A DNA stretch of 64,000 bases from Methanolinea sp. (GTDB lineage: Archaea; Halobacteriota; Methanomicrobia; Methanomicrobiales; Methanospirillaceae): positions 187,107-251,106 of the forward strand of contig JADFDO010000002.1 of the NCBI GenBank assembly GCA_018262855.1, read 5' to 3'. A program made the position numbers and the translations under genes. Below, piece by piece: positions 1 through 64,000 of the stretch. How positions within the stretch are numbered: the stretch's first letter is position 1; each line of letters starts with the position of its first letter. The notes below the pieces were generated by a model. That model did no database searches and had not been told where the DNA came from. It was given only the letters and a program-made list of their open reading frames with translations.

Positions 1-2
1 GT

Positions 3-800
3 TCCCGTACCAGGATATTTGAAGGAGAACTGACATTTTTACGAAAAGACGGGAGCAGGTTCCCCGGTGAGATCTCTTCCCGCATCTTCATCGACCGAAA
101 CGGGAAGCGACGGTCAAGCATGATCATCCGAGATGTCACCGACAGAAAAAAAGCAGAGGATGCCCTGCTTGAAAGCGAAAGGCGGTTCCGCGAAGTCGTC
201 CAGGACCAGACAGAGCTCATCGTGCGGTTTCGCCCTGACGGGACAGTTCTCTTTGTCAATGATGCGTTCCTCTCCAATTTCTCAAAGAAACCGGAAGAGG
301 TCACCGGCAATGTCTTCCACCTGCCAGTCCATGAGGAGGACAGAGAGAAGTACCATACTATCATGGAAGGCCTGACCCGGAATGATCCGTTCGGCACCCT
401 CGAATTCCGTATTTATCTCGCCGACGGATCGATACAGTGGCTGCACTGGAACCTGCGGGCATTTTTCGATAACGATGGCAGGGTAGATCAGTTTCAGGCT
501 GTGGGATCCGACATCACGGAACGAAGAGAGAATGAACGGATCATCAGGGAAAGTTATGTGCAGATCGAACAGAACCTCCAGCAATTTGCGATCTTAAACG
601 ATCATATCAGAAATCCTCTTACTGTCATCATGATGCTCGTGGAGATGGACGAAGCGCCTAGTTGCACAAAGATACTCGAGCAGGTTCATGAAATTGACCG
701 GATAATCAGTCAACTCGACCGCGGCTTTCTGGAATCGGAAAAGATACGAGGATTCTTAAAGAAACATTATGGAATTGGCGAAATATCCAGCAACCGGTAA
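3..800 (+). CDS. PAS-domain sensor protein, 5' end outside the window; ends in a DHp-like H-box helix with no ATPase domain
   Basis: Frame 3 is open from nt 3 into listed ORF 120..800. PAS-type segments are present (FLRKDGSRFPGEIS...DVTDRKKAEDALLESERRFREVV; FRPDGTVLFVNDAF...IQWLHWNLRAFFD...GSDITERRE). The C-terminus carries LNDHIRNPLTVI, which resembles an HK H-box. The stop at 798-800 arrives before any N/G1/G2 ATPase motif. Confidence 0.75.
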   Translation, partial: SRTRIFEGELTFLRKDGSRFPGEISSRIFIDRNGKRRSSMIIRDVTDRKKAEDALLESERRFREVVQDQTELIVRFRPDGTVLFVNDAFLSNFSKKPEEVTGNVFHLPVHEEDREKYHTIMEGLTRNDPFGTLEFRIYLADGSIQWLHWNLRAFFDNDGRVDQFQAVGSDITERRENERIIRESYVQIEQNLQQFAILNDHIRNPLTVIMMLVEMDEAPSCTKILEQVHEIDRIISQLDRGFLESEKIRGFLKKHYGIGEISSNR

Positions 801-873
801 ACGACCGGGAACTTTGTCAGGCAATTCATTTTTGGCTTGCCCGGCATCACAATACGGGGATAACACCGTGCGT

Positions 874-1491
874 ATGGCTGAAAATGGGGAGGAATTTTGT
901 GTGAAGACAATTCTTCTCGTGGACGATAACACTGATCTTCTTTCTCTATTCTCGACAGTTCTTACTCACAAGGGGTATAATGTCCTTACTGCTGACGGCG
1001 GAGCCCAATGCACATCAGTTCTTTTGAAACAAATACCCGATCTTGTGCTGCTCGACATCATGATGGAACCTGTCGACGGGTGGGAGGTCCTCTCTTCAAT
1101 CCGGGAAAATCCCGCCACACACCGGTTACCTGTGATCATGGTGACCGGTAAACAGCCGACACGGGAAGAGATCCTCCATCATCTTGCAGAGATTGATGGA
1201 TATATCGTCAAACCGATTACGATCGCTGAGCTCGTTCACCTTGTTTCGACCTGTTTTCAGCGGCAGAAACGTATTGGTGCGTTGGTAGAAGAGGTTCAAA
1301 CAGCTGGGGCAAGTCAGACAATGGTTGAAGAACACTGTCAGCTCTGCCGGCTAGTCGCCGCGGGCTCCGCATTGACAAGAATCATACCCGAACTTACCAT
1401 GGACATTGACGACCTCATCAAGAATGCCAGAAAGCAGATAGATAAAATACACCATGAGTGCCTGATTCAGGTATCAGGTGATTCTGTTTGA
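874..1491 (+). CDS. Single-domain response regulator (CheY-like receiver) with an uncharacterised ~85-aa C-terminal tail
   Basis: KTILLVDDNTDLL...DLVLLDIMMEPVDGWEV...PVIMVTGK...DGYIVKPI are receiver hallmarks (DD, phospho-accepting D, T, K). ATG 874 was chosen because the listed 769 start overlaps the upstream gene. GTG 901 is also possible. Confidence 0.8.
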   Translation: MAENGEEFCVKTILLVDDNTDLLSLFSTVLTHKGYNVLTADGGAQCTSVLLKQIPDLVLLDIMMEPVDGWEVLSSIRENPATHRLPVIMVTGKQPTREEILHHLAEIDGYIVKPITIAELVHLVSTCFQRQKRIGALVEEVQTAGASQTMVEEHCQLCRLVAAGSALTRIIPELTMDIDDLIKNARKQIDKIHHECLIQVSGDSV

Positions 1492-1527
1492 TCGTCAGTA
1501 GACCATCATTTTAAGATTCAAAAAAAA

Positions 1528-1884
1528 TTATTCAAAAAGGATCCTCAACTTGCGTTCGATGAGCGGAGAAATCCTGTACTGCCCGGTTTCGAAGGTACCG
1601 GAGGACCCATACTGGACTGCACATTCAAGATCATCATCCGATATCGCAAGATGGGCCGGACTCATTGTTTCCGTGATGGATGGAGACCCCATCCTGCCCC
1701 TGGTCCGGCAGAGATCTATCTCTGTCCCATGGAGATCCAGGTAATAATACCATTCTCCGATTGGTATCCACCTGTCCTCAGACTTGCGCTCAATCATCTT
1801 TTCAAAGAAATCACTCATCCCATCCGGGGGACCGGTCTCGATCCGGAGCCAGTGCATCTTCTTCTCAATATTTTTTGTTGCCAT
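1528..1884 (-). CDS. Hypothetical protein (118 aa)
   Basis: Only sizeable ORF in this interval with a balanced amino-acid composition. No recognisable motif. Confidence 0.4.
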   Translation of the reverse strand: MATKNIEKKMHWLRIETGPPDGMSDFFEKMIERKSEDRWIPIGEWYYYLDLHGTEIDLCRTRGRMGSPSITETMSPAHLAISDDDLECAVQYGSSGTFETGQYRISPLIERKLRILFE

Positions 1885-2304
1885 TCACCTCACCTCTCAC
1901 ACTTCCTCCAGGTTCACGCTCCGCTCATCTTCTCCTCGCGGCTCAAGAACAGGAGGACCTCCAGTTTTAAGCTGGATGGAAGGAAATAGCTTTCCTAGAA
2001 TGTAAATATAATTGTATCGTGGAATCATCAGAATTTCCATCAGTACACTACACTTTTTCGCGTGGAGATGAGGAGCAATTTGAGAAAAATCGGTGCTATC
2101 GTCCTTTTATACCAGGTTCATCGGGATTTTATTCCATCTTCATGAGCATTGTTCAGTCCCCTATCCAATAGCAGACTTTTCATACGACATTTTTTTTCCA
2201 TGTATTCCATTGACTGACAGACAAGTTCTTAAACAATGAATTAGGAAGCATCCTTCTAAGATACGTGGAATCACGTCCTCCAAGAGATCGGGGGGAGCCT
2301 CCTG

Positions 2305-4011
2305 ATGCCAGCCGCAAATCCAGTTCTCGATGTAACTCTTTTCCTCTTATTTCTCCTCATCCTGACCGGAGCCGCAGTCCTTGCGGGCCGCTATCTTGCA
2401 GCAGTGTTCTCAGGATCGATCATTCGTGCACCTTTTTCCAGGATCGAACATGCACTCTTTCGGCTGGTGGGAACATCTCCTGAAAAGGAAGAATCCTGGC
2501 AGGGATATGCACGGGACCTGCTTCTCTTCAACGCCCTTGGATTTCTTGTCCTGTTCTTCATCCTTATCCTCCAGGGGATTTTACCGCTCAATCCCGGGCA
2601 GATACCCGGATTTTCCCCAGTCGATGCCCTGAATATAGCGGTGAGCTTTATGACCAATACCAACTGGCAGCTTTACAGCGGAGAAGCATCTGCGAGCTAT
2701 TTCACTCAGGTTCTGGGCTTTACTGTGCAGAACTTCCTCTCCGCGGCGACCGGGCTCTGCGTGGCGATTGCTGTTATGCGGGGGCTTACCCGGAAGATGA
2801 CTGACAGGATCGGGAATTTCTGGGTGGATATGATCCGGGCTGTCCTCTATGTGCTCCTCCCCCTGGCATGCATCGCCGCATTCGTCCTTCTCTCGCAGGG
2901 AGTGATTCAGAACTTCGATCCATCGCTCACCACGGCAGGATACGGAGGAACCGGGAGTCAGACCATTGCCATGGGCCCTGTCGCCTCCCAGGAGGCGATC
3001 AAGGAGCTCGGGACGAATGGAGGAGGATTCTTCAACGCCAACTCTGCCCATCCGTACGAAAATCCCACATCGTTTTCTAACCTCTTCGAGATATTCCTCA
3101 TCCTTCTTATCCCCGCGGCACTGCCATTTACCTTCGGGATACTCTCCGGACAGAAGAGGCAGGGATGGGCTCTCTATGCGACCATGATGATGCTCTTTGT
3201 TGCATCACTGGGGATCTTGTATGCCGCTGAATTATCGGGGAATCCGGCCCTTGGCCTGCAGTATGTTCCCGGGGTCTCGATGGAGGGAAAGGAGGTCAGG
3301 TTCGGGCTTTCCGGGACGGTACTCTTCAGCACCTCGACCACTGCGGCTGCCTGTGGGGCCGTGGACGCCATGCATGATTCGCTCACTCCGCTTGGAGGGC
3401 TGGTCCCCATGTTCCTCATTCTTCTTGGGGAGGTGGTCTTTGGCGGCGTAGGGTCCGGCTTTGCGACCATGATTGCCTTTGTGATTGTTGCCGTGTTCAT
3501 TGCAGGTCTCATGATCGGCCGAACCCCGGAGTATCTTGCGAGGAAGGTGGAGATCTTCGAGATGAAGATGGCACTTATTACTATCCTCGTCCCGGGAATC
3601 CTCGTCCTGATCTTCGTCGGAATCGCTGCGGTATTTGAAGGAGGCCTTCTGGGTATCTTCAATCCCGGTCCTCATGGCCTTTCTGAAATCGTCTATGCAT
3701 TCGCATCGATGGCGAACAACAATGGAAGTGCTTTTGCGGGGCTCAATGCTGCACTGCCCTTCTACTCGCTCGCCGGAACGGTCGTCATGGTTGTCGGGCG
3801 TTATGTCCCCGCGATCGCCATGCTTGCTCTTGCGGGCACCATGGCCCGGAAAAAGACCATTCCTCCCGGACCAGGGACTCTTCCCACCTCATCTCCATCA
3901 TTCGTGCTCTGGCTGATTGCAATAATCCTGATTGTCGGGGCGCTCACCTTCTTCCCGCTGTTTGCGATGGGGCCGATCGCAGAGCACTTCGCTCTTGCAG
4001 GGGGGATCTGA
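2305..4011 (+). CDS. kdpA: Potassium-transporting ATPase subunit A (K+ channel-like subunit)
   Basis: 568-aa polytopic protein with KdpA-typical segments ([40 protein letters not shown]). GGGGGAG RBS lies upstream. It is followed by kdpB and kdpC. Confidence 0.95.
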
Positions 4012-4012
4012 C

Positions 4013-6082
4013 ATGGTACGGAAACGGGTGACGCAGGTCACCGCCTTTGACCCGGCTATGCTGCGGGATGCATCAGTCAATGCGCTCAAAAACCTCGACT
4101 TGAGGCAACAGTGGAAAAATCCGGTGATGTTCTCCGTTGAGATTGGCGGAATCCTGACAACTCTCATATTCCTGTACGAGGTCTTCGTCCCGGCGGGGGT
4201 GTCCGTCTCTTTTACCGGCATGGTCTCGGCCTGGCTCTGGCTGACAGTCCTCTTCTCAAATTTTGCCGAGTCGCTTGCAGAAGGGCGTGGAAAGGCACGG
4301 GCCGCCTCGCTCCGGCGGTCCAGGACCACCATGACCGCCAACAAAATTGGATCTCCATCCTTCTCATCGCCAGTGACCACCGTGGCCTCACCAGATCTCA
4401 GGTGCGGCGACCTCGTCCTCATCAGGACCGGCGATCTTATCCCGAGCGATGGCGAAGTCATCGCAGGAGCCGCTCTTGTCAACGAGGCTGCGATTACCGG
4501 TGAATCTGCGCCCGTTGTCAGGGAAGCTGGCGGGGACAGGAGCGCCGTGACCGGGGGAACCACGGTGATTGCCAACGAGATCATCGTCCGGATCACCGCC
4601 GAGCCTGGAAAGACCTTCCTCGACTGCATGATCCAGATGATCGAAGGGGCAACGAGGAGGAAGACCCCGAACGAGAGAGCGCTCGAGGTCCTGCTCTTTG
4701 CGCTCACAGGGATCTTCCTGCTCGTCGTAGCGACCATATGGCCGGTCTCTGCCTACAGTGCGGCGGCATCCGGGAGCGGGAGCCCTGTGCATATTGCAGT
4801 CCTGGTTGCCCTCTTTGTCTGCCTTGCGCCTACCACCATTGCAGCCCTTCTCCCTGCGATAGGAATCGCAGGGATGGACCGTCTGTTCCAGAGGAACATC
4901 ATCGCAATGTCGGGGAGGGCGATCGAGGCGGCAGGGGATGTGAATATCCTCCTGCTCGACAAGACCGGCACCATCACCCTCGGGAACCGGCAGGCAGTCG
5001 CGTTCATCCCGGTTGATGGCGTGGCGGATAAGGACCTTGCCACTGCGTCGTACTGTGCATCCTACGATGATGTAACCCCGGAGGGAAAGAGCATCATCGC
5101 CCTTGCCTGTGCATCAGGCTGTCCCACCACCTGTCCCCCTGAACAGGCCGTATTCATCCCGTTCTCGGCTCAGACACGGATGAGCGGGATGGATATTGGA
5201 GGAACCACCTACCGGAAGGGTGCCACCGATGCCATTACGAACGAGGTGAGATCGGCAGGAAGAGAAATCCCCCCGGACCTTGCGCCGAAGGTGACCCGGA
5301 TAGCCCAGACGGGGGGTACTCCCCTCGTCGTCAGTAAAGACCACTCAGTCCTCGGGGTGATCCATCTCAAGGACATCTTGAAGTCCGGTGTAAGGGAGCG
5401 GTTCTTAGACCTACGGAGGATGGGGATCAGGACGGTCATGATCACGGGGGATAACCACCTCACGGCAGCAGCAATCGCAGCCGAAGCAGGAGTCGATGAT
5501 TTCCTCGCAGAGGCAAAACCCGATGACAAGCTCCGGCTTATCAAGGAGTACCAGGATGAAGGGTATATGGTTGCCATGACAGGCGACGGCACGAACGACG
5601 CCCCGGCGCTTGCCCAGGCGGATGTCGCGGTTGCCATGAACAACGGCACCCAGCCTGCCCGCGAGGCCGCCAATATCATCGATCTCGACTCGGATCCGAC
5701 CAAGCTGATCGATGTCGTGGAGATCGGAAAACAGATCCTCATGACCCGGGGGGCTCTCACCACCTTCTCCATCGCAAACGACGTGGCGAAGTACTTCGCC
5801 ATCATCCCGGCGGCGTTCCTGGTTATCTACCCGCAACTCGCCGTGCTCAATGTCATGGGACTGGCTACTCCCGAGTCAGCAATCCTCTCCGCGGTCATCT
5901 TCAACGCCCTCATCATCCCACTTCTCATCCCTCTCGCCCTCAGGGGAGTACAGTTCCGGCCCATGCCTGCCGCCCGGTTGTTCACCTACAACCTTGTCAT
6001 CTTCGGACTTGGCGGGATCGTAGCGCCCTTCCTCGGAATCAAGGCCATCGATCTCCTCATTTCGGTGGTGATGCCACTGTGA
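4013..6082 (+). CDS. kdpB: Potassium-transporting P-type ATPase subunit B
   Basis: [11 protein letters not shown] phosphorylation motif, [23 protein letters not shown] hinge. ATG 4013 lies 1 nt after the kdpA stop (4009-4011). The listed 3932 start would overlap kdpA by 80 nt. Confidence 0.95.
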
Positions 6083-6657
6083 CCTGGCAGAGATCTCTCC
6101 CGACAGCAATACTCCTTTTTTGTGTAGTGTTCCTCATCACCGGCATCGCATACCCGCTCTTTGTGACGTGTGTCGCCGAACTTACATTTCCTTCCCAGGC
6201 CCACGGGAGTCTTGTCAGGAACGGGAGCGGAACGGTGATTGGATCGGAGTTGATCGGGCTTCCCTTCACCGGCCCGCTCTATTTCGAGGGCCGACCGTCT
6301 TCGACACCGGGATCTCCCTATAATGCCGCCCGATCGGGGGGATCCAACCTTGGCCCCTCGAATCCTGCACTGCTGGAGAGCGTGAATGATCGCATCCGCC
6401 ACCTCGAAAACTTCGGGATCCCGGGGCCCTGGCCCGGGGATCTCGTGACATCCTCGGGGAGCGGTCTTGACCCGCACATCACCCTCGATGCAGCACTGCT
6501 GCAGGTCCCAGTCGTTGCGCAGGCACGTGGTATGGACGAGGATGAAATCAGGGCTCTGGTTTTCCAGAACATCGTTTCGGATCCTCTCTCCCAGGGGAAT
6601 CCTTACGTGAATGTCTTTGCCCTCAACAGGGCTCTCGATGAGCGGGGTGTCCAATGA
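6079..6657 (+). CDS. kdpC: Potassium-transporting ATPase subunit C
   Basis: 192 aa with an N-terminal TM helix and a KdpC-like core (YFEGRPS...[11 protein letters not shown]...[10 protein letters not shown]). GTG start overlaps the kdpB stop by 4 nt. Confidence 0.9.
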
Positions 6658-8594
6658 TCGGCGACCTGGACCAGGACCGGGCGAGACCGGTACCGGAAGA
6701 CCTGCTTCCCCTTGCGAACGCCGAAGAGCGCGCCGGATGCCATGGCAAGCTCATCATTTACCTCGGATATGCTGCAGGGGTCGGCAAGACGTATACCATG
6801 CTCTGGGATGCCCTCCAGAGAAAGACTGAGGGGACCGATGTGGTGATTGGCTACGTCGAGACGCACAAGCGTGTTGAGACCGATGCTCTGGCGGCGTCCC
6901 TGGAGACACTTCCTCCGCAGCAGGTCTGGTACCAGGGACTCTCGATGAGCGAGATGGACCTTGATGCTATTCTCGAAAGGAAACCCTCAATTGTCCTTGT
7001 TGATGAGCTGGCTCACACCAATGGCCCGGGCACCCGGCACCTGAAGCGCTATCAGGATATTGAAGAGATCCTGAGAACAGGAATCTCGGTCTATACCACC
7101 GTGAACATCCAGCATGTCGAGAGCCTGAACGACGCCATTGCCCAGATTACCGGCATCCAGGTCAGGGAGACAGTCCCTGACACGTTCTTTGACCTCGCGG
7201 ACGATATCCGGCTGATCGACCTGACCCCCGAAGAACTGATCGCACGCCTGAAAGCAGGGAAAATATACCTTGGGGACATGGCCGCCCAGGCGGTGGACCA
7301 TTTCTTTTCGACCGGGAACCTGATAGCCCTCCGGCAGCTGACACTCCGGTACCTTGCCCAGCGCACCGATCGGCAGATGGTGACCCACATGCGGGCCCGT
7401 GCAATCTCCGGCCCATGGCCTGCAGTCGAACGTCTCCTTGTTGCTATCCGCCCGGGCCCTACCGCGGAGGCCATGGTGAGGGCAGCATTCCGGGACTCAC
7501 AGCGGCTGAATGCGGAATGGGTGGTGCTCTCTGTGGAAGAGGAGAGGGAGGGGCCGCCCACACCACAGGAGAAGGCCTGGCTCTCTGATGCCATGGATAC
7601 CGCCAGGAAACTAGGAGGGAAGATCGTGATCTACCGAGGAGAGGATGTCGCCCACGAGATCATCAGATATGCCCGCCAGCACAATGTGACCACGATCATG
7701 CTTGGCAAGCCCCGCGGCCTGGATATCCTTGTCTCTCCAGTCTACCGGATCATGCGCAGTTCTCCAGGGATCGATATCATCCTCTTTGACCCGAAGGGAG
7801 CCCCGTCGATCCCACTCGAACAGCAGATCCCGCATCTCCTTCCCAGGGACTATCTCATCACCCTTGTGATGATCCTTGCAGTCACACTCCTGAATTTCCT
7901 GCTGCTCGGGACTATCAGCACGGCAAACCTCATCATCATCCAGCTCCTGCCCGTCGTCGTGAGTGCCTGGTTCTTCTCCCGGAAAGCCTCCCTGTTCGCT
8001 GCAGTCGTGAGCATTCTCGTCTTCGATTTTTCATTTGTTGCTCCCTACTTCACGCTGGATATCTCGGAATGGGAATACTTCATCTCGTTTGCCGGGTACG
8101 TCGTCATCGCGATCATCATCAGCCACCTTGCAAACCGGCTCCGGTACCTCATCCCCCAGATCAGGGAAAGCGAGGCCAGGGTTGCCGCGGTTGCCGGGCT
8201 CTCCAAGGATCTCGTGAACACCGAGGGTTATCACGAAGTCCTGGAGATCCTGGCAACCCACATGCGGGCCTTCGCACCCGGAAAAGTCGCGATTCTTGTC
8301 CCTGACGACCACGGTCTCAAGGTAGCTGTCGGTGACAGTGATTACCCATTTTCAGACAAGGAGATGACCATCGCCCGCTGGGTCTACGAGAACGGGGAGA
8401 TGGCAGGACAGGGCACCGACACCCTTGTGGGAGGTACAGGTCATTATGTCCCGATGAAAGCCCACGGCCTCGTGTACGGCGTACTGGCATTTGCATTCGA
8501 GAATCCGGATACCGTACTCTCGCTGGAGACCAGGGAAGTCCCTGAAGCGATGGCCCAGCTCGGGGCACTTGCCCTTGAACGGGTGATGAAGTAA
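6654..8594 (+). CDS. kdpD: KdpD-like sensor (KdpD N-terminal P-loop domain + USP-like + 4 TM + GAF-like) lacking HisKA/HATPase domains
   Basis: GKLIIYLGYAAGVGKTYTML and LVDELAHTN (KdpD N-domain), a USP-like block (EWVVLSVEE...IMLGKPR), a hydrophobic block around aa 395-500, and a GAF-like C-terminus. ATGA overlap with kdpC. The protein stops at 646 aa with no H-box, and the next gene is on the opposite strand. Confidence 0.85.
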   Translation: MIGDLDQDRARPVPEDLLPLANAEERAGCHGKLIIYLGYAAGVGKTYTMLWDALQRKTEGTDVVIGYVETHKRVETDALAASLETLPPQQVWYQGLSMSEMDLDAILERKPSIVLVDELAHTNGPGTRHLKRYQDIEEILRTGISVYTTVNIQHVESLNDAIAQITGIQVRETVPDTFFDLADDIRLIDLTPEELIARLKAGKIYLGDMAAQAVDHFFSTGNLIALRQLTLRYLAQRTDRQMVTHMRARAISGPWPAVERLLVAIRPGPTAEAMVRAAFRDSQRLNAEWVVLSVEEEREGPPTPQEKAWLSDAMDTARKLGGKIVIYRGEDVAHEIIRYARQHNVTTIMLGKPRGLDILVSPVYRIMRSSPGIDIILFDPKGAPSIPLEQQIPHLLPRDYLITLVMILAVTLLNFLLLGTISTANLIIIQLLPVVVSAWFFSRKASLFAAVVSILVFDFSFVAPYFTLDISEWEYFISFAGYVVIAIIISHLANRLRYLIPQIRESEARVAAVAGLSKDLVNTEGYHEVLEILATHMRAFAPGKVAILVPDDHGLKVAVGDSDYPFSDKEMTIARWVYENGEMAGQGTDTLVGGTGHYVPMKAHGLVYGVLAFAFENPDTVLSLETREVPEAMAQLGALALERVMK

Positions 8595-8658
8595 CGAGAA
8601 TGACAGGGCGAAGGACCGGGTACAGCATAAACGATCCCTGCACTGTGAACTACATCTC

Positions 8659-9198
8659 TCAGGCCTTCCCCGGAAGCCCGATCCGTCTCCTGCAACGGTA
8701 ACAGAACTCCGGTCCTTTCCTGTCGGTGTCCCCTATCCAGTTGGAGAAGTACATTACGCAGCCGGGATACTCGCAGTGCGGGAGGCCGAACGCATGTCCG
8801 AGCTCGTGGATCGCTTCGGTGAAGATCCTCCAACGGAAGAGTTTCTGGTTTGCGGGCATCCCATAACATTCGGGCTTGAGCCGGGAGATGGAGATGAGCG
8901 CTCGTCCCGTACAGGCAATGCCGAACACGTAGTTCAGGCTATATGAGAAGAGATCTGCCCCGGTGATGCCCAGCGGAATCGTGTTTTCGTCCCTTGGGAT
9001 GGAGGAAAGATCAGCAAGAAGCCCGTCCGCCAGGTACTGGTCCCGGTCGTTTTGGAAGTGGCGGGGAGAGAGCGACAGAGGAGTGGATTCCCTGACATTG
9101 GCCGGAAGGATCTTCGGGATATCCTCTTTGAGCCAGGCGATAATGACCGGATCCACCTCCCCGATCGGGACGAGTATGATCCCCGAGAATTCTCCCAT
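8659..9198 (-). CDS. amzA: Archaemetzincin (zinc metallopeptidase)
   Basis: HELGHAFGLPHC (HExxHxxGxxH + Cys) followed by CVMYFSN...CYRCRRR, the second Cys4-type site typical of archaemetzincins. 179 aa. Confidence 0.9.
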   Translation of the reverse strand: MGEFSGIILVPIGEVDPVIIAWLKEDIPKILPANVRESTPLSLSPRHFQNDRDQYLADGLLADLSSIPRDENTIPLGITGADLFSYSLNYVFGIACTGRALISISRLKPECYGMPANQKLFRWRIFTEAIHELGHAFGLPHCEYPGCVMYFSNWIGDTDRKGPEFCYRCRRRIGLPGKA

Positions 9199-9417
9199 AC
9201 GTGGAATGATGCGGCGATCTGATTTATCGGTTCCTCACGCACGCTTCAGGATACATGGAGCATCAGTGATAAGGGAGAAGGAGATGTACTGTGTGACCCT
9301 GACATAAGCCCGGCCTCCCATAGAATATTCCCCATGAACTCGTGGTTCTGCAAACTCATATAAAAATTGTTAAATAAATCGAGAATAATTCATTCAAGTA
9401 TTGGTCTGGGGGATTTG

Positions 9418-10764
9418 GTGATCCGGTTATTGCATGTGGATGACGATCCAGGGATCCTTGATCTGGGAAAACATTTTCTGGAGCATTCCGGAGACCTCAT
9501 CATCGATACTGCGACATCTGCAGAGATTGCCCGGAGGATGATCAGCGAATGCGCCTATGACGCGATCATCTCTGACTACAACATGCCGGATTGCAACGGC
9601 ATCGAGTTCCTCACACAACTCCGACAGAAAGATTCCAGAATCCCGTTTCTCTTCTTTTCAGACTACGGTGACGAGGAGACCGTGATTAAGGCACTCACCG
9701 GTGGAGCAGATTTCTTCCTCCCAAAGGGTATCCATGTCAGGTCGCAGTTTATCCAGCTCGAACATGCCGTCCGGGAATCGGTGATGAGGAGGCGTGCCGA
9801 GCAGAAGTGCGAGAAGATTTCTTCCGTGCTCAGGATCAGGGAAGCAGCTGTCAGGTCTTCACTCTGCCCCCTCGCTCTCTGTGATAATGAAGGGAAGATC
9901 CAGTATGCAAACCCGGCGAGCCTCAAGGTCTGGGGATATCATGACGAGCAGGAGGTGATAGGAAAATACGCCTCAGATTTCGTGGTGTCGCCGGAAATAC
10001 CACCTTCCGCGATCTTCGATCTCCTCAGGCAGAAGACCTGGATGGGCCAGGCAACGGCACGAAGAAAGGATGGAACGACGTTCGATGCCCGGGTGTTCGT
10101 GAACACCATGACCGATGACTCCGGCGCCCCTCTCGGGTTTGTCGCATCGTTCACCGATCTTTCCCGGCAGAAACGTGCCCGGGGACAGCTGGAATCCTAT
10201 GTACGAGATATCAGGTTCGTCTCCGAAAAGGCGAATGAATTGGCCGATTTGGCACTGGATACCGATGTCTCCGGGTTCATTGCGGACGTCCTCTATGACC
10301 TCGTCCCTCCCGGATCTCTTGTAATTTACAGTTCGGTGCATGCCGATTCGGTAATCCGGGTGGAAGCAGCCCGCAGTACGGATGCAATCCTCTCGGAGGT
10401 CGAGCGGGTGATCGGCCGGCCGATTGCAGGCCTTACTCTCCAGTCGACCTCCCAGGGGCTCTCGTCAATGCTGCCGAGGACATTTATTGAGATCGAGGGA
10501 GGTATCGATGCCATCACCTTCGGACAACTGCCGCCGGAACTATGCCGGAAACTCCAGGAATTTCCCCTCTCAGGAAGGATTATCGGGAGCGGGCTTTTGT
10601 GGGGAGGAAAGGTCAACGGAATGACGGTCGCCATCCTTCCCCCTGGGTTTTTTCCTGAGAACCTTGATGTGCTCGATCTTTTCATCCGCCACTGTTCGGC
10701 AGTCCTTCACCGGAGAGAAGCGGAGAGGCAGCTCATGCGTATCCCTGATCTCCCGGAACCATAG
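9418..10764 (+). CDS. Response regulator receiver + PAS domain protein with an uncharacterised ~190-aa C-terminal region
   Basis: VIRLLHVDDDPGIL...DAIISDYNMPDCNGIEF...FFSDYG...ADFFLPKG (REC), then a PAS-like part (GKIQYANPASLKVWGY...RRKDGTTFDARVF...FTDLSRQKRA). GTG 9418 is preferred (GGGGGA RBS). The ORF track starts at TTG 9367. Confidence 0.8.
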   Translation: MIRLLHVDDDPGILDLGKHFLEHSGDLIIDTATSAEIARRMISECAYDAIISDYNMPDCNGIEFLTQLRQKDSRIPFLFFSDYGDEETVIKALTGGADFFLPKGIHVRSQFIQLEHAVRESVMRRRAEQKCEKISSVLRIREAAVRSSLCPLALCDNEGKIQYANPASLKVWGYHDEQEVIGKYASDFVVSPEIPPSAIFDLLRQKTWMGQATARRKDGTTFDARVFVNTMTDDSGAPLGFVASFTDLSRQKRARGQLESYVRDIRFVSEKANELADLALDTDVSGFIADVLYDLVPPGSLVIYSSVHADSVIRVEAARSTDAILSEVERVIGRPIAGLTLQSTSQGLSSMLPRTFIEIEGGIDAITFGQLPPELCRKLQEFPLSGRIIGSGLLWGGKVNGMTVAILPPGFFPENLDVLDLFIRHCSAVLHRREAERQLMRIPDLPEP

Positions 10765-10811
10765 GAGACCTGTCGCAGTTCCATTATCGTGAAACTCGGA
10801 ATCGTGGAAGT

Positions 10812-11672
10812 ATGGTTGAGACCATGGAGCACAGAATCAGCGATGTTCCGGCCACAGCATTGGTCACGCTCTATTGCCATGCACTTGAATCACGGTCAAA
10901 AGATCCTGTCCTCGTAGATCCGAAGGCCGTCGAAATTGCGGCCGACCTGGACAGGACCCTCTCCCTCTCGAAAAACCGGCTTGACAGGATGCTCGCATCC
11001 GGCAGAATCGACAGGAACCTTGTCATCCACATCGCGCTCCGGGCACGACACTACGACGAATATGCACGGGAGTTCCTTACCCGGCACCCGGGCGGGGTGA
11101 TCGTGAATATTGGGTGCGGGCTCGATTCACGGTTCCTCCGGATCGACAATGGATCCGTGATCTTCTACGATCTTGATCTCCCTGAGATGATTGATCTGAA
11201 GAAGCGGTTCTTTCAGGAGACCGAACGGTATCATTTCATTGCATCCTCCGTCCTGGACTTACGCTGGATGGGGAGACTGTCCGGGCTGGAGGGGCCGTTT
11301 CTCTTCATGGCCGAAGGGGTATTCATGTACCTGGAAGCAGACAGCGTACGATCTCTTGTCCTGCAGATCCGGGAGACCTTTCCCGGCTCCGGGCTCATCT
11401 GCGAAGTGGTGAACTCGTTCTGGCTGAAAATGCCTCAAAAAGCACTCCTTGACTGGAAGATTCATGCCCGGGGTCACCTTGGCAAAAAAGCGGTGTTCCG
11501 GTCAGGTTTCCGGGATAGCCGGGAGATGGAAGCGTGGCATCCCGGAATCAGGCTCATCGGTGAATGGAGTTATTTCGATTCAAACGAAGAGAAACTTGGA
11601 TGGCAGCGGGTATTCCGGCACATCGGGTGGATCCGGAAGACCCAGTGGACGGTCCATTATCTGCTGCGGTGA
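10812..11672 (+). CDS. Class I SAM-dependent methyltransferase (TcmP / leucine-carboxyl-methyltransferase-like family)
   Basis: VIVNIGCGLDSRF motif I, and an N-terminal region (ALVTLYCHALESRSKDPVLVDPKA) typical of the TcmP-like O-methyltransferase family. Confidence 0.75.
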   Translation: MVETMEHRISDVPATALVTLYCHALESRSKDPVLVDPKAVEIAADLDRTLSLSKNRLDRMLASGRIDRNLVIHIALRARHYDEYAREFLTRHPGGVIVNIGCGLDSRFLRIDNGSVIFYDLDLPEMIDLKKRFFQETERYHFIASSVLDLRWMGRLSGLEGPFLFMAEGVFMYLEADSVRSLVLQIRETFPGSGLICEVVNSFWLKMPQKALLDWKIHARGHLGKKAVFRSGFRDSREMEAWHPGIRLIGEWSYFDSNEEKLGWQRVFRHIGWIRKTQWTVHYLLR

Positions 11673-11914
11673 CTGGTGCAATGGTTCGCAGGACACCATA
11701 CCCGTGGAAACGTATCAGATGCCGGGGAGATTCATCGATCAATGCATCAGGGCCATCCCGCTTTTTTTATAGTTCCCTGAACAGCACATCACGATATGGC
11801 AAGTATCGGATCTGACAATCAGCATAATCCTGAGGAACTGGTCCCGGTTGCCGGTGAAAAAGAGAAGGGATCTGGCCCATCATCCCCGGTCCGCTGAGAT
11901 CTCTGGCGGAGAGA

Positions 11915-12460
11915 TCAGAATGTGACGACCTTCGCCAGGTCCAGGTCGAAGATTTTCCTGTTTTTTATAAGCATGAACGGAGATGGATTGGACCGGTCGT
12001 GGCCGCAGTATGAAAGGGTCAGGAAGACCTGCATGATCCCTGACTTTATCCCCGTGATCTCGTCCTTTCTCATCGTGATTGCCAGGTTGTCGAGCATGAC
12101 CTTTGAGGTCACCTTAAACCAGTAGCGGGTGGTCCATACATCGAGTGCCCCCGACTTGACGACAAAATCAACATGCGGGTACAGGTCAGGCGGTTGCTGC
12201 TCACACTTTGCGTTGATCGTCTTCTCACCTTCTAACTCCTGCATCGTGACCTGGACAAGGCCATGGGTGATCTCCTTCGAGATCCGGGTTGAGAGTTCAT
12301 TGATCAACTGTTCCCTGGCACCTTTCTCACCAAGGCCTGTTTTGATCATCCAGGCACCAATTTCCCGGAAATCGTCCTTGTGGCTGTTGTTCACCAGGCT
12401 GTTCATTGCTTCATCGATCTCTTGTGAGGCCACGTTCGGGTCCTTTAGCTCAAGTTTCAT
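11915..12460 (-). CDS. Hypothetical cytosolic protein (181 aa), start overlaps the stop of the upstream PKD surface-protein gene
   Basis: ORF with a normal composition and no TM segment. 4-nt overlap (12457-12460) with the upstream gene. Confidence 0.55.
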   Translation of the reverse strand: MKLELKDPNVASQEIDEAMNSLVNNSHKDDFREIGAWMIKTGLGEKGAREQLINELSTRISKEITHGLVQVTMQELEGEKTINAKCEQQPPDLYPHVDFVVKSGALDVWTTRYWFKVTSKVMLDNLAITMRKDEITGIKSGIMQVFLTLSYCGHDRSNPSPFMLIKNRKIFDLDLAKVVTF

Positions 12461-14430
12461 CGTTCATCCTCCTCCTTCCAGATCCCTGACTTTATATTCA
12501 CCGAGATATCAGGGAGGTCATCTCTTGTTCTCTCATATCCGGCCGGATGTTCCACGCCACTGTCGACATCAACGTGCACCCCGGGGTCCGGGAAATGCCA
12601 GTCAGTGGGCAGTGGTTCCGGTGGTGCCGTCTTCTCCGGATGCCACAGGTACTTTCCGGCAACGACAGCACCTGCGAGAAGTCCGATCACAAGGATCGGG
12701 AATTCCCACGGGAACGGGGGATCAATCCTGACGGTTGCCCCTGCACTATCCGCAGCACCGCTCGGGTCTGTCACGGTCAGTGAGATCCGGTACGTCCCCT
12801 CTTTTCCGAAGAGATGCTCAACCCTGATCCCGGTTCCCGATTCCCCATCTCCGAAGTCCCATGAATAGGTCAGCTCGGTGTCATCAGGATCGCGGGACCC
12901 GGATCCATCGAAGGTGACTGATAGGGGCTTCTGGCCATGATCCGGTGAGACGGAGAGTGCCGCAATGGGCGGATCGTTTCCGACCGTGATGATAATCTCC
13001 CCGGTGTCACTCGCTCCCTTGTCATCAATGACCGTGAGGACTGCGGTATATGAACCCAGGTTCCTGTATTCGTGGGTAACATCTGCGGTCTGCTCACGGG
13101 AACCGTCTCCGAAATCCCAGGAATACGAGACGATTCTGCCGTCCGGATCGGTTGACTGCGAGCCATCGAAGGTGACCATGAGAGGATCAGAGCCTGATGT
13201 CGGGCTTGCATATGCCTTTGCAACAGGGAGCGTATTCTCTGCACGGATCGTCACAGATGCAGTCCCTGACTGCTTCTCGTTGTCTGTAACCGTCAGTGTC
13301 ACCCGGTACTCCCCGGGCCGGGAGTAGATGTGATCTGCAGTCACCCCGGTCGCTGAGGTGTCGTCCCCAAAATCCCAATGATACGATGTGATCGATCCGT
13401 CCTCGTCATAGGATCGCGTTCCGCTGAACTGAACCGAAAGCGGCGTTTTTCCTGACAGGGGCTGAGCATTGATGAGGGCATGCGGTGCCGTGTTTGTGAC
13501 GGTGAATGGTGTCTCTGCAAAATCCAGGGGACCGACAGCCCGGACGACGTAGCTTCCCGCAGCGGTCCCGGCAGGAACGGTGAACGAGGAGGTGAAAGAG
13601 CCAAGGGTTCCTTTCTTCGTCATCTGGATGTCCCTTGCCACCACAGCACCATTGAAGGAGAGTGTCGCCTCCCACTGGCTGTCATCGACATTCTCGAGGC
13701 TGAACGAGGTGCCGGTCACTGTCACCTGGGTGCCTGCCTTTCCTGATGAGGGGGAGAGCAGAAGGGCTGGGGTGTAGACGGTGACTGTGGAGGAGTCCGA
13801 GCTGCTGCCTGCAGCGTTTGAGACGGTCAGGGTCACGGTATAGGTGCCTGTCTGGGAATACGTGTGCACGGGATTCTTTTCGGACGACGTGCCCCCATCC
13901 CCGAAGGTCCACGACCACGAGGCAGGACTTTTTGTCGACCTGTCGGTGAAGTATACAGTAAGGGGTGCCCTGCCCATTCCGGACGAGGGGCTCATGGAGA
14001 AGTCTGCAACCGGGGGAGAGACCACCCTGAACGTGGTTGATGCCGAATCCCGCGGTCCCACTGCCGAAACCGTATAGGTGCCATCGGGAGTCTGGCCGGG
14101 CACCTGAAACGACGTCGAAAACCCGGTGCCGGAGAACCAGACGTTACTGGCGACCACTGCACCGTTGAAATACACCGATGCCTGCGGGAACTCGACTGCA
14201 TACAGGTCGAACGAGCTTCCCGTCACCGTCACCCAGATCCCGGCTTTTCCGGATGGTGGCGATACCGACAGGGTGGGCGCTGCCATTGCTGGAAGAACCA
14301 GCAGGCCGGCCAGGAGTATCACACTCACTATCTTCCATGTCAGAAATCGACGGAATCTTCCTGATCCGGTGCAACGCATCAGATCCCGGCACTGTCCAAA
14401 ATCCCTCTTTGGTCTATTCTCTCCCCCCAT
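12457..14430 (-). CDS. Cell-surface protein with 2 IPT/Ig-like repeats and 4 PKD domains, C-terminal TM anchor and a ~60-aa cytoplasmic tail
   Basis: Signal-anchor WKIVSVILLAGLLVLPAMAAP. Two repeats (SP[PS]SGKAG..VTVTG[ST]SF...NGAVVA...Y.V.AVGP). Four PKD signatures (WSWTFGDGG, YHWDFGDD, YSWDFGDGS, YSWDFGDGE). TM FPILVIGLLAGAVVAGKYLW. ATG 14430 has a GGGAGGG RBS; ATG 14379 is an alternative; the listed 14529 start is probably too long. Confidence 0.9.
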   Translation of the reverse strand: MGGENRPKRDFGQCRDLMRCTGSGRFRRFLTWKIVSVILLAGLLVLPAMAAPTLSVSPPSGKAGIWVTVTGSSFDLYAVEFPQASVYFNGAVVASNVWFSGTGFSTSFQVPGQTPDGTYTVSAVGPRDSASTTFRVVSPPVADFSMSPSSGMGRAPLTVYFTDRSTKSPASWSWTFGDGGTSSEKNPVHTYSQTGTYTVTLTVSNAAGSSSDSSTVTVYTPALLLSPSSGKAGTQVTVTGTSFSLENVDDSQWEATLSFNGAVVARDIQMTKKGTLGSFTSSFTVPAGTAAGSYVVRAVGPLDFAETPFTVTNTAPHALINAQPLSGKTPLSVQFSGTRSYDEDGSITSYHWDFGDDTSATGVTADHIYSRPGEYRVTLTVTDNEKQSGTASVTIRAENTLPVAKAYASPTSGSDPLMVTFDGSQSTDPDGRIVSYSWDFGDGSREQTADVTHEYRNLGSYTAVLTVIDDKGASDTGEIIITVGNDPPIAALSVSPDHGQKPLSVTFDGSGSRDPDDTELTYSWDFGDGESGTGIRVEHLFGKEGTYRISLTVTDPSGAADSAGATVRIDPPFPWEFPILVIGLLAGAVVAGKYLWHPEKTAPPEPLPTDWHFPDPGVHVDVDSGVEHPAGYERTRDDLPDISVNIKSGIWKEEDER

Positions 14431-14816
14431 CAAACCCTCCCGGGAAAAGACCTTTTGGACCGTGACGCAGCATTGGAGGGAGTGGGGACCTTTCCTCCCG
14501 CACATCCCTCCAGGAACACCCCCGGTCATCTACAAAGCTTCCCCAGAACAGGAGGTGATTTCTTGGGGGGAATGATAAATCATGTGCTTCTCGGGATCGT
14601 GAACACGACACGGTGTCACCTATGGAATCCTGTGGCGATTCTGGAATAATTGGGACGGTGTTGGCTGTCACTTAGAATTCTTTTGCAGGAATGATCAACC
14701 GGTATTGTATCTATGAACTGGCTGGTAATGCCATACGCTTCTGAAGGATTAATATCAGGGAGGATAATCACTCCCTCAGGAAGTGAGCCTGCCTCTCTCT
14801 CTTCAGACGGTGTTGC

Positions 14817-16349
14817 ATGAAACGAGTCCCGCCAGCCATCATCCTTGTCCTGATCGCAGCCGCCATGCTGGGAGCAGGCTGCATCTCGCAAGAAACGAAA
14901 ACCGACGCAGTATCCGGGGCTGATGCCCTCTTCCTGAAGGGTGAGGCGGAGTTCCAGAAGCAGAACCTCCATGCCGCTGCCGAACTCTTCACCCGAGCTC
15001 AAGAGGCGTATATGGCCTCTGGGAACCTCTCTGCCTCCAGACACGCCCGGGACCGGGCCACCGTCGCACAGAGCCTGGTGCTCCAGTATCCCTTTAACCG
15101 TTCGCAGATCGAGGCGATCATCAATGAACGATTCCCCACCATATCCGCTGACCGGAAGGCCTCCTGGCTCACCCCTGTCAACAGAATGAGTATCCAGAGC
15201 GATGGAGAAACCTGGTACATGGATCGGACGGTAAACAATATCCTGTATCACAATATGGACCTCATGCGGGAGAGTACAAGAATAAAGGGTGATACCCCCT
15301 TCTACGACCAGATGGTGCCCTATGCCTTTGCACCTGCAATGCCAGAAAGGGGCATTTACCGAGATCCGGTACTCTGGGAAGGCACCGAGACCCTCAATAT
15401 CCCCCGAGAACATCTTCCGAAGACCGGTACCTTCCGCGTCTGGGTACCCCTGCCCGTTGAAACCGATTCGCAGAAGAATGTCACCATTCTCTCACTCGAG
15501 CCAGCCCGGTATCTTACGTCGACGACCGGTACCAATGCTGACATTGGGATTGCCTATTTCGAGGTACCGCTTGATCAGGTATCCGGCAGCCATCTCAATA
15601 TTACCGCGAAGTTCCGCTTTACCCAGTATGAGCAGCGGTATGTGATCGATCCGGAGAAGGTCGGGACGTATAACACGAGCGACCCAGAATACATCAGGTA
15701 TACTGCAGCGAGCAGAAACATTGCGCTCACCCCGGGGCTGAACGCGGAAGCGGAAAGGATTGTCGGGAACGAGACCAACCCCTACCGGAAGGCTCAGAAG
15801 ATCTACTGGCATGTCATCGGCATGCCGTACAGCTCCCTATCGTACGCGAGGTTGCTTGCACACGACAGCAGCAACCAGCCAATATCCGAATATGTCCGCA
15901 CCACTGGCTGGGGTGACTGCGGAGCGCAGAGCGCGTACTTCGCAGCCCTCTGTCGGGCTTCCGGCATCCCCGCCCGTGCCATCGGCGGCCGGCAGATGAT
16001 CCCCGGCTACGGGGGCGGGCATTTCTGGTCCGAGTACTACCTTCCCGGGTATGGGTGGATACCGAACGATGTCACGATTGCTGAGGGGGCGGATTGGTCC
16101 TTCAACGCAACCGATGCCGACCGGCAGCGCTACAAGGCATACTATGGGGAAAACCTTGACCCGTACCGGTACATCATCCAGAAGGATGTCGATATCCCGC
16201 TTATACCTGAGATCAACGATGTGACGACACAGGACTTTACCTTCCAGGCTGCGAGGGCGATCTGCGATACCTGCCCTACTGATCCGATCTTCTGGCTATC
16301 CGACTACGAACAGGTCACGATGGTACTGGTCGGAGGGCCTGGAGATTAA
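14817..16349 (+). CDS. Transglutaminase-like (Cys-His-Asp core) secreted protein with lipobox-type signal peptide
   Basis: MKRVPPAIILVLIAAAMLGAGC signal. GWGDCGAQSAYFAALCRASGIPAR...GGHFWSEYYLPGYGWIPNDVT matches the transglutaminase-core Cys/His/Asp arrangement. Confidence 0.85.
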   Translation: MKRVPPAIILVLIAAAMLGAGCISQETKTDAVSGADALFLKGEAEFQKQNLHAAAELFTRAQEAYMASGNLSASRHARDRATVAQSLVLQYPFNRSQIEAIINERFPTISADRKASWLTPVNRMSIQSDGETWYMDRTVNNILYHNMDLMRESTRIKGDTPFYDQMVPYAFAPAMPERGIYRDPVLWEGTETLNIPREHLPKTGTFRVWVPLPVETDSQKNVTILSLEPARYLTSTTGTNADIGIAYFEVPLDQVSGSHLNITAKFRFTQYEQRYVIDPEKVGTYNTSDPEYIRYTAASRNIALTPGLNAEAERIVGNETNPYRKAQKIYWHVIGMPYSSLSYARLLAHDSSNQPISEYVRTTGWGDCGAQSAYFAALCRASGIPARAIGGRQMIPGYGGGHFWSEYYLPGYGWIPNDVTIAEGADWSFNATDADRQRYKAYYGENLDPYRYIIQKDVDIPLIPEINDVTTQDFTFQAARAICDTCPTDPIFWLSDYEQVTMVLVGGPGD

Positions 16350-16353
16350 TTTT

Positions 16354-16653
16354 GGGTATAGTATCATTATTACCCCCAATCTCGCAGGAGAGTCAGGACG
16401 AGAATTTGAAGAAAAATGCTTCATGAAAATCAAGGTAAAAAAAGTACAGGTTCTGGATTTCACATATGATGTGCGATTGACCCCGCCGCCCCCGACGGAC
16501 GCCCCGGCGGCGGTTCAAATTCTTTTTTAATTTTTCCAATTAGAACGAGAAAATCATCTTAAATTCTTAAAAAAAGCACTAATACAAACCTAAATCACTG
16601 GCATTCCTTGCACGATTTACAAAAATTTTAGGGGCCAGAGTGCTACTATACCC
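16354..16653. repeat. AT-rich ~300-bp noncoding segment bounded by inverted repeats (GGGTATAGTA / TACTATACCC), MITE-like
   Basis: GGGTATAGTA at 16354-16363 and its exact reverse complement at 16644-16653. Flanks extend the match to about 14 of 16 nt. The interior is AT-rich and non-coding. Confidence 0.35.
16483..16528 (+). terminator. GC hairpin (CCGCCGCC-15 nt-GGCGGCGG) followed by a T6 run
   Basis: 8-bp perfect stem at 16483-16490 / 16506-16513, T-run at 16523-16528, located downstream of the transglutaminase-like gene. Confidence 0.4.
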
Positions 16654-16987
16654 TAATTTTTATTGGAATAAGATTGATTTTCAGGATTTTCAGAGACCGG
16701 AATAATCAGGTGACTGGAAGGCGCCTGAAAAAACATCGAGTCAGGGATACTCCACTACAGCCGCCTGACCACCTGGTTTTCAAGCCCTGCCACAAAAACA
16801 CTCAAACGGATATCGTATCTGTTCATTCCAGACACCTTGGACTCCGTCAACGCGGGTGCAGAACAATTGCACAAGGGCGGACATTCATATCAAAAACGCT
16901 ATTCGATGACTTTTCCTAATAGCTGAAGCAGGAGAAGAAGGGATCGGCTGGCGCCCTTTAGAGACGCCTTGAGACCGGAGTTCCACC

Positions 16988-18463
16988 ATGAATCCGCAGG
17001 AGGAGATACAACGCGAGGAGACGCTCGACCCGGGCGACTGGGAGTCGATGCGTGCCCTCGGCCATCGTATTGTCGACGACGCAATGGACTATCTCGAGAC
17101 ACTCCGGGAACGCCCGGTCTGGCAGCATGCGCCCGGCAGCGTGAAAGAGCACTTTGAGGGGCCTCCACCTGCCGGCCCCATGCCGCCTGGAGAAGTGTAC
17201 GAAGAATACCTCCGGTACATCCTCCCCCACCAGCTGGGCAACGCCCACCCGAGATACTGGGGCTGGGTCACCGGGTCGGGGACCGTGATGGGGATGTACG
17301 CCGAGATGCTGGCGGCCGCAACCGACGCGGTCAGCGGAGCCTTCTCCTACATGAGCAACAACTACGTCGAGCAGCAGGTGCTCGACTGGTGCAAGGACCT
17401 CCTCGGCTATCCCCGGGCTGCAAGCGGTCTCCTTACGAGCGGCTGCTCCGCATCGAACCTTATCGGCCTCGCGGTTGCGAGGAACACGATGGCGGGATAC
17501 GACGTGCGGGGGAAGGGAATGGCAAACCCTGCACCCCGGATGACCCTCTACTGTTCGGAGGAGGCGCATTCCTCGATTGACAAGGCGGTCGAACTCCTCG
17601 GCTTCGGGAGCGAATCGCTGCGAAGGGTCCCTGTCGACGGGTCGCTCCGGATCGATACCGCAGCCCTGAAAGAGGCGATCCGCCGTGACCGGGAGAACGG
17701 GTGCCACCCGGTCTGCATCATCGGTGTCGCCGGGACGACGAACACCGGCGCCATTGACGACATGCATGCACTTGCTGATATTGCCACACAAGAGCGGTGC
17801 TGGTTTCACGTCGACGGGGCGTTCGGTGCATGGGCGGCGATCTCCCCCCGGTCAAAGCACCTCGTCGCAGGGATGGAGCGGGCGGATTCGCTCGCGTTCG
17901 ACCTCCATAAGTGGATGTATCTCGCGTACCCGATCGGCTGCATCCTCGTGCGGAACGCAGACGACCACCGCAGGGCGTTCTCACTGACCCCGACCTATCT
18001 TGCACATGGTGAGGGAGACCGCGGGTTGACAGGAGTGGACGTGCCGTGGCTCTCAGACTACGGGTTCGAGCTCTCCCGCGGCTTTCACGCACTCAAGGCC
18101 TGGATGACCTTCAAGGAGCATGGGACTGAAAAATACGGGCGGCTCATCCAGCAGAACATCGACCAGGCGCACTACCTTGCCCGGTTGGTTGAGGCCGCCC
18201 CGGACCTCGAACTGGCGCTGCCGGTCTCCCTGAACGTCGTCAACTTCCGCTTCACCCGGCCGGGTATTCCAAACGCGAGGCTCAACGAAGTGAACAAGAA
18301 GATCGAGATCGAGATCCAGGAGCAGGGGATCGCGGTGCCTTCGACCGTACGCATCGGGGAGAGGGTTTTCCTGCACGTTGCGGTCACCAACCATCGCAGC
18401 CGCAAAGAGGACTTCGATCTCCTCGTCAGTGAAGTGATCAGGATCGGGCACGAGCTGGTCTGA
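16988..18463 (+). CDS. Group II pyridoxal-phosphate-dependent amino-acid decarboxylase (aromatic/glutamate decarboxylase-like, 491 aa)
   Basis: SLAFDLHKWMY (PLP-lysine motif), GCSASNL, HVDGAFGAW. Length and N-terminal region resemble DDC-type enzymes. Confidence 0.85.
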   Translation: MNPQEEIQREETLDPGDWESMRALGHRIVDDAMDYLETLRERPVWQHAPGSVKEHFEGPPPAGPMPPGEVYEEYLRYILPHQLGNAHPRYWGWVTGSGTVMGMYAEMLAAATDAVSGAFSYMSNNYVEQQVLDWCKDLLGYPRAASGLLTSGCSASNLIGLAVARNTMAGYDVRGKGMANPAPRMTLYCSEEAHSSIDKAVELLGFGSESLRRVPVDGSLRIDTAALKEAIRRDRENGCHPVCIIGVAGTTNTGAIDDMHALADIATQERCWFHVDGAFGAWAAISPRSKHLVAGMERADSLAFDLHKWMYLAYPIGCILVRNADDHRRAFSLTPTYLAHGEGDRGLTGVDVPWLSDYGFELSRGFHALKAWMTFKEHGTEKYGRLIQQNIDQAHYLARLVEAAPDLELALPVSLNVVNFRFTRPGIPNARLNEVNKKIEIEIQEQGIAVPSTVRIGERVFLHVAVTNHRSRKEDFDLLVSEVIRIGHELV

Positions 18464-18734
18464 AAGGAGCATCCTTCCGGAAGTATCCTCAAGGGCATCT
18501 GTGCCAGGTCATAGATCCCCCGGTCATGGAGTTCGAATCCCTCTATCACACTCTCAGCATGGTGGCAAATACGACTCATCAGGTCCTGGAATAGTGCGCG
18601 ATCTCTCCTTTTTCTGGCGAGTTAAGTACTTTTGTCTTCAGACATTCATTAATAGGTCAATTGTGTTAAATTGATTAAAAACAGAATAAAAATAAAATAC
18701 TTTAATATCATTCATTTTTTCCATTTTTATTCCT

Positions 18735-19574
18735 ATGAAATTTTTAAATCTTACTGCTCTCTTAATGGCGGCTGTACTGCTCGCTGCACTCATTGTTGCC
18801 GGTTGTACCACCGGACCATCCCAGCCTGCAGCGACACCGACTCCCACTGCGGTCCAGCAGAAAGAATTGACAGTGTTTGCTGCCGCATCGCTGACTGGCG
18901 TGGTCACTGAAATCGCCCACGACTATGAGCTGCTCCATCCTGGCGTCAAGGTGGTCACCAATTTTGACGGGTCCCAGGCGCTGCGAACGCAGATCGAGCA
19001 GGGAGCATATGCCGATGTGTTTCTTTCCGCGAACACCAAACACATGAATGCACTCCGTGATAAGGGGCTCATGGAGAATGCCTCCATCGGGCTGTTTGTA
19101 AAGAACAAACTCGCAGTCATCACCCCTGCATCCAACCCCGCGAATATTCACACGCTCCAGAATCTCTCCAACCCCGGTGTCCGGCTCGTAATCGGTACGA
19201 AGGACGTCCCTGTCGGAGATTATGCCCGCCAGATCCTCACGAAGATGGCCAATGATACCGCATATGGGCCCTCCTACCAGCAGGCTGTGCTGAAAAACGT
19301 CATCTCGGAAGAGACTACCGTGACTGCCGTGGTTGCAAAAGTCCAGCTCGGTGAAGCTGATGCCGGCATCGTCTACGAATCGGATATCACCCCGGAGAAT
19401 CGTAATAAGTTCATGATCATTGCGATTCCTGACAAGTTCAATGTCATCGCAGAGTACCCGGCCGGAATCGTCAAGGATTCCCGGAATAAAGACGAGGCAT
19501 CCAGGTTCATTGACTACTTGAAGAGCGATCCCGGGAGGGCAACCCTTGTGAAGTTCGGGTTCGCGATGCCGTGA
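18735..19574 (+). CDS. modA: Molybdate ABC transporter substrate-binding protein (lipobox-type signal)
   Basis: LTVFAAASLTGV...VVTNFDGSQALRTQIEQGAYADVFLSAN...GEADAGIVYESD. Signal LLAALIVAGC. Followed by a permease and an ATPase. Confidence 0.85.
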   Translation: MKFLNLTALLMAAVLLAALIVAGCTTGPSQPAATPTPTAVQQKELTVFAAASLTGVVTEIAHDYELLHPGVKVVTNFDGSQALRTQIEQGAYADVFLSANTKHMNALRDKGLMENASIGLFVKNKLAVITPASNPANIHTLQNLSNPGVRLVIGTKDVPVGDYARQILTKMANDTAYGPSYQQAVLKNVISEETTVTAVVAKVQLGEADAGIVYESDITPENRNKFMIIAIPDKFNVIAEYPAGIVKDSRNKDEASRFIDYLKSDPGRATLVKFGFAMP

Positions 19575-20398
19575 ACAAAAAAGACATGAATGCAGGAAAA
19601 AGGAATTTCCTGGAGAGGAAAGGCCTTTTTCTCTACCTTGGAGGAGGGGCACTCTTAACCCTCGTCCTCATTTTCATTGTCACCCCCATCATCAGTCTCT
19701 TCCTTCGTATTACCCCTGAGGAGTTTCTCTCTTCCCTCTCCAGCCCTGTGGTATGGAATGCACTGACACTGAGCCTCATCACCGCGAGTCTTTCGACGCT
19801 TGTTATCATTCTCATCGGAACCCCCGTGGCATGGATCAATGCCCGGCATCGGTATCCCGGCAGGGAGATTGTCGATACCCTGATCGATCTCCCGCTTGTG
19901 CTCCCCCCGACTGTCGCAGGCCTCGCCCTGCTCATGGCATTTGGCAGGATGGGGCTCATCGGTAATTTTTTTTACCAGTTCGGGATCAGTATCGCATTTA
20001 CCACGCTTGCGGTTCTCATCGCCCAGGTGTTCGTATCGCTCCCCTTTTATATCCGGCAGGCCCGTGCCAGTTTCGAGCAGCTTGATACGATGTATGAAAA
20101 TGCGGCTCGCACGCTTGGATCAACTGCGGTGCCTACCTTTGTCACCATCATCCTTCCCCTTGTGAAAACGGGCCTGATTGCGGGAGCAATCATGTCATTT
20201 GCACGGGCTCTTGGAGAATTCGGGGCAACCATCATGTTTGCCGGAAATTTCCAGGGCCGAACACAGACAATGCCCCTTGCGATCTACACCGCGATGCAGG
20301 GTGACCTTATCGCGTCAATCACGCTCTCTGTGATCCTCATCCTGATCTCGTTCATCGTGATTGCACTCGTAAAGCTGAAGCTCAAGGGGGATGCATGA
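19571..20398 (+). CDS. modB: Molybdate ABC transporter permease
   Basis: Polytopic protein with the EAA-type loop (YENAARTLGSTAVPTFVTIILPL...ARALGEFGAT). 4-nt overlaps with both modA and modC. Confidence 0.85.
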   Translation: MNKKDMNAGKRNFLERKGLFLYLGGGALLTLVLIFIVTPIISLFLRITPEEFLSSLSSPVVWNALTLSLITASLSTLVIILIGTPVAWINARHRYPGREIVDTLIDLPLVLPPTVAGLALLMAFGRMGLIGNFFYQFGISIAFTTLAVLIAQVFVSLPFYIRQARASFEQLDTMYENAARTLGSTAVPTFVTIILPLVKTGLIAGAIMSFARALGEFGATIMFAGNFQGRTQTMPLAIYTAMQGDLIASITLSVILILISFIVIALVKLKLKGDA

Positions 20399-28107: not shown

Positions 28108-29640
28108 TCACACGACCCGGACCGCCGCCCCGCTGTTCCGGGCGGACGTAATAAGGGTGGTGCCCCCTCCCGACTCCTCCATGAACTTCCTTGCTGCCTG
28201 CTCGATTCCTGTCATCCCGGTGTCCCCGACCGCGTACACGGTGGGGCCGAACGACGAGAGGCCGGCACCGGCAGCCCCCGATTCCCGGAGCACCTCGAGA
28301 AGATCGGACACCTGCGGAGGCTGGAGACCCAGTTCAACCTTCTTGAACCCCAGCCGCTGGACCGCGTTGATAGACGAGCCGAAGAGATCGAGATCGCGGG
28401 AGGCGATTCCCGGCAGCATCCGCATGAGCACCTCGTGGCAGAGCTCCCGCACCTCATCGAGCGGGACCGGGCAGTGAGCACGGAAGATATCCGTCTCGAT
28501 CTTCCCGCTCGCACCGGCAGGAACTTCCGGGATCGCGAGGAGGATGCGCCAGTCGGAAGGGAAATCATGGCGGGCGATCACGGGCGGGGGGCTGACACCC
28601 TGCGAGGCTCCGGACGGGCGGAAATCTGTCTTCTCTCCTCCCGGACCGAACCGGTGCCCGCCGTCAACGAGGAATCCCCCATACTCGAAGGCGGCCGTCC
28701 CGATCCCCGACGTCCCGCCACGGCCGACGAGCCGGGCGAGTTCCTTTACCGGCAGGGTGCGGCCATGGAGTTCGCTCAGGGCCCGGGCGACGGCGAGACC
28801 GAGCTGCGAGCCGCTCCCGAGCCCTGCATGGGACGGGTACGATTTGCGAACCGTGATCGCCACGCTTCCTCCTGCCCCGAGTTTCTGCAGCACATCCTGC
28901 GCAACGCTACGGATCCGCTCCCGGAGGGCAGGGTCGCCGCCGTTGACCGAGAGGGTGGGGGAGAGCTCGGCCTCCAGCAGGATGCCGGGTTCATCGAGCG
29001 TGATGCCGATTCCGCCGTCGACCCGACCGGAACCTCCATGCATGTCGATCAGGGTCACATGGACCCGCGATGGCGTCCGGACGATGACCCGGCGTGTATC
29101 GAGGAAACGGTTGTAGGGAAACTGCTCCTCAATAAAGATGAGCGGTTTTTCGGCGTGGATGATCCGGTACTGCCGGGAGAGGACGGGCTCATTTCTGCAG
29201 ATCCCAAAGACCCTGCCCATCTCATCGGTAGCAGGCCCAACACGGGCAGAGAGGATCTCCCGCCGGGCTTCGATATGGTGTTGCGAGATGATCCTCCCGA
29301 TGGGGATATCGGCCTTCATGAGGTCATCCTTAAAAGCCGGCGAGAGCCGGTTGATCGGAGTATGAGATATGGCATAGATCAGCACTTCGCCACTCTCTTC
29401 GATTCCTATCTCCACGATCCGGAAGTTGACCAATTCTCCTTCCGCGATATCCAGGGTCTCCGCAGTCTCCCGCTCGGCAGGGATGACCTTCTGGACAAGG
29501 GTCCTGATCACCACGCTCTTCCCGGTGATCGATTCGAGGATCTGGGTGACCGATCCGTCGGTGCCGAGCAGGAATTTCTGGACCGGCGAGATCCTTCCTA
29601 CCTGCACCTCCAGATCCCGGATTGCCTTTGCAATATCCAT
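28108..29640 (-). CDS. Fusion protein: chorismate-lyase-like (DUF98/UbiC fold) N-domain + beta-RFAP-synthase-like GHMP-kinase-fold C-domain
   Basis: N-domain: KFLLGTDGSVTQILESITGKSV...LIYAISHTPINRL...IPIGRII. C-domain: RVHVTLIDMHGGSGRVDGGIGITLDEPG and SHAGLGSGSQLGLAVARAL (GHMP motif II as in RFAP synthases), GAGLSSFGPTVYAV. ATG 29640 is preferred over the listed 29736. Confidence 0.75.
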   Translation of the reverse strand: MDIAKAIRDLEVQVGRISPVQKFLLGTDGSVTQILESITGKSVVIRTLVQKVIPAERETAETLDIAEGELVNFRIVEIGIEESGEVLIYAISHTPINRLSPAFKDDLMKADIPIGRIISQHHIEARREILSARVGPATDEMGRVFGICRNEPVLSRQYRIIHAEKPLIFIEEQFPYNRFLDTRRVIVRTPSRVHVTLIDMHGGSGRVDGGIGITLDEPGILLEAELSPTLSVNGGDPALRERIRSVAQDVLQKLGAGGSVAITVRKSYPSHAGLGSGSQLGLAVARALSELHGRTLPVKELARLVGRGGTSGIGTAAFEYGGFLVDGGHRFGPGGEKTDFRPSGASQGVSPPPVIARHDFPSDWRILLAIPEVPAGASGKIETDIFRAHCPVPLDEVRELCHEVLMRMLPGIASRDLDLFGSSINAVQRLGFKKVELGLQPPQVSDLLEVLRESGAAGAGLSSFGPTVYAVGDTGMTGIEQAARKFMEESGGGTTLITSARNSGAAVRVV

Positions 29641-29835
29641 CAAGACACCCTTCTCGCAGGAATGATATGAATGCTGCGATACGAATGCCGCGAAGAGGAT
29701 TTTCCAGGTCCTGGTTCGGGGGGATACTGGAATCATTTTTTGTGAGATCCCGGATTTTGTGCACCCTTCCCCGGCAGCACAACATATTAAATACGCCGGA
29801 TTATGAACTGTCCATTATCCACAAGGGTGATTCAG

Positions 29836-31689
29836 ATGGTACCAGATCCGCATGAGAAGGACAAGGTGGTCTTTGCAGCCACGATGGCCTCAACCTTTGA
29901 ACCTGATTCGATGACGAACGACAAGATCGAAGCCGCGACCAGGGGACATGGCGCCCTCGTCATCCCGGTCTTTGCGGCTGCCAATTCCATCGCCGAAGAT
30001 CTCTTCTGCCCCATCACGGGCCCGGAGATGAGCCTGATGGGGCGGATGACGGTCATAGACGCGTCCGTCGGAGAACTGCCCCTCGATGTGGTGATCCAGA
30101 AATCGGTGCGGGCTGCGATGAGCGCCGGGGCCGCGCCCGAGAATGCCGCACTCATTGTCGCATCCCTCGCCTATTTCTCGGGGTCCTGTGCACGGTCGGG
30201 TGTCCCGCTCGGTAACAGGAAACTCGGCGCTATTGCCCGGATGCATGCAGGCGCACCCCGGACAAGCGCGATTGCGCTGGTCACCGGCAAGTCCACCCAC
30301 CGGATCCAGTCGTTCCCGGCATACCTTGCGATCTACGAAGCGATCATGGACAAGAAACTCACGAAGGTGGACGGCTCCATGCTCCCCCCGTTCATCTCCG
30401 GCGGGGCAATCTATGGCCACTCTGCGCTTGGCGAGGACTATAACATCCCTGAACTGGCGTACAATGCCGCACATACCGGCACGCTCGCCATGATGAACAG
30501 TATGGCAGGCACAGGGGTCACCCCTCTCGCACTCTGGCCGGCCCTTATCGGCGCAGCGGTCACGATGGAGATTGTGCACCCGGACGCTCTTTTAGGCGAG
30601 GAGTATGGAAAGTTCGGAAGGGTCGATTCATCGTACCTCGCAGGGAAAGGTGCTCGCGACGCTGCGAAGTTGCCGGAGAAGCTTCACATTCGGGGAACCC
30701 ACGAGGAGTACGACACCGCCAAGGTCATCGGCGAGTTCGGGCTTATCCTCAAGGATATCGGCGGCCCTTCGGTGATCGGGTCCATGGCCCTCTCCGAGAT
30801 CTTCGCGGCCTTTGAAGAAGCCCCGATGATCGGGGCGGGCTTCTCGGGAGGCCCGGTCAACCCGCCGCTCGGCCACCTCGAAGGCGACTGCGTTCCGGCA
30901 TTGCGCCTCCTGATGAAGCACCACGGCGACATCTTCGCGGTCGCCGAGGTGATCCGGGACTACAAGATGAACTCCTTCATCGACCCCGAGATGGCCCTCT
31001 GCGGCCTGAACACCATCTCGCGAAAGGCGGAGCAGGTGACACGAGGGAAGATCACGCGGGCCTGCATCCTTGCATCTGAAGGCGTGCGTGACAGGGCCAT
31101 ATATCGCCGGGCCGCCCACACCTACGACATCATCACGGGCGGGAAAACTGTTGCAGACGCGACCCGCACGCTCGATGAGGAACGCAAGAAGTACGTGGAG
31201 CGGCGGGGCTCGGCGGTCCTGTCCGCATTTACCGGAAAGAAGATCGATCTCAAGTTCACTTCGATCAAGCCTCATGGACGGCGCACGGACAAGTTCACGG
31301 AACGCTACTGGGGTTTTGACTCGAACGTCTCCTACGATGTCACGATTGACGGGAAGACGCTTCATGTCGAGAACCTGAGCGGAAAGGAGGTTCCCGACTT
31401 TGCCCTGAAGGGAAAGAACCGCGATAACCCGGACTGGCCGGTCGCACTCTTCTGCGGCGCAGTCCTTACGCAGGAGCTCCAGTACATCGGCCATACCATC
31501 ATCAACATCACGGTCCCTGCTGCAGTCGGGGCGATCCTGGGAATGGATGCAGACAAAGCAGCAGATAAGGCTGAAGACGGGGCATTCCTGACCCGGGCGA
31601 TCCCGGGCGCTGGCGAAAAGGCAAAGGATGTTGCAAAACTCGCACAGCGGGTCTACGCAAAGATCAACGAACCGTTCCCGCCGCAGTAA
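29836..31689 (+). CDS. Conserved-looking soluble protein of unknown function (617 aa), translationally coupled to larC
   Basis: Long ORF with a balanced composition and AGGGTGA RBS 5 nt before ATG 29836 (listed start 29803). TAA 31687-31689 is immediately followed by the larC ATG at 31690. I recognise no catalytic motif. Confidence 0.7.
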   Translation: MVPDPHEKDKVVFAATMASTFEPDSMTNDKIEAATRGHGALVIPVFAAANSIAEDLFCPITGPEMSLMGRMTVIDASVGELPLDVVIQKSVRAAMSAGAAPENAALIVASLAYFSGSCARSGVPLGNRKLGAIARMHAGAPRTSAIALVTGKSTHRIQSFPAYLAIYEAIMDKKLTKVDGSMLPPFISGGAIYGHSALGEDYNIPELAYNAAHTGTLAMMNSMAGTGVTPLALWPALIGAAVTMEIVHPDALLGEEYGKFGRVDSSYLAGKGARDAAKLPEKLHIRGTHEEYDTAKVIGEFGLILKDIGGPSVIGSMALSEIFAAFEEAPMIGAGFSGGPVNPPLGHLEGDCVPALRLLMKHHGDIFAVAEVIRDYKMNSFIDPEMALCGLNTISRKAEQVTRGKITRACILASEGVRDRAIYRRAAHTYDIITGGKTVADATRTLDEERKKYVERRGSAVLSAFTGKKIDLKFTSIKPHGRRTDKFTERYWGFDSNVSYDVTIDGKTLHVENLSGKEVPDFALKGKNRDNPDWPVALFCGAVLTQELQYIGHTIINITVPAAVGAILGMDADKAADKAEDGAFLTRAIPGAGEKAKDVAKLAQRVYAKINEPFPPQ

Positions 31690-32889
31690 ATGAAGGCGCT
31701 CCTCATCGATCCAAGGACCGGGGGTATTGCAGGGGACATGCTCTGTGCGGCTCTCTGCGATCTCACCGGTTCAGTGGAACCCCTTCACACCGTTGCCGAC
31801 GCAATAAAGAGGCTTTCCCGCTGCTCAGCCTTCGAGATCTCGGTTGGACGGACGGGAACACCATGCAGTGCCGCGTACGTCTCGGTGAATGTCGAGGAAG
31901 AGAACGGGCCCGGCACTGATATCGCCCGCGATATGGACGAGGTTCTTACCACCATCGGACTCCCGTCGCCCGCGGCGGTCATGGCACGTGTGATCCTTGA
32001 CGATCTCCTCTCGGTCAAGGCCAGGTTTCACCCCGAGATCGCACCGGGCCAGACCTTCGCGTCGGTCGATACGATCTTCGATATCCTCGGTCCCCTTGCG
32101 CTCCTTGAGGATGCCGGCCTCTCCGGGTGCCCCGTCTATACCACCCCGCCCGCACTCGGCGGGGGAGTGATCCATACGCCCGGTGGCGAGGTCGGTGGGC
32201 CCGCCCCGGCATCCCTTGAGATCTGCGCTCGCCACCGGATGCCGGTCTCCGAGAGCCCTCTCTTACGAGAACTGACGACCCCGACCGGTGCGGCCCTGCT
32301 CGCGAACCTCGCCCGCGTGGTGACATTGTTCCCTGCCATGACTCCGCTCCGGACAGGGTATGGTGCGGGTTCGAAGGATCGAGGATCCGAGACGAGCATT
32401 CTCCGGGTTGTCGAGGGGGAGATTGATGACCTGACCGAAGAGCGGATCGTGATCCTCGAGACAAACCTCGACGACGTGGACGGTGAGACGATCGGGTTTA
32501 CCAGGGAGAGACTCTTTGCGGCCGGGGCGGTGGATGTTTTCGTCACGCCAGCGTCAGGGAAGAAGAACCGACCTGTCCAGGTACTCTCCGTGATTACCTC
32601 GCGAGAGGACTATCTCCCGCTTGTCAAACTCCTGATGGACGAGACCGGGACGCTTGGCGTCCGGATACGGGAGGAGCCCCGCCTGGTCGCCGACAGGGTA
32701 AAAGAACAGATCAGCGTCATGGTCAAGAATCAGCCGTTTACAGTGCGCATCAAAATATCCAGGGTGGGCGGAAAGGTCATTGCGGTCAAACCCGAGTACG
32801 AGGACTTGAAACAGATTGCGCTGGCCCTGGGAATTCCCTTGCGGTATGTCACACGGGAAGTGTACCGGCAGCTGCCGTTCAATCCCTGA
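31690..32889 (+). CDS. larC: LarC-family nickel insertion protein (DUF111)
   Basis: MKALLIDPRTGGIAGDMLCAALCDL N-terminus, ETNLDD, DETGTLGVRI. 399 aa, typical of the LarC/DUF111 family. Confidence 0.85.
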   Translation: MKALLIDPRTGGIAGDMLCAALCDLTGSVEPLHTVADAIKRLSRCSAFEISVGRTGTPCSAAYVSVNVEEENGPGTDIARDMDEVLTTIGLPSPAAVMARVILDDLLSVKARFHPEIAPGQTFASVDTIFDILGPLALLEDAGLSGCPVYTTPPALGGGVIHTPGGEVGGPAPASLEICARHRMPVSESPLLRELTTPTGAALLANLARVVTLFPAMTPLRTGYGAGSKDRGSETSILRVVEGEIDDLTEERIVILETNLDDVDGETIGFTRERLFAAGAVDVFVTPASGKKNRPVQVLSVITSREDYLPLVKLLMDETGTLGVRIREEPRLVADRVKEQISVMVKNQPFTVRIKISRVGGKVIAVKPEYEDLKQIALALGIPLRYVTREVYRQLPFNP

Positions 32890-32969
32890 TGGAGCAGGCT
32901 GTTGTGTTACCCTTTGAATCCTCCGGAAAACCTTCCCTCTTTTCCAAAGCTTGTCTTTGTCAGGGCGCC

Positions 32970-33275
32970 TCACCTGAGAATCTGCACGATCTCTTCAGGT
33001 ACGATCAGATCAAAGACCCCGTGAATTTCATACCGGGCACCGTCGAACCATTCCATCACGCTGTCGCCGGAAAAAAACCCCATTGGTCCTTTCGTGTGTA
33101 TGGTAAACACGAGAGTCCATCCCTGTTTTTCGGGTATAGGATGAATGGATCGAACTGACCCCGCAGTGGCTGGGCTTTTCATGCTGGTGAACACAATCTC
33201 CTCTTGAATAATCTCACGAGTGTAGTTCCATGAGAGAAGTGATTCGAGATCTTCGGCCCCGGGCAGGGCCATCCC
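32970..33275 (-). repeat. Direct repeat copy 1 (paralogous gene 3' portion), partner at 40494..40800
   Basis: DNA alignment by eye: both copies begin CACCTGAGAA(T/G)CTGCACGATCTCTTCAGGTACGAT and share ACACGAGAGTCCATCCCTGTTTTTCGGGTATAGGA. Roughly 80% identity. Confidence 0.7.
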
Positions 33276-33281
33276 CTTCAC
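32970..33281 (-). CDS. N-terminally shortened paralogue (103 aa) of the 177-aa protein at 40494..41027
   Basis: SVRSIHPIPEKQGWTLVFTIHT...VMEWFDGARYEIHGVFDLIVPEEIVQILR aligns along its full length with the C-terminal 100 aa of the other copy. May be a gene fragment. Confidence 0.5.
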   Translation of the reverse strand: MKGMALPGAEDLESLLSWNYTREIIQEEIVFTSMKSPATAGSVRSIHPIPEKQGWTLVFTIHTKGPMGFFSGDSVMEWFDGARYEIHGVFDLIVPEEIVQILR

Positions 33282-33422
33282 TCTTAGTAAAAAAAATCAC
33301 ATGATTCTTCAGTCCAGACACAAGCATACACAATGAACATGGAGAATGCCTTGTTCACATTCACCACCCTATGACTGACAAGTGGTCGAATGTATCAAAT
33401 GAAAATGGCTCCGCCTTTTTCT

Positions 33423-33429
33423 AAAAAAA
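33423..33429 (-). terminator. Oligo-T (T7 on minus strand) just downstream of the S-layer-like gene stop
   Basis: A7 on the plus strand at 33423-33429, 7 nt beyond the stop codon at 33436-33438. Confidence 0.35.
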
Positions 33430-33435
33430 GGTGGT

Positions 33436-35973
33436 TCAACCTCTCCTTCTGCCCATTCCAAATGTAAAGCACAGGCAAAGTCCTCCAATGAGAGTGACCA
33501 GTGAAAGACCTGTCTGTGTGGTGGGAATGGTGGTTGGCATGGTTGTCGGCTGGCTTGTCGGAGTGCTGGTGACCGTGGGTGTTGCAGTTGGGGTGGGTGT
33601 CGGGGTCACAAGGTTGAACGAGGTGGTGGCGGTCGCACCGGAGACGGTTACGCCGCTGACCCTGACAGTATAGGTATCCGGTACCAACGAGGCAGTATCA
33701 AAAGTGAACGACCAGGTATTCATATCCCCGGGGCCGTCCTGTACGATGATCGTTCCTGCGGCACCGGAGAACTCACTGCTCACGACCTTGGGGGTAGGTC
33801 CGAATGACTGTGAGGTGACCTCCACGAGCAGCCTGTTGCCAGGGGCAAGGTTAGTGGTGCCGGAGAGCGTGATCTTGTCGCCGAGAGTTGGGTTCACCAG
33901 GGGAGCGATGGTGATCTGGGGATTGACCAGCAGGAATGTCGTGGTCGTGTAGGTATCATCGATGAACGGGCTATCAAGGGCGTCGATGAGGGCATTCGCT
34001 GCCTGGGCGCTCATGAGAGACCCCGCTCCAGACATCCTGAAAATAGGGCTTCCCGTAACCGGGTACGTCGACAACACCACCTGGCGGGCGGGATCCGGGT
34101 AAATATCAAGCGTATTGGTATAGCCCGGGTGCTGTACAACCACATAGTACTGCCCACTGGAGAGTGCAGAGGTCTGCCCTTCACTCAATTCATACGAGAA
34201 TGAACCGTCCGCACTGATCGCCTGGGTGGTATAGAGGACCCGGTTGATCCCGAAGATCCAGACTGCCACTCCGGGAGAGGGATTTCCTGTCGCGGTGCCC
34301 CGGATCTCTAGCTTGTCACCCCGTGCAATGGTGGCCTCGCGGATGCCTGCGGTCACAAATGGCCGGGAAAACGAGATGGAGACGGTCGAGTACCGGCGAT
34401 CCCGCAGGTCGGATCGTGAACTCGGGCCCGAGACAACGTACACCGTATAGGACCCGGCATCGACGCCCAGGTTCCCGGTGAACCACCGGTATTCCCAGGT
34501 ATTGTCGGGATCGACCGGAACTGAGGTGAACGTCTCCGGCCGCCCTGTAATCACCGAAGTCCTGGGACTGGAGAGGCTGCCCCCCGAAGAGGGCAGGTTG
34601 GGCCCTGTCATAAAGAGGTAGACGGTATCAGACTCCGTATTGGTCCCTGACAGGGTGACCTGTTCGCCAAGGTAATAGGATCGTGACGGTCCAGAGGAGA
34701 GGCTTATGGTCCCGCGGACCACGTCAACGGTGACCTCCGAGGAGGTCAGCATCCCTGCAGAGGTCCGTTCGACCCGGAAGGTATAACTGCGGGAATCCGT
34801 TGCTGACGAGGTCTGCCATTGCACCGTCCTCGTGCCGGATCCCGGGAGGGTGACCTGGGCATAGTACCGGGTGCCGTTTGCAGGGGTGTTGGGCACATCA
34901 TCCCGGATGGTCATTCCCTGCCTCGTTGAGACGGGATGCGACCCGATGGAAAACGGTCCTCCCTCCGGGTCCATCCGGACACCCTCCTGGTTCGGGGTGA
35001 TCATAGGCGGCTGGCTCCCCTGGTCCCCGGCCATGCTCCCGGTATTCCTGACCCACAGATAATATTCTGCTCCCGGGACACCGTTGATGGTAACAGAGAA
35101 CGGGTTCCCCCTCACCACATCGGCGACATTCGATGCAATGGCAACCCGGTCGGATGCAATCCTCACCTGGACTGGCATGGGGCGGCCGGTACCAGGGACC
35201 CCCTGGAGGTTGTCCTGGAGCCGGTTGACATTATAGTCAAGGGATGCGGTATAGGTCCCGGCCTGGTAGAGGCGTGTGCCTGCCGGGCCGGTCGCTCCCG
35301 TATCCCAGCCGGTCCCGGTCCCCGGGGATGCCCAGTACCATGGCAGGGTGTTGACGTTGAGGTTCCTGATCGGGATGGAGGTACTATTGGGGCCGGCGAC
35401 CGCGGAAAGGGTAGCACCTCCGGGTGAGGTGAGCATGATCGAGAGATATCCGTCCGATGCGGGATCATACCCTGCCCTTCGCGTGATCGAGTACATATTG
35501 GTCTCGATGCGGAAATTCAGGAGAGTCCCCGGGGGTACACCCGTTCCTGAGACATCCTGGTTGGTATCCTGGTTCCAGACCCGCAGGTTCAGGGACGGGT
35601 AGAGTACTTCGAATGCAGGTGCACCCGCGGTCTGGTTCCATACATACCAGGTTCCCGTCGCATGTCCGAACTGGCTGGGGGACACGTAAAAATTCTGCTT
35701 GCTGCCGATGGTGAGGATCAGTGCCGGAACATCGACATTGATATTCGATCCGGGGGCAAACCACGCGATCTGGCTTGCATTTCCCGGGACGGCAGCGGAA
35801 ATGTCCAGCCCTTCCTCGCCAAGAAAGACCTGGTCTCCCGGACTGATGATATTCGCGGATCCGTACGCTGGAAACAGGATAAGCCCTGATGCAGTGATGA
35901 GAATCATGGCCCATAGCGTTCCCGAAACCAGGCGATGCAGGTCATCATCCGCTCCCATGTGATGTGGATTCAT
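33436..35973 (-). CDS. Large secreted cell-surface (S-layer-like) glycoprotein with Thr/Pro linker, C-terminal TM helix and basic tail
   Basis: Start ATG 35973 (GGAGAG upstream). Signal-anchor LWAMILITASGLILFPAYGSA. Many N-x-S/T sequons. C-terminus PTPTPTATPTVTSTPTSQPTTMPTTIPTTQTG-LSLVTLIGGLCLCFTFGMG-RRRG. Confidence 0.8.
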   Translation of the reverse strand: MNPHHMGADDDLHRLVSGTLWAMILITASGLILFPAYGSANIISPGDQVFLGEEGLDISAAVPGNASQIAWFAPGSNINVDVPALILTIGSKQNFYVSPSQFGHATGTWYVWNQTAGAPAFEVLYPSLNLRVWNQDTNQDVSGTGVPPGTLLNFRIETNMYSITRRAGYDPASDGYLSIMLTSPGGATLSAVAGPNSTSIPIRNLNVNTLPWYWASPGTGTGWDTGATGPAGTRLYQAGTYTASLDYNVNRLQDNLQGVPGTGRPMPVQVRIASDRVAIASNVADVVRGNPFSVTINGVPGAEYYLWVRNTGSMAGDQGSQPPMITPNQEGVRMDPEGGPFSIGSHPVSTRQGMTIRDDVPNTPANGTRYYAQVTLPGSGTRTVQWQTSSATDSRSYTFRVERTSAGMLTSSEVTVDVVRGTISLSSGPSRSYYLGEQVTLSGTNTESDTVYLFMTGPNLPSSGGSLSSPRTSVITGRPETFTSVPVDPDNTWEYRWFTGNLGVDAGSYTVYVVSGPSSRSDLRDRRYSTVSISFSRPFVTAGIREATIARGDKLEIRGTATGNPSPGVAVWIFGINRVLYTTQAISADGSFSYELSEGQTSALSSGQYYVVVQHPGYTNTLDIYPDPARQVVLSTYPVTGSPIFRMSGAGSLMSAQAANALIDALDSPFIDDTYTTTTFLLVNPQITIAPLVNPTLGDKITLSGTTNLAPGNRLLVEVTSQSFGPTPKVVSSEFSGAAGTIIVQDGPGDMNTWSFTFDTASLVPDTYTVRVSGVTVSGATATTSFNLVTPTPTPTATPTVTSTPTSQPTTMPTTIPTTQTGLSLVTLIGGLCLCFTFGMGRRRG

Positions 35974-36294
35974 GGTTCTCTTCTCTCCTGTTTGATACAG
36001 CGGTATCCCAGTGTTGGTATACCGAGGTCTAAGAAGTAAGTGAATAGGGTGAAGAGTATATAAGATCATTGACCCTGCCGGATACCGGTGGCAGGAATGC
36101 CCTGCAACGAAAGGTAAGAGATGCATCAACTTTCATATTCCCCTCCGTGATGGCTCTGATGCGAGAATCGCGGATATTCAGGGCATGGCGATCATTATTT
36201 AAGACTATATCCGAAAATTTGTCCGTTTATGATTCCCCTGCGGTTGAAGGGACGTAGTGCAGAATGAGAGAATGAAGGACCACGAGGAACACAG

Positions 36295-38829
36295 ATGGCA
36301 TCAACGTCGGAAGAGAACGCAATCGCCTGGCACTCCCTCCCTCTTGAGGATATCAGGGATCGTCTCGTCGCATCCCCTGACGGTCTTGCCGGATCGGAGG
36401 CAGAGGCCCGGCTTGCACGGTATGGAAAAAACGTGCTCCAGGAGGAGAAGACCAGCCGATTTACCATCTTAATCCGGCAATTCAGGAGCCTCCTTGTCTA
36501 CATCCTCATCATCGCGGCAGTCATCTCGCTCCTGGTCTCTGACATCAAGGACTTTTTTATCATCGTCTTCATCATCGTCGTCAACAGCGTGATCGGATAC
36601 TGGCAGGAATTGAAAGCGGAGGCATCCCTTGAGGCATTGAAGAAGATGACCGAGAGCAGAGCCTGCGTGGTAAGGGATGGCTCCCGGCAATTCATCCCCT
36701 CGCAGGATCTTGTCCCCGGTGACTGCGTGGTTCTGTCCGAAGGGGATATCGTGAGTGCTGATATCCGTCTCTTTGAGACACAATCGTTGACCGCTGACGA
36801 GTCGTCTCTCACCGGGGAATCCCTCCCTGTCTCGAAAGATCACGCGGAACGCGTACCCCCCGATGCACCTCCCTATTCCTGGAAGAACAGCCTGCTCTCC
36901 GGGACCACGGTGGTCCGGGGTTCCGGGAAGGGATACGTCGTCGGCACCGGGCAATCCACCTACCTCGCCCGTGTCGCATCACTCGCCCAGGAACGCTCCC
37001 CCGACAGCCCCTTTACCAAAGCAATACACCACTTCTCGCGGCGCTACCTCGCACTCCTCATCGGGATTTTCATCATCGTAGGGATCATCGCCTTCCTCCA
37101 GGACAGACCGATTACCGAGGTGGCCTACCTTCTCGTCGCACAGATGGTCTCCGCAGTCCCCGAGGGCCTTCCCATTGTTGTCACTATCATCATGGTTGTC
37201 GGGGCGCTTGCCCTCTCGAAGAGAAAGACGCTTGTCCGCCACCTGCCATCCGTGGAGACGATGGGGAGTGCGACGGTTATTGCATCGGATAAGACCGGGA
37301 CGATCACCGAAGGGCGCCTCTCCGTGCAGGATGTGGTTGCCCTCGACCATGACAATCTCGTCCTGGCAGCGGCACTCTGCAACGATGCGGAAGGTGGTTT
37401 GGGAGATCCCATCGACGTCGCGCTCGCCCGGTGGGTCGACGGGTACGAATCGATCCGGGAGGCACATCCCCGCCGCTGGGTGTTCCCGTTCGATACGGCA
37501 ATGAAGCTGATGGCGTCCACGAACGTGGTCTCGGGCCGCGAACGCTTCTTCATCAAGGGCGCCTACGAGGAGTTAAAGAAGTACGCCAAGAACCCCGGGG
37601 ATCTCCCTGCTCTTGATATGCAGGTCGATTCACTTGCCGGCCGCGGCCTCCGGGTGCTCGCGTTCGGGGCAGGTGACTGGCATGGCGGGGACCTATCAGA
37701 ATGGTCGTTCTCGATTGTCGGCATCGCTGGGTTCCTGGATCCGGAGAAGCCATCTGCGGCAGATGCGGTCAGTACTGCCCAGAAGGCGGGAGTCAGGGTC
37801 CTGATGATTACCGGCGACTATCCCTTAACCGCACAGGAGATCGCCCACAAGGTGCACATCTGGAAGGAGGGCGATCGCACCCTCACCGGTCCCGAGATCC
37901 AGGCAATGACGGACGAGGAACTTGCTGCTGCCCTCACCACCACCACGGTCCTTGCCCGCATCCTCCCGGAGCACAAGCACCGGATCGTCAAAGTGCTCCA
38001 GGACCATGGCGATATCGTCGCGGTCACGGGTGATGGCGTCAACGATGTCCCGGCGCTACGGGCCGCGGATCTTGGGATCGCGATGGGGAACGGAACGGAG
38101 GCTGCGAAGAGCGCTGCGAAGATGGTGATCGTCGACAATGACCTCTCTGTAATCATCGATGCCATCAGGAACGCAAGGGTGATCGTCGACAATATCCGGA
38201 AGGTGATCTATTACCTTGTCTCCACGTCGGTGACAGAGATCATGCTCATCAGCTCTTCAGTCATCGCGGGGCTCCCCCTCCCCCTCCTCCCGATCCAGAT
38301 CCTCTGGGTCAACCTTGTCACCGACGGGGTCCAGGATAAGACCTTCCCGTTTATCAAGGAAGAGGGAGACGTCATGGCGAGACGACCGGTCCACCCTGCC
38401 CGCCAGTTCTTCGACCGGCGGCAGATCCGGAGAATTGCGACTTTTGGCCTTGTCATGGGAGCGATTGGCTTTCTCCTCTTTCTCCACCTCCTTGGAAAGT
38501 ACCCCTACGTGATCGCAGTTTCGGTTATGTTCACATCGTTTGTCTGCCTCCAATGGTTCAACGGGCTGCAGGCTCAGCTCGAGTATGAACCCTACTTTCT
38601 CGACATCAGGAGAAGCCTCACCATGAACCCGTACATCTACCTTGGCATTGGGGCAGGGCTCCTGCTCCAGCTGGCTGCCATCTACCTCATCCCCGGGATA
38701 TTCGGTGTTGTTCCGCTCGCTCTTGAGCACTGGTTCTACGTTGTGGCATTCTCACTTGCAGGATTCCTGATTGTGGAGGCGATAAAATGGTGGGAACACC
38801 TTCACGGTACCAGGACTGTGTCCGGGTAA
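36295..38829 (+). CDS. Cation-transporting P-type ATPase, type II (Ca2+/Na+/Mg2+-like)
   Basis: TGES, VPEGLP (TM4), DKTGTITEG, MITGDYPLTA, VTGDGVNDVPALRAADLGIAMG. 844 aa with a C-terminal TM bundle. Confidence 0.9.
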   Translation: MASTSEENAIAWHSLPLEDIRDRLVASPDGLAGSEAEARLARYGKNVLQEEKTSRFTILIRQFRSLLVYILIIAAVISLLVSDIKDFFIIVFIIVVNSVIGYWQELKAEASLEALKKMTESRACVVRDGSRQFIPSQDLVPGDCVVLSEGDIVSADIRLFETQSLTADESSLTGESLPVSKDHAERVPPDAPPYSWKNSLLSGTTVVRGSGKGYVVGTGQSTYLARVASLAQERSPDSPFTKAIHHFSRRYLALLIGIFIIVGIIAFLQDRPITEVAYLLVAQMVSAVPEGLPIVVTIIMVVGALALSKRKTLVRHLPSVETMGSATVIASDKTGTITEGRLSVQDVVALDHDNLVLAAALCNDAEGGLGDPIDVALARWVDGYESIREAHPRRWVFPFDTAMKLMASTNVVSGRERFFIKGAYEELKKYAKNPGDLPALDMQVDSLAGRGLRVLAFGAGDWHGGDLSEWSFSIVGIAGFLDPEKPSAADAVSTAQKAGVRVLMITGDYPLTAQEIAHKVHIWKEGDRTLTGPEIQAMTDEELAAALTTTTVLARILPEHKHRIVKVLQDHGDIVAVTGDGVNDVPALRAADLGIAMGNGTEAAKSAAKMVIVDNDLSVIIDAIRNARVIVDNIRKVIYYLVSTSVTEIMLISSSVIAGLPLPLLPIQILWVNLVTDGVQDKTFPFIKEEGDVMARRPVHPARQFFDRRQIRRIATFGLVMGAIGFLLFLHLLGKYPYVIAVSVMFTSFVCLQWFNGLQAQLEYEPYFLDIRRSLTMNPYIYLGIGAGLLLQLAAIYLIPGIFGVVPLALEHWFYVVAFSLAGFLIVEAIKWWEHLHGTRTVSG

Positions 38830-38912
38830 TTCCCGGGCACAAGATTCTATAGTGCGGACAGGTGTGATGAAGAGGATGCATTCGTATTGTGGGATAGGAA
38901 AAAACTGAGAGC

Positions 38913-40328
38913 ATGGAACGCTGGTCATCGAATATCGGGTTTATCCTGGCATCAATCGGCGCAGCGGTAGGGATCGGGAACATCTGGCGGTTCTCTGCCG
39001 TCCTCGGACAGAACGGAGGCGGGGCATACCTCGTCCCGTACTTCATCGCCGTCTTTGTCTTCGCTCTGCCGCTGATGATCCTCGAGATCACGATGGGAAG
39101 GCAGTTTCGTGCAGATGTCGTGGGTGCGTTCCGGAAGGTGAGGCCGGAGTTCCGCGTCATAGGGTGGCTCCTCTGCGCGATCGTGTTCCTGATCCTGAGT
39201 TACTACCTCGTAATCACAGGGTGGACGGTTGCCTACACCTTTTTCTCTGCGACGGGGAGCAATGTCGTCTTCTCCGGGTTCACCGGAACATACCTCCCGG
39301 TGATCTTTGCAGTATTCTCCGTTGTGGTTACAGGAATCATCGTCTCGATCGGAGTCCAGAAAGGAATCGAACGGATCTCCGTGATCCTGATTCCCGTCTG
39401 TATTGTGATCCTCGTTATCCTCGCCCTCTTCAGCACCACGCTCCCGGGGTTTGGCGAGGCACTCACCTATCTCCTGACTCCGGATTTCTCTGTCCTCCTC
39501 CATGCAGATATCTGGGCCGCAGCGTTCGGGCAGGCATTCTTTTCGCTCTCGGTCGGTGAAGGAATCCTTCTCACCTACGGCTCTTACATGGCAAAGGATC
39601 AGAAGATCCCGTCCGCCGCCCTGATCATCACCGTTGCGGATATCGGGATCGCACTGCTTGCAGGCGTGGTCATCTTCCCGATCGTCTTTTCGTACGGGCT
39701 CTCTCCTGCAATCGGAGCCGAGCTTGCATTCACGACACTCCCGATCGCGTTCTCGCTGATGCCGGCCGGGCAGATCTTTGCGGTCGCGTTCTTTGCGGTC
39801 CTTTTCTTTGCTGCGCTCACGTCATCGGTTTCCATGCTGGAAGTCTGCGTTGCAGCGATCGAGGAGGCTGCCGGGTGGGCCCGGAGGAAGACCACCCTGG
39901 TGGTGACAGGCCTGCTCCTGGTCGCAACCATGTTCCCTGCGCTCAGTTACAGTGCGATGAAGCTTTCCTTCCTTGGATTGCCCGTCCTTGATCTCATGGA
40001 TGAGACCGTAGGCTCTCTCGGGCTTCATGTTGCTGCCCTGCTCCTTGCCGTGGCCTTCACCTGGTTCCTCAAGGAGGATCTCTTTTCAGCATACCTGGGA
40101 GGACCAACCCGCCTGAACCGGCTCCTCTTCCTCCTCTGCAAGTACCTTATCCCGGTAGGCCTTCTCGTCACGATTGTCTCACAACTGGTCAACGGCATGG
40201 AGGGTGCGGCAAGTTCCTTCATCCCCGGCACCCGTGAGATCGGTGCAATCCTCCAGGTGGAGGGGGTCTTCCTTGTTGCGTTCATCGTGCTGATTCTCTG
40301 GACCATTGCCCGGAAACCCATGGAGTAA
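38913..40328 (+). CDS. Sodium-dependent transporter, NSS/SNF family
   Basis: MERWSSNIGFILASIGAAVGIGNIWRFSAVLGQNGGGAYLVPYF is the canonical NSS TM1 region. About 11-12 TM helices. Confidence 0.9.
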   Translation: MERWSSNIGFILASIGAAVGIGNIWRFSAVLGQNGGGAYLVPYFIAVFVFALPLMILEITMGRQFRADVVGAFRKVRPEFRVIGWLLCAIVFLILSYYLVITGWTVAYTFFSATGSNVVFSGFTGTYLPVIFAVFSVVVTGIIVSIGVQKGIERISVILIPVCIVILVILALFSTTLPGFGEALTYLLTPDFSVLLHADIWAAAFGQAFFSLSVGEGILLTYGSYMAKDQKIPSAALIITVADIGIALLAGVVIFPIVFSYGLSPAIGAELAFTTLPIAFSLMPAGQIFAVAFFAVLFFAALTSSVSMLEVCVAAIEEAAGWARRKTTLVVTGLLLVATMFPALSYSAMKLSFLGLPVLDLMDETVGSLGLHVAALLLAVAFTWFLKEDLFSAYLGGPTRLNRLLFLLCKYLIPVGLLVTIVSQLVNGMEGAASSFIPGTREIGAILQVEGVFLVAFIVLILWTIARKPME

Positions 40329-40493
40329 GTGATGGTGTGATCCTGCATGCATTCTTTTTTGAATTCCTTCCAACCTGGATCCAGTATCCTGTGTTAGGGA
40401 GATACCCCGCATACCTGCGGCACATGAACCAGGATACCTGGAGAGGAAAGGGATGCTCCAGATGGGGCCTGTGAATACCCTGACCTGAACCCC

Positions 40494-40800
40494 TCACCTG
40501 AGAAGCTGCACGATCTCTTCAGGTACGATAAGATCAAAGAGCCCGTGAATCTCGGCCCGGGCACCGTCGAACCATTCCACTATGCTTTCACTTGAGAGAA
40601 ACCCCGCGGGTTCCTCTGTGTGCATGGTGAACACGAGAGTCCATCCCTGTTTTTCGGGTATAGGACGGATGGATCGGACCGATCCTTCACTGCCAGGAAT
40701 CTTCATGCTGGTGAACAAGATCTTGTCCTGTGTGGTCTCACAATTGAAGCTCCGTGAGACGAGATGCTCGATCTCTGCAGTCCCGGGCAGGTGTATGCCG
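40494..40800 (-). repeat. Direct repeat copy 2, partner at 32970..33275
   Basis: See copy 1. Same orientation, about 7.5 kb apart. Confidence 0.7.
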
Positions 40801-41027
40801 GGAGGGACAGATAAGAGGTCAGTATATCGGAGTGTGCACCCCGTGATCCGGGAGATCTCCCCCGCACCGGTGATCATATCCGTGATCCTATCCCTGATAT
40901 GCGGCCAACCCGGGTAGGGAGGAGGGATTACCAGGGAGAGTGATTCAGCACCAGGTCCAGGGGTGCAGCAGCAGAAGACCTCCTGGACCGGTGAACGGGA
41001 AAAGGAATGTGGCAGGGGATGGTCCAT
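40494..41027 (-). CDS. Hypothetical protein (177 aa), full-length paralogue of 32970..33281
   Basis: ORF with C-terminal SVRSIRPIPEKQGWTLVFTMHT...IVEWFDGARAEIHGLFDLIVPEEIVQLLR. Function unknown. Confidence 0.55.
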   Translation of the reverse strand: MDHPLPHSFSRSPVQEVFCCCTPGPGAESLSLVIPPPYPGWPHIRDRITDMITGAGEISRITGCTLRYTDLLSVPPGIHLPGTAEIEHLVSRSFNCETTQDKILFTSMKIPGSEGSVRSIRPIPEKQGWTLVFTMHTEEPAGFLSSESIVEWFDGARAEIHGLFDLIVPEEIVQLLR

Positions 41028-41218
41028 TACAGGAACGATTTCAGACGGATGGGTATTCTATCTTTGCTGCCTGTGAGTCGGTTGGTCGTCCCGGGACTGT
41101 GAAGGGTGTGCGGGGAAAACCACGCATGCTGCGGGATGATATGTACGGATACTTTCGATGATGGCCATGAGATCGATCGGGATCACCCTGAGAAGCCATT
41201 GATGGTGACAGGTAATCT

Positions 41219-41440
41219 CTATTCAATGAGAATATCGTCGCGTGAAAGTCCGGCTTGCTTCAGGATCTCATGAAGAGTACCTTGTGGAAGATCGCCGGGA
41301 TGAAGGGGGATGGTGACCTGGCGCCCTGTCTCTTCATTCCTGAAAATCTGGTGGCTGCCTTTTGTCCTGACCAGCACGAAACCTTTCCTTTCGAGGATTG
41401 AAACCACTTTTCTGGAAGTGAGTGGTGGGATCTTAGGCAT
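41219..41440 (-). CDS. hicA: HicA-family mRNA-interferase toxin
   Basis: LTSRKVVSILERKGFVLVRTKGSHQIFRNEETGRQVTIPLHPGDLPQGTLHEILKQAGL matches the HicA/YcfA signature (KGSH, P.H...L..GT...I). Confidence 0.9.
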   Translation of the reverse strand: MPKIPPLTSRKVVSILERKGFVLVRTKGSHQIFRNEETGRQVTIPLHPGDLPQGTLHEILKQAGLSRDDILIE

Positions 41441-41690
41441 GAGCCAGGATTGTCAGGGTATATTCGAAAAGACCGTCCTGGTCGGGGATTTCTTCCCCTT
41501 TCTCGGTAAGAGTCTCAATATACAATTCGACTGCTTCCTGTGCCATCCGGATCGCATCATCGAGTGTCTTTCCATATGTCACGCATCCCGGAAGTATCGG
41601 AACAGTCACTGTATATCCTCCCTCAGGTTCTTGCCGAAGGAAGATTTTATATCGGCGTTCTGGCATGGATGTCCTCGCAGTATAGTTCAC
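41433..41690 (-). CDS. hicB: HicB-family antitoxin (UPF0150 fold, no obvious DNA-binding extension)
   Basis: YKIFLRQEPEGGYTVTVPILPGCVTYGKTLDDAIRMAQEAVELYIETLTEKGEEIP. 8-nt overlap with hicA. ATG 41666 is an alternative start. Confidence 0.85.
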   Translation of the reverse strand: MNYTARTSMPERRYKIFLRQEPEGGYTVTVPILPGCVTYGKTLDDAIRMAQEAVELYIETLTEKGEEIPDQDGLFEYTLTILAHA

Positions 41691-42040
41691 GGAGCAGGAC
41701 CTGGTACTTGTGGGCTACTCTTGAGTAGTAGGTTCTCGTCACCTCTATTTAAGATGTGATGCGACAGGTACCCGACCCTACAGTATCACGCAATGTCCTT
41801 TGGAAAACCACGAGGGTGAGCCTGACGATTTGAGCTGTGGTGCCATGGGGAAGGATAGGAGAGATGGACATGAGTATGGTATGGCAATAATCAAGGAGTT
41901 GCCGGTTGGAGATTGTTTCTTCTCTCTTTGCCGCCTGATTCCAGGCTTAATTCATTGGGAGATCCGGATGATGAGAAAACGCGGGATGAAAAACGGTATC
42001 CTTTATTGATTCGCCCGGACAACGCCATGATCGGTTTTCC

Positions 42041-42364
42041 ATGATCTCCTATCATACCATAACCGGATACAAGGAATCGCTCCCCGGCATCCGGCAGAAG
42101 ACCCTTGTCTATGGGGATCACACCCTCATGGTCGAATTCCAGCTGGACAAGGGATCAGAGCTTCCCAAGCACACCCACCCTCACGAGCAGACAGGATATC
42201 TCGTGTCCGGGCACATCACGCTCCGGATCGATGCCGAGGAATCGGAGATCCGGCCGGGCGACAGCTGGACTATTGCCGGAAATGTCGAGCATTCGGCAAC
42301 GATCCACCAGGATTCGGTGGCGGTCGAGGTATTTTCCCCGGTCAGGAAAGAATACCTGCCTTAA
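42041..42364 (+). CDS. Cupin-domain protein
   Basis: KHTHPHEQTGYLVSGHITL...GDSWTIAGNVEHSA, i.e. cupin motif 1 (H.H...E/Q..G) and motif 2 (G......H). Confidence 0.8.
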   Translation: MISYHTITGYKESLPGIRQKTLVYGDHTLMVEFQLDKGSELPKHTHPHEQTGYLVSGHITLRIDAEESEIRPGDSWTIAGNVEHSATIHQDSVAVEVFSPVRKEYLP

Positions 42365-42497
42365 TCTTTTCTTCAAAGAAATTGGCCTTATTATTCTTGT
42401 ATTAAAAGATTCTCCATCCAAATTAAAAACTGAACTCACAGAGAAAGTATTTAACAATTAAAATAGAACACTCAAAAAATTATGGAGTATCAGTATA

Positions 42498-43946
42498 ATG
42501 AACACACACCGAACGTTTAAGAGAAAATGCCCTCCTCAAGATGGGCGTCGGATCACTCGATCACGGAATGGCTCCTGGCCATACATTCTGTTTCTTTTTA
42601 CAATCCTCGTCCTGGTGGGAACTGCCCAGGCTCTCTTTTCGGAACCGGTCACCCAGAAAGACCTGGAATGCATGCGCTTTGTGACTCCAGACTTCCAGTT
42701 ACTTCCCGGCTCCTCGTTGACCTGGGCAGAACAGGCCGCAATCGAGGAGTGGATGTTTTCCGGCCACGTAAAAGCGCTGATCCCCCGTGGTGACGGGTAC
42801 GAAGTCACCATCCGCCATGACAATGGGACGCTTGAAACGAGGTATTTCTCTGAATTCTCCAACGGGCAGCCATTCTGCCCTGAGAATCCCGGGTGCATGG
42901 AATGGGCGTATGCATTCGATGAGGAAGAGGTTGAAAAAGCCAAACAGTACTATGGCCAGGAAATATCATATCTGAACCTTATCAAGGCTGTAGCCCCTGA
43001 TGAGTATGAGTGCATGGATTACAATGTCCGTGCCAAAACATCATACCGGAATATCATGTGGCCTGAAGATCCTGAAGAATTCATCATTCCCTGGATCATC
43101 GGATTCGGTCGTTGCGAATCTGGTATGTACTACCAATCGGCAGAGGTCGGGTCCCTGTTTCCTGACCTGAGCAGCGAGCTGATAGGAAAGACTTCCCGCG
43201 AAGGCTCCGGCTGGGAGATCGTAGTCACGGTCCAGGAGCCGAAGGACCAGTATGGGAATCAATACTCCTCCATGCTGGATTTCTATAGGGTGCAGTATCC
43301 CGAAGTGTATGCCTCGCTGTCATCATCGGAGCGGCGGGAACTCGAGTCGCAGCCTCCCCGGGTGGGAGACGTCAGTATCAGGACCACGCCTGACAGGGAG
43401 CAGCAGGAAATCCTGCGGACAATCTGGGGGACCGATATTACGAACGAGGAATATTTCACCCTCCTCTGGCCTGATCTCTGGGATGCCCTCCCGGAATGGA
43501 TGAGCGAACCCCCGTGGGCTGATAACCCATACCGGTGGCTGGAGCCCGGTCCTGATAATTATTACTCGGTCCGGAACGATTACATCCTCCCCGAAGACCG
43601 CCTGCCTCCCTCGTCCAACCTCCCTGAAAAGCAGGTCGCGGTTCCTGCCAAAGAAACAAAGGAGGAGACAGGGGATGTAAGTCTCAACCTGTTGACACTG
43701 AAGACCCCGAACAGGCGCATTTCACCAGATTCGCGACTCACGAGGCCATCAATGCCGGCACTCTCCAGTCTCAGGACCGGGACTGAATCAGCCGGTTTTA
43801 CCGTGAAGGAGAGCCGGGAAGAACAATCCGTGAAGGAATCACTGTCACAGATGTCAGGGCGGTTCACTGTCAATACCCCGGCGAAATCCGCATCGCTCAA
43901 GGCCTCCGTCGCCCGGACATGTGCTTCCTGTGGTGTGAGGAGATAA
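42498..43946 (+). CDS. Hypothetical secreted/membrane-anchored protein (482 aa)
   Basis: Basic N-terminus then a hydrophobic helix (WPYILFLFTILVLVGTAQA). Acidic Trp/Tyr-rich body and a low-complexity Ser/Thr-rich C-terminus. No known motif. Confidence 0.55.
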   Translation: MNTHRTFKRKCPPQDGRRITRSRNGSWPYILFLFTILVLVGTAQALFSEPVTQKDLECMRFVTPDFQLLPGSSLTWAEQAAIEEWMFSGHVKALIPRGDGYEVTIRHDNGTLETRYFSEFSNGQPFCPENPGCMEWAYAFDEEEVEKAKQYYGQEISYLNLIKAVAPDEYECMDYNVRAKTSYRNIMWPEDPEEFIIPWIIGFGRCESGMYYQSAEVGSLFPDLSSELIGKTSREGSGWEIVVTVQEPKDQYGNQYSSMLDFYRVQYPEVYASLSSSERRELESQPPRVGDVSIRTTPDREQQEILRTIWGTDITNEEYFTLLWPDLWDALPEWMSEPPWADNPYRWLEPGPDNYYSVRNDYILPEDRLPPSSNLPEKQVAVPAKETKEETGDVSLNLLTLKTPNRRISPDSRLTRPSMPALSSLRTGTESAGFTVKESREEQSVKESLSQMSGRFTVNTPAKSASLKASVARTCASCGVRR

Positions 43947-43995
43947 CTGGTGATGCGGGCTGAAACGCTCATCCTCCAGGGGGTGGGCAGGTACC

Positions 43996-44002
43996 TTTTT
44001 TT
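43996..44002 (+). terminator. Oligo-T (T7) downstream of 42498..43946
   Basis: T7 run at 43996-44002. Confidence 0.3.
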
Positions 44003-44168
44003 CTGAATGAAATTGGCTTTCCCATCTTCATTGTGGACGCATGTGTTTCGACTGAGTAATCGTGAAGTGTTTTAACCCGGATAAGGTCTCATTCTGTCAC
44101 TGTGTGAAGCGATAAGATCTGGGAAATCGAATACATTTTATAGACATACCTTGTATAAGGTGACACAA

Positions 44169-44795
44169 ATGAAAATTATTGCATTTGGGGTTATCTTCTT
44201 CCTCATTCTGATCTCTCTCTCATTCTCTGGTTGTGTGCAGCAAGAGATACAATCAGACCTTTTGCCTGAAGTCCATAACACTCCCGGCATGTTCGATTCG
44301 CCCTATTATGGTATCTCTTTTCAATATCCCGATGATTGGATATTTTCATTCCAGGAGAAAAGTTTCAAACTTGATAGAATTCGGGAATTGGGGATTGGTC
44401 ACGCATTTCGCGCAGTATATACCAATAATACAAGCGGATTTTCCTTCGCGATGAGTGGTTCAAGAGAGGACTTTGATCCGCATATTCATTCTGAAAATTT
44501 TTCCGAAAGCCAGGAGTGTGGCTTTTACGGGACCGATGACCGGCTCAACATCACCGTCAGTGAATCGTATAATCCTGTGACTATTGATGGGGGAAAGGCA
44601 CGGAGGTTTATCATCGTCGTTCATGATCCGGGCCTTGAAACTGTGGAAACATATTATGATATATGCAGGGCGTATAAATCCGGAAAAAGTATGATTTACA
44701 GGATTTTTTGGAGTGCGCCTTCTGAGAGATACTTTGATTACAAGCCTGTTGTGCAGGAGATTCTCGATAGCATTAGGATTTACGAACCTTCATAA
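44169..44795 (+). CDS. Hypothetical lipobox-type secreted protein carrying one copy of the ~140-aa domain that is triplicated in the convergent neighbour
   Basis: MKIIAFGVIFFLILISLSFSGC signal. Body (ISFQYPDDWIF...VTIDGGKARRFIIV...YRIFWSAP...VVQEILDSIRI) parallels the repeat units of 44811..46265. ATG 44169 is preferred over TTG 44151. Confidence 0.6.
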   Translation: MKIIAFGVIFFLILISLSFSGCVQQEIQSDLLPEVHNTPGMFDSPYYGISFQYPDDWIFSFQEKSFKLDRIRELGIGHAFRAVYTNNTSGFSFAMSGSREDFDPHIHSENFSESQECGFYGTDDRLNITVSESYNPVTIDGGKARRFIIVVHDPGLETVETYYDICRAYKSGKSMIYRIFWSAPSERYFDYKPVVQEILDSIRIYEPS

Positions 44796-44810
44796 GAAGG
44801 CATGATATTT

Positions 44811-46265
44811 TCAAGCTCCCTGCGAATCATCCACCGGACTCTGCGGAAATAAATGGTCAGAAGGGCAGTTTACCTCAATTGATTTGAGGAATGCATTCAC
44901 TTTCTCTTCTGATCGGGCATCGCCTTTGGTATACTGGTAATTGATGAAATAGAAAATCCTGTTATACAGATGTCCCTCGCATTTCCGTGTGAAACTGATG
45001 AACCCGTTCATATATTCCCGATCGGGATCGCTCACGAGAAAAGTCCGCTGTATTCCCTCCCCTCCCGCTATCTGGATTGTTTTCTTATATTCGATGGGTG
45101 TTGAATTAGGAACACCATGAGTAAAAATCGCATTTCGTTCTTCCATCCCTTCGGGATGATAATACGGTTCGATGGAGATCCGGATCGACAATTCCCCGTC
45201 GGAGAAGGGAACTATTGCCCGGGGTTTTTCCAACAATCTATTGACCCGCCATGATTGGGGTGTGTTCACTGTCAATCTGTTATTAAAAGCATCAAACACA
45301 GGAGGGCAGGTGAGTTCTATCGAATCGAGCATTGCCTTGACTGTTCTCTCCAGGTGGTCATCGCCCAGGTTATATTGGTAGTGAATGAAGTAGATTATTT
45401 CATTATAGTGCAGTCCAGGGCATTCCCGGGCGATGCCGATAAACCCTTCAATATATTGCCGATTACTTCCATTTACAAGGAATTCCCATTTTAATCCCTC
45501 TACCCCGGAAATCTGGATTTCTTTAAAGCTTTCTCTTGCAGTCGCATTGGGTGTCTCATAGCTAATTCCTATACCGCCCGGACCCTGTCCTTCAGGAAGT
45601 GTCTTCTGATCAATATATACATCAATGAACGCCTGATTGACAGGATGAGTGAATACCACATGTGATTTTTCTATTGTTTTTTCCATATGCCAGGATTGAG
45701 GAATGTGTATCTCAACCGCTGTATTGGTGTATTTATTCGCGGAAGGACAGTCCAATTCAATTGAATCGAGTATTTCCCTGACCATCTCTTCCCGCCGTGC
45801 ATCACCTGCCGGGTATTCGAAGCGAATAATATAGGATATTTTCCTATTTCCCCTGTCCTGGCATTCCCGGGTGATCCAGATAACTCCTTCGATATACTGC
45901 CGATCATTCTCATTCACAAGAAATTCCCATTGAAATCCATCTTTGCCGGAAATCTGTATTGTTTCCCGGTATCCAATTTGAGTTCTGTTTGGTTTTCCCT
46001 GTTCTAAATTCAGAAGCTCTGCTCCTTCAGGATTGTATAACTCCTGAATTTCAACCGCAATTGATGCCTGGTTGTCAGGAGAAGAGAACACCATCTGGGC
46101 TTTCTCCAGTATTGTGTCCACCCGCCAGGATTGAGGAGTGAAGACCGAAAATCCGGATTCTGGAAGAGAATCTTTCGCGAACTGGTCTTTTTCTCCCGAA
46201 AATGCCTGCACACATCCAGGAATGAGAAGAAAGAATACGAGAATGATTGGAATGATATGGTTCAT
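44811..46265 (-). CDS. Hypothetical lipobox-type secreted protein built of three tandem ~140-aa repeats
   Basis: MNHIIPIILVFFLLIPGC signal. Three units each contain PQSW(R/H)..., IQI(S/A)G.(D/E)G..(W/R).FLV...(R/D)(Q/E)Y(I/M).G.I...R.C...Y.I.Y....Y..GD......V...L.SIE(L/V).CP. ATG 46265 is preferred over the listed 46322. Confidence 0.7.
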   Translation of the reverse strand: MNHIIPIILVFFLLIPGCVQAFSGEKDQFAKDSLPESGFSVFTPQSWRVDTILEKAQMVFSSPDNQASIAVEIQELYNPEGAELLNLEQGKPNRTQIGYRETIQISGKDGFQWEFLVNENDRQYIEGVIWITRECQDRGNRKISYIIRFEYPAGDARREEMVREILDSIELDCPSANKYTNTAVEIHIPQSWHMEKTIEKSHVVFTHPVNQAFIDVYIDQKTLPEGQGPGGIGISYETPNATARESFKEIQISGVEGLKWEFLVNGSNRQYIEGFIGIARECPGLHYNEIIYFIHYQYNLGDDHLERTVKAMLDSIELTCPPVFDAFNNRLTVNTPQSWRVNRLLEKPRAIVPFSDGELSIRISIEPYYHPEGMEERNAIFTHGVPNSTPIEYKKTIQIAGGEGIQRTFLVSDPDREYMNGFISFTRKCEGHLYNRIFYFINYQYTKGDARSEEKVNAFLKSIEVNCPSDHLFPQSPVDDSQGA

Positions 46266-46597
46266 TGTTCTTACCAAATATCGAATGATGGAGAACCTGT
46301 GATAAATCCTTTCCATATACATATTACGATCTAATATTCGTCATTCCTGGACAACTCATAATTTACATCACATGGAGGAATTCATTGATAATGTTGCCCC
46401 GATGAAAAAGCTGGCAGTCTCCCTCATTCACGTTCAAGTCAGGATGGTGAAGACCGGTGGAAAATGGGGATTCATTCCAATGTGGCCTGGGATATTGAGA
46501 TGAGGGAGTTTTTTTATGCCGTCTGGATGTTTTCTTTTATGAGATAGCCGATTACCTCCTCCGATTCTATTTATCTCCCCCACTACAACATGGGATC

Positions 46598-47152
46598 ATG
46601 ATTCCCATCCTGCAGCCAGAGCAGTATCCCGCAATACTTGCGAACGGGCTCCTCATCATCATCATGGTGGGAATCCCAACGGTACTCATCTCCCTTCTCA
46701 TCTTTTTTCTTCTTGAACGGGTCCAGCACCGGTGGGTCCGTCTCGTTCTCCCGGCAGCAGGTGCGGTGCTGATCCTCTCGATCAGTCTTTTCTTGTTCAG
46801 CGGAATTCCCCAATCTCCTGAAGAATACCAGAGAACCTGGGTCCCGATGATGCTGACCAGTTTCCTCCTGAATGCACTGGTGATACTCGCACCATTCCCG
46901 TTCATCCGCCCACATATCAGGAGATATTCCCCTTACCTCGTGATACCTGCAACTCTCGTTGTCACGTTCTTTCTTCTCGTTGGGTTCGGATTGATGGGAG
47001 GGGATGCACAGGTTCCACCGGACACTGAATTCGGGATGATGGCAGGAAAGGTGATCTTTTTTATTGCTGAATTCATCCTTGCCACGCTCGTATATGGGTG
47101 TATTGCAGTGCTGGGAAGGATCATTTCTGACGGAAGCATGAGCAAGGGATGA
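46598..47152 (+). CDS. Hypothetical integral membrane protein (about 5-6 TM, 184 aa)
   Basis: Alternating hydrophobic stretches with no motif recognised. Confidence 0.55.
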   Translation: MIPILQPEQYPAILANGLLIIIMVGIPTVLISLLIFFLLERVQHRWVRLVLPAAGAVLILSISLFLFSGIPQSPEEYQRTWVPMMLTSFLLNALVILAPFPFIRPHIRRYSPYLVIPATLVVTFFLLVGFGLMGGDAQVPPDTEFGMMAGKVIFFIAEFILATLVYGCIAVLGRIISDGSMSKG

Positions 47153-47350
47153 TCGGGGCATCTTCATCGTGCAGGAACCGTGAAAGGGAAAAATATGACA
47201 ACATGATGATCTTCGTCCTGAATTCTTCTCCCCGGTGTCGATGAGTTCGTGATTTTTTCCCCATCCACAAACCACTTATAGAATTCCGTACAAAAGACTG
47301 GTTTAATTCACATCTGTGAATTATCTCATTCGAGAATAGGTGGTATCAGT

Positions 47351-47746
47351 ATGAAGAACACAGTGAAAATACCAATAGCACTGCTCTTCGGTCTTATTGT
47401 GCTGAGCGGTGTTTCTGCCCTTGCAGCAGATACAGAATCACCCCAGGGATCACCTGGTGACCTTTTCAGCCTGGCGCTTGATGTATCACAGGCATCTTCC
47501 TGCCCTCCGGGTCAGGATTGCAGTTCCCCGTCTTATTGTAGTCAGAACCCCGGGAGCCCATCGTGCTCCGGGACAATTACACAAGATACTGGATGCAGTT
47601 CCGGCTCATGTACCAACACCATACGAATTCAGAATAATCCGGCTATCCTTGGTGCAGACTCGTTCAGCGACATGGAAATTTCCGGAGAGAGCAGGTTCCC
47701 ACCAACCGTACACCAGAAGAAATTTGTAGGTCTCTGTTGCTGGTGA
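47351..47746 (+). CDS. Small secreted Cys/Ser/Pro-rich protein (131 aa) ending in CCW
   Basis: Signal peptide IALLFGLIVLSGVSALAAD, then a Cys cluster (SSCPPGQDCSSPSYCSQNPGSPSCSG...GCSSGSC) and the terminal GLCCW. Confidence 0.5.
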   Translation: MKNTVKIPIALLFGLIVLSGVSALAADTESPQGSPGDLFSLALDVSQASSCPPGQDCSSPSYCSQNPGSPSCSGTITQDTGCSSGSCTNTIRIQNNPAILGADSFSDMEISGESRFPPTVHQKKFVGLCCW

Positions 47747-47795
47747 GACTCTTCTTCCACAACCCTTTTTTCATTCTCCCCCTCAACACTCAGGT

Positions 47796-48011
47796 ATGGC
47801 ATTGAGAGATGGGTATACCGAATACCAGCGCCGGGAATACTGCAAGGATGTGAAATGCCCCATCCAGCTGCTCCTGGACAAGGAAGTGGAGAAATCTCCC
47901 AGGTATGAAGAGATCCGGGCGATCTGCGGATCCAACTGCCTGCACACGACCCACGAGTTCCACCACTGGCTGATCCAGAAGGGGTACCTGGTCGTCAAAC
48001 CGAAGGGATAG
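47796..48011 (+). CDS. Small hypothetical protein (71 aa) with 4 Cys and a His cluster
   Basis: YCKDVKCP...AICGSNCLHTTHEFHHW suggests a small metal-binding fold. No family recognised. Confidence 0.4.
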   Translation: MALRDGYTEYQRREYCKDVKCPIQLLLDKEVEKSPRYEEIRAICGSNCLHTTHEFHHWLIQKGYLVVKPKG

Positions 48012-48132
48012 TAATCCCGGTGTTCCAAGGAATTTTCCCGGCGTGTCCATCCCGCGGATCCCTCTTCTCTTGCTCGGGAATCACGAGAGTTTTTTTACGG
48101 TTGTACATCATTACTTCTCGTGAAGTGTCCCC

Positions 48133-48957
48133 ATGGCAAATACGTATCTTGATGTCGGGATCCAGAGCCGGATGAACCGGATCATCAATCCGAAGGACAA
48201 CCGGGTCGTGATGCTCGCGGTCGACCATCCCTATTTCCAGGGGCCGACCACGGGCCTCCGGAACATGAGTGCCACACTCAAAACCCTCCTCCCCTACTGC
48301 GACTGCCTGATGACGACCCGCGGGGCGGTGCGGGCCAATATCGCACCCGAGGATCTCGGGTCAAAGCCGATCATGCTGCGGGTGTCCGGGGGAAACAGCG
48401 TGCTCTTCGAAGAGCTGAGCGATGAGCAGATCACGGTCTCCATGGAGGATGCCATCCGGATGGACGCGGCCGGGGTTGCGGTCAGCGTGTTCATCGGCGC
48501 TGCCAACCAGCAGCAGACGATCCTGAACCTGACCGACATGATCAATGCCGCCGAAGAGTACGGGATCCCCGTGCTTGCCGTCACCGCGGTTGGGAAGAAC
48601 ATGGCCCGGGACCTGCGGTATCTGGGCCTTGCATCCCGCATCTGCCAGGATGCCGGGGCCAGGATCGTGAAGACCTATTACTGCGAGGAGTTCTCGAAAC
48701 TGGTCGACTGGGTCGCTCCGACCGCGGTCGTGGTTGCTGGAGGGAAGTATTCGAGCCCGCCCGAGGCGCTCCTGATGGCCTACGACTCGATCCAGGCAGG
48801 TGCTGTCGGGGTTGATTTCGGCCGGAACATCTTCCAGGACGAGAATCCGGTCGGGATGATCAAGGCAATCGGCTCGATCGTCCATGGGAATCACACCGTC
48901 AAGGAAGCCCTTGATATCTACAAGGCCTGCATGCCCGGTGCGAAAAAGCTCGAATAA
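48133..48957 (+). CDS. DhnA/FbaB-family class I aldolase (LsrF / ADH-synthase-like)
   Basis: VMLAVDHPYFQGP, ARIVKTYY (Schiff-base Lys context), VVVAGG, GVDFGRNIFQDENPVGMIKAIGSIVHGN. Close to the pattern I recall for LsrF-type thiolase/aldolases. Confidence 0.8.
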   Translation: MANTYLDVGIQSRMNRIINPKDNRVVMLAVDHPYFQGPTTGLRNMSATLKTLLPYCDCLMTTRGAVRANIAPEDLGSKPIMLRVSGGNSVLFEELSDEQITVSMEDAIRMDAAGVAVSVFIGAANQQQTILNLTDMINAAEEYGIPVLAVTAVGKNMARDLRYLGLASRICQDAGARIVKTYYCEEFSKLVDWVAPTAVVVAGGKYSSPPEALLMAYDSIQAGAVGVDFGRNIFQDENPVGMIKAIGSIVHGNHTVKEALDIYKACMPGAKKLE

Positions 48958-49026
48958 CCCGGGGATATCCTTCGAGTACTCAAGATTTCGGATTGATGGG
49001 AACAAGACAAAACCCGTGTGCATACA

Positions 49027-49503
49027 ATGAAGAGTCTTGTAATCGTGTGTTCTTACCATCACCATAATACAGAGAAAATTGCAGAGGTTATCGCACACGT
49101 CCTGGATGCTCCGGTAAAAACCCCGGATGAAGTGATTCCTGAAGAGATTTCTGAGTATGGACTGGTGGGATTTGGTTCAGGGATCTATCACGGACGACAT
49201 CATGAGTCCCTGCTCTCTCTTGCCGACAGACTGCCAAAGGTGAGTTCCGGCACTGCGTTCTTGTTCTCAACCGCAGCCATTACAGGAGATGCAAAGATTG
49301 CGAAAGATCATTCTCGTCTCAGGGAAAAATTGCTCTCCAAAGGGTATTCGATTGCTGGGGAATTTGGCTGCAAGGGATACAACACGAATAGTTTTCTGAA
49401 ATACCTTGGCGGAATGAACAAAGGCAGACCAGATGCAGACGACCTTCACAGGGCTGAAGAGTTTGCCCGGAGCCTGAAGAAGGAGTATCTGACTGAGCAA
49501 TAG
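49027..49503 (+). CDS. Flavodoxin-family protein
   Basis: MKSLVIVCSYHHHNTEKIAEVIA...LVGFGSGIYHGRHH, a short-chain flavodoxin-like layout. ATG 49027 is preferred over GTG 49018. Confidence 0.7.
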   Translation: MKSLVIVCSYHHHNTEKIAEVIAHVLDAPVKTPDEVIPEEISEYGLVGFGSGIYHGRHHESLLSLADRLPKVSSGTAFLFSTAAITGDAKIAKDHSRLREKLLSKGYSIAGEFGCKGYNTNSFLKYLGGMNKGRPDADDLHRAEEFARSLKKEYLTEQ

Positions 49504-49559
49504 TCTCCTGGTGAGGAAATAGAGAGAGAGTGTGATATGTCATCGTTACGGGGAACCGC

Positions 49560-50612
49560 ATGAAAGCCGCAGTCTATTATTCGAACAGTGACATCCGCGT
49601 TGAAGAGGTCGACGATATCGCCGTCGGGCCGGGCGAGATCAAGGTCAGGGTCATGGCATGCGGGGTGTGCGGGTCGGATGTCATGGAGTGGTACCGGATC
49701 AAGCGTGCGGGACGACCCGGGGGTATCGGGGCATTCGGGCACGAGTGCACGGGAGTCATCGATGAGGTCGGCTCCGGGGTTAATCCGAAATGGAAGGTGG
49801 GCGACCGGGTCGTCGTGACCCATCATGTCCCCTGCACTACCTGCAATGCGTGTCTTCGCGGGCATGCAACCGCGTGTGAAACCCTGCACACCACCAAATT
49901 CAAGAATGCCTACGGGGCATTCGCAGAGTACATTGTGTTGCCGAAAATCAACGTGGACCGCGGATGCCTGCACCTTCCTGAATCGGTCTCGTTTGATGCA
50001 GGGACCTTTGTCGAACCCCTCGGGTGCGTGGTCCGCGGGCAGCGGTTCGCGCCGACTTCGGATGGCCGGTCGGTCCTGATCATTGGAGCCGGGATCACGG
50101 GACTCCTGCATCTCAAGGCAGCCCGCCTGAATGGTGCAGGATTCATTGCCGTCTCCAACCCGAGCCCCGAACGGCTGGAGATCGCCCGGAAATTCGGTGC
50201 CGATGCGACCATTTCCGCCACGGAGGATGTTCCGGCAAGGTTCAAAGAATTAAACGGCGGAACGGGTGCAGATACCGTGATCATGACCGCACCGGTTCCC
50301 GTCTGCGTGAAGCAGTCGCTCGACGCGGTCGGACCAGGGGGTACGGTCCTGTTCTTTGCCCCCACGAATCCCGAGATCCAGTCCGGGATCAATCTCTGGA
50401 ACCTCTGGCAGAAGGAGGTCACGATCACCCATTCCTACGCGGCCGACCTCCATGATCTCACCACGGCACTTACATGGATCCAGTATCACAGGATTGATGT
50501 GACCGATATGATCACACACGTGTTTCCCCTGCGAGAGACGGTTGGAGGCTTTCAGATCACTGCCCGGCACCGGGATGGGAGCCTGAAGGCGATCGTACAC
50601 CCGCAGGAATAG
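49560..50612 (+). CDS. Zinc-dependent medium-chain alcohol/polyol dehydrogenase
   Basis: VMACGVCGSDV, GHECTGVIDEVG (catalytic Zn ligands), CTTCNACLRGHATAC (structural Zn), GAGITGLL (NAD fold). Confidence 0.9.
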   Translation: MKAAVYYSNSDIRVEEVDDIAVGPGEIKVRVMACGVCGSDVMEWYRIKRAGRPGGIGAFGHECTGVIDEVGSGVNPKWKVGDRVVVTHHVPCTTCNACLRGHATACETLHTTKFKNAYGAFAEYIVLPKINVDRGCLHLPESVSFDAGTFVEPLGCVVRGQRFAPTSDGRSVLIIGAGITGLLHLKAARLNGAGFIAVSNPSPERLEIARKFGADATISATEDVPARFKELNGGTGADTVIMTAPVPVCVKQSLDAVGPGGTVLFFAPTNPEIQSGINLWNLWQKEVTITHSYAADLHDLTTALTWIQYHRIDVTDMITHVFPLRETVGGFQITARHRDGSLKAIVHPQE

Positions 50613-50620
50613 TTTTTTTT
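50613..50620 (+). terminator. Oligo-T (T8) immediately after the dehydrogenase stop
   Basis: T8 run at 50613-50620. Confidence 0.4.
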
Positions 50621-50756
50621 CAACTCTGAACATCACCGCAACGCGAAGTCCTATCTACTATGGACGACCGTCAAGGAGGGAGTGAAATGAAGGGAGTGAT
50701 ACTTTCACCCTCCGCATGGCAGCTGCCCTTACTCACTGAAAATCCTCAGACTGATC

Positions 50757-50969
50757 ATGCCATCCAGTATTCGTGTGAAGTGCCACCGGTGCGGGTATGA
50801 GTGGACCTACATGGGGAATCTGGTGGAGATGGTCTACCGGGATCCTGCACCGAAGAGACCGGTCCGGATCGGATGCCGCCATTGCCGTGCCGCGATTCGC
50901 CTGGACAAAATAGTGAAATCCCCGCATGAACCCGACACTATGAATGACGCTGGCCGGTCTCATTCATGA
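50757..50969 (+). CDS. Small zinc-ribbon protein (70 aa)
   Basis: Two CxxC pairs (KCHRCGYEW ... GCRHCRAAI). Confidence 0.45.
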   Translation: MPSSIRVKCHRCGYEWTYMGNLVEMVYRDPAPKRPVRIGCRHCRAAIRLDKIVKSPHEPDTMNDAGRSHS

Positions 50970-51016
50970 GAATTTATCACAGAAGATTAATAATCATAGA
51001 AGAATAGTACCCCTTC

Positions 51017-51262
51017 ATGTCGAAAATCCGGACATTCTTCATCATCGGGATAGTCTTCCTTCTCTTCACCGGAGTGCTTGCGATCCTTGGAGTGGTGACG
51101 GGAAATTCCAGCCTGGTGGCCCTGTCTGAACTATTCGTGATCATCAGCATGGTCTTCATGCTCTGGGGATACGTGGTGACCCTGGAAAGTATCAACGAGC
51201 ATGTTTCAGAGAATGTGGAACTGATGAAAGTCCTTATCAATACCATAGAGAAGGGAAAGTGA
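51017..51262 (+). CDS. Small membrane protein (81 aa, 2 TM)
   Basis: FFIIGIVFLLFTGVLAILGVV and LFVIISMVFMLWGYVV hydrophobic helices. Confidence 0.45.
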   Translation: MSKIRTFFIIGIVFLLFTGVLAILGVVTGNSSLVALSELFVIISMVFMLWGYVVTLESINEHVSENVELMKVLINTIEKGK

Positions 51263-51463
51263 TTATTCCCGTCCAATCATTCTTTTTGTCGAAACCGCAG
51301 CAGGCCATGGTGAACAGGACCCCGCCGCCCCTCAGGGTTTGCCAGGTCGGGCAGGATTGATCCTCTGACAGCGTGAGGAATTTGATCTTCTGAATTCTAA
51401 TACAAAATTTTATCTATTTTTTTGTATTACAATATATAATAACAAAGAATTTGTCCAGGAATC

Positions 51464-52774
51464 ATGACAGCCAAAGATGCAATCCTCCTTCAAAAAAGGG
51501 AGATTGAACTGAGGATGCAGGAACGGTATATCCCGCGGAACGCAACATTGCCGGGACAGGAGAACAAGCTCATCCACGTGATTATCGGACCCCGGCGGGC
51601 TGGGAAATCTTTTTTCGCCATCCACTCACTGGCGGAGGAGGGACTTTTCGGGTATGTGAACTTTGATGATGAAGCGCTGATGGGGGAACATACCGTATCG
51701 GAGATTGTTCCGGCGATTGAATCGGTGTACGGTAAGGCATCGACGCTTCTGCTCGATGAGATCCAGAATCTCCCCGGATGGGAACTCTTTGTCAACCGGT
51801 TATCCCGGCAGGGATTTCATCTCTATATCACCGGGAGTAACGCCCACTTGCTCAGCAAAGACCTTGCAACTCATCTTACCGGCCGCCATACCCTGACGAC
51901 AATCCTCCCTTTTTCATATCGCGAGGTTCTCCGGCTGGAAGGAGGGAAGTATACGGAGAGCGAGTACAAGGAGCATCTTGACCGGTATTCGGAGACAGGG
52001 GGCTTTCCCGAACCTCTGGTGACTGAAATCAACCGGAAAGAGTATCTGGCCAGGCTCTTTGATGCTGTCATTTTCAAGGATATCATCAGGAGATACAATA
52101 TCAGGGCGCACCAGGGACTTTCTGATCTTGCTGCGTACCTCTGTTCCCACACTGCAACCGAGTATTCGGTCCACCGGTTGACCACCGTGACCGGGGTCAG
52201 GAGCGATCTCACCGTCAGGAAATATTTGAACTATCTCGAAGAAGCTTTCCTCTTCTTCTCAATTCCTCGGTTCTCGTATAAGGTCAGGGAGCAGGTGTCG
52301 TCGCACAGGAAGATCTATTGCATCGACAATGGCTTCATCACCGCAAAGGGATTTTTCCATTCCGCACACAGGGGAAGGCTCTACGAAAACCTTGTCGCAA
52401 TTGCGTTACAACACCATGCACTGTTGGGGGAAATTTCATTGTTTTACTGGAAAAATGCCGCGGACGAGGAGGTTGATTTCGTCATCCGGGAAGGGAGGCA
52501 GACAGAGCAGCTCATCCAGGTTTGTGTGGATGCAAAGAACCGGGAAACCCGGGAGAGAGAGATGAAAGCACTTCTCAAAGCAGGGAGGGACCTGCACTGC
52601 GACAGGCTTCTGCTGCTCACGAGAGACGAGGAAGGGGAGGAGGAGTTCACGTGGTTCGGCATGCAGGGAGTCATTCGACTCATTCCTCTCTGGAAATGGC
52701 TTCTCTCTCTGCCGGAAAATGCCGGTCATCCTTCGGGTGATAGTGCCGCTGTCACCACAAGCGGCGATATATGA
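51464..52774 (+). CDS. AAA-family ATPase with DUF4143-type C-terminal domain
   Basis: Walker A GPRRAGKSFF, Walker B LLLDEIQ. Overall layout of the archaeal AAA_14/DUF4143 ATP-binding proteins (YWKNAADEEVDFVI nuclease-like end). Confidence 0.8.
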   Translation: MTAKDAILLQKREIELRMQERYIPRNATLPGQENKLIHVIIGPRRAGKSFFAIHSLAEEGLFGYVNFDDEALMGEHTVSEIVPAIESVYGKASTLLLDEIQNLPGWELFVNRLSRQGFHLYITGSNAHLLSKDLATHLTGRHTLTTILPFSYREVLRLEGGKYTESEYKEHLDRYSETGGFPEPLVTEINRKEYLARLFDAVIFKDIIRRYNIRAHQGLSDLAAYLCSHTATEYSVHRLTTVTGVRSDLTVRKYLNYLEEAFLFFSIPRFSYKVREQVSSHRKIYCIDNGFITAKGFFHSAHRGRLYENLVAIALQHHALLGEISLFYWKNAADEEVDFVIREGRQTEQLIQVCVDAKNRETREREMKALLKAGRDLHCDRLLLLTRDEEGEEEFTWFGMQGVIRLIPLWKWLLSLPENAGHPSGDSAAVTTSGDI

Positions 52775-52846
52775 ATGATCCATATCCAACCACCCACATT
52801 TCAGCAGGATTAAGACCAATTGGTAAGAAAAGTTGAGGCTGATCCT

Positions 52847-53323
52847 ATGCAAAAATCCTACGTACTTCTCCTGGCAGGCATCCTCTGCCTCCTGCTGATC
52901 GCGACCGGCTGTACGAATACCTCTCCTGCCCCCGCGGCAACCACGGTTCCCACGACCGCAACCCCGGTTGCGACAACCCCCCCGGCCCCGTCATGGGCCG
53001 GGACCTGGAACACTACCTGGCTCAATACTGATGGCAACCTGACTGTCTCCGTCGTCACCATGACTGTGGCCGGTCAGGAAGTCTCCGGGAACTACAGTTA
53101 CACCTATCCAGATGAAGGCCCCTTCACCGGGCACCTGAACGGGACCGCAAAGGGACAGACCCTGGCCGGGATGTATTCCGAGAGCGACGATGATGTCGGG
53201 TATATCATCTTTGCACTCTCCGCGAACGGGAACTCGTTTACCGGCCGGTGGGTCCACGCCGAGAACAAAACCGAGCTTGACAATTCCACGCTCTTCTGGA
53301 ACGGCGTCCGGATGGCTCCCTGA
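52847..53323 (+). CDS. Hypothetical lipobox-type secreted protein (158 aa)
   Basis: MQKSYVLLLAGILCLLLIATGC signal followed by a Thr/Pro/Ala-rich linker. Confidence 0.55.
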   Translation: MQKSYVLLLAGILCLLLIATGCTNTSPAPAATTVPTTATPVATTPPAPSWAGTWNTTWLNTDGNLTVSVVTMTVAGQEVSGNYSYTYPDEGPFTGHLNGTAKGQTLAGMYSESDDDVGYIIFALSANGNSFTGRWVHAENKTELDNSTLFWNGVRMAP

Positions 53324-53509
53324 AGGTAAAACATTACGATTTTTTTCTTTTTCTCTTCCAGGGTAATTCAGGGATGGTCATGAAGAATCCATATCGTAGA
53401 AAATTGCTGTCATCCATCAGGTAGAAGTCGCGCTATTAATTAAGGAAAGGCACATTCCGGGATACCGATTCTGCTATTTTTTTATTACGACGAGGTATAT
53501 TCTAAATCC

Positions 53510-54361
53510 ATGAAGTATTTTTCACTCTTCGTCGTTTTTCTTCTCTTCACCATCCTCGCATGCGGATGCACAGAGAATTCTCCGCCTCTCGCACCGGAAC
53601 CTGTGCCTGACATTACGCAACCTGTAGCACCAGTGGAGAACACAACCCCAACACTTCAACAAAAGACCCTCCTGGATCCCTTCGCGGGGACATGGGAGTG
53701 TAAAAGCTACCTTGCAAGCGGCCCTCTCAGGAAAGTCTATACATTCATGGAAAACGGTAGCTGGACAAGAACAAATACCAACCTTGACTCCATGGTACAG
53801 GCCTTTTCCCATGGGACCTGGAAGAAGGAGAGCGAGGGGAATTATGTCATCCACTCGTCTGTCAGCGGTGGCACGGCCAGTTTCGAGTATGATAAAGGAA
53901 AAGATACACTGTATGAACCGCATTTCAAGGAGACTTTCCATCGTGTATCAGAGGAGTATCTTCTCAAGATCCGCATCCCGACTCTCGCAATTTCCGTCAC
54001 CTCTTCCCAACAGTCTTCGAAGATCCAGGGGATGACCCCCAATCCAGGGAAAGTGTTCCTTGTCGTCAATCTCTCGATCGAGAATACCAATGAACCAGGC
54101 GGATTTTCCTTTGAGAATAGGAATATCCAGGCGGTCTGCGATGAGACCACTGCAGGTGGAGCTATCACCCAGAAGTTGGCAGACCGCATTGAGAATCCAC
54201 TCTCTCCAGGAAACCTTGCACTTGGGGAGGTCGTGGAAGGAAACGTCGTCCTTGGGATTCCTGAAGGCACCGTGGTATCCAGGATACGAATTGTCAATAA
54301 TGAGGGAGACACGGTGTCAAATATCGTTGAGCTCCAGAATGTACCACGCGTTGAGCTATGA
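53510..54361 (+). CDS. Lipobox-type secreted protein with a C-terminal DUF4352-like Ig-fold domain
   Basis: MKYFSLFVVFLLFTILACGC signal. GKVFLVVNLSIENTNEPGGFSF...NPLSPGNLALGEVVEGNVVLGIPEG resembles the DUF4352 pattern. Confidence 0.65.
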   Translation: MKYFSLFVVFLLFTILACGCTENSPPLAPEPVPDITQPVAPVENTTPTLQQKTLLDPFAGTWECKSYLASGPLRKVYTFMENGSWTRTNTNLDSMVQAFSHGTWKKESEGNYVIHSSVSGGTASFEYDKGKDTLYEPHFKETFHRVSEEYLLKIRIPTLAISVTSSQQSSKIQGMTPNPGKVFLVVNLSIENTNEPGGFSFENRNIQAVCDETTAGGAITQKLADRIENPLSPGNLALGEVVEGNVVLGIPEGTVVSRIRIVNNEGDTVSNIVELQNVPRVEL

Positions 54362-54367
54362 GAGAAC

Positions 54368-54374
54368 CTTTTTT
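54368..54374 (+). terminator. Oligo-T (T7) after 53510..54361
   Basis: T7 run at 54368-54374. Confidence 0.35.
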
Positions 54375-54679
54375 TCTGTCTGCTCAGTGATGTGAACTCT
54401 ACAGTTTTCTCCCTTTTTTCGGGAAGACATATCTTTTGTCACCAAGACCCCTGGTTCTTCACGCTCGTTTATGGTGTGAGCCGTTTCCCCTGGACGAAAG
54501 GGCGGGAGTGATGAACCGGAAGTATTCATGCGTGAGCTGTTCTTGGGAAAATCCTCCGCTTCGATTACGAGTTTCCACTTCGGTTCGAGGGAGAGGATCC
54601 CTATGGAACCCGTCGAGGCCGGGGACTGGTTGTTTCACCAGGAGGTTTCGGCAGCCTGCGAGACCTGGGTTGCCACTGT

Positions 54680-55543
54680 TCAGATCTCCCGCCGGCGCCA
54701 GGCCTCGATCAGCGCCCGCGAGATACTCGTCCTCGAGGGAGTGGGCGGCAGGTGGTCGCGGGAGAACCAGCCGGCCTCTTCGATCTCCCTGGGATCAATC
54801 CGGAGTGCTCCGCCTGCATAGTCCGCGACAAAGCCGATCATGAGGGAGTCGGGAAATGGCCAGGGCTCGCTCCCGAAATACCGGATGTTTTTCACCGCGA
54901 TGCCGACCTCTTCGCCAACTTCGCGGTGGACGGTCTGCTCGAGGTTCTCCCCGGGTTCGTTGAAACCGGCGAGGATCGAATAGACCCCTGGCGTGAAGCG
55001 TGGGGACCTTGCGAGCAGGACCTCCTCGCCCCTTTTCACGAGCACGATGATCGCAGGGGAGATTCTTGGGTAGATGGTGCGAGTGCAGGCCGTGCAGATC
55101 CGTGCCCGCTCTGTCGTCGACGGGCGGGTATTCGCCCCACACCTCCCGCAGAAGGTATTCGAGCGGTCGAAGTCGAGGATCCGTACTGCATAGGCGGCAT
55201 ATGCCATGTCCCGGTCCGGTACAACCTCGTGCAGGTCCCTGACAGGCGACATCTTCCAGCCGTCCGGGAGCGTGGCACCGGCAGGAATCTCGGCTGCATA
55301 GTAGGAAAGGTCGCCGTCGGTGCCGAGGTATACCGGTGCACCGGATGTAAGACCTGCAGCGAGCAGGTCTCCCATGACCACGGTGCCGGGTGCCGGGTCG
55401 GCCCGGAAGGCCACGGTACTTCCCTGGACCAGGATCCAGCGTGTCCGTGCAGGCGACAGGCCCTCCGGCTCCGGGAAGACCGGGTGGAGAGGGCGAACCG
55501 CGTAGAACGGGTGGTGCTCCATACCAGATCCTTTGGGTGGCAT
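54680..55543 (-). CDS. nudC: NAD(H) diphosphatase (Nudix, NudC type)
   Basis: Zinc ribbon FCGRCGANT...ICTACTRTIYPRISPAIIVLV and Nudix box GFNEPGENLEQTVHREVGEEVGI. ATG 55522 is an alternative start. Confidence 0.9.
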   Translation of the reverse strand: MPPKGSGMEHHPFYAVRPLHPVFPEPEGLSPARTRWILVQGSTVAFRADPAPGTVVMGDLLAAGLTSGAPVYLGTDGDLSYYAAEIPAGATLPDGWKMSPVRDLHEVVPDRDMAYAAYAVRILDFDRSNTFCGRCGANTRPSTTERARICTACTRTIYPRISPAIIVLVKRGEEVLLARSPRFTPGVYSILAGFNEPGENLEQTVHREVGEEVGIAVKNIRYFGSEPWPFPDSLMIGFVADYAGGALRIDPREIEEAGWFSRDHLPPTPSRTSISRALIEAWRRREI

Positions 55544-55616
55544 CCATGGAAGTTCTGCCGGTTGCCGGGAAAACCAGATCGAACGGTATAATTCGGATCA
55601 GAGTAACAGCCCTTGC

Positions 55617-56831
55617 ATGAAACTCATCGCGGTGCTTCTCACCCTCTGCATCCTTACAGGATGTGCTGCAGCACTCTCCCTGCCGGCCGTATCGTCCCAG
55701 TACACTCCGGCCCGCCCGGACCTAATGTACGTCTCCTCGTTCGAAGGAGGCCACAGGCTCCAGGCGGGTGACTACCCGGTGATCGTCCTCTCCGGGACCT
55801 ACCGGCAGATGGGCCGGCAGTATGGCGGCCTTATGAAGGCCGAGCTGAACGAGGAATACCGGTTCATCTCCTCAGCCTATGTGAAACGCGGGTATTCGAA
55901 CGAACAGCTGCGAGCCGACGGGAGGGAGGCGTCAGTGCTGTACCCAAAAAGGCTGAAGGAGGTCTTTTCCGGGATGGCAGAGACCTCGGGTCTGACCCAG
56001 GATGAAGTGATGGCACTCTACAACGGGCTCGTCATTTATCTCATGGTCCCGCCGGCCGATGCTTCCTGCTCCTACCTCTCTGCCTGGGGCAACTACACGA
56101 CGGACGGCTCTGTCATCGCCTCCCGCAATTGGGACCTGGACGATGTCGCCCTTCCCTTCAACAGGTGGAACGTCCTTGTCGTGTACCGGCCCTCGGACGG
56201 CAGTAATGGCGTTGCGACCTTCGGGCCTGCGGGGGTGCGTCCAGAGACCGCCATGAACAGCAAGGGGCTCTTCATTGCCGATGATTTCGCGGGCTTCATC
56301 GAGTCCGCACCGGATACCCGCCCGGACTATGTCGCGGAATTCTTCCGGTTCATGCTCGACTACTCCACGCTTGCGGAACTGGATGTCGGCCTCCGGGGGG
56401 CGGCGACGAATGTGGGCTGGATCATCAACGTGGCCGGGCCTGACGGTGCCTTCGTGTACGAAGTGACACCCAACCAGACCCGCCAGAGGACCGGCGACGG
56501 CGTGGTTGCGGCCGCCAATCACTTCGTGGACCCTGCCTGGAACCTGCCCCCACCCGCGGAGCACTCGCTATCCCGCTACGAGGGGCTGCTCCGGGAGGCT
56601 GACGAGGCGAAGGGATCGATCGATGCCCGCCGGATGATGCAGATCCGGGATGTCCGGTGGGAGGATGGCGGGGCCACGTTCGTGCACTCGGTTCTCGCTC
56701 CCGATCATCCCGAGGAACTCTACTCCACCATCCACCAGGTGGTGTTCCTGCCGGATTCCCGGACGGTCTGGATCAAGGACCCGGACAGCGACTGGCAGAA
56801 GGTAGAGCTCGGGATGTTGTTTGGGGCGTGA
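55617..56831 (+). CDS. Ntn-hydrolase, peptidase C45 / acyl-CoA:6-APA acyltransferase-like, lipobox-type signal
   Basis: MKLIAVLLTLCILTGC signal. PADASCSYLSAWGNYTTDGSVIASRNWDL (nucleophile Cys context and RNWD) and ANHF are typical of C45-family proteins. Confidence 0.7.
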   Translation: MKLIAVLLTLCILTGCAAALSLPAVSSQYTPARPDLMYVSSFEGGHRLQAGDYPVIVLSGTYRQMGRQYGGLMKAELNEEYRFISSAYVKRGYSNEQLRADGREASVLYPKRLKEVFSGMAETSGLTQDEVMALYNGLVIYLMVPPADASCSYLSAWGNYTTDGSVIASRNWDLDDVALPFNRWNVLVVYRPSDGSNGVATFGPAGVRPETAMNSKGLFIADDFAGFIESAPDTRPDYVAEFFRFMLDYSTLAELDVGLRGAATNVGWIINVAGPDGAFVYEVTPNQTRQRTGDGVVAAANHFVDPAWNLPPPAEHSLSRYEGLLREADEAKGSIDARRMMQIRDVRWEDGGATFVHSVLAPDHPEELYSTIHQVVFLPDSRTVWIKDPDSDWQKVELGMLFGA

Positions 56832-56852
56832 GCGGAAGGGATGGGGATCGGC
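56632..56852 (+). repeat. Direct repeat copy 1 (3' end of the C45-like gene plus 21 nt after the stop), partner at 58522..58742
   Basis: About 90% identity by eye over about 220 nt. Confidence 0.8.
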
Positions 56853-56863
56853 CCTGGATACCC

Positions 56864-56898
56864 TTTTTTTCAATACTACACCAAACAGGGTTTTTTTT
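56864..56898 (+). terminator. Two oligo-T runs (T7 at 56864-56870, T8 at 56891-56898) after the C45-like gene
   Basis: Oligo-T runs read directly from the sequence. Confidence 0.4.
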
Positions 56899-57327
56899 CT
56901 GGGAATGATGGTAAAGTCCGAATAAATGTGATTCCTTCAAGAGTTTTGTTGTCCATCACATTTTGTGTCTGCGATTTTGGGAACGTGTTTCACAGGGGTC
57001 ATTTTTTGTGAAAATACATTCACAAAAACCGGGGCCCTCCATGCGGATTACACCACCACGATGTGATCATCCTTGCTGGTTTCCTCTGCTCCGTTCTTCT
57101 CTATAACCTGCTGGTGAAGATCACACACCACTCGCTCTCACCGGATGGTGGTGCCCTGGATGTCGCAGGTTCAGGAATGATTGCTACGAACCCGTCTCCC
57201 GGGATACCGAGTCCTGGATTGTTCTCTCGCAATCATACTTGACGGTGAGATCGTGTTCCACTGTGAAAGAATTCAATTCTCCACATAGCACGAACCTTTT
57301 TACACCCAACACAGCATTCAATGATCA

Positions 57328-58491
57328 ATGATATCGATCCTGTACGTTGACGACGAACCGGGACTGCAGGATATCGTAAAAATCTTCCTTGAACGTTCCG
57401 GGAATTTTAAGGTCGATATCTCAGGATCGGCATTTGATGCGCTGAACAAATTGAAAGGAAACAGGTATGACGCGGTTGTGTCTGATTTCCAGATGCCGGG
57501 AATGGACGGCATCGCCTTTCTCAAAACAATCCGGAGTGAATATCCCCATCTCCCTTTTATCATCTTTACCGGTCGTGGCCGTGAAGGGGTTGCGATTGAC
57601 GCATTGAATAATGGCGCTGATTTCTACCTGCAGAAAGGGAGTGACATCAAACCACTCTTCGCCGAATTACAGAATATGATCCAAAAAGCAGTCCAGCGAA
57701 GACAATTAGAAGATGCACTGCTTGAGAGCGAAACGCGATACCGGGAATTTTTTACGACCAGCAGGGACAGTGTATTCATCACAACCCCCGATGGGAGATG
57801 GATCGATTTCAATGATGCACTTGTCGAGATGTTTAGGTACGGAAGCCGGGATGAATTATTCCAGATTCCTGTCACTGCAGTCTACGCAGAAGAGGGAGCC
57901 CGTGCTGCCTTCCACCGTATCATTCAACGCCAGGGATGTGTGAAGGAACACCCGGTACGCGGGCGAAAGAAGGATGGAACGGTATTCGAGGCTCTTATTA
58001 CCACCGTCCCGGTCCGGAATGCTGACGGTTCAGTGAAGATGTTTATCGGAACAATCAGGGATGTCACTGAACAAAAGCGTGCAGAACAGGCACTCAAAGA
58101 GAGTGAAGAACAGTATCGCATCCTGGCCGAAAATGCCCCTGTCGGTATCCTCACCTGTGACAGGAACGGGCATATCACGTATCTCAATCCAAAGGTGTTG
58201 GAGTTGCTAGGTTCTCCATCGGAGGAGAGGACAAAAGAGATCAATCTTCTTCGATTTCCTCCCCTGGTAGAAATTGGGTTTGCGGAAGATCTTCGCCGAA
58301 CCGTTGAGGATGGGATCTCGATCCATACTAAAGAGGCGGAATACACTTCAAAATGGGGCAAGACTGTGCATTTCAGGTTGCACATCTCGCCTATAGTGAA
58401 GCAAGGGGTGATCGAGGGTGCCCAGATTATCCTGGATGATATCACTTCCCGGAATCGTACATCACCAGATATTTCTCATGGACCTGAATAG
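57328..58491 (+). CDS. Response regulator receiver + two PAS domains, no output/kinase domain
   Basis: MISILYVDDEPGLQ...DAVVSDFQMPGMDGIAF...IIFTGRGRE...ADFYLQKG (REC). Two PAS units (ESETRYREFF...RKKDGTVFEA...IRDVTEQKRAEQAL; ESEEQYRILAENAPVGI...). Confidence 0.85.
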   Translation: MISILYVDDEPGLQDIVKIFLERSGNFKVDISGSAFDALNKLKGNRYDAVVSDFQMPGMDGIAFLKTIRSEYPHLPFIIFTGRGREGVAIDALNNGADFYLQKGSDIKPLFAELQNMIQKAVQRRQLEDALLESETRYREFFTTSRDSVFITTPDGRWIDFNDALVEMFRYGSRDELFQIPVTAVYAEEGARAAFHRIIQRQGCVKEHPVRGRKKDGTVFEALITTVPVRNADGSVKMFIGTIRDVTEQKRAEQALKESEEQYRILAENAPVGILTCDRNGHITYLNPKVLELLGSPSEERTKEINLLRFPPLVEIGFAEDLRRTVEDGISIHTKEAEYTSKWGKTVHFRLHISPIVKQGVIEGAQIILDDITSRNRTSPDISHGPE

Positions 58492-58521
58492 AAACATCCT
58501 GATTCACTGATGATGACCGGA

Positions 58522-58742
58522 GGATGATACAGATCCGGGATGTCCGGTGGGAGGACAGCGGGGCCACGTTCGTGAACTCGATCCTCGCTCCCGATCACCC
58601 GGAGAACTCTATTCTACCATCCACCAGGTCGTGTTCCTGCCGGATTCGCGGACGGTCAGGATCAAGGACCATGACAGCGGCTGGCAGAATGTTAAGCTCG
58701 GGATGTTGTTTGGGGAGTGAGCGGAAGGGATGGGGATTGGCT
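58522..58742 (+). pseudogene. Frameshifted duplicate of the last ~65 codons of the C45-like gene
   Basis: Reads MIQIRDVRWEDSGATFVNSILAPDHPE, then loses frame through a 1-nt deletion relative to 56632..56852. There is no upstream part of the gene. Confidence 0.8.
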
Positions 58743-58962
58743 CTTCCCCCCGTTTTGCCCAAATCTGGCGAAGTGAACCTGGTATGGTCCGCTAAGGGGA
58801 TACTGTGGGAAGCACGCTTGGTGAAAGGTGAAGAAGGGGATTTGAACAAAAAATTGAAATCCTCCCTATCTGGAGATACACAAGAGATATCCTGACCAGA
58901 ATTGCGTGAAACTCTGATACTATTTCATAATTCTTATCACCTGAAAATCGCAATTCCTCCGA

Positions 58963-60393
58963 ATGGGAAAAACCACCTGTTCATTTTTTCGAGTGGCAAT
59001 TGTGGTCAGTACTCTTGCCATTCTCTTTTTAATCTTTTCAGGATGCACGGGAAACCCGGCAGGGGGAGTCGTGAAGAATACCTCGGCAGCACAACCAGAA
59101 TCACAAGGGAATGAAAGTCGTCTGCAAGAGTCAAATGCCACGACAAGCACTGGTCCGGTCAGCATGACCATCCATTCCGTCTACAAAACAATGAAGATCA
59201 AGGATGCAAATCCGATATCAGGAAATATTTTCGTTGTCATCAATACGACGATTGAAAACATGGATGAAACAACCCCTTTTGTGGTCAATGAGACGACCGT
59301 TGATATCACCGGGGGTGGGCCTATCACGCAGAAGGTCTATGGCAAATTATCAAATCCCTTCTACTGGGGGTCCATTCCGCCAAAAAGCAGTACTACCGGT
59401 GAAATTGTATGTGGGGTAAAAGCAACCACAGAACAGTTCACCATCACGCTTCGTGATGAGCAGGGGAATGCCATATTCACCAAACCGATCGGTTCCATTC
59501 CTCTGGGCAATTATGGTCAACCCCCTGGTTCTGAGAGCACTGCCCAGGAGTCAGACCCTGCCCAAACCCTCAAAGTCGTCATCCACTCGGCACAAAAAAC
59601 CATGAAGATCCAGGATACGAACCCCCTGCCTGGAAATATCTTTGTCGTCATCAACATGACAATCGAGAACCTCGCTGGCAGTGAATCATTCGTTGCCAAT
59701 GAAAATACCATTGATATCACTGGTGGAGGACCGATGACCCAGAAGATCTACGACAGATTAGCAAACCCCTTTTTCTGGGGATCCATTCCGCCAAAAAGCA
59801 GCAAGACCGGTGTGATAGTATTTGGAGTAAAAGAGAGTACGAACCAGTTTACGCTGACGTTCCTTGATGAAAAGAAGCAGGTCATGCTCACAGTACCAAT
59901 CGGGACAATTTCCACCGGCCCCTACATACCCTCAATAGGAAATGCAGACCTGCTCAGTGCAACAAATTTCTCTGCCGTGATTGAGAGCCTGGATACCCCA
60001 CAGAAAGCGACTGAGTATGCGGATGCGAGATTCATCTTTACCTACCATGATGGATGCATATCCTATCCCCCTGAGGAATTTTTCCGGAATGGAAAAGGCG
60101 ATTGTAAGGATTATGCGACCTTCCTTTCATATGTGCTCGCACATCATGGCTATGATGCACAGATTGTTGCATTCAAATATTTTAAGGATAACAAACGAAA
60201 CGGGCATGTTGTCACCTTTTTCAAAGAAGCAGATGGATCCATGTATTACATGACAACCCCGGCGGTCAGCAAGATAAGGGGAGTCACGTCACTCGATAAT
60301 CTCCTGCAGAAGGAATGTTCGCGTCTTGGCATACCCACAATTGCCAATTACACGATCATCCCCGCCGGCTCTGTGGACACATGCGTCTTGTAA
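58963..60393 (+). CDS. Lipobox-type secreted protein: two tandem DUF4352-like domains + C-terminal transglutaminase-like cysteine-protease domain
   Basis: Signal LAILFLIFSGC. Repeats at aa 66-180 and 203-317 (nt 59158-59502 and 59569-59913) share (H)S..KTMKI.D.NP..GNIFVVIN.TIEN...DITGGGP.TQK.Y..L.NPF.WGSIPPKSS.TG. The C-terminus has GKGDCKDYATFLSYVL...GHVVTFF. Confidence 0.75.
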   Translation: MGKTTCSFFRVAIVVSTLAILFLIFSGCTGNPAGGVVKNTSAAQPESQGNESRLQESNATTSTGPVSMTIHSVYKTMKIKDANPISGNIFVVINTTIENMDETTPFVVNETTVDITGGGPITQKVYGKLSNPFYWGSIPPKSSTTGEIVCGVKATTEQFTITLRDEQGNAIFTKPIGSIPLGNYGQPPGSESTAQESDPAQTLKVVIHSAQKTMKIQDTNPLPGNIFVVINMTIENLAGSESFVANENTIDITGGGPMTQKIYDRLANPFFWGSIPPKSSKTGVIVFGVKESTNQFTLTFLDEKKQVMLTVPIGTISTGPYIPSIGNADLLSATNFSAVIESLDTPQKATEYADARFIFTYHDGCISYPPEEFFRNGKGDCKDYATFLSYVLAHHGYDAQIVAFKYFKDNKRNGHVVTFFKEADGSMYYMTTPAVSKIRGVTSLDNLLQKECSRLGIPTIANYTIIPAGSVDTCVL

Positions 60394-60408
60394 TAGAAAG
60401 ACCTACCG

Positions 60409-60416
60409 TTTTTTTT
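60409..60416 (+). terminator. Oligo-T (T8) after 58963..60393
   Basis: T8 run at 60409-60416. Confidence 0.35.
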
Positions 60417-60524
60417 ACTCGTGAAAGCATGAATCCGGCTGATATCATATTTTAAGGCAGGTGTCACTCAGCATCTCTGCCTTCTGCCGATACCCTCAAA
60501 TCTTCCGGCCTTCCACTCTCTTCT

Positions 60525-61382
60525 ATGGGTGCACTCACAGGGAAGCATGGGCCAACCGATCCGAAACGTATCATTGCAGTCTACCTCGTGCTGGTATGCG
60601 CATTATCGTCGATCTTCTGGTATTGTATCGCGGTGCGGCCACAGTGGGCGATAGATTCAGGCCTGCTCCGTTACGCAACCCTCCCTCTCATGTGGTGTCC
60701 TGCGTTCGCCGCGATCATAACCCGGCTCGCATTGCAGAGAAACCTTGGGGGATTCGGGTGGAAGATCGGCGAACTCCGGTGGTGGCTCCTCGCGATGGTC
60801 ATCCCGGTTGCCGTCGGGCTCCTGATGTTCGGCACCGGGTGGATCTCCGGTGTTGCGCCGTTCCTGCCGGACAGGGCAGCGGCCATGCTCGCGGTGCCGG
60901 CACTTTTGGCCATCCTGGTCACGCTTGGCTTCAGTATCTTTTCGGCAACGGGCGAGGAGATCGGGTGGCGGGGGCTTCTGGTCCCCGAGCTTGGCAGGGT
61001 CACCACGTTCACCTGGATCGCGATCATCTCTGCCGTCATCTGGTTCCTCTGGCACCTGCCGCTCATGCTCGTGGGTGCGTATGGCGATGGATCGCTCTCC
61101 TCGATGGTGCTGTTCTTCATCTCCATGATCGGCGGCTCGACGCTCTTTGCGTGGATCAGGCTTGCGTCCGGCAGCATCTGGCCAGCCGCCCTTCTCCATG
61201 GCTTCTGGAACTACTTCATCCAGACATTCTACCCGAGGATCACGGCAACGACCGATGCCGGAGAGGCAATGCTTGGCGAGTTCGGCTGGTATGCGGTGCT
61301 GATCAGCATCGCGATCGGACTCCTCTTCTGGTACCTCCGATATATGCTCCCGGAGATGCCGAAGCCCGAAGGCGGTCTCTAG
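60525..61382 (+). CDS. CPBP-family intramembrane glutamic endopeptidase (CAAX protease/Abi-like)
   Basis: SATGEEIGWRGLLVPEL (EExxxR), IWFLWHLP (FxxxH), LLHGFWNYF (HxxxN/D). Polytopic. Confidence 0.85.
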   Translation: MGALTGKHGPTDPKRIIAVYLVLVCALSSIFWYCIAVRPQWAIDSGLLRYATLPLMWCPAFAAIITRLALQRNLGGFGWKIGELRWWLLAMVIPVAVGLLMFGTGWISGVAPFLPDRAAAMLAVPALLAILVTLGFSIFSATGEEIGWRGLLVPELGRVTTFTWIAIISAVIWFLWHLPLMLVGAYGDGSLSSMVLFFISMIGGSTLFAWIRLASGSIWPAALLHGFWNYFIQTFYPRITATTDAGEAMLGEFGWYAVLISIAIGLLFWYLRYMLPEMPKPEGGL

Positions 61383-61430
61383 GCGTTGAGATGCATGCTG
61401 TGCTGGTGGGGGATACATCCCTCCACCTTC

Positions 61431-61570
61431 TTCCATAAAGCACAAGAGCGTGTCTGACCTATCTCCTGCGTAATGACCCGGTTCAATGCTCTTATCCTTC
61501 TCGTGATCGTACTCACCATGATCCTGTGTGCAGGGTGCCTCCAGGAACAGAAAGTTTCCGGCGTGAACGA
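61431..61570 (+). repeat. Direct repeat copy 1 (promoter-proximal region + first 33 codons of the Cache-like lipoprotein gene), partner at 62906..63045
   Basis: 5 mismatches in 140 nt by hand alignment. Offset 1475 nt. Confidence 0.9.
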
Positions 61571-61631
61571 TAGTACCAGCCTCCCGTCTTTTCCGGGGGG
61601 AGCACTATCCCTCCTTCACTCCTTACCCTGA
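61473..61631 (+). pseudogene. Truncated duplicate (52 codons) of the 5' end of 62948..63796
   Basis: MTRFNALILLVIVLTMILCAGCLQEQKVSGVND matches the full gene, then diverges and stops at 61629-61631. Confidence 0.75.
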
Positions 61632-61774
61632 CGTGACAATCTCCTTCACTCTTCACAAAAAAAGCAGGTGTAGAGGGAGGCACTACCAATCTGTCGAAGA
61701 TAGTGGATTGTTGATGAAAACCGACGGGAACCACATCAGTATTTATAACCTGTGACATACTACTACTACCAAGT

Positions 61775-61966
61775 ATGAGCGAGCAGGCAGTGCATGGACC
61801 TCACAAGTCAGAATGGATCACCATCTCCACCGATGAATATGAATCCATGCAGCGTACCATTGAGGTTCTTTCGGACCCCGACCTTATGATCCAGCTCGAC
61901 CAGGGGAAGAGAAAAAATGCCCCGACGAGGGATTTTGAGGATCTTGCTGGAGAATTAGGTCTTTAG
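61775..61966 (+). CDS. Short Phd/YefM-like antitoxin (63 aa)
   Basis: ITISTDEYESMQRTIEVLSDPDLMIQLDQG matches the C-terminal half of Phd/YefM-type antitoxins. TATA-like ATTTATAA lies about 30 nt upstream. Confidence 0.6.
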   Translation: MSEQAVHGPHKSEWITISTDEYESMQRTIEVLSDPDLMIQLDQGKRKNAPTRDFEDLAGELGL

Positions 61967-62187
61967 AACTCATCTTTGTGCCTGATGGCCTCAATAATTA
62001 CCTCCCCTTTTTCAAAATCAATGGTGTAGAGAATCCGGAATTTTCGTTCAAAAGAGAGTTCCCATAGTCCGTGGAGAGACCCTCTCAGCGGTTTTCCATG
62101 AATGTCAGATGGTACTTGCGGATAAAGAGAAGAGGAGGATGCTCTGACACTCCTTTTACACGAGCGTGGGGCAGTGGAAATCCGTGA
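61963..62187 (-). pseudogene. RelE/ParE-family toxin remnant lacking start codon and N-terminal part
   Basis: Minus-strand translation: ...LYPQVPSDIHGKPLRGSLHGLWELSFERKFRILYTIDFEKGEVIIEAIRHKDEF-stop, which fits the RelE/ParE C-terminal core. There is no ATG/GTG/TTG in the open frame, and it begins directly after the TGA-TAA of the upstream gene. Confidence 0.6.
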
Positions 62188-62190
62188 TTA

Positions 62191-62679
62191 TCAGTCAAAA
62201 TACAAGGTATAGTTATCGGGTGCATAGGTCGACAAGACTATCAAGAGAATCCAGAAGATGATAAAATACTTCACTACCCAACCATCTTCGGTCTTTTCTG
62301 AAGTGGTCTCGCCTGATGGCGTACAATATTTTCTTTGGATATAGTGGAATCCATCAGAGATAAATGCAAGCAAAAAGAGTATGGTGACTACAAGGAACCC
62401 AATGTTCCTTCTTAAGGTAATCCCTGGGTGAAGTTCCTCATCGGTTTTCTCTTCTTCCGGATTTTCTTCTAAAGAGGATCGGGCAGGAATTTCCGATTGG
62501 GTATATATTCCATCAACAAGGGCGACAATAGTTCCCTTCTGGACCTGAAGTCCTGGTGAGATGTCGGCCTGACTTCCCGAGCTCGATGCAACCTGCAGAC
62601 CTGTACACATGAATGCGAGGATACACATCGTAAGAATGGGAACACCGCACGATAATTTCTGAATCCCCATCATTATCAA
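62191..62679 (-). CDS. Hypothetical membrane protein (162 aa; signal peptide + 2 TM)
   Basis: VPILTMCILAFMCTGLQVASS, IGFLVVTILFLLAFISDGF and YFIIFWILLIVLSTYA hydrophobic segments. AT-rich coding sequence. Confidence 0.5.
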   Translation of the reverse strand: MIMMGIQKLSCGVPILTMCILAFMCTGLQVASSSGSQADISPGLQVQKGTIVALVDGIYTQSEIPARSSLEENPEEEKTDEELHPGITLRRNIGFLVVTILFLLAFISDGFHYIQRKYCTPSGETTSEKTEDGWVVKYFIIFWILLIVLSTYAPDNYTLYFD

Positions 62680-62905
62680 TCACTTTCAGACGGGTTTCCA
62701 ATTCATTTTCACCTGGATAATATTTTTCGTTATATTCTATAGTCATATATAGAGACATCATTGTCTCTTGTGTCTCTTGAGTGATTTGCATGAATGCTGT
62801 GAAATCCCGCGGAACACAGGATTCTTCTCTCTGTGAGATGAGTGCAGGGGTTACGAAGTGCCGGTCCCGGAAGCGACGAGAAGGCAATGATTCCCCCTCA
62901 CCCTG

Positions 62906-63045
62906 TTCCGTAAAGCACAAGAGCGTGTCTGACCTATCTCCTGCGTAATGACCCGGTTCAATGCTCTTATCCTTCTCGTGATCGTGCTCGCCATGATCCT
63001 GTGTGCAGGGTGCCTCCAGGAACAGAAGGTTCCCGGCGTGAACGA
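62906..63045 (+). repeat. Direct repeat copy 2, partner at 61431..61570
   Basis: See copy 1. Confidence 0.9.
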
Positions 63046-63796
63046 CACCACCGCGATCCGGCATGCACTCATGCAACAGCTCCTCCACGGAATGACCGTC
63101 ATACTCCAGGACAACCTCGAAGCGTTCGATGCCTCTGTTGAGGACGTTGCATCCCTCCTCGGGACCACCGGGATTTCAGGCCCTAAGGCCGATTCCCTCA
63201 TCATGGATCTCGCAGCCTCCCATCATTCCATACTCAGTGCCATCACCGTTGATACCAATGGCACCGTGCGTGCTGCAGCACCGGAGAGTGCCCTTACCAT
63301 CCTCGGCCAGAACATCGCAGACCAGGACGTCATCGCACACGTGCTCTCCACCAGGCAACCGGCCATGGGCACGTACTTCACCCTCCGGCAGGGAGGAGCA
63401 GGGGTCGCACTTGTCTACCCGGTCTTCTCACCCGGCGGGGAGTTCCTCGGTGCAGTCAGCCTGGCCTTCTCCCCCTCGATCCTCGTTACACCCTATGCAG
63501 AAGAGTCAGCGACCTGGGCACCCTACACCTACATCGTCGCACAACCCGATGGCGTCCTTCTCGCCCATTCCAACCCCGCAATGGTGGGGAAGCCAACCTT
63601 CAATGAACCACTCTTCGAAGGATTCCCCGAGATCCTCGATCTTGCCCGCCGGTATAGCACGGAACGCACCGGGTATGCGACGTTTTCATATTACAAGGTT
63701 GGTTCAACAGAGATTGTGCCGAAAGAGACATTCTGGGATACCGTGGTGATGAAGGGTACTGAGTGGCGTGTGCTGGTGGTCGCGGATGGGGAGTAG
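62948..63796 (+). CDS. Lipobox-type secreted protein with Cache-like (double PAS-like) extracellular sensor fold, no transmembrane output
   Basis: MTRFNALILLVIVLAMILCAGC signal. AITVDTNGTVRAAAPE...GQNIADQDVIAHVLSTRQPAMGTYF...VALVYPVFSPGGEFLGAVSLAF...YIVAQPDGVLLAHSNPAMVGK resembles Cache-domain segments. Confidence 0.6.
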   Translation: MTRFNALILLVIVLAMILCAGCLQEQKVPGVNDTTAIRHALMQQLLHGMTVILQDNLEAFDASVEDVASLLGTTGISGPKADSLIMDLAASHHSILSAITVDTNGTVRAAAPESALTILGQNIADQDVIAHVLSTRQPAMGTYFTLRQGGAGVALVYPVFSPGGEFLGAVSLAFSPSILVTPYAEESATWAPYTYIVAQPDGVLLAHSNPAMVGKPTFNEPLFEGFPEILDLARRYSTERTGYATFSYYKVGSTEIVPKETFWDTVVMKGTEWRVLVVADGE

Positions 63797-63842
63797 GGTG
63801 TTTTTTGATTTGGTTTCATGTAGAGAGGGTTGGCAGCAATAT

Positions 63843-64000
63843 TCATGCTGTCTTCTCCGGGAATGTGAGTGCGAGGTTGTCCTGCTGTGTGGCCTCTTGG
63901 CTTGAGGGTCTTCTCGACGATGATCTCGGTCTTCCCTGATCCCGGCCCTGCAATGATAAGCTGAATTCCGACATTGGTGACGGTTTCGGCCTGGGCGGGA
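63843..64000 (-). pseudogene. UvrD/Rep-type helicase N-terminal fragment (motif I and Ia), frameshifted and truncated; start lies beyond the window end
   Basis: Minus strand reads ...VGIQLIIAGPGSGKTEIIVEKTLK. After a -1 shift it reads QDNLALTFPEKTA (motif Ia-like), then TGA (63843-63845). It abuts the 3' end of the plus-strand gene. Confidence 0.5.

What the first reader, a model, noticed from the sequence alone, without database searches (positions are those of the whole stretch)
28108..29640. Rosetta-stone fusion of a chorismate-lyase-like domain to a beta-RFAP-synthase-like GHMP domain
Seen: one ORF carries both domains.
- The N-terminal ~170 aa have the DUF98/UbiC-type signature (LLGTDGSVTQILE...).
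- The C-terminal ~330 aa have the RFAP-synthase-type GHMP signatures (GGSGRVDGGIGITL; SHAGLGSGSQLGLA).

Established: RFAP synthase condenses PRPP with 4-aminobenzoate or 4-hydroxybenzoate in methanopterin biosynthesis, and UbiC-type lyases make 4-hydroxybenzoate from chorismate.

Inference: the fusion would channel an aromatic acid directly into C-ribosylation. It could identify the unassigned source of the aryl precursor in methanogens, or it could be a paralogue making a different aryl-ribotide.
Basis: partly seen in the sequence, partly recalled or inferred. Interest (0 to 1): 0.6.

Follow-up and report, generated by a model that had tools for sequence, protein, structure and literature searches.

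The report
Chorismate-lyase-like domain fused to methanopterin enzyme
A methanogen gene joins a chorismate-lyase-like domain to the first enzyme of methanopterin side-chain synthesis, which points to a testable but unproven source of the cofactor's aromatic ring.

Summary
One 510-aa ORF on the minus strand (28108-29640) carries a DUF98/Rv2949c-like domain (Pfam E 6e-26). It also carries a complete beta-RFAP synthase, MptG (NF040726, 394 bits against a cutoff of 328).

The fusion is not an artefact and not unique:
- It occurs in about 84 of 121 Methanomicrobiales genomes searched, in all sampled Methanotrichaceae, and in Ca. Methanolliviera.
- Public databases already name it RFAP synthase or DUF98 protein.
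- This scan flagged the same fusion earlier on three other genomes.

Several results support the Rosetta-stone reading:
- One uncultured family has the two genes adjacent in the opposite order.
- In 251 genomes DUF98 never occurred without an MptG-family gene.
- Both domains are equally conserved.
- The invariant R74 and E172 align with UbiC catalytic R76 and E155, though only weakly.

Caveats:
- Lyase activity is untested.
- The fold resembles non-catalytic UTRA domains as closely as it resembles UbiC.
- Genetics in M. maripaludis derive the aryl unit from dehydroquinate, not chorismate.

One result is unexplained. About a quarter of Methanomicrobiales genomes lack the fusion and any canonical MptG, yet keep a divergent GHMP paralogue that every sampled genome of the order has.

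Best reading: a bifunctional enzyme taking chorismate to 4-hydroxybenzoate to aryl-ribotide (confidence about 0.55).

The parts
28108..29640 (-). Whole CDS of the fused protein (510 aa plus stop)
   Evidence: ORF list and translation. It is 99% identical to a deposited Methanoregulaceae protein of 510 aa.
29095..29640 (-). N-terminal DUF98 / Rv2949c-like (chorismate pyruvate-lyase family) domain, residues 1-182
   Evidence: PF01947 E 6e-26. PDB 2NWI (AF1396, DUF98) E 8.5e-41 by sequence and Z 23.6 by structure. AF2 model pLDDT 94.5.
29545..29562 (-). TDGSVT motif (res 27-32). G29, S30 and T32 are invariant in fused and free DUF98; T27 and D28 are at least 90% conserved
   Evidence: Alignments A1, A2 and A3. 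It aligns with UbiC 'EDSMT', which holds Met34. Coordinates checked.
29419..29421 (-). Arg74, invariant; aligns with UbiC Arg76
   Evidence: for invariance; for hhalign, at low probability.
29125..29127 (-). Glu172, invariant; aligns with UbiC Glu155, with a one-residue ambiguity between the two hhalign runs
28111..29094 (-). C-terminal beta-RFAP / beta-RFH-P synthase (MptG) GHMP-fold domain, residues 183-510
   Evidence: NF040726 393.9 bits, above the 328 cutoff. ForT/RFAP-synthase PDB entries E 1e-40 and TM 0.87. It sits inside the canonical clade.
29017..29052 (-). LIDMHGGSGRVD segment (res 197-208). D199 and R206 have the 7-residue spacing of D19/R26 of the M. thermautotrophicus enzyme
   Evidence: R206 and D208 are invariant and D199 is at least 90% conserved. 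D19/R26 mutagenesis is in PMC6787355. Coordinates checked.
28804..28830 (-). HAGLGSGSQ phosphate-binding loop (res 271-279)
   Evidence: H271, G273, L274, G275 and G277 are invariant. The motif is described in PMC6787355.
28699..28725 (-). GRGGTSGIG second glycine-rich loop (res 306-314)
   Evidence: R307 to G314 are invariant in 32 fused proteins. The loop is altered in the divergent paralogue.

Best explanation
The gene encodes a bifunctional enzyme for the first steps of the aryl-ribitol side chain of tetrahydromethanopterin.
- The N-terminal DUF98 domain is proposed to cleave chorismate to pyruvate and 4-hydroxybenzoate. This step is inferred.
- The C-terminal domain is a canonical MptG. 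It condenses the aromatic acid with PRPP, releasing CO2 and PPi, to give the C-ribosylated aryl 5'-phosphate. Membership is well supported, but the activity was not assayed here.
- Fusion tethers the two activities 1:1 in a compact two-domain protein. Whether the intermediate is channelled is unknown.
- In lineages where DUF98 is a free 160-190 aa protein (Methanosarcinaceae, about half of the sampled Archaeoglobaceae, M. jannaschii), it would play the same supply role in trans.
For: - Domain identities.
- It is the only MptG above the cutoff and the only PF01947 in the genome. Chorismate synthase is present.
- The fusion is conserved in about 84 of 121 Methanomicrobiales genomes across all six families. 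It is also in 9 of 9 Methanotrichaceae and 2 of 2 Ca. Methanolliviera.
- Four of the five genomes of uncultured family f10 have mptG immediately followed by DUF98. The order is opposite and the spacing runs from a 7-nt overlap to a 67-nt gap. Their MptG lies in a different clade of the tree.
- In a 251-genome phylum sample, all 133 genomes with DUF98 also have an MptG-family hit. The roughly 60 haloarchaea-like genomes lack DUF98, except one weak 43-bit hit.
- N and C domains evolve at the same rate: mean pairwise identity is 55.2% against 55.4%, and 19% of positions are invariant in each.
- The same polar residues are invariant in fused and free DUF98. R74 and E172 align with UbiC R76 and E155.
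- The full-length AF2 model has pLDDT 91.6 and pTM 0.89.
- Other MptG fusions among the 50% representatives join it to a dihydroneopterin aldolase domain (PF04038) or to DUF447.
- From my own knowledge: White 2011 showed that MJ1427 accepts 4-hydroxybenzoate. The follow-on PurB step is cited in PMC3261824.
Against: - No assay exists for any archaeal DUF98 in the literature I could search.
- The match to the only equivalog model of a validated lyase of this family (NF037993) is 34 bits against a cutoff of 175.
- By structure the domain is at least as close to non-catalytic UTRA effector domains (Z 14-17.5) as to UbiC (Z 14.1-14.4).
- The hhalign match to UbiC has a probability of only 16-28%.
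- Porat et al. 2006, as cited in PMC4162585 and PMC1971073, concluded that the aminobenzoate unit in M. maripaludis derives from dehydroquinate, not chorismate.
- Many MptG-bearing archaea have no DUF98: Methanocellaceae 0 of 10, family f17 0 of 4, and about half of Archaeoglobaceae.
- The fused gene is missing from 29-31 of 121 Methanomicrobiales genomes, so it is not indispensable in the order.
- Free DUF98 genes are not next to mptG in Methanobacteriaceae, Geoglobus, Methanoperedens or Methanolobus.
Confidence: 0.55

Rival explanations
1. The N-domain is non-catalytic. It would be a UTRA-like small-molecule-binding or structural module that regulates or stabilises MptG, for example through feedback by an aromatic acid or pterin. 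The aryl substrate would come from elsewhere.
For: - The fold is as close to GntR/HutC effector domains (DasR, YvoA, PhnF; Z 14-17.5) as to UbiC (Z about 14).
- PF07702 UTRA also passes its threshold: 26.4 bits against 23.8.
- M. maripaludis genetics argue against chorismate as the precursor.
Against: - PF01947 fits about 20 orders of magnitude better than UTRA.
- Free 160-190 aa DUF98 proteins with no output domain are common in archaea. That is unusual for a sensor.
- The invariant Arg/Glu pair aligns with UbiC's catalytic pair.
- The domain is as conserved as the catalytic half.
Confidence: 0.2
2. The N-domain is a lyase with a different substrate. It might remove pyruvate from 4-amino-4-deoxychorismate to give 4-aminobenzoate, or act on another enolpyruvyl or dehydroquinate-derived intermediate. 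It would still feed MptG.
For: - This keeps all the comparative-genomic links.
- It would reconcile the non-chorismate origin reported for M. maripaludis.
- The archaeal subfamily lies far from validated lyase equivalogs.
Against: - Only one TrpE/PabB-family gene, below the PabB cutoff, is found in each of the ten genomes tested. No aminodeoxychorismate synthase is evident.
- No candidate alternative substrate was identified here.
Confidence: 0.12
3. The fused protein is an accessory enzyme that makes an aryl-ribotide for something other than housekeeping methanopterin. The order-wide divergent GHMP paralogue would be the housekeeping RFA-P synthase.
For: - 29-31 of 121 Methanomicrobiales genomes lack the fusion and any canonical MptG, and 18 of them are at least 97% complete.
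- The four such genomes tested keep the RFA-P-consuming MJ0301-type enzyme.
- The paralogue was found in 48 of 48 sampled genomes of the order at 58-83% identity.
Against: - The fused C-domain scores above the equivalog cutoff and sits inside the canonical MptG clade.
- In Methanothrix thermoacetophila-type genomes the fusion is the only family member found.
- The paralogue lacks the residue aligned to D208, the R307-S311 loop and the approximately 21-residue H329-S343 segment. These are all invariant in canonical enzymes.
Confidence: 0.1

Closest known systems
Beta-RFAP / beta-RFH-P synthase MptG (MJ1427, MTH0830, AF2089; NF040726; EC 2.4.2.54)
   Same: The C-terminal 328 aa match full length above the equivalog cutoff. 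They have the GHMP fold, both glycine-rich phosphate loops and the D/R pair shown by mutagenesis to matter in MTH0830.
   Different: The characterised enzymes are stand-alone proteins of about 310-330 aa. This one carries a 182-aa DUF98 domain at its N-terminus.
AF1396 of Archaeoglobus fulgidus (PDB 2NWI), a free DUF98 protein of unknown function
   Same: 48% identical to the N-domain; Z 23.6, rmsd 1.4 A over 159 residues.
   Different: It is a free-standing gene, not a fusion. No function has been assigned.
Chorismate pyruvate-lyases: E. coli UbiC (PDB 1G1B, 1FW9) and the Rv2949c / cyanobacterial PF01947 enzymes
   Same: Same fold (Z about 14 over 148 residues). It belongs to the same Pfam family as Rv2949c. 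An Arg and a Glu align with UbiC R76 and E155.
   Different: Only 18% identical to UbiC. It scores 34 bits against the 175-bit cutoff of the cyanobacterial equivalog model. Those enzymes feed quinone or glycolipid synthesis, not a C-ribosyltransferase.
ForT, the C-glycoside synthase of formycin biosynthesis (PDB 6YQQ, 8AOZ, 8AP0)
   Same: It is the closest solved structure to the C-domain: E 1e-40, TM 0.87, 31% identity. It also uses PRPP for C-ribosylation of an aromatic acid.
   Different: It has a different aromatic substrate and pathway, is bacterial, and has no N-terminal domain.

Membership tests
Beta-RFAP/RFH-P synthase (MptG, NF040726) | Full-length HMM match above the curated equivalog cutoff | tested here: met
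   393.9-395.6 bits against 328, covering model positions 2-326 of 327.
Beta-RFAP/RFH-P synthase (MptG, NF040726) | GHMP fold closest to PRPP-dependent C-glycoside synthases | tested here: met
   ForT 8AP0/6YQQ: Foldseek E 1e-28, TMt 0.87. Sequence E 1.3e-40.
Beta-RFAP/RFH-P synthase (MptG, NF040726) | Asp and Arg equivalent to D19/R26 of MTH0830, plus the two glycine-rich phosphate loops | tested here: met
   D199 and R206 have the same 7-residue spacing. HAGLGSGSQ and GRGGTSGIG are invariant in 32 orthologues. The MTH0830 sequence itself was not aligned here.
Beta-RFAP/RFH-P synthase (MptG, NF040726) | Placement inside the canonical clade, apart from divergent paralogues | tested here: met
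   Quick ML tree of 110 rows. The canonical clade is split from the paralogues at SH-aLRT 100. The fused Methanomicrobiales clade (88) groups with the fused Methanotrichaceae clade (98). No M. jannaschii anchor sequence was in the tree.
Beta-RFAP/RFH-P synthase (MptG, NF040726) | PRPP-dependent decarboxylative C-ribosylation of 4-hydroxy- or 4-aminobenzoate | not testable with these tools
   Needs an enzyme assay.
Chorismate pyruvate-lyase (PF01947 Rv2949c-like / UbiC) | Pfam family match above the gathering score | tested here: met
   91.6 bits against 22, covering profile positions 1-143 of 149.
Chorismate pyruvate-lyase (PF01947 Rv2949c-like / UbiC) | Equivalog-level match to a validated lyase (NF037993, cyanobacterial chorismate lyase) | tested here: not met
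   34.4 bits against a cutoff of 175. The archaeal DUF98 is a separate subfamily.
Chorismate pyruvate-lyase (PF01947 Rv2949c-like / UbiC) | UbiC fold | tested here: met
   1G81, 1FW9 and 1G1B: Z 14.1-14.4, 148 residues aligned, rmsd 2.6-2.9. The fold is shared with UTRA domains, so it does not discriminate.
Chorismate pyruvate-lyase (PF01947 Rv2949c-like / UbiC) | Catalytic Arg76 and Glu155 of UbiC (roles recalled from memory) | tested here: inconclusive
   Invariant R74 and E172 align with them, but hhalign probability is 16-28%. The Glu shifts by one residue between the two runs. No 3D superposition was possible.
Chorismate pyruvate-lyase (PF01947 Rv2949c-like / UbiC) | Chorismate converted to 4-hydroxybenzoate plus pyruvate | not testable with these tools
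   Needs an enzyme assay or ubiC complementation.
UTRA effector-binding domain of GntR/HutC regulators (PF07702) | Pfam match and fold | tested here: met
   26.4 bits against 23.8. Z 14-17.5 to DasR, YvoA and PhnF.
UTRA effector-binding domain of GntR/HutC regulators (PF07702) | Coupled to a winged-helix DNA-binding domain | tested here: not met
   No such domain is present. Only a short helix of about 17 aa precedes the domain, and MptG follows it.

The most novel reading that the evidence does not exclude
Archaeal DUF98 is the missing enzyme that supplies the aromatic ring of methanopterin, as 4-hydroxybenzoate from chorismate. Three orders have welded it to MptG. In addition, the divergent GHMP paralogue found in all sampled Methanomicrobiales would be a second, non-orthologous route to RFA-P. 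That route would let about a quarter of the order discard the canonical enzyme altogether.
Probability: 0.2. Interest if true: 0.75.

Novelty: new variant of a known kind. Interest (0 to 1): 0.55.

Why it matters
Methanopterin is indispensable for methanogenesis, and RFAP synthase has been studied as a target for methane inhibitors (PMC6787355).

The origin of the cofactor's aromatic ring in archaea is unsettled:
- There are no pab genes.
- Genetic evidence in M. maripaludis points to a dehydroquinate branch.
- Biochemical evidence shows that 4-hydroxybenzoate is a substrate.

Three observations give a concrete, cheaply testable candidate for the supplying enzyme: a conserved fusion, an independent gene adjacency, and a phyletic pattern in which DUF98 occurs only alongside MptG. 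The candidate also has a solved structure waiting for a function (2NWI).

Many Methanomicrobiales lack canonical MptG. This shows that the first committed step of the pathway is not fully understood in that order.

Tried and rejected
- Gene neighbourhood. The window's flanks are a hybrid histidine kinase, a 628-aa protein with no family, and LarC. These neighbours are not conserved next to the fused gene in Methanoculleus-like, f3 or f2 genomes, or in Methanothrix.
- PabB. I looked for it as a discriminator between genomes with and without the fusion. All ten genomes have one TrpE/PabB homologue below the PabB cutoff, so there is no difference.
- The search for related loci on genome contigs returned only Methanoregula relatives. 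It named no distant lineages. Names came from exact look-ups instead.
- Contexts of free DUF98 in four lineages showed no mptG adjacency.
- Literature. Ten searches found no paper linking DUF98 or chorismate lyase to methanopterin. White 2011 is not held, and subscription journals are mostly missing, so this is not proof of absence.
- Fold searches cannot separate lyase from UTRA.
- No complex-prediction job was sent, because the halves are already one chain.

Full report
**Observation.** The finding's coordinates match a minus-strand ORF exactly. The ATG is at 29640, the stop codon at 28108-28110, and the product is 510 aa. An in-frame ATG 96 nt upstream would add 32 residues. Orthologues are overwhelmingly 510-511 aa and align from the 29640 Met. 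The three quoted motifs are all present. On the 542-aa frame, Pfam gives PF01947 (Rv2949c-like chorismate pyruvate-lyase, formerly DUF98) at E 6e-26 over residues 57-208. It also gives GHMP_kinases_N and GHMP_kinases_C. NCBIfam gives the beta-RFAP synthase equivalog NF040726 at 393.9 bits against a curated cutoff of 328.

**Organism and genome.** The protein is 99% identical to one from a Methanoregulaceae MAG. The neighbouring paralogue's cluster is named Methanolinea sp.. The genome (2.29 Mb, 99% complete) has one PF01947 match and one MptG above the cutoff, and both lie in this ORF. It also has a 359-aa RFAP-synthase-like paralogue 55 kb upstream of the fused gene, outside the window. That paralogue scores 87-91 bits and is named 'GHMP kinase' by NCBI. 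Chorismate synthase is present.

**The fusion is widespread and already deposited.** A whole-protein search returned at least 1489 relatives, and the best 120 all carry both domains. A six-frame search of 121 Methanomicrobiales genomes gave these results:
- About 84 genomes, from all six families, have the fused frame. Six of these are cut by contig ends or lie in two pieces.
- Six Methanocorpusculum genomes have an unfused MptG only 41-44% identical to this one.
- 29 genomes have only the weak paralogue.
- Two genomes have no match.

In a 251-genome phylum sample, open frames over 500 aa holding both domains also occur in 9 of 9 Methanotrichaceae and 2 of 2 Ca. Methanolliviera. Exact look-ups name Methanothrix thermoacetophila (ABK14723.1, WP_011696118.1), M. 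harundinacea and Ca. Methanolliviera hydrocarbonicum. The sources call these proteins 'beta-RFAP synthase' or 'DUF98 domain-containing protein'. This scan's first readers flagged the same fusion on three other genomes.

**The C-terminal half is a canonical MptG.**
- It exceeds the equivalog cutoff.
- Its closest solved structures are the ForT/RFAP-synthase entries: E 1e-40 by sequence and TM 0.87 by fold.
- D199 and R206 have the spacing of D19 and R26, which mutagenesis showed to matter in the M. thermautotrophicus enzyme (PMC6787355).
- Both glycine-rich loops are invariant in 32 orthologues.
- In a quick ML tree of 110 GHMP domains, the fused Methanomicrobiales sequences form one clade (SH-aLRT 88). 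This clade groups with the fused Methanotrichaceae clade (98) inside the canonical family. The paralogues sit across a long branch (100).
- A divergent fused pair, one of them from Methanospirillum, and Methanolliviera lie elsewhere in the tree. The number of fusion events is therefore unresolved.

**The N-terminal half.**
- It is 48% identical to AF1396 of Archaeoglobus fulgidus, a free DUF98 protein solved by structural genomics (PDB 2NWI). The match is E 8.5e-41 by sequence and Z 23.6 by structure.
- Free DUF98 proteins of 156-190 aa occur in Methanobacteriaceae, Geoglobus, Methanoperedens, Methanolobus and Methanosarcinaceae. The control panel also reports one in M. jannaschii.
- The same polar residues are invariant in 29 fused and free sequences: G29, S30, T32, T47, Q50, N72, R74, S92, D111, E124, R126, R127, R156, Y158 and E172.
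- Profile comparison with E. coli UbiC aligns R74 with R76, E172 (or E171) with E155, and DGSVT with EDSMT. The probability is only 16-28%, because the template is a single sequence. The catalytic roles of those UbiC residues are from my memory of the UbiC structural literature.
- The N and C halves evolve at the same rate across orthologues: 55.2% against 55.4% mean identity, with 19% of positions invariant in each.
- The full-length AF2 model is confident (pLDDT 91.6, pTM 0.89), and the linker between the domains is very short.

**Independent genomic links between DUF98 and MptG.**
1. Four of the five genomes of the uncultured Halobacteriota family f10 have mptG immediately followed by DUF98. 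This is the opposite order to the fusion. The spacing runs from a 7-nt overlap to a 67-nt gap. Their MptG groups with Methanocella and Methanosarcinaceae, not with the fused clade.
2. All 133 DUF98-positive genomes of the 251 sampled also have an MptG-family match. The haloarchaea-like families have only a distant MptG homologue (E about 1e-50). That homologue is thought not to be isofunctional (PMC8305020). These families lack DUF98, apart from one 43-bit hit.
3. Other MptG fusions among the 50% cluster representatives carry a dihydroneopterin aldolase domain (PF04038; a Promethearchaeota MAG) or DUF447. From my own knowledge, PF04038 is the MptD pterin-branch enzyme, so MptG would tend to fuse with pathway partners.
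4. From my own knowledge, these archaea make no ubiquinone. MptG is therefore the only known consumer of 4-hydroxybenzoate in them.

**What weakens the reading.**
- By structure the domain is at least as near to non-catalytic UTRA effector domains (Z 14-17.5) as to UbiC (Z 14.1-14.4).
- It scores only 34 bits on the cyanobacterial chorismate lyase equivalog, whose cutoff is 175.
- The literature I could search assigns no function to archaeal DUF98. A 2014 census even listed chorismate lyase activity as unique to Bacteria (PMC4164138).
- Porat et al. 2006, as cited in PMC4162585 and PMC1971073, concluded that 4-aminobenzoate in M. maripaludis derives from dehydroquinate, not chorismate.
- DUF98 is absent from many MptG-bearing genomes. 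Examples are Methanocellaceae (0 of 10), family f17 (0 of 4) and about half of Archaeoglobaceae. At least one other source of the aryl acid must therefore exist.
- Free DUF98 genes are not next to mptG in four lineages examined. DUF5611 precedes them in Methanoperedens and Methanolobus.

**An unexplained result.**
- 29-31 of the 121 Methanomicrobiales genomes have neither DUF98 nor any canonical or group-2/3 MptG. Eighteen of them are at least 97% complete and several are single contigs. This was checked with two HMMs in six frames.
- The four such genomes tested keep the MJ0301-type enzyme that consumes RFA-P.
- All 48 sampled genomes of the order, and 3 of 9 Methanotrichaceae, carry the 359-aa paralogue at 58-83% identity. 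No other sampled genome has it.
- The paralogue retains the first phosphate loop. It lacks the residue aligned to D208, the R307-S311 loop and the approximately 21-residue segment holding H329, K337 and S343.
- It may be a second RFA-P synthase or something unrelated. Either way, the fused gene is dispensable in part of the order.

**Verdict.** The gene is real, conserved and already deposited, but uncharacterised as a fusion.
- The C-domain assignment is solid.
- The proposal that the N-domain makes 4-hydroxybenzoate from chorismate rests on three things. These are family-level homology, conserved candidate catalytic residues, and three independent kinds of genomic association.
- I rate the proposal about 0.55.
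- The main rival is a non-catalytic ligand-binding role, at about 0.2.
- Channelling is not shown.

Noticed in passing
G000 C22:159559-160635 (outside the window; locus L002:1474-2553, minus strand): A 359-aa divergent RFAP-synthase-like GHMP protein with a conserved N-terminal 'IRGGDLDLVEY' extension. It is present in 48 of 48 sampled Methanomicrobiales and 3 of 9 Methanotrichaceae, and in no other sampled genome. It is the only MptG-like gene in the roughly 25% of Methanomicrobiales genomes that lack canonical MptG.
   Followed up: partly
window 23573-24673 (-): Mercury-methylation corrinoid protein HgcA: NF040863, 441 bits against a cutoff of 275. I did not look for an adjacent hgcB.
   Followed up: no
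window 29803-32889 (+): A 628-aa ORF with no Pfam or NCBIfam match abuts a LarC nickel-pincer-cofactor protein; its stop is at 31689 and the LarC start at 31690. The pair is transcribed divergently from the fused gene. The adjacency to the fused gene is not conserved in the other genomes checked.
   Followed up: partly
proteins P0343 and P0426 (50% cluster representatives): Two other MptG fusions: MptG with a C-terminal dihydroneopterin aldolase domain (PF04038) in a Promethearchaeota MAG, and DUF447 with MptG in an unnamed NCBI contig.
   Followed up: partly
loci L013 and L015 (Methanoperedens, Methanolobus): A small DUF5611 (PF18446) gene lies immediately upstream of the free DUF98 gene in both lineages.
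   Followed up: no
locus L105 (G024, Methanocorpusculum): Methanocorpusculum genomes that have a canonical MptG carry an unfused one from a different clade and have no DUF98. This suggests replacement rather than loss of a domain.
   Followed up: partly

What the first reader, a model, noticed from the sequence alone, without database searches (positions are those of the whole stretch)
28108..32889. Orphan LarC locus: possible undescribed nickel-cofactor pathway using an aryl-ribotide
Seen: larC is present, but no LarA, LarB or LarE-like gene occurs anywhere in the 64 kb. Its only neighbours are the unknown 617-aa protein and, divergently, the chorismate-lyase-like::RFAP-synthase-like fusion.

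Established: LarC inserts Ni into pyridinium-3,5-bisthiocarboxylate mononucleotide, an aromatic acid ribotide. RFAP-synthase-type enzymes create aromatic C-ribotides from PRPP.

Inference (speculative): both recognisable enzymes act on aromatic-acid ribose-5-phosphate compounds. The three genes could therefore cooperate in making or metallating a non-pyridinium pincer-like or other Ni cofactor in a methanogen.
Basis: inference. Interest (0 to 1): 0.7.

Follow-up and report, generated by a model that had tools for sequence, protein, structure and literature searches.

The report
Unknown protein always paired with LarC
The interesting part of this locus is an uncharacterised 617-residue archaeal protein with no known structural relative that always sits beside a LarC-type gene, while this LarC copy has lost the residues needed to insert nickel and the neighbouring RFAP synthase is an ordinary methanopterin gene placed there by a recent rearrangement.

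Summary
**Observation:** confirmed. The window holds a LarC-family gene (31690-32889), a 617-aa unknown (U617, 29836-31689) and a divergent chorismate-lyase::RFAP-synthase fusion (28108-29640). No LarA, LarB or LarE gene was found in the 64 kb.

**Interpretation:** partly supported.
- The three-gene arrangement occurs only in the window's own species.
- The fusion is the standard RFAP synthase of Methanoregulaceae.
- U617 plus LarC is a strongly conserved pair. All 81 informative loci, spanning Halobacteriota, Thermoproteota and Asgard archaea, carry a LarC-type gene beside U617 or separated from it only by larB or larE.
- In Thermoproteota the pair sits in larB-larC-larE clusters. In Asgard the neighbours are a LarC2-only gene and larB.
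- In at least 10 independent contexts the pair lies beside or inside methanopterin biosynthesis or C1-pathway clusters.

**U617:** no Pfam, NCBIfam or PDB relative, although the structure prediction is confident.

**The window's LarC:** it keeps every conserved residue of the CTP-binding LarC2 domain. It lacks the residues essential for nickel insertion (E104K, H116P, H118Q, E119T, H160G), as do 42 of the 60 full-length LarC genes next to U617.

**Best reading (0.4):** U617 is a methanopterin-linked enzyme served by LarC's CTP-dependent module, and nickel is dispensable in this lineage.

**Untested:** whether larB and larE lie elsewhere in the genome.

The parts
28108..29736 (-). Chorismate-pyruvate-lyase-like::RFAP synthase fusion. 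The ORF runs to 29736, but the real start is probably the ATG at 29640, giving 510 aa. This is the housekeeping methanopterin arylamine-branch enzyme and is not part of the conserved module.
   Evidence: PF01947 at 91.6 bits, GHMP_kinases_N and _C, and NCBIfam NF040726 RFAP synthase at 393.9 bits against a cutoff of 328. All 120 best homologues, which are Methanoregula or Methanoregulaceae where a source names them, have the same fusion and about 510 aa.
29113..29568 (-). Chorismate-lyase-like (Rv2949c-like/UTRA) domain of the fusion.
   Evidence: PF01947 covers residues 57-208 of the ORF. The weak match to cyanobacterial chorismate lyase NF037993 (34 bits) is far below its cutoff of 175, so the activity is inferred only.
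28123..29085 (-). RFAP synthase (GHMP-kinase fold) domain.
   Evidence: NF040726 covers residues 218-538 and positions 2-326 of the 327-position profile.
29641..29835 (.). Divergent intergenic region. It holds an A+T-rich TATA-like box (ATATTAAATA, 29784-29793) and a GGTGAT ribosome-binding site (29826-29831) ahead of the U617 ATG. Synteny with the closest genus breaks here.
   Evidence: Sequence read directly. The blastn alignment to Methanolinea L009 starts at window position 29768. No Rfam family matched.
29836..31689 (+). U617: a 617-aa soluble, mostly alpha-helical protein from an uncharacterised archaeal family that always has a LarC-type gene as neighbour.
   Evidence: - No Pfam, NCBIfam or PDB-sequence hit.
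- AF2 model with pLDDT 87.2 and pTM 0.89. The best Foldseek PDB hit has E = 0.08 and TM about 0.1.
- A profile search of 1.8 billion cluster representatives finds only its own small family.
- 465 homologues at 53-91% identity, about 150 invariant columns, dN/dS 0.02-0.05.
- No predicted transmembrane segment.
31690..32889 (+). LarC-family protein (LarC*), abutting the U617 stop codon.
   Evidence: PF01969 at 280.6 bits; E = 1.6e-35 to the LarC structure 12bi; TAA|ATG junction.
31690..32424 (+). LarC1-type domain with an altered nickel-insertion site. Window residues, with M. thermoacetica LarC numbering in brackets: K110 (E104), P119 (H116), Q121 (H118), T122 (E119), G165 (H160). Retained: D16 (D15), H114 (H108), D127 (D124), D131 (D128), E194 (E187).
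   Evidence: - Alignment to 12bi and ungapped motif alignment to canonical archaeal LarCs.
- Residue importance comes from PMC13510736.
- NCBIfam LarC1 scores only 94.2 bits against a cutoff of 90, compared with 146-169 for canonical copies.
- The domain is still under purifying selection, dN/dS 0.11-0.19.
32437..32889 (+). LarC2-type (CTP-binding, CMP-transfer) domain, fully conserved.
   Evidence: All 18 columns that are invariant in canonical LarC2 domains are kept. NCBIfam NF052512 scores 120.6 bits against a cutoff of 50.

Best explanation
The locus contains two unrelated units brought together by a recent rearrangement.

**(1) The minus-strand gene.** It is the organism's ordinary RFAP synthase, the first committed step of the arylamine branch of methanopterin. 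It carries the chorismate-lyase-like N-terminal domain seen in the 120 closest homologues, all Methanoregula or Methanoregulaceae where a source names them.

**(2) The plus-strand pair.** It is an ancient, conserved two-gene operon made of U617, a novel-fold protein, and a LarC-family protein.

*Shown.*
- U617 is never found without a LarC-type gene beside it.
- The invariable partner is LarC's CTP-binding LarC2 domain. It appears as a domain of a full-length LarC in Halobacteriota and Thermoproteota, and as a stand-alone LarC2 gene in Asgard archaea.
- The nickel-inserting LarC1 site is canonical in some lineages. It has been lost independently in several others, including this one, while U617 keeps the same invariant residues.
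- Outside Halobacteriota the pair sits with larB, with or without larE, and repeatedly inside methanopterin-biosynthesis or H4MPT C1-pathway clusters.

*Inferred.*
- U617 is an enzyme of methanopterin-linked metabolism.
- LarC uses its LarC2 activity (CTP + ribotide 5'-phosphate -> CMP-ribotide) to hand U617 an activated Lar-type pyridinium ribotide, as cofactor or as substrate.
- Where LarC1 is intact, that ribotide can be the nickel-pincer nucleotide. In the window's lineage LarC* can no longer insert nickel, so the module runs either nickel-free or on a cofactor metallated elsewhere.
- The invariant glycine-rich motifs of U617 (ARxGVPxGNRK and GFSGGPVNPPxGH), which the model places in low-confidence loops, are the likely phosphate- or nucleotide-binding site.
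For: **Pairing.**
- 76 of 89 sequences have a LarC-type gene within 428 bp of U617 (median gap 24 bp; 71 of them downstream on the same strand). In 5 more the two are separated only by larE or larB. The remaining 8 are cut by contig ends.
- In the window the stop and start codons abut.

**Breadth.** 115 relatives among the representatives of 185,579 species. They fall in Methanomicrobiales, Methanotrichaceae, Archaeoglobi, Thermoproteota and Asgard archaea.

**Link to the lar genes.**
- larB-larC-larE-U617 in L006, L052, L056 and L075.
- larE-U617-larB-larC in L007.
- U617-LarC2-larB in L008, L078 and L080.
- LarB, LarE and LarC2 identities pass the NCBIfam cutoffs.

**Nickel site.**
- Of 60 full-length LarCs adjacent to U617, 12 have the canonical EHHHEH signature, 6 are near-canonical and 42 are altered.
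- LarC2 invariants are kept at 15-18 of 18 in every altered group.
- NCBIfam LarC1 scores track this: 169 and 146 for canonical copies, 94-98 for the window and Methanothrix, 76 and 33 for eroded copies.

**U617 is unaffected.** 218 of the 292 columns conserved in the canonical-LarC group are equally conserved in the altered group, and no His, Lys, Asp or Glu is lost. dN/dS is 0.02-0.05.

**LarC1* is maintained, not decaying.** dN/dS is 0.11-0.19 in Methanoregulaceae, and 31-35 of 40 canonical invariants are kept.

**Methanopterin link.**
- MptA (TIGR00294, 422 bits against a cutoff of 220) lies directly upstream of U617 in 11 Methanocorpusculum-type loci.
- L079 reads RFAP synthase, DUF1464, DmrX, a DHPS-like protein, MptA, a CitG-like protein, then U617.
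- In L007 the lar genes and U617 are embedded in an H4MPT cluster.
- L048, L070, L074 and L081 place U617 among fwdABC, ftr, mch and an MtdB-like gene.

**Precedent.** Adjacency to larBCE without larA is the criterion that led to the AKR-type enzyme NphT (PMC13524815). About 15% of genomes have larBCE without larA (PMC11796402).
Against: - No biochemical data exist, and the substrate and cofactor of U617 are unknown.
- Genome-wide presence of larB, larE or a second canonical larC in the window's organism could not be tested. If they are present, a plain 'nickel-pincer client' model fits better.
- In Methanomicrobiales and Methanotrichaceae no larB or larE is seen within 10 kb of U617, so a Lar-type ribotide there is an assumption.
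- By rough estimate, one H4MPT gene within 10 kb would occur by chance in about 20% of loci. Only the multi-gene embeddings are compelling.
- LarC1 remains canonical and strongly constrained in Archaeoglobi and Thermoproteota (dN/dS about 0.06 for an Archaeoglobi pair), so nickel insertion clearly matters in many genomes that carry U617.
- U617 is absent from the sampled Methanococcales, Methanobacteriales and Methanosarcina, which also make methanopterin. It therefore cannot be a universal step of that pathway.
Confidence: 0.4

Rival explanations
1. Strict nickel-pincer client. U617 is a third protein fold, after LarA and the AKR NphT, that uses the nickel-pincer nucleotide as hydride-transfer cofactor. 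larB, larE and a catalytically competent larC lie elsewhere in the window's genome. The adjacent LarC* is a specialised loading or chaperone paralogue.
For: - U617 occupies the position of larA in compact lar operons with no other candidate client: L006, L007, L046, L052, L056 and L075.
- The lar genes and U617 are embedded together in an H4MPT cluster in L007.
- U617 has invariant Lys (K129, K152, K377) and His (H195, H248, H284, H347) that could tether the cofactor and ligate nickel.
- Canonical LarC sits next to U617 with no larB or larE within 10 kb in Archaeoglobi and some Methanoculleus. This implies that lar genes can be unlinked in these genomes.
Against: - 42 of the 60 adjacent LarCs have lost essential nickel-insertion residues, repeatedly and independently, without any matching change in U617.
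- The Methanocorpusculum copies have deletions of the whole H116-E119 and H160 regions.
- Asgard loci carry only LarC2 and larB near U617.
Confidence: 0.25
2. Biosynthetic accessory. U617 is part of nickel-pincer cofactor synthesis itself, for example an alternative or improved nickel insertase or nickel donor working with LarC2. This would make the LarC1 site redundant in some lineages. The true client enzyme is encoded elsewhere.
For: - It would explain why the LarC1 catalytic residues erode only where U617 is present while LarC2 stays intact.
- The very high conservation and the lack of paralogue diversification resemble a biosynthetic enzyme with one universal substrate, like LarB, more than a diversified client family.
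- The Asgard trio larB-LarC2-U617 lacks a LarC1.
Against: - Canonical LarC1 is retained under strong selection next to U617 in Thermoproteota and Archaeoglobi, so U617 does not replace it there.
- U617 has no conserved Cys and no His-rich metal patch.
- The model does not explain the repeated embedding in methanopterin and C1 clusters.
Confidence: 0.12
3. A nickel-independent methanopterin step on the RFAP synthase product. LarC* binds the aryl C-ribotide made by RFAP synthase (RFH-P or RFA-P) instead of the pyridinium ribotide and CMP-activates it. U617 then carries out the next step. One candidate is the still unassigned NTP- and aspartate-dependent phenol-to-aniline conversion, which is completed by PurB.
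For: - The substrates are analogous: a six-membered aromatic ring on beta-ribofuranosyl 5'-phosphate, with chemistry at the ring position para to the ribose.
- The LarC nucleophile E104 is replaced by Lys or Arg and the nickel-binding histidines are lost, yet the pocket residues D15, D124, D128 and E187 are kept.
- RFAP synthase lies beside U617 in the window, L007 and L079.
- The chorismate-lyase fusion implies a 4-hydroxybenzoate route.
- PurB converts RFSA-P to RFA-P (White 2011, as cited in PMC3261824).
Against: - RFAP synthase adjacency is not conserved.
- The replacement residues differ between lineages (K/R, G, F/Y, D), which looks like relaxed selection rather than a new shared active site.
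- The model does not explain the larB and larE linkage.
- M. jannaschii uses the same route without U617; this rests on recollection and on the absence of Methanococcales.
Confidence: 0.1
4. LarC, U617 and the RFAP synthase fusion cooperate to make or metallate a new nickel cofactor built on an aryl ribotide.
For: The three genes are adjacent in the window and in a same-species MAG. The other support is the general chemical analogy between the two ribotides.
Against: - This LarC lacks the residues needed for nickel insertion.
- The arrangement is confined to one species.
- The fusion is the family's ordinary RFAP synthase.
Confidence: 0.03

Closest known systems
lar operon of Lactiplantibacillus plantarum (larA-larB-larC1/C2-larE): nickel-pincer nucleotide synthesis plus its client, lactate racemase
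   Same: The LarC family member has the LarC1+LarC2 architecture. In relatives from Thermoproteota the same three biosynthetic genes (LarB, LarC, LarE, all passing NCBIfam cutoffs) form one cluster with a single non-biosynthetic gene at the place of larA.
   Different: - The non-biosynthetic gene is U617, not a LarA (DUF2088) homologue, with no sequence or fold similarity to it.
- In the window, larB and larE are not nearby.
- The window's LarC1 nickel site is altered.
NphT and related AKR-fold NPMN-dependent hydride transferases (PMC13524815, 2026), and the NPAD-dependent ornithine cyclodeaminase cited there
   Same: [quoted passage not shown] This sets the precedent that unrelated folds can use Lar cofactors and that dinucleotide variants of the cofactor exist.
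   Different: - Those enzymes are bacterial and belong to known NAD(P)-binding folds (TIM barrel, Rossmann).
- U617 is archaeal, all-alpha and without any known relative.
- Cofactor binding by U617 is untested.
Stand-alone LarC2 proteins (L. plantarum LarC2 domain, PDB 6bwo; Methanopyrus MK0293, PDB 3c19)
   Same: The window's C-terminal domain matches both (E = 3e-17 and 1e-7). The U617-adjacent genes of 163-169 aa in three Asgard loci (L008, L078, L081) and second copies in L006 and L048 are LarC2-only proteins.
   Different: Here LarC2 is fused to a LarC1-like domain that is conserved overall but lacks the nickel-site residues.
Archaeal and methylotroph methanopterin-biosynthesis gene clusters (MptA, RFAP synthase MptG, DHPS-like, DmrX, CitG-like, NTP_transf_2, DUF1464, DUF447)
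   Same: U617, with or without lar genes, is embedded in such clusters in L007 and L079, and next to single members in the window (RFAP synthase) and in Methanocorpusculum (MptA).
   Different: - U617 and LarC have, to my knowledge, never been listed among methanopterin genes. The one literature search run on this (DUF111 with methanopterin) found no paper.
- U617 was not found in Methanococcales, Methanobacteriales or Methanosarcina in the searches run here.

Membership tests
LarC (CTP-dependent nickel-pincer cyclometallase; PF01969, TIGR00299, NF052512) | Two-domain architecture, LarC1 followed by LarC2, with family-level sequence match | tested here: met
   PF01969 at 280.6 bits over residues 4-387. 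NCBIfam LarC1 at 94.2 against a cutoff of 90, and LarC2 at 120.6 against a cutoff of 50. E = 1.6e-35 to full-length LarC 12bi.
LarC (CTP-dependent nickel-pincer cyclometallase; PF01969, TIGR00299, NF052512) | Conserved LarC2 (CTP-binding, CMP-transfer) residues | tested here: met
   All 18 columns invariant in 13 canonical LarCs are kept, including E257, D261, D262, K291, K292, R294, R325 and E369 in window numbering.
LarC (CTP-dependent nickel-pincer cyclometallase; PF01969, TIGR00299, NF052512) | LarC1 nickel-insertion residues: the nucleophile E104 and the histidine cluster with acidic pocket (H108, H116, H118, E119, H160; M. thermoacetica numbering). Substitutions H108A, H118A and H160A leave under 10% activity. 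E104A and E119A markedly reduce it, and substituting the L. plantarum equivalent of E104 (E124) abolishes it. H116A leaves about 60% (PMC13510736). | tested here: not met
   The window has K110, H114, P119, Q121, T122 and G165, so only H108 is kept. The motif alignment to a 46%-identical canonical LarC (L041) is ungapped.
LarC (CTP-dependent nickel-pincer cyclometallase; PF01969, TIGR00299, NF052512) | Works downstream of LarB and LarE in the same genome | not testable with these tools
   No LarB or LarE in the 64 kb. A LarB protein search returned only Thermoproteota-like hits among those that carry a name in its 120 listed.
LarC (CTP-dependent nickel-pincer cyclometallase; PF01969, TIGR00299, NF052512) | Nickel insertion activity | not testable with these tools
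   Requires biochemistry.
RFAP synthase (MptG; NF040726/TIGR00144) | Equivalog-level match above the curated cutoff, with GHMP-kinase N and C domains | tested here: met
   NF040726 at 393.9 bits against a cutoff of 328; TIGR00144 at 370.9; PF00288 and PF08544 present.
RFAP synthase (MptG; NF040726/TIGR00144) | It is the lineage's standard copy rather than a specialised paralogue | tested here: met
   All 120 best hits (72-99% identity; Methanoregula or Methanoregulaceae where a source names them) share the PF01947+GHMP fusion and about 510 aa.
Chorismate pyruvate-lyase (source of 4-hydroxybenzoate) | Family match with catalytic competence | tested here: inconclusive
   PF01947 Rv2949c-like at 91.6 bits against a cutoff of 22. 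The cyanobacterial chorismate lyase equivalog scores only 34 against a cutoff of 175. UTRA also matches. The fold family is established, the activity is not.
Nickel-pincer-cofactor-dependent enzymes (LarA superfamily; AKR-type NphT) | LarA (DUF2088) fold or AKR TIM-barrel fold | tested here: not met
   U617 has no Pfam hit. No Foldseek PDB hit is better than E = 0.08 with TM about 0.1, although LarA structures are deposited in the PDB.
Nickel-pincer-cofactor-dependent enzymes (LarA superfamily; AKR-type NphT) | Encoded next to larB, larC and larE with no larA nearby (the discovery criterion of PMC13524815) | tested here: met
   Met for the family in L006, L007, L046, L052, L056 and L075. Not met in the window itself, where only LarC* is adjacent.
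Nickel-pincer-cofactor-dependent enzymes (LarA superfamily; AKR-type NphT) | A lysine that tethers the cofactor as a thioamide and a histidine that ligates nickel in the active site | tested here: inconclusive
   Invariant K129, K152 and K377 and H195, H248, H284 and H347 exist.
Methanopterin-biosynthesis / H4MPT C1 gene clusters | Recurrent embedding among bona fide H4MPT genes in independent lineages | tested here: met
   23 of 89 sequences have such genes within 10 kb. Multi-gene embeddings occur in L007, L048, L070, L074, L079 and L081. MptA lies directly upstream in 11 Methanocorpusculum-type loci. Identities were confirmed by Pfam or NCBIfam cutoffs.
Methanopterin-biosynthesis / H4MPT C1 gene clusters | Present in all methanopterin-producing lineages | tested here: not met
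   No Methanococcales, Methanobacteriales or Methanosarcina appear among the named entries of the 120 best protein hits or among the 80 loci kept from 115 GTDB matches.

The most novel reading that the evidence does not exclude
U617 defines a structurally unprecedented, archaeal class of Lar-cofactor enzymes. It would tie the nickel-pincer pathway to methanopterin biosynthesis or H4MPT C1 metabolism. In lineages with an eroded LarC1 or a LarC2-only partner, the cofactor would come from a nickel-free offshoot in which LarB's pyridinium dicarboxylate is CMP-ylated by LarC2 into a cytidine dinucleotide. In the most radical version, LarC* has switched substrate to the aryl C-ribotide made by RFAP synthase.
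Probability: 0.3. Interest if true: 0.85.

Novelty: new variant of a known kind. Interest (0 to 1): 0.7.

Why it matters
**The open question.** About 15% of genomes carry larB, larC and larE without larA, so other proteins must use the nickel-pincer cofactor. This has been open since 2014. To date only LarA homologues, one bacterial AKR family and an ornithine cyclodeaminase are known to use it.

**What U617 offers.**
- It is a concrete, testable archaeal candidate with a new fold.
- It is linked with 100% penetrance to LarC.
- It is repeatedly placed inside methanopterin and C1 clusters, a pathway in which several biosynthetic steps still lack an assigned enzyme, as far as I recall.

**What the LarC1/LarC2 split offers.** The nickel site has been lost repeatedly while the CTP domain has been kept. 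This separates the two LarC activities in evolution and suggests that LarC2 has a role beyond nickel insertion.

**Practical consequences.**
- Automated annotation of these genes as 'nickel insertion protein LarC' is probably wrong for many methanogens.
- The annotation of U617 as 'methylthioribose-1-phosphate isomerase' has no support in any search run here.

Tried and rejected
1. **Searching for LarB in relatives of the window.** A LarB query from L048 gave 5005 hits. Only the best 120 are listed, and where a source names them they are Thermoproteota, Korarchaeota, Bathyarchaeota or Aenigmatarchaeota. This says nothing about Methanoregulaceae.
2. **Identifying the window's genome by exact-protein look-up of its LarC.** The protein is not on record. 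Identity was obtained instead through the RFAP synthase hit (99%) and the 98% nt match to GCA_002067155.1.
3. **Context of divergent U617 representatives P0241 and P0250.** The contigs are only 2.2-2.5 kb and carry no information.
4. **Remote homology of U617.** Pfam, NCBIfam, PDB by sequence and by profile, Foldseek against the PDB, and a profile search of 1.8 billion cluster representatives all found nothing outside the family.
5. **Membrane protein idea.** It was raised by the transporters among the weak Foldseek hits and rejected: no 19-residue window exceeds a hydropathy of 1.6, and GRAVY is -0.02.
6. **Literature.** No paper links LarC/DUF111 to methanopterin or describes this family. 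The 2014 Nature Communications paper is not held.
7. **Riboswitch or other RNA in the intergenic region.** No Rfam match anywhere in the window.
8. **Pseudogenisation of LarC1*.** Rejected for Methanoregulaceae, where dN/dS is 0.11-0.19 and the ORF is intact. It is only partly applicable to Methanocorpusculum, where dN/dS reaches 0.43 and there are deletions.
9. **U617 as the CDP-type transferase for the hydroxyglutarate phosphodiester of methanopterin.** Considered, then given low weight. The CitG-like and NTP_transf_2-like genes in the same clusters are better candidates for those steps (inference).

Full report
**1. What is in the sequence**

The region holds three genes.

*RFAP synthase fusion.* The minus-strand ORF 28108-29736 has two parts. 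A chorismate-pyruvate-lyase-like domain (PF01947, 91.6 bits) forms the N-terminal part. The rest is an RFAP synthase that passes NCBI's equivalog cutoff (NF040726, 393.9 bits against 328). Homologues are 510 aa, so the real start is probably the ATG at 29640.

*U617.* The plus-strand ORF 29803-31689 has no hit in Pfam, NCBIfam or PDB sequences. Homologues, and a GGTGAT ribosome-binding site at 29826-31, place its start at 29836, which gives 617 aa. I call it U617.

*LarC.* The U617 stop codon TAA abuts the ATG of a 399-aa LarC-family gene at 31690-32889. That gene scores:
- 280.6 bits on PF01969;
- 120.6 bits on NCBIfam LarC2 (cutoff 50);
- 94.2 bits on NCBIfam LarC1 (cutoff 90);
- E = 1.6e-35 against the full-length LarC structure 12bi.

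*No other lar gene.* tblastn with LarB and LarE proteins, and domain scans of about 40 of the 54 ORFs of at least 90 aa in the window, found no LarA, LarB or LarE.

**2. Whose DNA this is**

- The RFAP synthase is 99% identical to that of a Methanoregulaceae MAG (PtaB.Bin, GCA_002067155.1).
- A 5-kb contig of that MAG is 98.0% nt-identical to window 28024-33058 and carries the same three genes.
- U617 is 92-95% identical to copies in Methanolinea, Methanoregula and other Methanoregulaceae MAGs.

**3. The three-gene arrangement is not conserved**

- Among 88 fetched U617 loci, an RFAP synthase lies within 10 kb only in L007 and L079, both from distant lineages.
- None of the Methanoregulaceae, other Methanomicrobiales or Methanotrichaceae loci has one nearby.
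- Approached from the other side, the nearest RFAP synthase homologue with usable context (86% identity, 24 contigs read) has no U617 or LarC nearby.
- Nucleotide synteny with Methanolinea L009 runs from 29768 through U617 and LarC and stops exactly upstream of U617.
- The lyase::synthase fusion is the normal RFAP synthase of the family. All 120 best hits share it.

The adjacency that prompted the finding is therefore a species-level rearrangement.

**4. The U617-LarC pair is extremely conserved**

*Family size and spread.* The U617 family has 465 detectable members at 53-91% identity. It has 115 relatives among the representatives of 185,579 species. These fall in Methanomicrobiales, Methanotrichaceae, Archaeoglobi, several Thermoproteota orders and Asgard archaea (Thor-, Odin- and Promethearchaeota).

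*Co-localisation.* Of 89 sequences:
- 76 have a LarC-type gene within 428 bp of U617. The median gap is 24 bp, and in 71 the gene is downstream on the same strand.
- 5 have it 1-1.6 kb away, separated only by larE or larB.
- 8 are cut by contig ends.
- None of the 81 informative loci lacks it.

*Other neighbours.* No other neighbour approaches this frequency.

*Lar clusters in other lineages.* NCBIfam cutoffs confirm LarB, LarE and LarC2.
- Thermoproteota: larB-larC-larE-U617 (L006, L052, L056, L075).
- L007: larE-U617-larB-larC.
- L046: larC-larE-U617.
- Asgard: U617, then a LarC2-only gene, then larB (L008, L078, L080). In L081, larB lies upstream on the opposite strand.

**5. U617 itself**

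- The AlphaFold2 model is confident (pLDDT 87.2, pTM 0.89) and almost all alpha-helical, with one small sheet.
- Foldseek against 350,542 PDB chains gives nothing better than E = 0.08 and TM about 0.1.
- A profile search of 1.8 billion cluster representatives recovers only the family itself, about 15 full-length clusters plus fragments.
- The protein is soluble.
- It has about 150 invariant columns, including ARxGVPxGNRK, GGxxYGHSxLGED, VHPD, GFSGGPVNPPxGH and RRxDxF, and no conserved Cys.
- It evolves very slowly, with dN/dS of 0.02-0.05.
- Two of the most conserved glycine-rich motifs (residues 120-124 and 337-346) are the low-confidence loops of the model. This is what one expects of ligand-ordered, phosphate- or nucleotide-binding loops (inference).
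- Some databases call it 'methylthioribose-1-phosphate isomerase'. No search here supports that name.

**6. This LarC is not a canonical nickel insertase**

*The reference.* The 2026 cryo-EM and mutagenesis study of M. thermoacetica LarC (PMC13510736) reports the following:
- E104 is the proposed nucleophile. Substituting the L. plantarum equivalent abolishes activity.
- H108A, H118A and H160A leave under 10% activity.
- E119A, D124A and D128A markedly reduce activity.

*The window's residues.* The window protein aligns without gaps through this motif to a 46%-identical canonical archaeal LarC.

| M. thermoacetica residue | Window residue | Status |
|---|---|---|
| D15 | D16 | kept |
| E104 | K110 | lost |
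| H108 | H114 | kept |
| H116 | P119 | lost |
| H118 | Q121 | lost |
| E119 | T122 | lost |
| D124 | D127 | kept |
| D128 | D131 | kept |
| H160 | G165 | lost |
| E187 | E194 | kept |

*LarC2 is intact.* All 18 columns that are invariant in canonical LarC2 domains are kept.

*The pattern across loci.* Of the 60 full-length LarCs adjacent to U617:
- 12 are canonical (Thermoproteota lar clusters, Archaeoglobi, two Methanoculleus);
- 6 are near-canonical;
- 42 are altered.

The altered copies carry different replacements in Methanoregulaceae, Methanofollis, Methanothrix, some Methanoculleus, Methanocorpusculum (which has deletions) and one Thermofilaceae. This points to several independent losses.

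*Curated LarC1 model scores follow the same order.*

| LarC copy | NCBIfam LarC1 score (cutoff 90) |
|---|---|
| Canonical (L075, L041) | 169, 146 |
| Methanothrix | 98 |
| Window | 94 |
| Eroded Methanoculleus | 76 |
| Methanocorpusculum | 33 |

LarC2 scores 111-132 bits in all the full-length copies tested.

*Not a pseudogene.* LarC1* in Methanoregulaceae keeps 31-35 of 40 canonical invariants and has dN/dS of 0.11-0.19.

*U617 does not change with the state of LarC1.* Of the 292 columns conserved in the canonical-LarC group, 218 are equally conserved in the altered group. The remaining differences are conservative or involve variable Lys and Glu positions that look like surface residues.

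**7. A recurring link to methanopterin**

- In 11 Methanocorpusculum-type loci the gene directly upstream of U617 is GTP cyclohydrolase MptA (TIGR00294, 422 bits against a cutoff of 220).
- L079 (Thermoprotei) reads RFAP synthase, DUF1464, DmrX (TIGR02700, 276 against 251), a DHPS-like protein (TIGR00284), MptA, a CitG-like protein, then U617 at the contig end.
- In L007, larE-U617-larB-larC lies inside a cluster with RFAP synthase, NTP_transf_2, a pterin-binding protein, DUF447, HisA/F-like, hydantoinase-like, ATP-grasp, MfnB, Mch, FwdC and Ftr.
- In L070, L074, L081 and L048, U617 lies among fwdABC, ftr, mch, an MtdB-like gene and CitG-like or NTP_transf_2 genes.
- In total 23 of 89 sequences have such genes within 10 kb.
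- A single such neighbour could be chance, roughly 20% by my estimate. The multi-gene embeddings in unrelated phyla are not.

The shared product would be methanopterin-related rather than a new nickel cofactor.

**8. Interpretation**

No single model explains everything.

*What the data require.*
- U617 needs a LarC2-type partner everywhere.
- It is linked to larB, with or without larE, in several phyla.
- It functions unchanged where the adjacent LarC cannot insert nickel.
- It belongs to the methanopterin and C1 neighbourhood.

*Reading I consider most likely (0.4).*
- U617 is a methanopterin-linked enzyme.
- It receives from LarC a CTP-activated Lar-type ribotide. This is the nickel-pincer nucleotide where LarC1 is intact, and a nickel-free form in lineages like this one.

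*Rivals.*
- **Strict nickel-pincer client, with the lar genes elsewhere (0.25).**
  - It is favoured by U617 occupying larA's place in compact lar operons.
  - It is disfavoured by the repeated loss of the nickel site.
- **Biosynthetic accessory or alternative insertase (0.12).**
  - It explains the erosion of LarC1.
  - It does not explain the canonical LarC1 retained beside U617 or the methanopterin context.
- **Nickel-free action on the aryl ribotide made by RFAP synthase (0.10).**
  - One candidate step is the unassigned aspartate-dependent phenol-to-aniline conversion whose last step is carried out by PurB (PMC3261824 citing White 2011).
  - It is chemically attractive.
  - The lineage-specific replacement residues look like relaxed selection rather than a new active site.
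It is unlikely.

**9. Known or new?**

- Literature searches found LarA homologues, the AKR-type NphT (Nat Chem 2026) and an NPAD-dependent ornithine cyclodeaminase as the only enzymes reported to use a Lar cofactor. They also confirm the standing question of non-LarA clients.
- No paper retrieved by these searches describes U617 or links LarC/DUF111 to methanopterin. The NphT pipeline mined bacterial genomes.
- I classify the locus as a new variant of a known kind: a Lar-type system with a new partner protein and a LarC that has lost its nickel site.
- It could be more than that if U617 proves to bind a Lar cofactor.

**10. Limits**

- Whether larB, larE, larA or a second larC exist elsewhere in this genome could not be tested. 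That result would best separate the models.
- All functional statements about U617 rest on gene context and conservation.

Noticed in passing
window 23241-24673 (-): A mercury-methylation gene pair. hgcA lies at 23573-24673 (NCBIfam NF040863, 441 bits against a cutoff of 275), and its cap-helix reads NVWCAAGEG, with Glu where I recall the consensus having Lys. It is followed by an HgcB-like ferredoxin of 110 aa (23241-23573) with two [4Fe-4S] motifs and a Cys-rich tail. An SBF/ACR3-type transporter lies next to them at 21899-23080.
   Followed up: partly
window 32970-33281 (-) and 40494-41027 (-); interval 33282-40493: The 103-aa ORF right after larC is a truncated paralogue, about 75% identical, of the C-terminal part of the 177-aa ORF at 40494-41027. 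In Methanolinea L009 the full-length homologue directly follows larC. The window therefore appears to carry an insertion of about 7.2 kb (a PGF-type surface protein, a P-type ATPase and an SNF transporter) flanked by a duplicated gene end.
   Followed up: partly
window 28108-29640 (-); P0390-P0509: The chorismate-lyase-like::RFAP synthase fusion is present in all 120 closest homologues, which are Methanoregula or Methanoregulaceae where a source names them. This argues that 4-hydroxybenzoate from chorismate feeds the arylamine branch of methanopterin in this family, consistent with White's phenol-to-aniline route.
   Followed up: partly
L070 12853-15964; L079 8765-9754; L081 5941-9050; L007 3659-4756: CitG-like (triphosphoribosyl-transferase family) genes and one to three NTP_transf_2 genes recur in the methanopterin clusters. 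By analogy with CitG and CitX they are good candidates for attaching the alpha-ribosyl phosphate and the hydroxyglutarate phosphodiester (inference only).
   Followed up: no
L068 2752-3645; L081 12425; L070 18355-19290; L074 1223; L056 49: A gene like the NAD(P)-type methylene-H4MPT dehydrogenase MtdB (Pfam Mpt_N) lies close to U617 in five Thermoproteota or unclassified archaeal loci, and directly downstream of it in L068. Given that NAD(P) folds can adopt the nickel-pincer cofactor (NphT), it could be an alternative client.
   Followed up: no
L006 9988-11421; L075 11971-13398; L056 1924-3246: A ribokinase-like PfkB kinase of about 475 aa, with an N-terminal extension of about 170 aa, directly follows U617 in two lar-U617 clusters (L006, L075) and lies nearby in a third. 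Its function is unknown.
   Followed up: partly
P0011, P0016, P0035, P0053 and others: Several U617 homologues are annotated by JGI, and by NCBI records derived from it, as 'methylthioribose-1-phosphate isomerase'. No Pfam, NCBIfam, PDB or fold search supports this, so it looks like a propagated misannotation.
   Followed up: partly
L044 (DIVU01000002.1, 'Desulfuromonadaceae bacterium UBA6124'): The only 'bacterial' U617-LarC locus is 69% identical to the window's U617, similar to the Methanoculleus copies. It is probably a mis-binned archaeal contig.
   Followed up: no
window 2305-8594 (+): A complete kdpA-kdpB-kdpC-kdpD potassium-uptake operon. This is ordinary.
   Followed up: partly

What the first reader, a model, noticed from the sequence alone, without database searches (positions are those of the whole stretch)
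29836..31689. 617-aa soluble protein with no recognisable motif, translationally coupled to LarC
Seen: a long, well-behaved ORF with a strong RBS. Its TAA (31687-31689) directly abuts the larC ATG (31690). It is divergent from the fusion gene across a 195-nt region. It has few Cys, a Gly-rich GAGFSGGPVNPPLGH segment and no P-loop. I cannot assign it to any characterised family; it may correspond to an archaeal domain of unknown function.

Inference: stop/start abutment implies co-expression and stoichiometric production with a nickel-insertion enzyme. That makes it a candidate partner, substrate-carrier or client of LarC.
Basis: partly seen in the sequence, partly recalled or inferred. Interest (0 to 1): 0.68.

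Follow-up and report, generated by a model that had tools for sequence, protein, structure and literature searches.

The report
Orphan protein wedded to LarC
A 617-residue, very conserved archaeal protein with no known relatives or fold is almost always encoded next to the nickel-cofactor enzyme LarC, which makes it a strong untested candidate for a new kind of nickel-pincer-cofactor enzyme.

Summary
A 617-aa soluble ORF (29836-31689, +) has a Shine-Dalgarno site, and its TAA abuts the larC ATG.

It matches nothing in Pfam or NCBIfam. It has no credible relative among PDB sequences. A confident AlphaFold model (pTM 0.85) has no Foldseek match in PDB or BFVD.

The family is small and isolated: 204 hits among 1.84 billion representatives. 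It is highly conserved (mean pairwise identity 70%) across Methanomicrobiales, Methanothrix, Archaeoglobi, Thermoproteota, Asgard archaea and a few bacteria.

- In 157 of 173 loci a LarC or a LarC2-only gene lies within 3 kb. None of the other 16 loci has 2.5 kb of flank on both sides.
- Outside class II methanogens the gene sits in larB-larC-larE-X operons, where the cofactor user would be expected.
- No LarA was detected nearby.

Best reading (about 0.5): it is the apoprotein of a new-fold nickel-pincer-cofactor enzyme. Its constant partner is the CTP-binding LarC2 domain. The LarC1 half next to it in this window has lost catalytic residues. Secondary context points to methanopterin/methanofuran C1 genes and ribose-phosphate genes.

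No paper describes the family. The JGI name 'methylthioribose-1-phosphate isomerase' is unsupported.

The parts
29784..29793 (+). TATA-like box ATATTAAATA in the 195-nt divergent intergenic region (putative archaeal promoter of the X617-larC operon)
   Evidence: Read directly from the sequence. It lies 43 nt upstream of the ATG. This is an inference; no promoter tool for archaea was available.
29823..29831 (+). Shine-Dalgarno-like site AAGGGTGAT
   Evidence: It lies 4 nt before the ATG at 29836, and homologue N-termini support this start.
29836..31689 (+). X617: a 617-aa soluble protein of an uncharacterised, isolated family. It is a candidate nickel-pincer-cofactor enzyme.
   Evidence: ORF. 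No Pfam or NCBIfam hit. 687 homologues. The family is isolated. AF2 model has pTM 0.85. No structural match. Linkage to LarC/LarC2.
30832..30876 (+). Invariant Gly-rich loop GAGFSGGPVNPPLGH (residues 333-347). It is a candidate cofactor- or phosphate-binding loop.
   Evidence: Invariant in alignment A1. It overlaps the low-confidence AF2 segment 338-346. The functional role is inferred.
31690..32412 (+). LarC1-like half of the LarC homologue, with catalytic residues partly lost
   Evidence: Alignment to M. thermoacetica LarC. In Mt numbering: R71P, E104K, H116P, H118Q, E119T and H160G. D15, H108, D124, D128 and E187 are kept. Residue importance is taken from PMC13510736. TIGR00299 scores 94.2 against a cut-off of 90.
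32446..32889 (+). LarC2 (CTP-binding) half of the LarC homologue, the partner domain conserved across the family
   Evidence: NF052512 scores 120.6 bits against a cut-off of 50. The motifs DDxxGE, KKxRP and ExGxxGxR are kept in 151 sequences.
28108..29736 (-). Divergent neighbour: fusion of a chorismate-lyase-like domain with beta-RFAP synthase (methanopterin biosynthesis). This is context only.
   Evidence: NF040726: 393.9 bits against a cut-off of 328. The adjacency is not conserved even in the 95%-identical locus L001. RFAP-synthase-like genes do occur near X617 in L080 and L081.

Best explanation
X617 is the protein component of a previously undescribed, new-fold family of enzymes that use the nickel-pincer nucleotide cofactor, or a close variant of it. 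LarB, LarE and LarC make that cofactor.

The cofactor would be handed over through direct interplay with the LarC2 (CTP-binding) domain encoded next to X617. This accounts for the translational coupling in this window.

By analogy with LarA and NphT, catalysis would be hydride shuttling through the pyridinium C4/Ni centre. One of the invariant His residues would bind nickel. Invariant Lys, Arg and Gly-rich loops would hold the nucleotide.

The substrate is unknown. Gene context suggests the methanopterin/methanofuran C1 system or a ribose-phosphate compound.

Shown: the family exists, is isolated and is extremely conserved; the gene linkage is conserved; the operon structure is as described.

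Inferred: cofactor binding, nickel dependence, hydride chemistry and the substrate class.
For: 1. Tight linkage. LarC or a LarC2-only gene lies within 3 kb in 157 of 173 loci. None of the other 16 has 2.5 kb of flank on both sides. The genes are on the same strand with gaps of -4 to +18 nt in Euryarchaeota.

2. Operon position. In Thermoproteota and other uncultured archaea X617 closes larB-larC-larE-X operons: L044, L048, L066, L082/L083, L086, L087 and L162, L167, L168, L172. This is the position a cofactor user normally occupies. X617 is the only recurrent non-biosynthetic gene there.

3. No LarA nearby. No LarA (PF09861) family appears among the families listed for 69 neighbour representatives of 330-520 aa, nor in the Pfam-annotated loci L081-L087 and L090-L092.

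4. Conservation pattern. X617 is much more conserved than its partners: mean pairwise identity is 70%, against 54% for LarC2 and 43% for LarC1. This is the usual pattern of an enzyme versus its maturation factors.

5. Linkage at high divergence. It survives at 35-46% identity on bacterial-looking contigs (L088, L090, L091).

6. Possible ligands. There is no conserved Cys. His38/195/248/284/347 and Lys129/152/306/397 are conserved. LarA and NphT use a His ligand and a Lys tether (PMC13524815).

7. Unmodelled invariant loops. Three of the four low-confidence AF2 segments (118-124, 338-346, 487-493) coincide with invariant motifs, as expected of loops that order only on a ligand.

8. Precedent. 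[quoted passage not shown] That pipeline profiles Pfam co-occurrence, so a family without a Pfam model would presumably not be seen by it.
Against: - There is no biochemical evidence of any kind.
- In Methanomicrobiales and Methanothrix, including this window, no larB or larE lies within the flanks. The adjacent LarC1 half is often catalytically degenerate. Whether these organisms make the cofactor was not established here.
- In nine loci only LarC2 is seen next to X617. That also fits a biosynthetic role for X617.
- Conserved His and Lys residues are not specific evidence.
- The AF2 model could not be inspected for a pocket.
Confidence: 0.5

Rival explanations
1. X617 is a component of pincer-cofactor biosynthesis or modification rather than a user. 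It could act with LarC2 as a non-homologous substitute for the LarC1 nickel-insertion half. It could also convert the cofactor into a variant form, for example a dinucleotide.
For: - The constant partner is LarC2. LarC1 is absent next to X617 in 9 loci.
- LarC1 has lost R71, E104, H118, E119 and H160 equivalents in Methanoregulaceae. It is largely deleted in Methanocorpusculum and several Methanoculleus.
- X617 has invariant His, Asp and Glu residues.
- A dinucleotide variant of the cofactor is known (NPAD).
Against: - Thermoproteota and Archaeoglobi keep a fully canonical LarC1 next to X617.
- L091 encodes a separate LarC1 in the same cluster, so LarC2-only adjacency does not mean that LarC1 is missing.
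- hhalign finds no homology to LarC1.
- A 617-aa protein with 70% mean identity evolves far more slowly than LarB, LarC or LarE. That is atypical of an accessory factor.
- The larBCE-X operons would then have no user gene.
Confidence: 0.25
2. X617 and a LarC2-type nucleotide-binding protein form a separate two-component system. Its chemistry would be unrelated to the nickel-pincer cofactor, for example activation of another metabolite by CMP transfer. It would only sometimes be placed beside lar genes. It might serve methanopterin/methanofuran biosynthesis or ribose-phosphate metabolism.
For: - The LarC2-only proteins next to X617 form a distinct subfamily: 25% identity to the C2 domains of full-length LarC, against 34.5% among themselves.
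- Full LarC and an extra LarC2-only gene coexist in L040, L082 and L086.
- Neighbours from the methanopterin/methanofuran system recur: FwdA/B/C, Ftr, Mch and an Mtd-like gene; MptA directly upstream in Methanocorpusculum; an MptH-like gene, DUF447 and MfnB in L081.
- Uridine phosphorylase and ribokinase-like kinases also occur nearby.
Against: - LarB is adjacent in 21 loci and LarE in 14, always outside class II methanogens. LarB has no known role other than pincer-cofactor synthesis (established knowledge).
- The conserved LarC2 motifs are the same as in L. plantarum and M. thermoacetica LarC.
Confidence: 0.17
3. X617 is a methylthioribose-1-phosphate isomerase, as JGI/IMG-derived annotations name several homologues.
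For: The name is attached to several JGI and one NCBI homologue. Nucleoside phosphorylase and ribose-1-phosphate-kinase-like genes lie near X617 in L082, L087 and L090.
Against: - There is no IF-2B/MtnA Pfam or NCBIfam hit.
- There is no PDB sequence or structure match to MtnA or to ribose-1,5-bisphosphate isomerases.
- The model is largely alpha-helical, unlike the Rossmann-like alpha/beta fold of MtnA (established knowledge).
- Most sources call the protein hypothetical.
Confidence: 0.03

Closest known systems
LarA superfamily (lactate racemase and other 2-hydroxyacid racemases/epimerases; Pfam DUF2088/PF09861)
   Same: It is encoded with larB/larC/larE and would depend on the same cofactor pathway. 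It occupies the operon position of larA. It has conserved His and Lys residues that could bind nickel and tether the cofactor.
   Different: There is no sequence or structural similarity. X617 is 617 aa and largely helical, whereas LarA is about 420 aa with an alpha/beta fold. The substrate is unknown. The tightest link is to LarC2 rather than to the whole pathway.
NphT, the NPMN-dependent hydride transferase of the aldo-keto reductase superfamily (Nat Chem 2026, PMC13524815)
   Same: It is a non-LarA scaffold found by adjacency to lar genes in clusters that lack larA. It sets the precedent that unrelated folds can use the pincer cofactor.
   Different: NphT is a 32.6-kDa TIM barrel of PF00248 with NAD(P)H-dependent relatives. 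X617 has no Pfam domain, no relatives outside its own family and no fold match.
NPAD-dependent ornithine cyclodeaminase (Desguin 2025, cited in PMC13524815; paper not held)
   Same: It is another non-LarA user of a pincer cofactor variant and is also present in methanogens. It shows that the cofactor can vary at the nucleotide end.
   Different: It is a different protein family. X617 gave no hit to any described family. No sequence of that enzyme was available for a direct comparison.
LarC (PF01969), CTP-dependent cyclometallase
   Same: It is the physical neighbour and probable interaction partner.
   Different: It is not homologous to X617: hhalign probability is below 1% against both LarC1 and LarC2 profiles.

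Membership tests
LarA superfamily | LarA_N/DUF2088 domain (PF09861) detectable by profile | tested here: not met
   No Pfam or NCBIfam family at E <= 0.01.
LarA superfamily | LarA fold (for example PDB 5HUQ) | tested here: not met
   Foldseek of a pTM 0.85 model against PDB gave a best E of 0.19 and TM of at most 0.13. No LarA entry appears among the matches.
LarA superfamily | Encoded with larB/larC/larE | tested here: met
NPMN-dependent AKRs (NphT) | Aldo-keto reductase TIM barrel (PF00248) | tested here: not met
   No Pfam hit. The model is mostly helical, and no AKR entry appears among the Foldseek matches.
Nickel-pincer-cofactor-dependent enzymes (functional class) | Binds NPMN/NPAD, covalently (+450 Da) or not, and contains nickel | not testable with these tools
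   This needs co-expression with LarB/E/C, intact-protein MS and metal analysis.
Nickel-pincer-cofactor-dependent enzymes (functional class) | Conserved His (Ni ligand), with or without Lys (thioamide tether), in the active site | tested here: inconclusive
   H195, H248 and H284 and K129, K152 and K306 are at least 95% conserved. Their spatial arrangement could not be inspected.
Nickel-pincer-cofactor-dependent enzymes (functional class) | Conserved genomic association with the cofactor biosynthesis genes | tested here: met
   157 of 173 loci have LarC or LarC2. LarB is present in 21 loci and LarE in 14.
MtnA / IF-2B family (JGI name 'methylthioribose-1-phosphate isomerase') | IF-2B domain (PF01008) and Rossmann-like fold | tested here: not met
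LarC (PF01969), applied to X617 | Homology to the LarC1 or LarC2 domain | tested here: not met
   hhalign probability is 0.2% and 0.4%.
Canonical LarC cyclometallase, applied to the neighbouring gene 31690-32889 | Full-length PF01969 with a LarC2 domain above the NCBIfam cut-off | tested here: met
   PF01969 E 2.8e-83. NF052512 scores 120.6 against a cut-off of 50.
Canonical LarC cyclometallase, applied to the neighbouring gene 31690-32889 | LarC1 residues needed for activity in M. thermoacetica LarC (D15, R71, E104, H108, H118, E119, D124, D128, H160, E187) | tested here: not met
   The window has R71P, E104K, H118Q, E119T and H160G. It keeps D15, H108, D124, D128 and E187.

The most novel reading that the evidence does not exclude
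X617 founds a structurally unprecedented class of nickel-pincer enzymes. It would receive its cofactor straight from a dedicated LarC2 protein, possibly as a cytidine-dinucleotide form that is never released as the mononucleotide. It would catalyse a hydride-transfer step in methanopterin/methanofuran-linked C1 metabolism or ribose-phosphate chemistry. This activity would be shared by methanogens, Archaeoglobi, Thermoproteota and Asgard archaea.
Probability: 0.15. Interest if true: 0.9.

Novelty: new variant of a known kind. Interest (0 to 1): 0.72.

Why it matters
Few kinds of nickel enzyme are known. For a decade the field has asked which proteins use the pincer cofactor in organisms that carry larB/C/E but no larA (PMC11796402). 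Two answers appeared in 2025-2026, and both re-use known folds.

X617 would be a third answer, and it differs in three ways.
- It has a fold with no counterpart in the PDB.
- It is restricted mainly to anaerobic archaea, including abundant methanogens (Methanothrix, Methanoregula, Methanoculleus, Methanocorpusculum).
- It is conserved at the level of a core metabolic enzyme.

The finding also raises a second question. The universal partner is the CTP-binding LarC2 domain, while LarC1 decays or is absent. That bears on the open problem of how LarC passes its intermediate and product on.

The claim can be tested directly with published co-expression systems.

Tried and rejected
- **Family and PDB searches.** Pfam, NCBIfam, PDB sequence and PDB profile searches gave nothing usable. 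The only hits were a designed helical repeat, which is a compositional match, and a marginal 21-bit match of residues about 455-520 to the uncharacterised PDB entry 4H7L.
- **Fold searches.** Foldseek against PDB and BFVD gave no match with E below 0.1.
- **Internal duplication.** hhalign of four segments against each other found none.
- **Membrane protein or transporter.** The top Foldseek 'hits' were helical membrane proteins, so this was considered. It was rejected by the hydropathy profile and by meaningless TM-scores.
- **Nickel ABC transporter neighbours.** The cluster I first took for Nik/Opp ATPases is generic ABC similarity. The window's transporter (18735-21135) has a ModA/WtpA-type binding protein. 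This line was dropped.
- **RFAP synthase adjacency as a conserved link.** It is absent even in the 95%-identical locus L001, so it is kept only as weak context. The GHMP kinase in L082 is pantoate-kinase-like, not RFAP synthase.
- **A 'LarB' hit in L110.** It is a weak PurE-like match and was discarded.
- **Literature.** Searches by accession and by topic found no paper on this family. Desguin 2025 could not be read.
- **Metagenome scan.** It mainly returned close relatives and added counts rather than diversity.
Full report
**1. The observation**

The ORF is real and its coordinates are right. The longest reading frame runs 29803-31689. The ATG at 29836 is preceded by AAGGGTGAT four bases upstream, and homologues start at the equivalent residue. 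This gives 617 aa.

The TAA at 31687-31689 is followed at once by the ATG of a 399-aa ORF. That ORF is a full-length PF01969 'nickel insertion' protein (E 2.8e-83).

The divergent upstream gene fuses a chorismate-lyase-like domain to beta-RFAP synthase. With its Met33 as start, the spacer is 195 nt.

The protein has 6 non-conserved Cys, no Walker A motif and no CxxC. It has no hydrophobic stretch of membrane-spanning strength. Its closest relative in species-representative genomes is a Methanolinea MAG at 95% identity, so the window is probably from a member of the Methanoregulaceae.

**2. What the protein is not**

- Pfam-A and NCBIfam give no hit, even at E 0.01.
- A single-sequence search and a profile search of all PDB sequences give only a compositional match to a designed repeat and a marginal 21-bit match to an uncharacterised protein.
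- An AlphaFold2 model built on 20 homologues is confident (mean pLDDT 82, pTM 0.85) and largely helical, with one small sheet at residues 470-511.
- Foldseek finds nothing in the PDB (best E 0.19, TM at most 0.13) or in BFVD. So the model resembles neither LarA, nor an aldo-keto reductase, nor MtnA.
- There is no internal repeat and no homology to LarC1 or LarC2.
- The name 'methylthioribose-1-phosphate isomerase', carried by JGI-derived records, has no support from sequence or structure.

**3. The family**

A word-indexed search found 687 proteins of about 610-617 aa at 53-91% identity. All are 'hypothetical' apart from the JGI name.

An exhaustive profile search of 1.84 billion cluster representatives found only 204 hits. 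Fourteen are full-length and the rest are fragments. No more distant related family appeared.

Hosts named by the records are:
- Methanomicrobiales (Methanoregula, Methanolinea, Methanofollis, Methanoculleus, Methanocorpusculum, Methanolacinia, Methanomicrobium);
- Methanothrix;
- Archaeoglobi;
- Thermoproteota (Thermofilaceae, Desulfurococcales and others);
- Thor-, Odin- and Promethearchaeota;
- an Aenigmatarchaeota MAG;
- a Synergistota MAG.

More divergent members (35-46% identity) sit on contigs whose other genes look bacterial.

Conservation is unusually high. Mean column identity is 65% in the first alignment, with long invariant motifs. Even with the divergent members, His195/248/284, Lys129/152/306 and several Arg, Asp and Glu residues stay at least 90% conserved. 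Three of the four low-confidence segments of the model (118-124, 338-346, 487-493) are invariant loops. I read these as ligand-dependent elements, which is an inference.

**4. The linkage to LarC**

I fetched 172 related loci and scanned them with LarC1 and LarC2 profiles built here.

| Finding within 3 kb of X617 (173 loci including the window) | Loci |
|---|---|
| Full LarC | 142 |
| LarC2-only gene of about 160-195 aa | 9 |
| LarC cut by a contig end | 6 |
| Neither | 16 |

None of the 16 loci without LarC has 2.5 kb of flank on both sides. Three of them (L011, L136, L137) do have at least 2 kb downstream without LarC, so a few true exceptions may exist.

In Euryarchaeota larC follows X617 on the same strand, at -4 to +18 nt. 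In Thermoproteota it lies upstream. De novo clustering of all neighbouring ORFs shows LarC as the only neighbour shared across lineages.

X617 is far more conserved than its partner. Mean pairwise identity is 70% for X617, against 54% for LarC2 and 43% for LarC1.

**5. The operons outside class II methanogens**

In Thermoproteota and several uncultured archaeal lineages the arrangement is larB-larC-larE-X617:
- L044, L048 and L066;
- L082/L083, L086 and L087;
- L162, L167, L168 and L172.

L081 has larE-X617-larB-larC.

In Asgard, Synergistota and related loci the arrangement is X617 followed by a LarC2-only gene. larB follows directly or lies within about 2 kb in L069, L070, L080 and L084, and lies divergently upstream in L071.

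A bacterial-type contig (L091) has X617, a ferredoxin, a LarC2-only gene, a sensor kinase with its regulator, LarB and a separate LarC1.

In total LarB is adjacent in 21 loci and LarE in 14.

No LarA family appears among the families listed for 69 neighbour representatives of LarA-like size. None appears in the Pfam-annotated loci either. X617 therefore occupies the place of the cofactor user.

**6. The state of LarC next to X617**

I aligned the window's LarC to M. thermoacetica LarC (PDB 12bi). I then used the mutational data of PMC13510736. Compared with that enzyme:

| Status in the window's LarC | Residues (M. thermoacetica numbering) |
|---|---|
| Kept | D15, H108, D124, D128, E187 |
| Changed | R71P, E104K, H116P, H118Q, E119T, H160G |

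In the M. thermoacetica enzyme, H118A and H160A nearly abolish activity. E104A, R71A and E119A markedly reduce it.

Across 58 X617-linked LarCs:
- Thermoproteota, Archaeoglobi and some Methanomicrobiales are fully canonical.
- Methanoregulaceae are altered like the window.
- Methanocorpusculum and several Methanoculleus have lost D15 and the whole His region.

In contrast, the LarC2 motifs DDxxGE, KKxRP and ExGxxGxR are kept in 151 sequences, including the LarC2-only proteins.

The LarC2-only proteins form their own subfamily (25% identity to the C2 domains of full-length LarC). They coexist with a full LarC in L040, L082 and L086.

So the invariant partner of X617 is a LarC2-type CTP-binding module, not the nickel-insertion half.

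**7. Secondary context**

Genes of the methanofuran/methanopterin C1 system recur near X617 in several unrelated lineages.
- FwdA, FwdB/D, FwdC and Ftr occur in L061, L065, L071, L081 and L082.
- Mch occurs in L040 and L081.
- An Mtd-like gene occurs in L059 and L071.
- L081 is a full island. It has a DUF1464 gene, RFAP-synthase-like and MptH-like genes, DUF447, HisA/F-like, hydantoinase-like and ATP-grasp genes, MfnB, Mch, FwdC, Ftr and FwdA, with larE-X617-larB-larC in the middle.
- MptA (GTP cyclohydrolase folE2 type) lies directly upstream in all Methanocorpusculum loci.
- In this window the divergent neighbour is RFAP synthase, although that is not conserved in L001.

A second theme is nucleoside and ribose-phosphate genes.
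- Uridine phosphorylase with a ribose-1-phosphate-kinase-like PfkB occurs in L082 and L087.
- A 475-aa ribokinase-like protein lies directly downstream of X617 in L066, L082/L083 and L087.
- A nucleoside 2-deoxyribosyltransferase-like gene lies upstream in Methanoculleus loci.

These neighbours may mark the substrate. They may equally serve the nicotinate-nucleotide supply for the cofactor. I cannot separate the two.

**8. Literature**

PMC11796402 states that about 15% of genomes carry larB/E/C without larA. It expects a 'yet-to-be-identified protein' of different fold.

Two such users have since been reported. One is the NPAD-dependent ornithine cyclodeaminase (Desguin 2025, cited but not held). 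The other is NphT, an aldo-keto-reductase-fold enzyme (PMC13524815).

The NphT pipeline was anchored on LarC, required LarB and LarE within 20 ORFs, and profiled Pfam co-occurrence. A family without a Pfam model, and with larB/larE often elsewhere, would presumably be missed by it. No paper mentions X617 by accession or description.

**9. Interpretation**

The best-supported explanation is that X617 is a new-fold user of the nickel-pincer cofactor or of a variant. It would be loaded through a LarC2 partner (confidence about 0.5).

The main rival is that it is part of cofactor synthesis or modification, perhaps standing in for LarC1 (about 0.25). Canonical LarC1 next to X617 in several phyla, the separate LarC1 gene in L091 and the conservation pattern all argue against this. 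They do not exclude it.

A third possibility is an X617/LarC2-like pair with chemistry of its own (about 0.17). Homology to MtnA is rejected.

What is shown is the gene, the isolated and highly conserved family, the lack of any detectable relative or fold match, and the gene linkage. Cofactor binding, nickel dependence, hydride chemistry and the substrate are all inferred.

**10. Verdict**

Its inference of a partner or client of LarC is supported by comparative genomics.

I rate the finding a new variant of a known kind: a further scaffold for the pincer-cofactor system. Interest is 0.72. The family is uncharacterised, structurally unprecedented in the libraries searched, abundant in environmentally important methanogens, and directly testable.

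Noticed in passing
window 31690-32889: The LarC homologue of this window has lost five residues whose substitution cripples M. thermoacetica LarC (R71, E104, H118, E119, H160 equivalents). Its LarC2 half is intact. In Methanocorpusculum and several Methanoculleus the LarC1 half is even more degenerate (D15A, His region deleted).
   Followed up: yes
L069 7818-8378; L070 2082-2657; L071 7865-8383; L080 7835-8320; L084 10151-10651; L086 11865-12365; L040 7828-8316 (-); L082 18052-18516 (-); L090 9495-10004; L091 3719-4309: Stand-alone LarC2-only proteins (about 155-195 aa) form a distinct subfamily, with 25% identity to the C2 domains of full-length LarC. They sit next to X617 and sometimes coexist with a full LarC in the same cluster.
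   Followed up: partly
window 28108-29736 (-): Beta-RFAP synthase is fused to an N-terminal chorismate-pyruvate-lyase-like domain. This would fit a route from chorismate through 4-hydroxybenzoate into methanopterin biosynthesis.
   Followed up: no
L061 8853-10973 (two copies); L071 1947-5050 (three copies); L081 4248-5345; L082 16945-17964; L083 12981-14000: A family of 340-365 aa has only a weak NTP_transf_2 match and no NCBIfam model. It recurs, sometimes in tandem copies, in the lar/X617/Fwd clusters of uncultured archaea.
   Followed up: no
L066 7971-9398; L082 11988-13421; L083 8024-9457; L087 11953-13377: A 475-aa ribokinase-family protein with an unassigned N-terminal extension of about 170 aa lies directly downstream of X617 in the larB-larC-larE-X617 clusters.
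   Followed up: partly
L081 1-20551: This is a compact island that combines methanopterin and methanofuran biosynthesis-like genes with Mch, FwdC, Ftr and FwdA. The biosynthesis-like genes are RFAP-synthase-like, MptH-like, DUF447, HisA/F-like, hydantoinase-like, ATP-grasp and MfnB. larE-X617-larB-larC is inserted in the middle.
   Followed up: partly
homologues P0011, P0016, P0035, P0036, P0053 and others: JGI/IMG-derived records name this family 'methylthioribose-1-phosphate isomerase'. No sequence or structural evidence supports the name, and it has propagated into at least one NCBI record.
   Followed up: yes
L036 (Desulfuromonadaceae MAG) and L080 (Synergistota MAG): Bacterial MAGs carry X617. 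L036 is 69% identical to the window and looks like a Methanothrix-type locus, so it may be a binning contaminant. L080 is 48% identical and sits among a PucR-type regulator, a ZnuA-like gene and FwdB-like genes, so it may be a real transfer.
   Followed up: no
window 28093-29670 (+), 30628-31494 (-), 25804-27120 (-): Long ORFs (288-525 aa) lie antisense to the RFAP synthase, X617 and histidine kinase genes. I take them to be by-products of the high G+C content, not genes.
   Followed up: no
window 33436-36129 (-): An 897-aa protein has a DUF3821 domain and a Thr/Pro-rich C-terminal stretch before a hydrophobic tail. It is probably a surface protein and lies convergent with larC.
   Followed up: no
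window 23573-24673 (-): A 366-aa ORF matches only about 90 residues of the CdhD (CODH/ACS delta subunit) profile (E 1.7e-11).
   Followed up: no
X617 residues about 455-520 (window about 31198-31395): The small beta-sheet subdomain gives a marginal profile match (E 8e-4, 21 bits) to PDB 4H7L, an uncharacterised 157-aa protein. Foldseek did not recover this match.
   Followed up: partly
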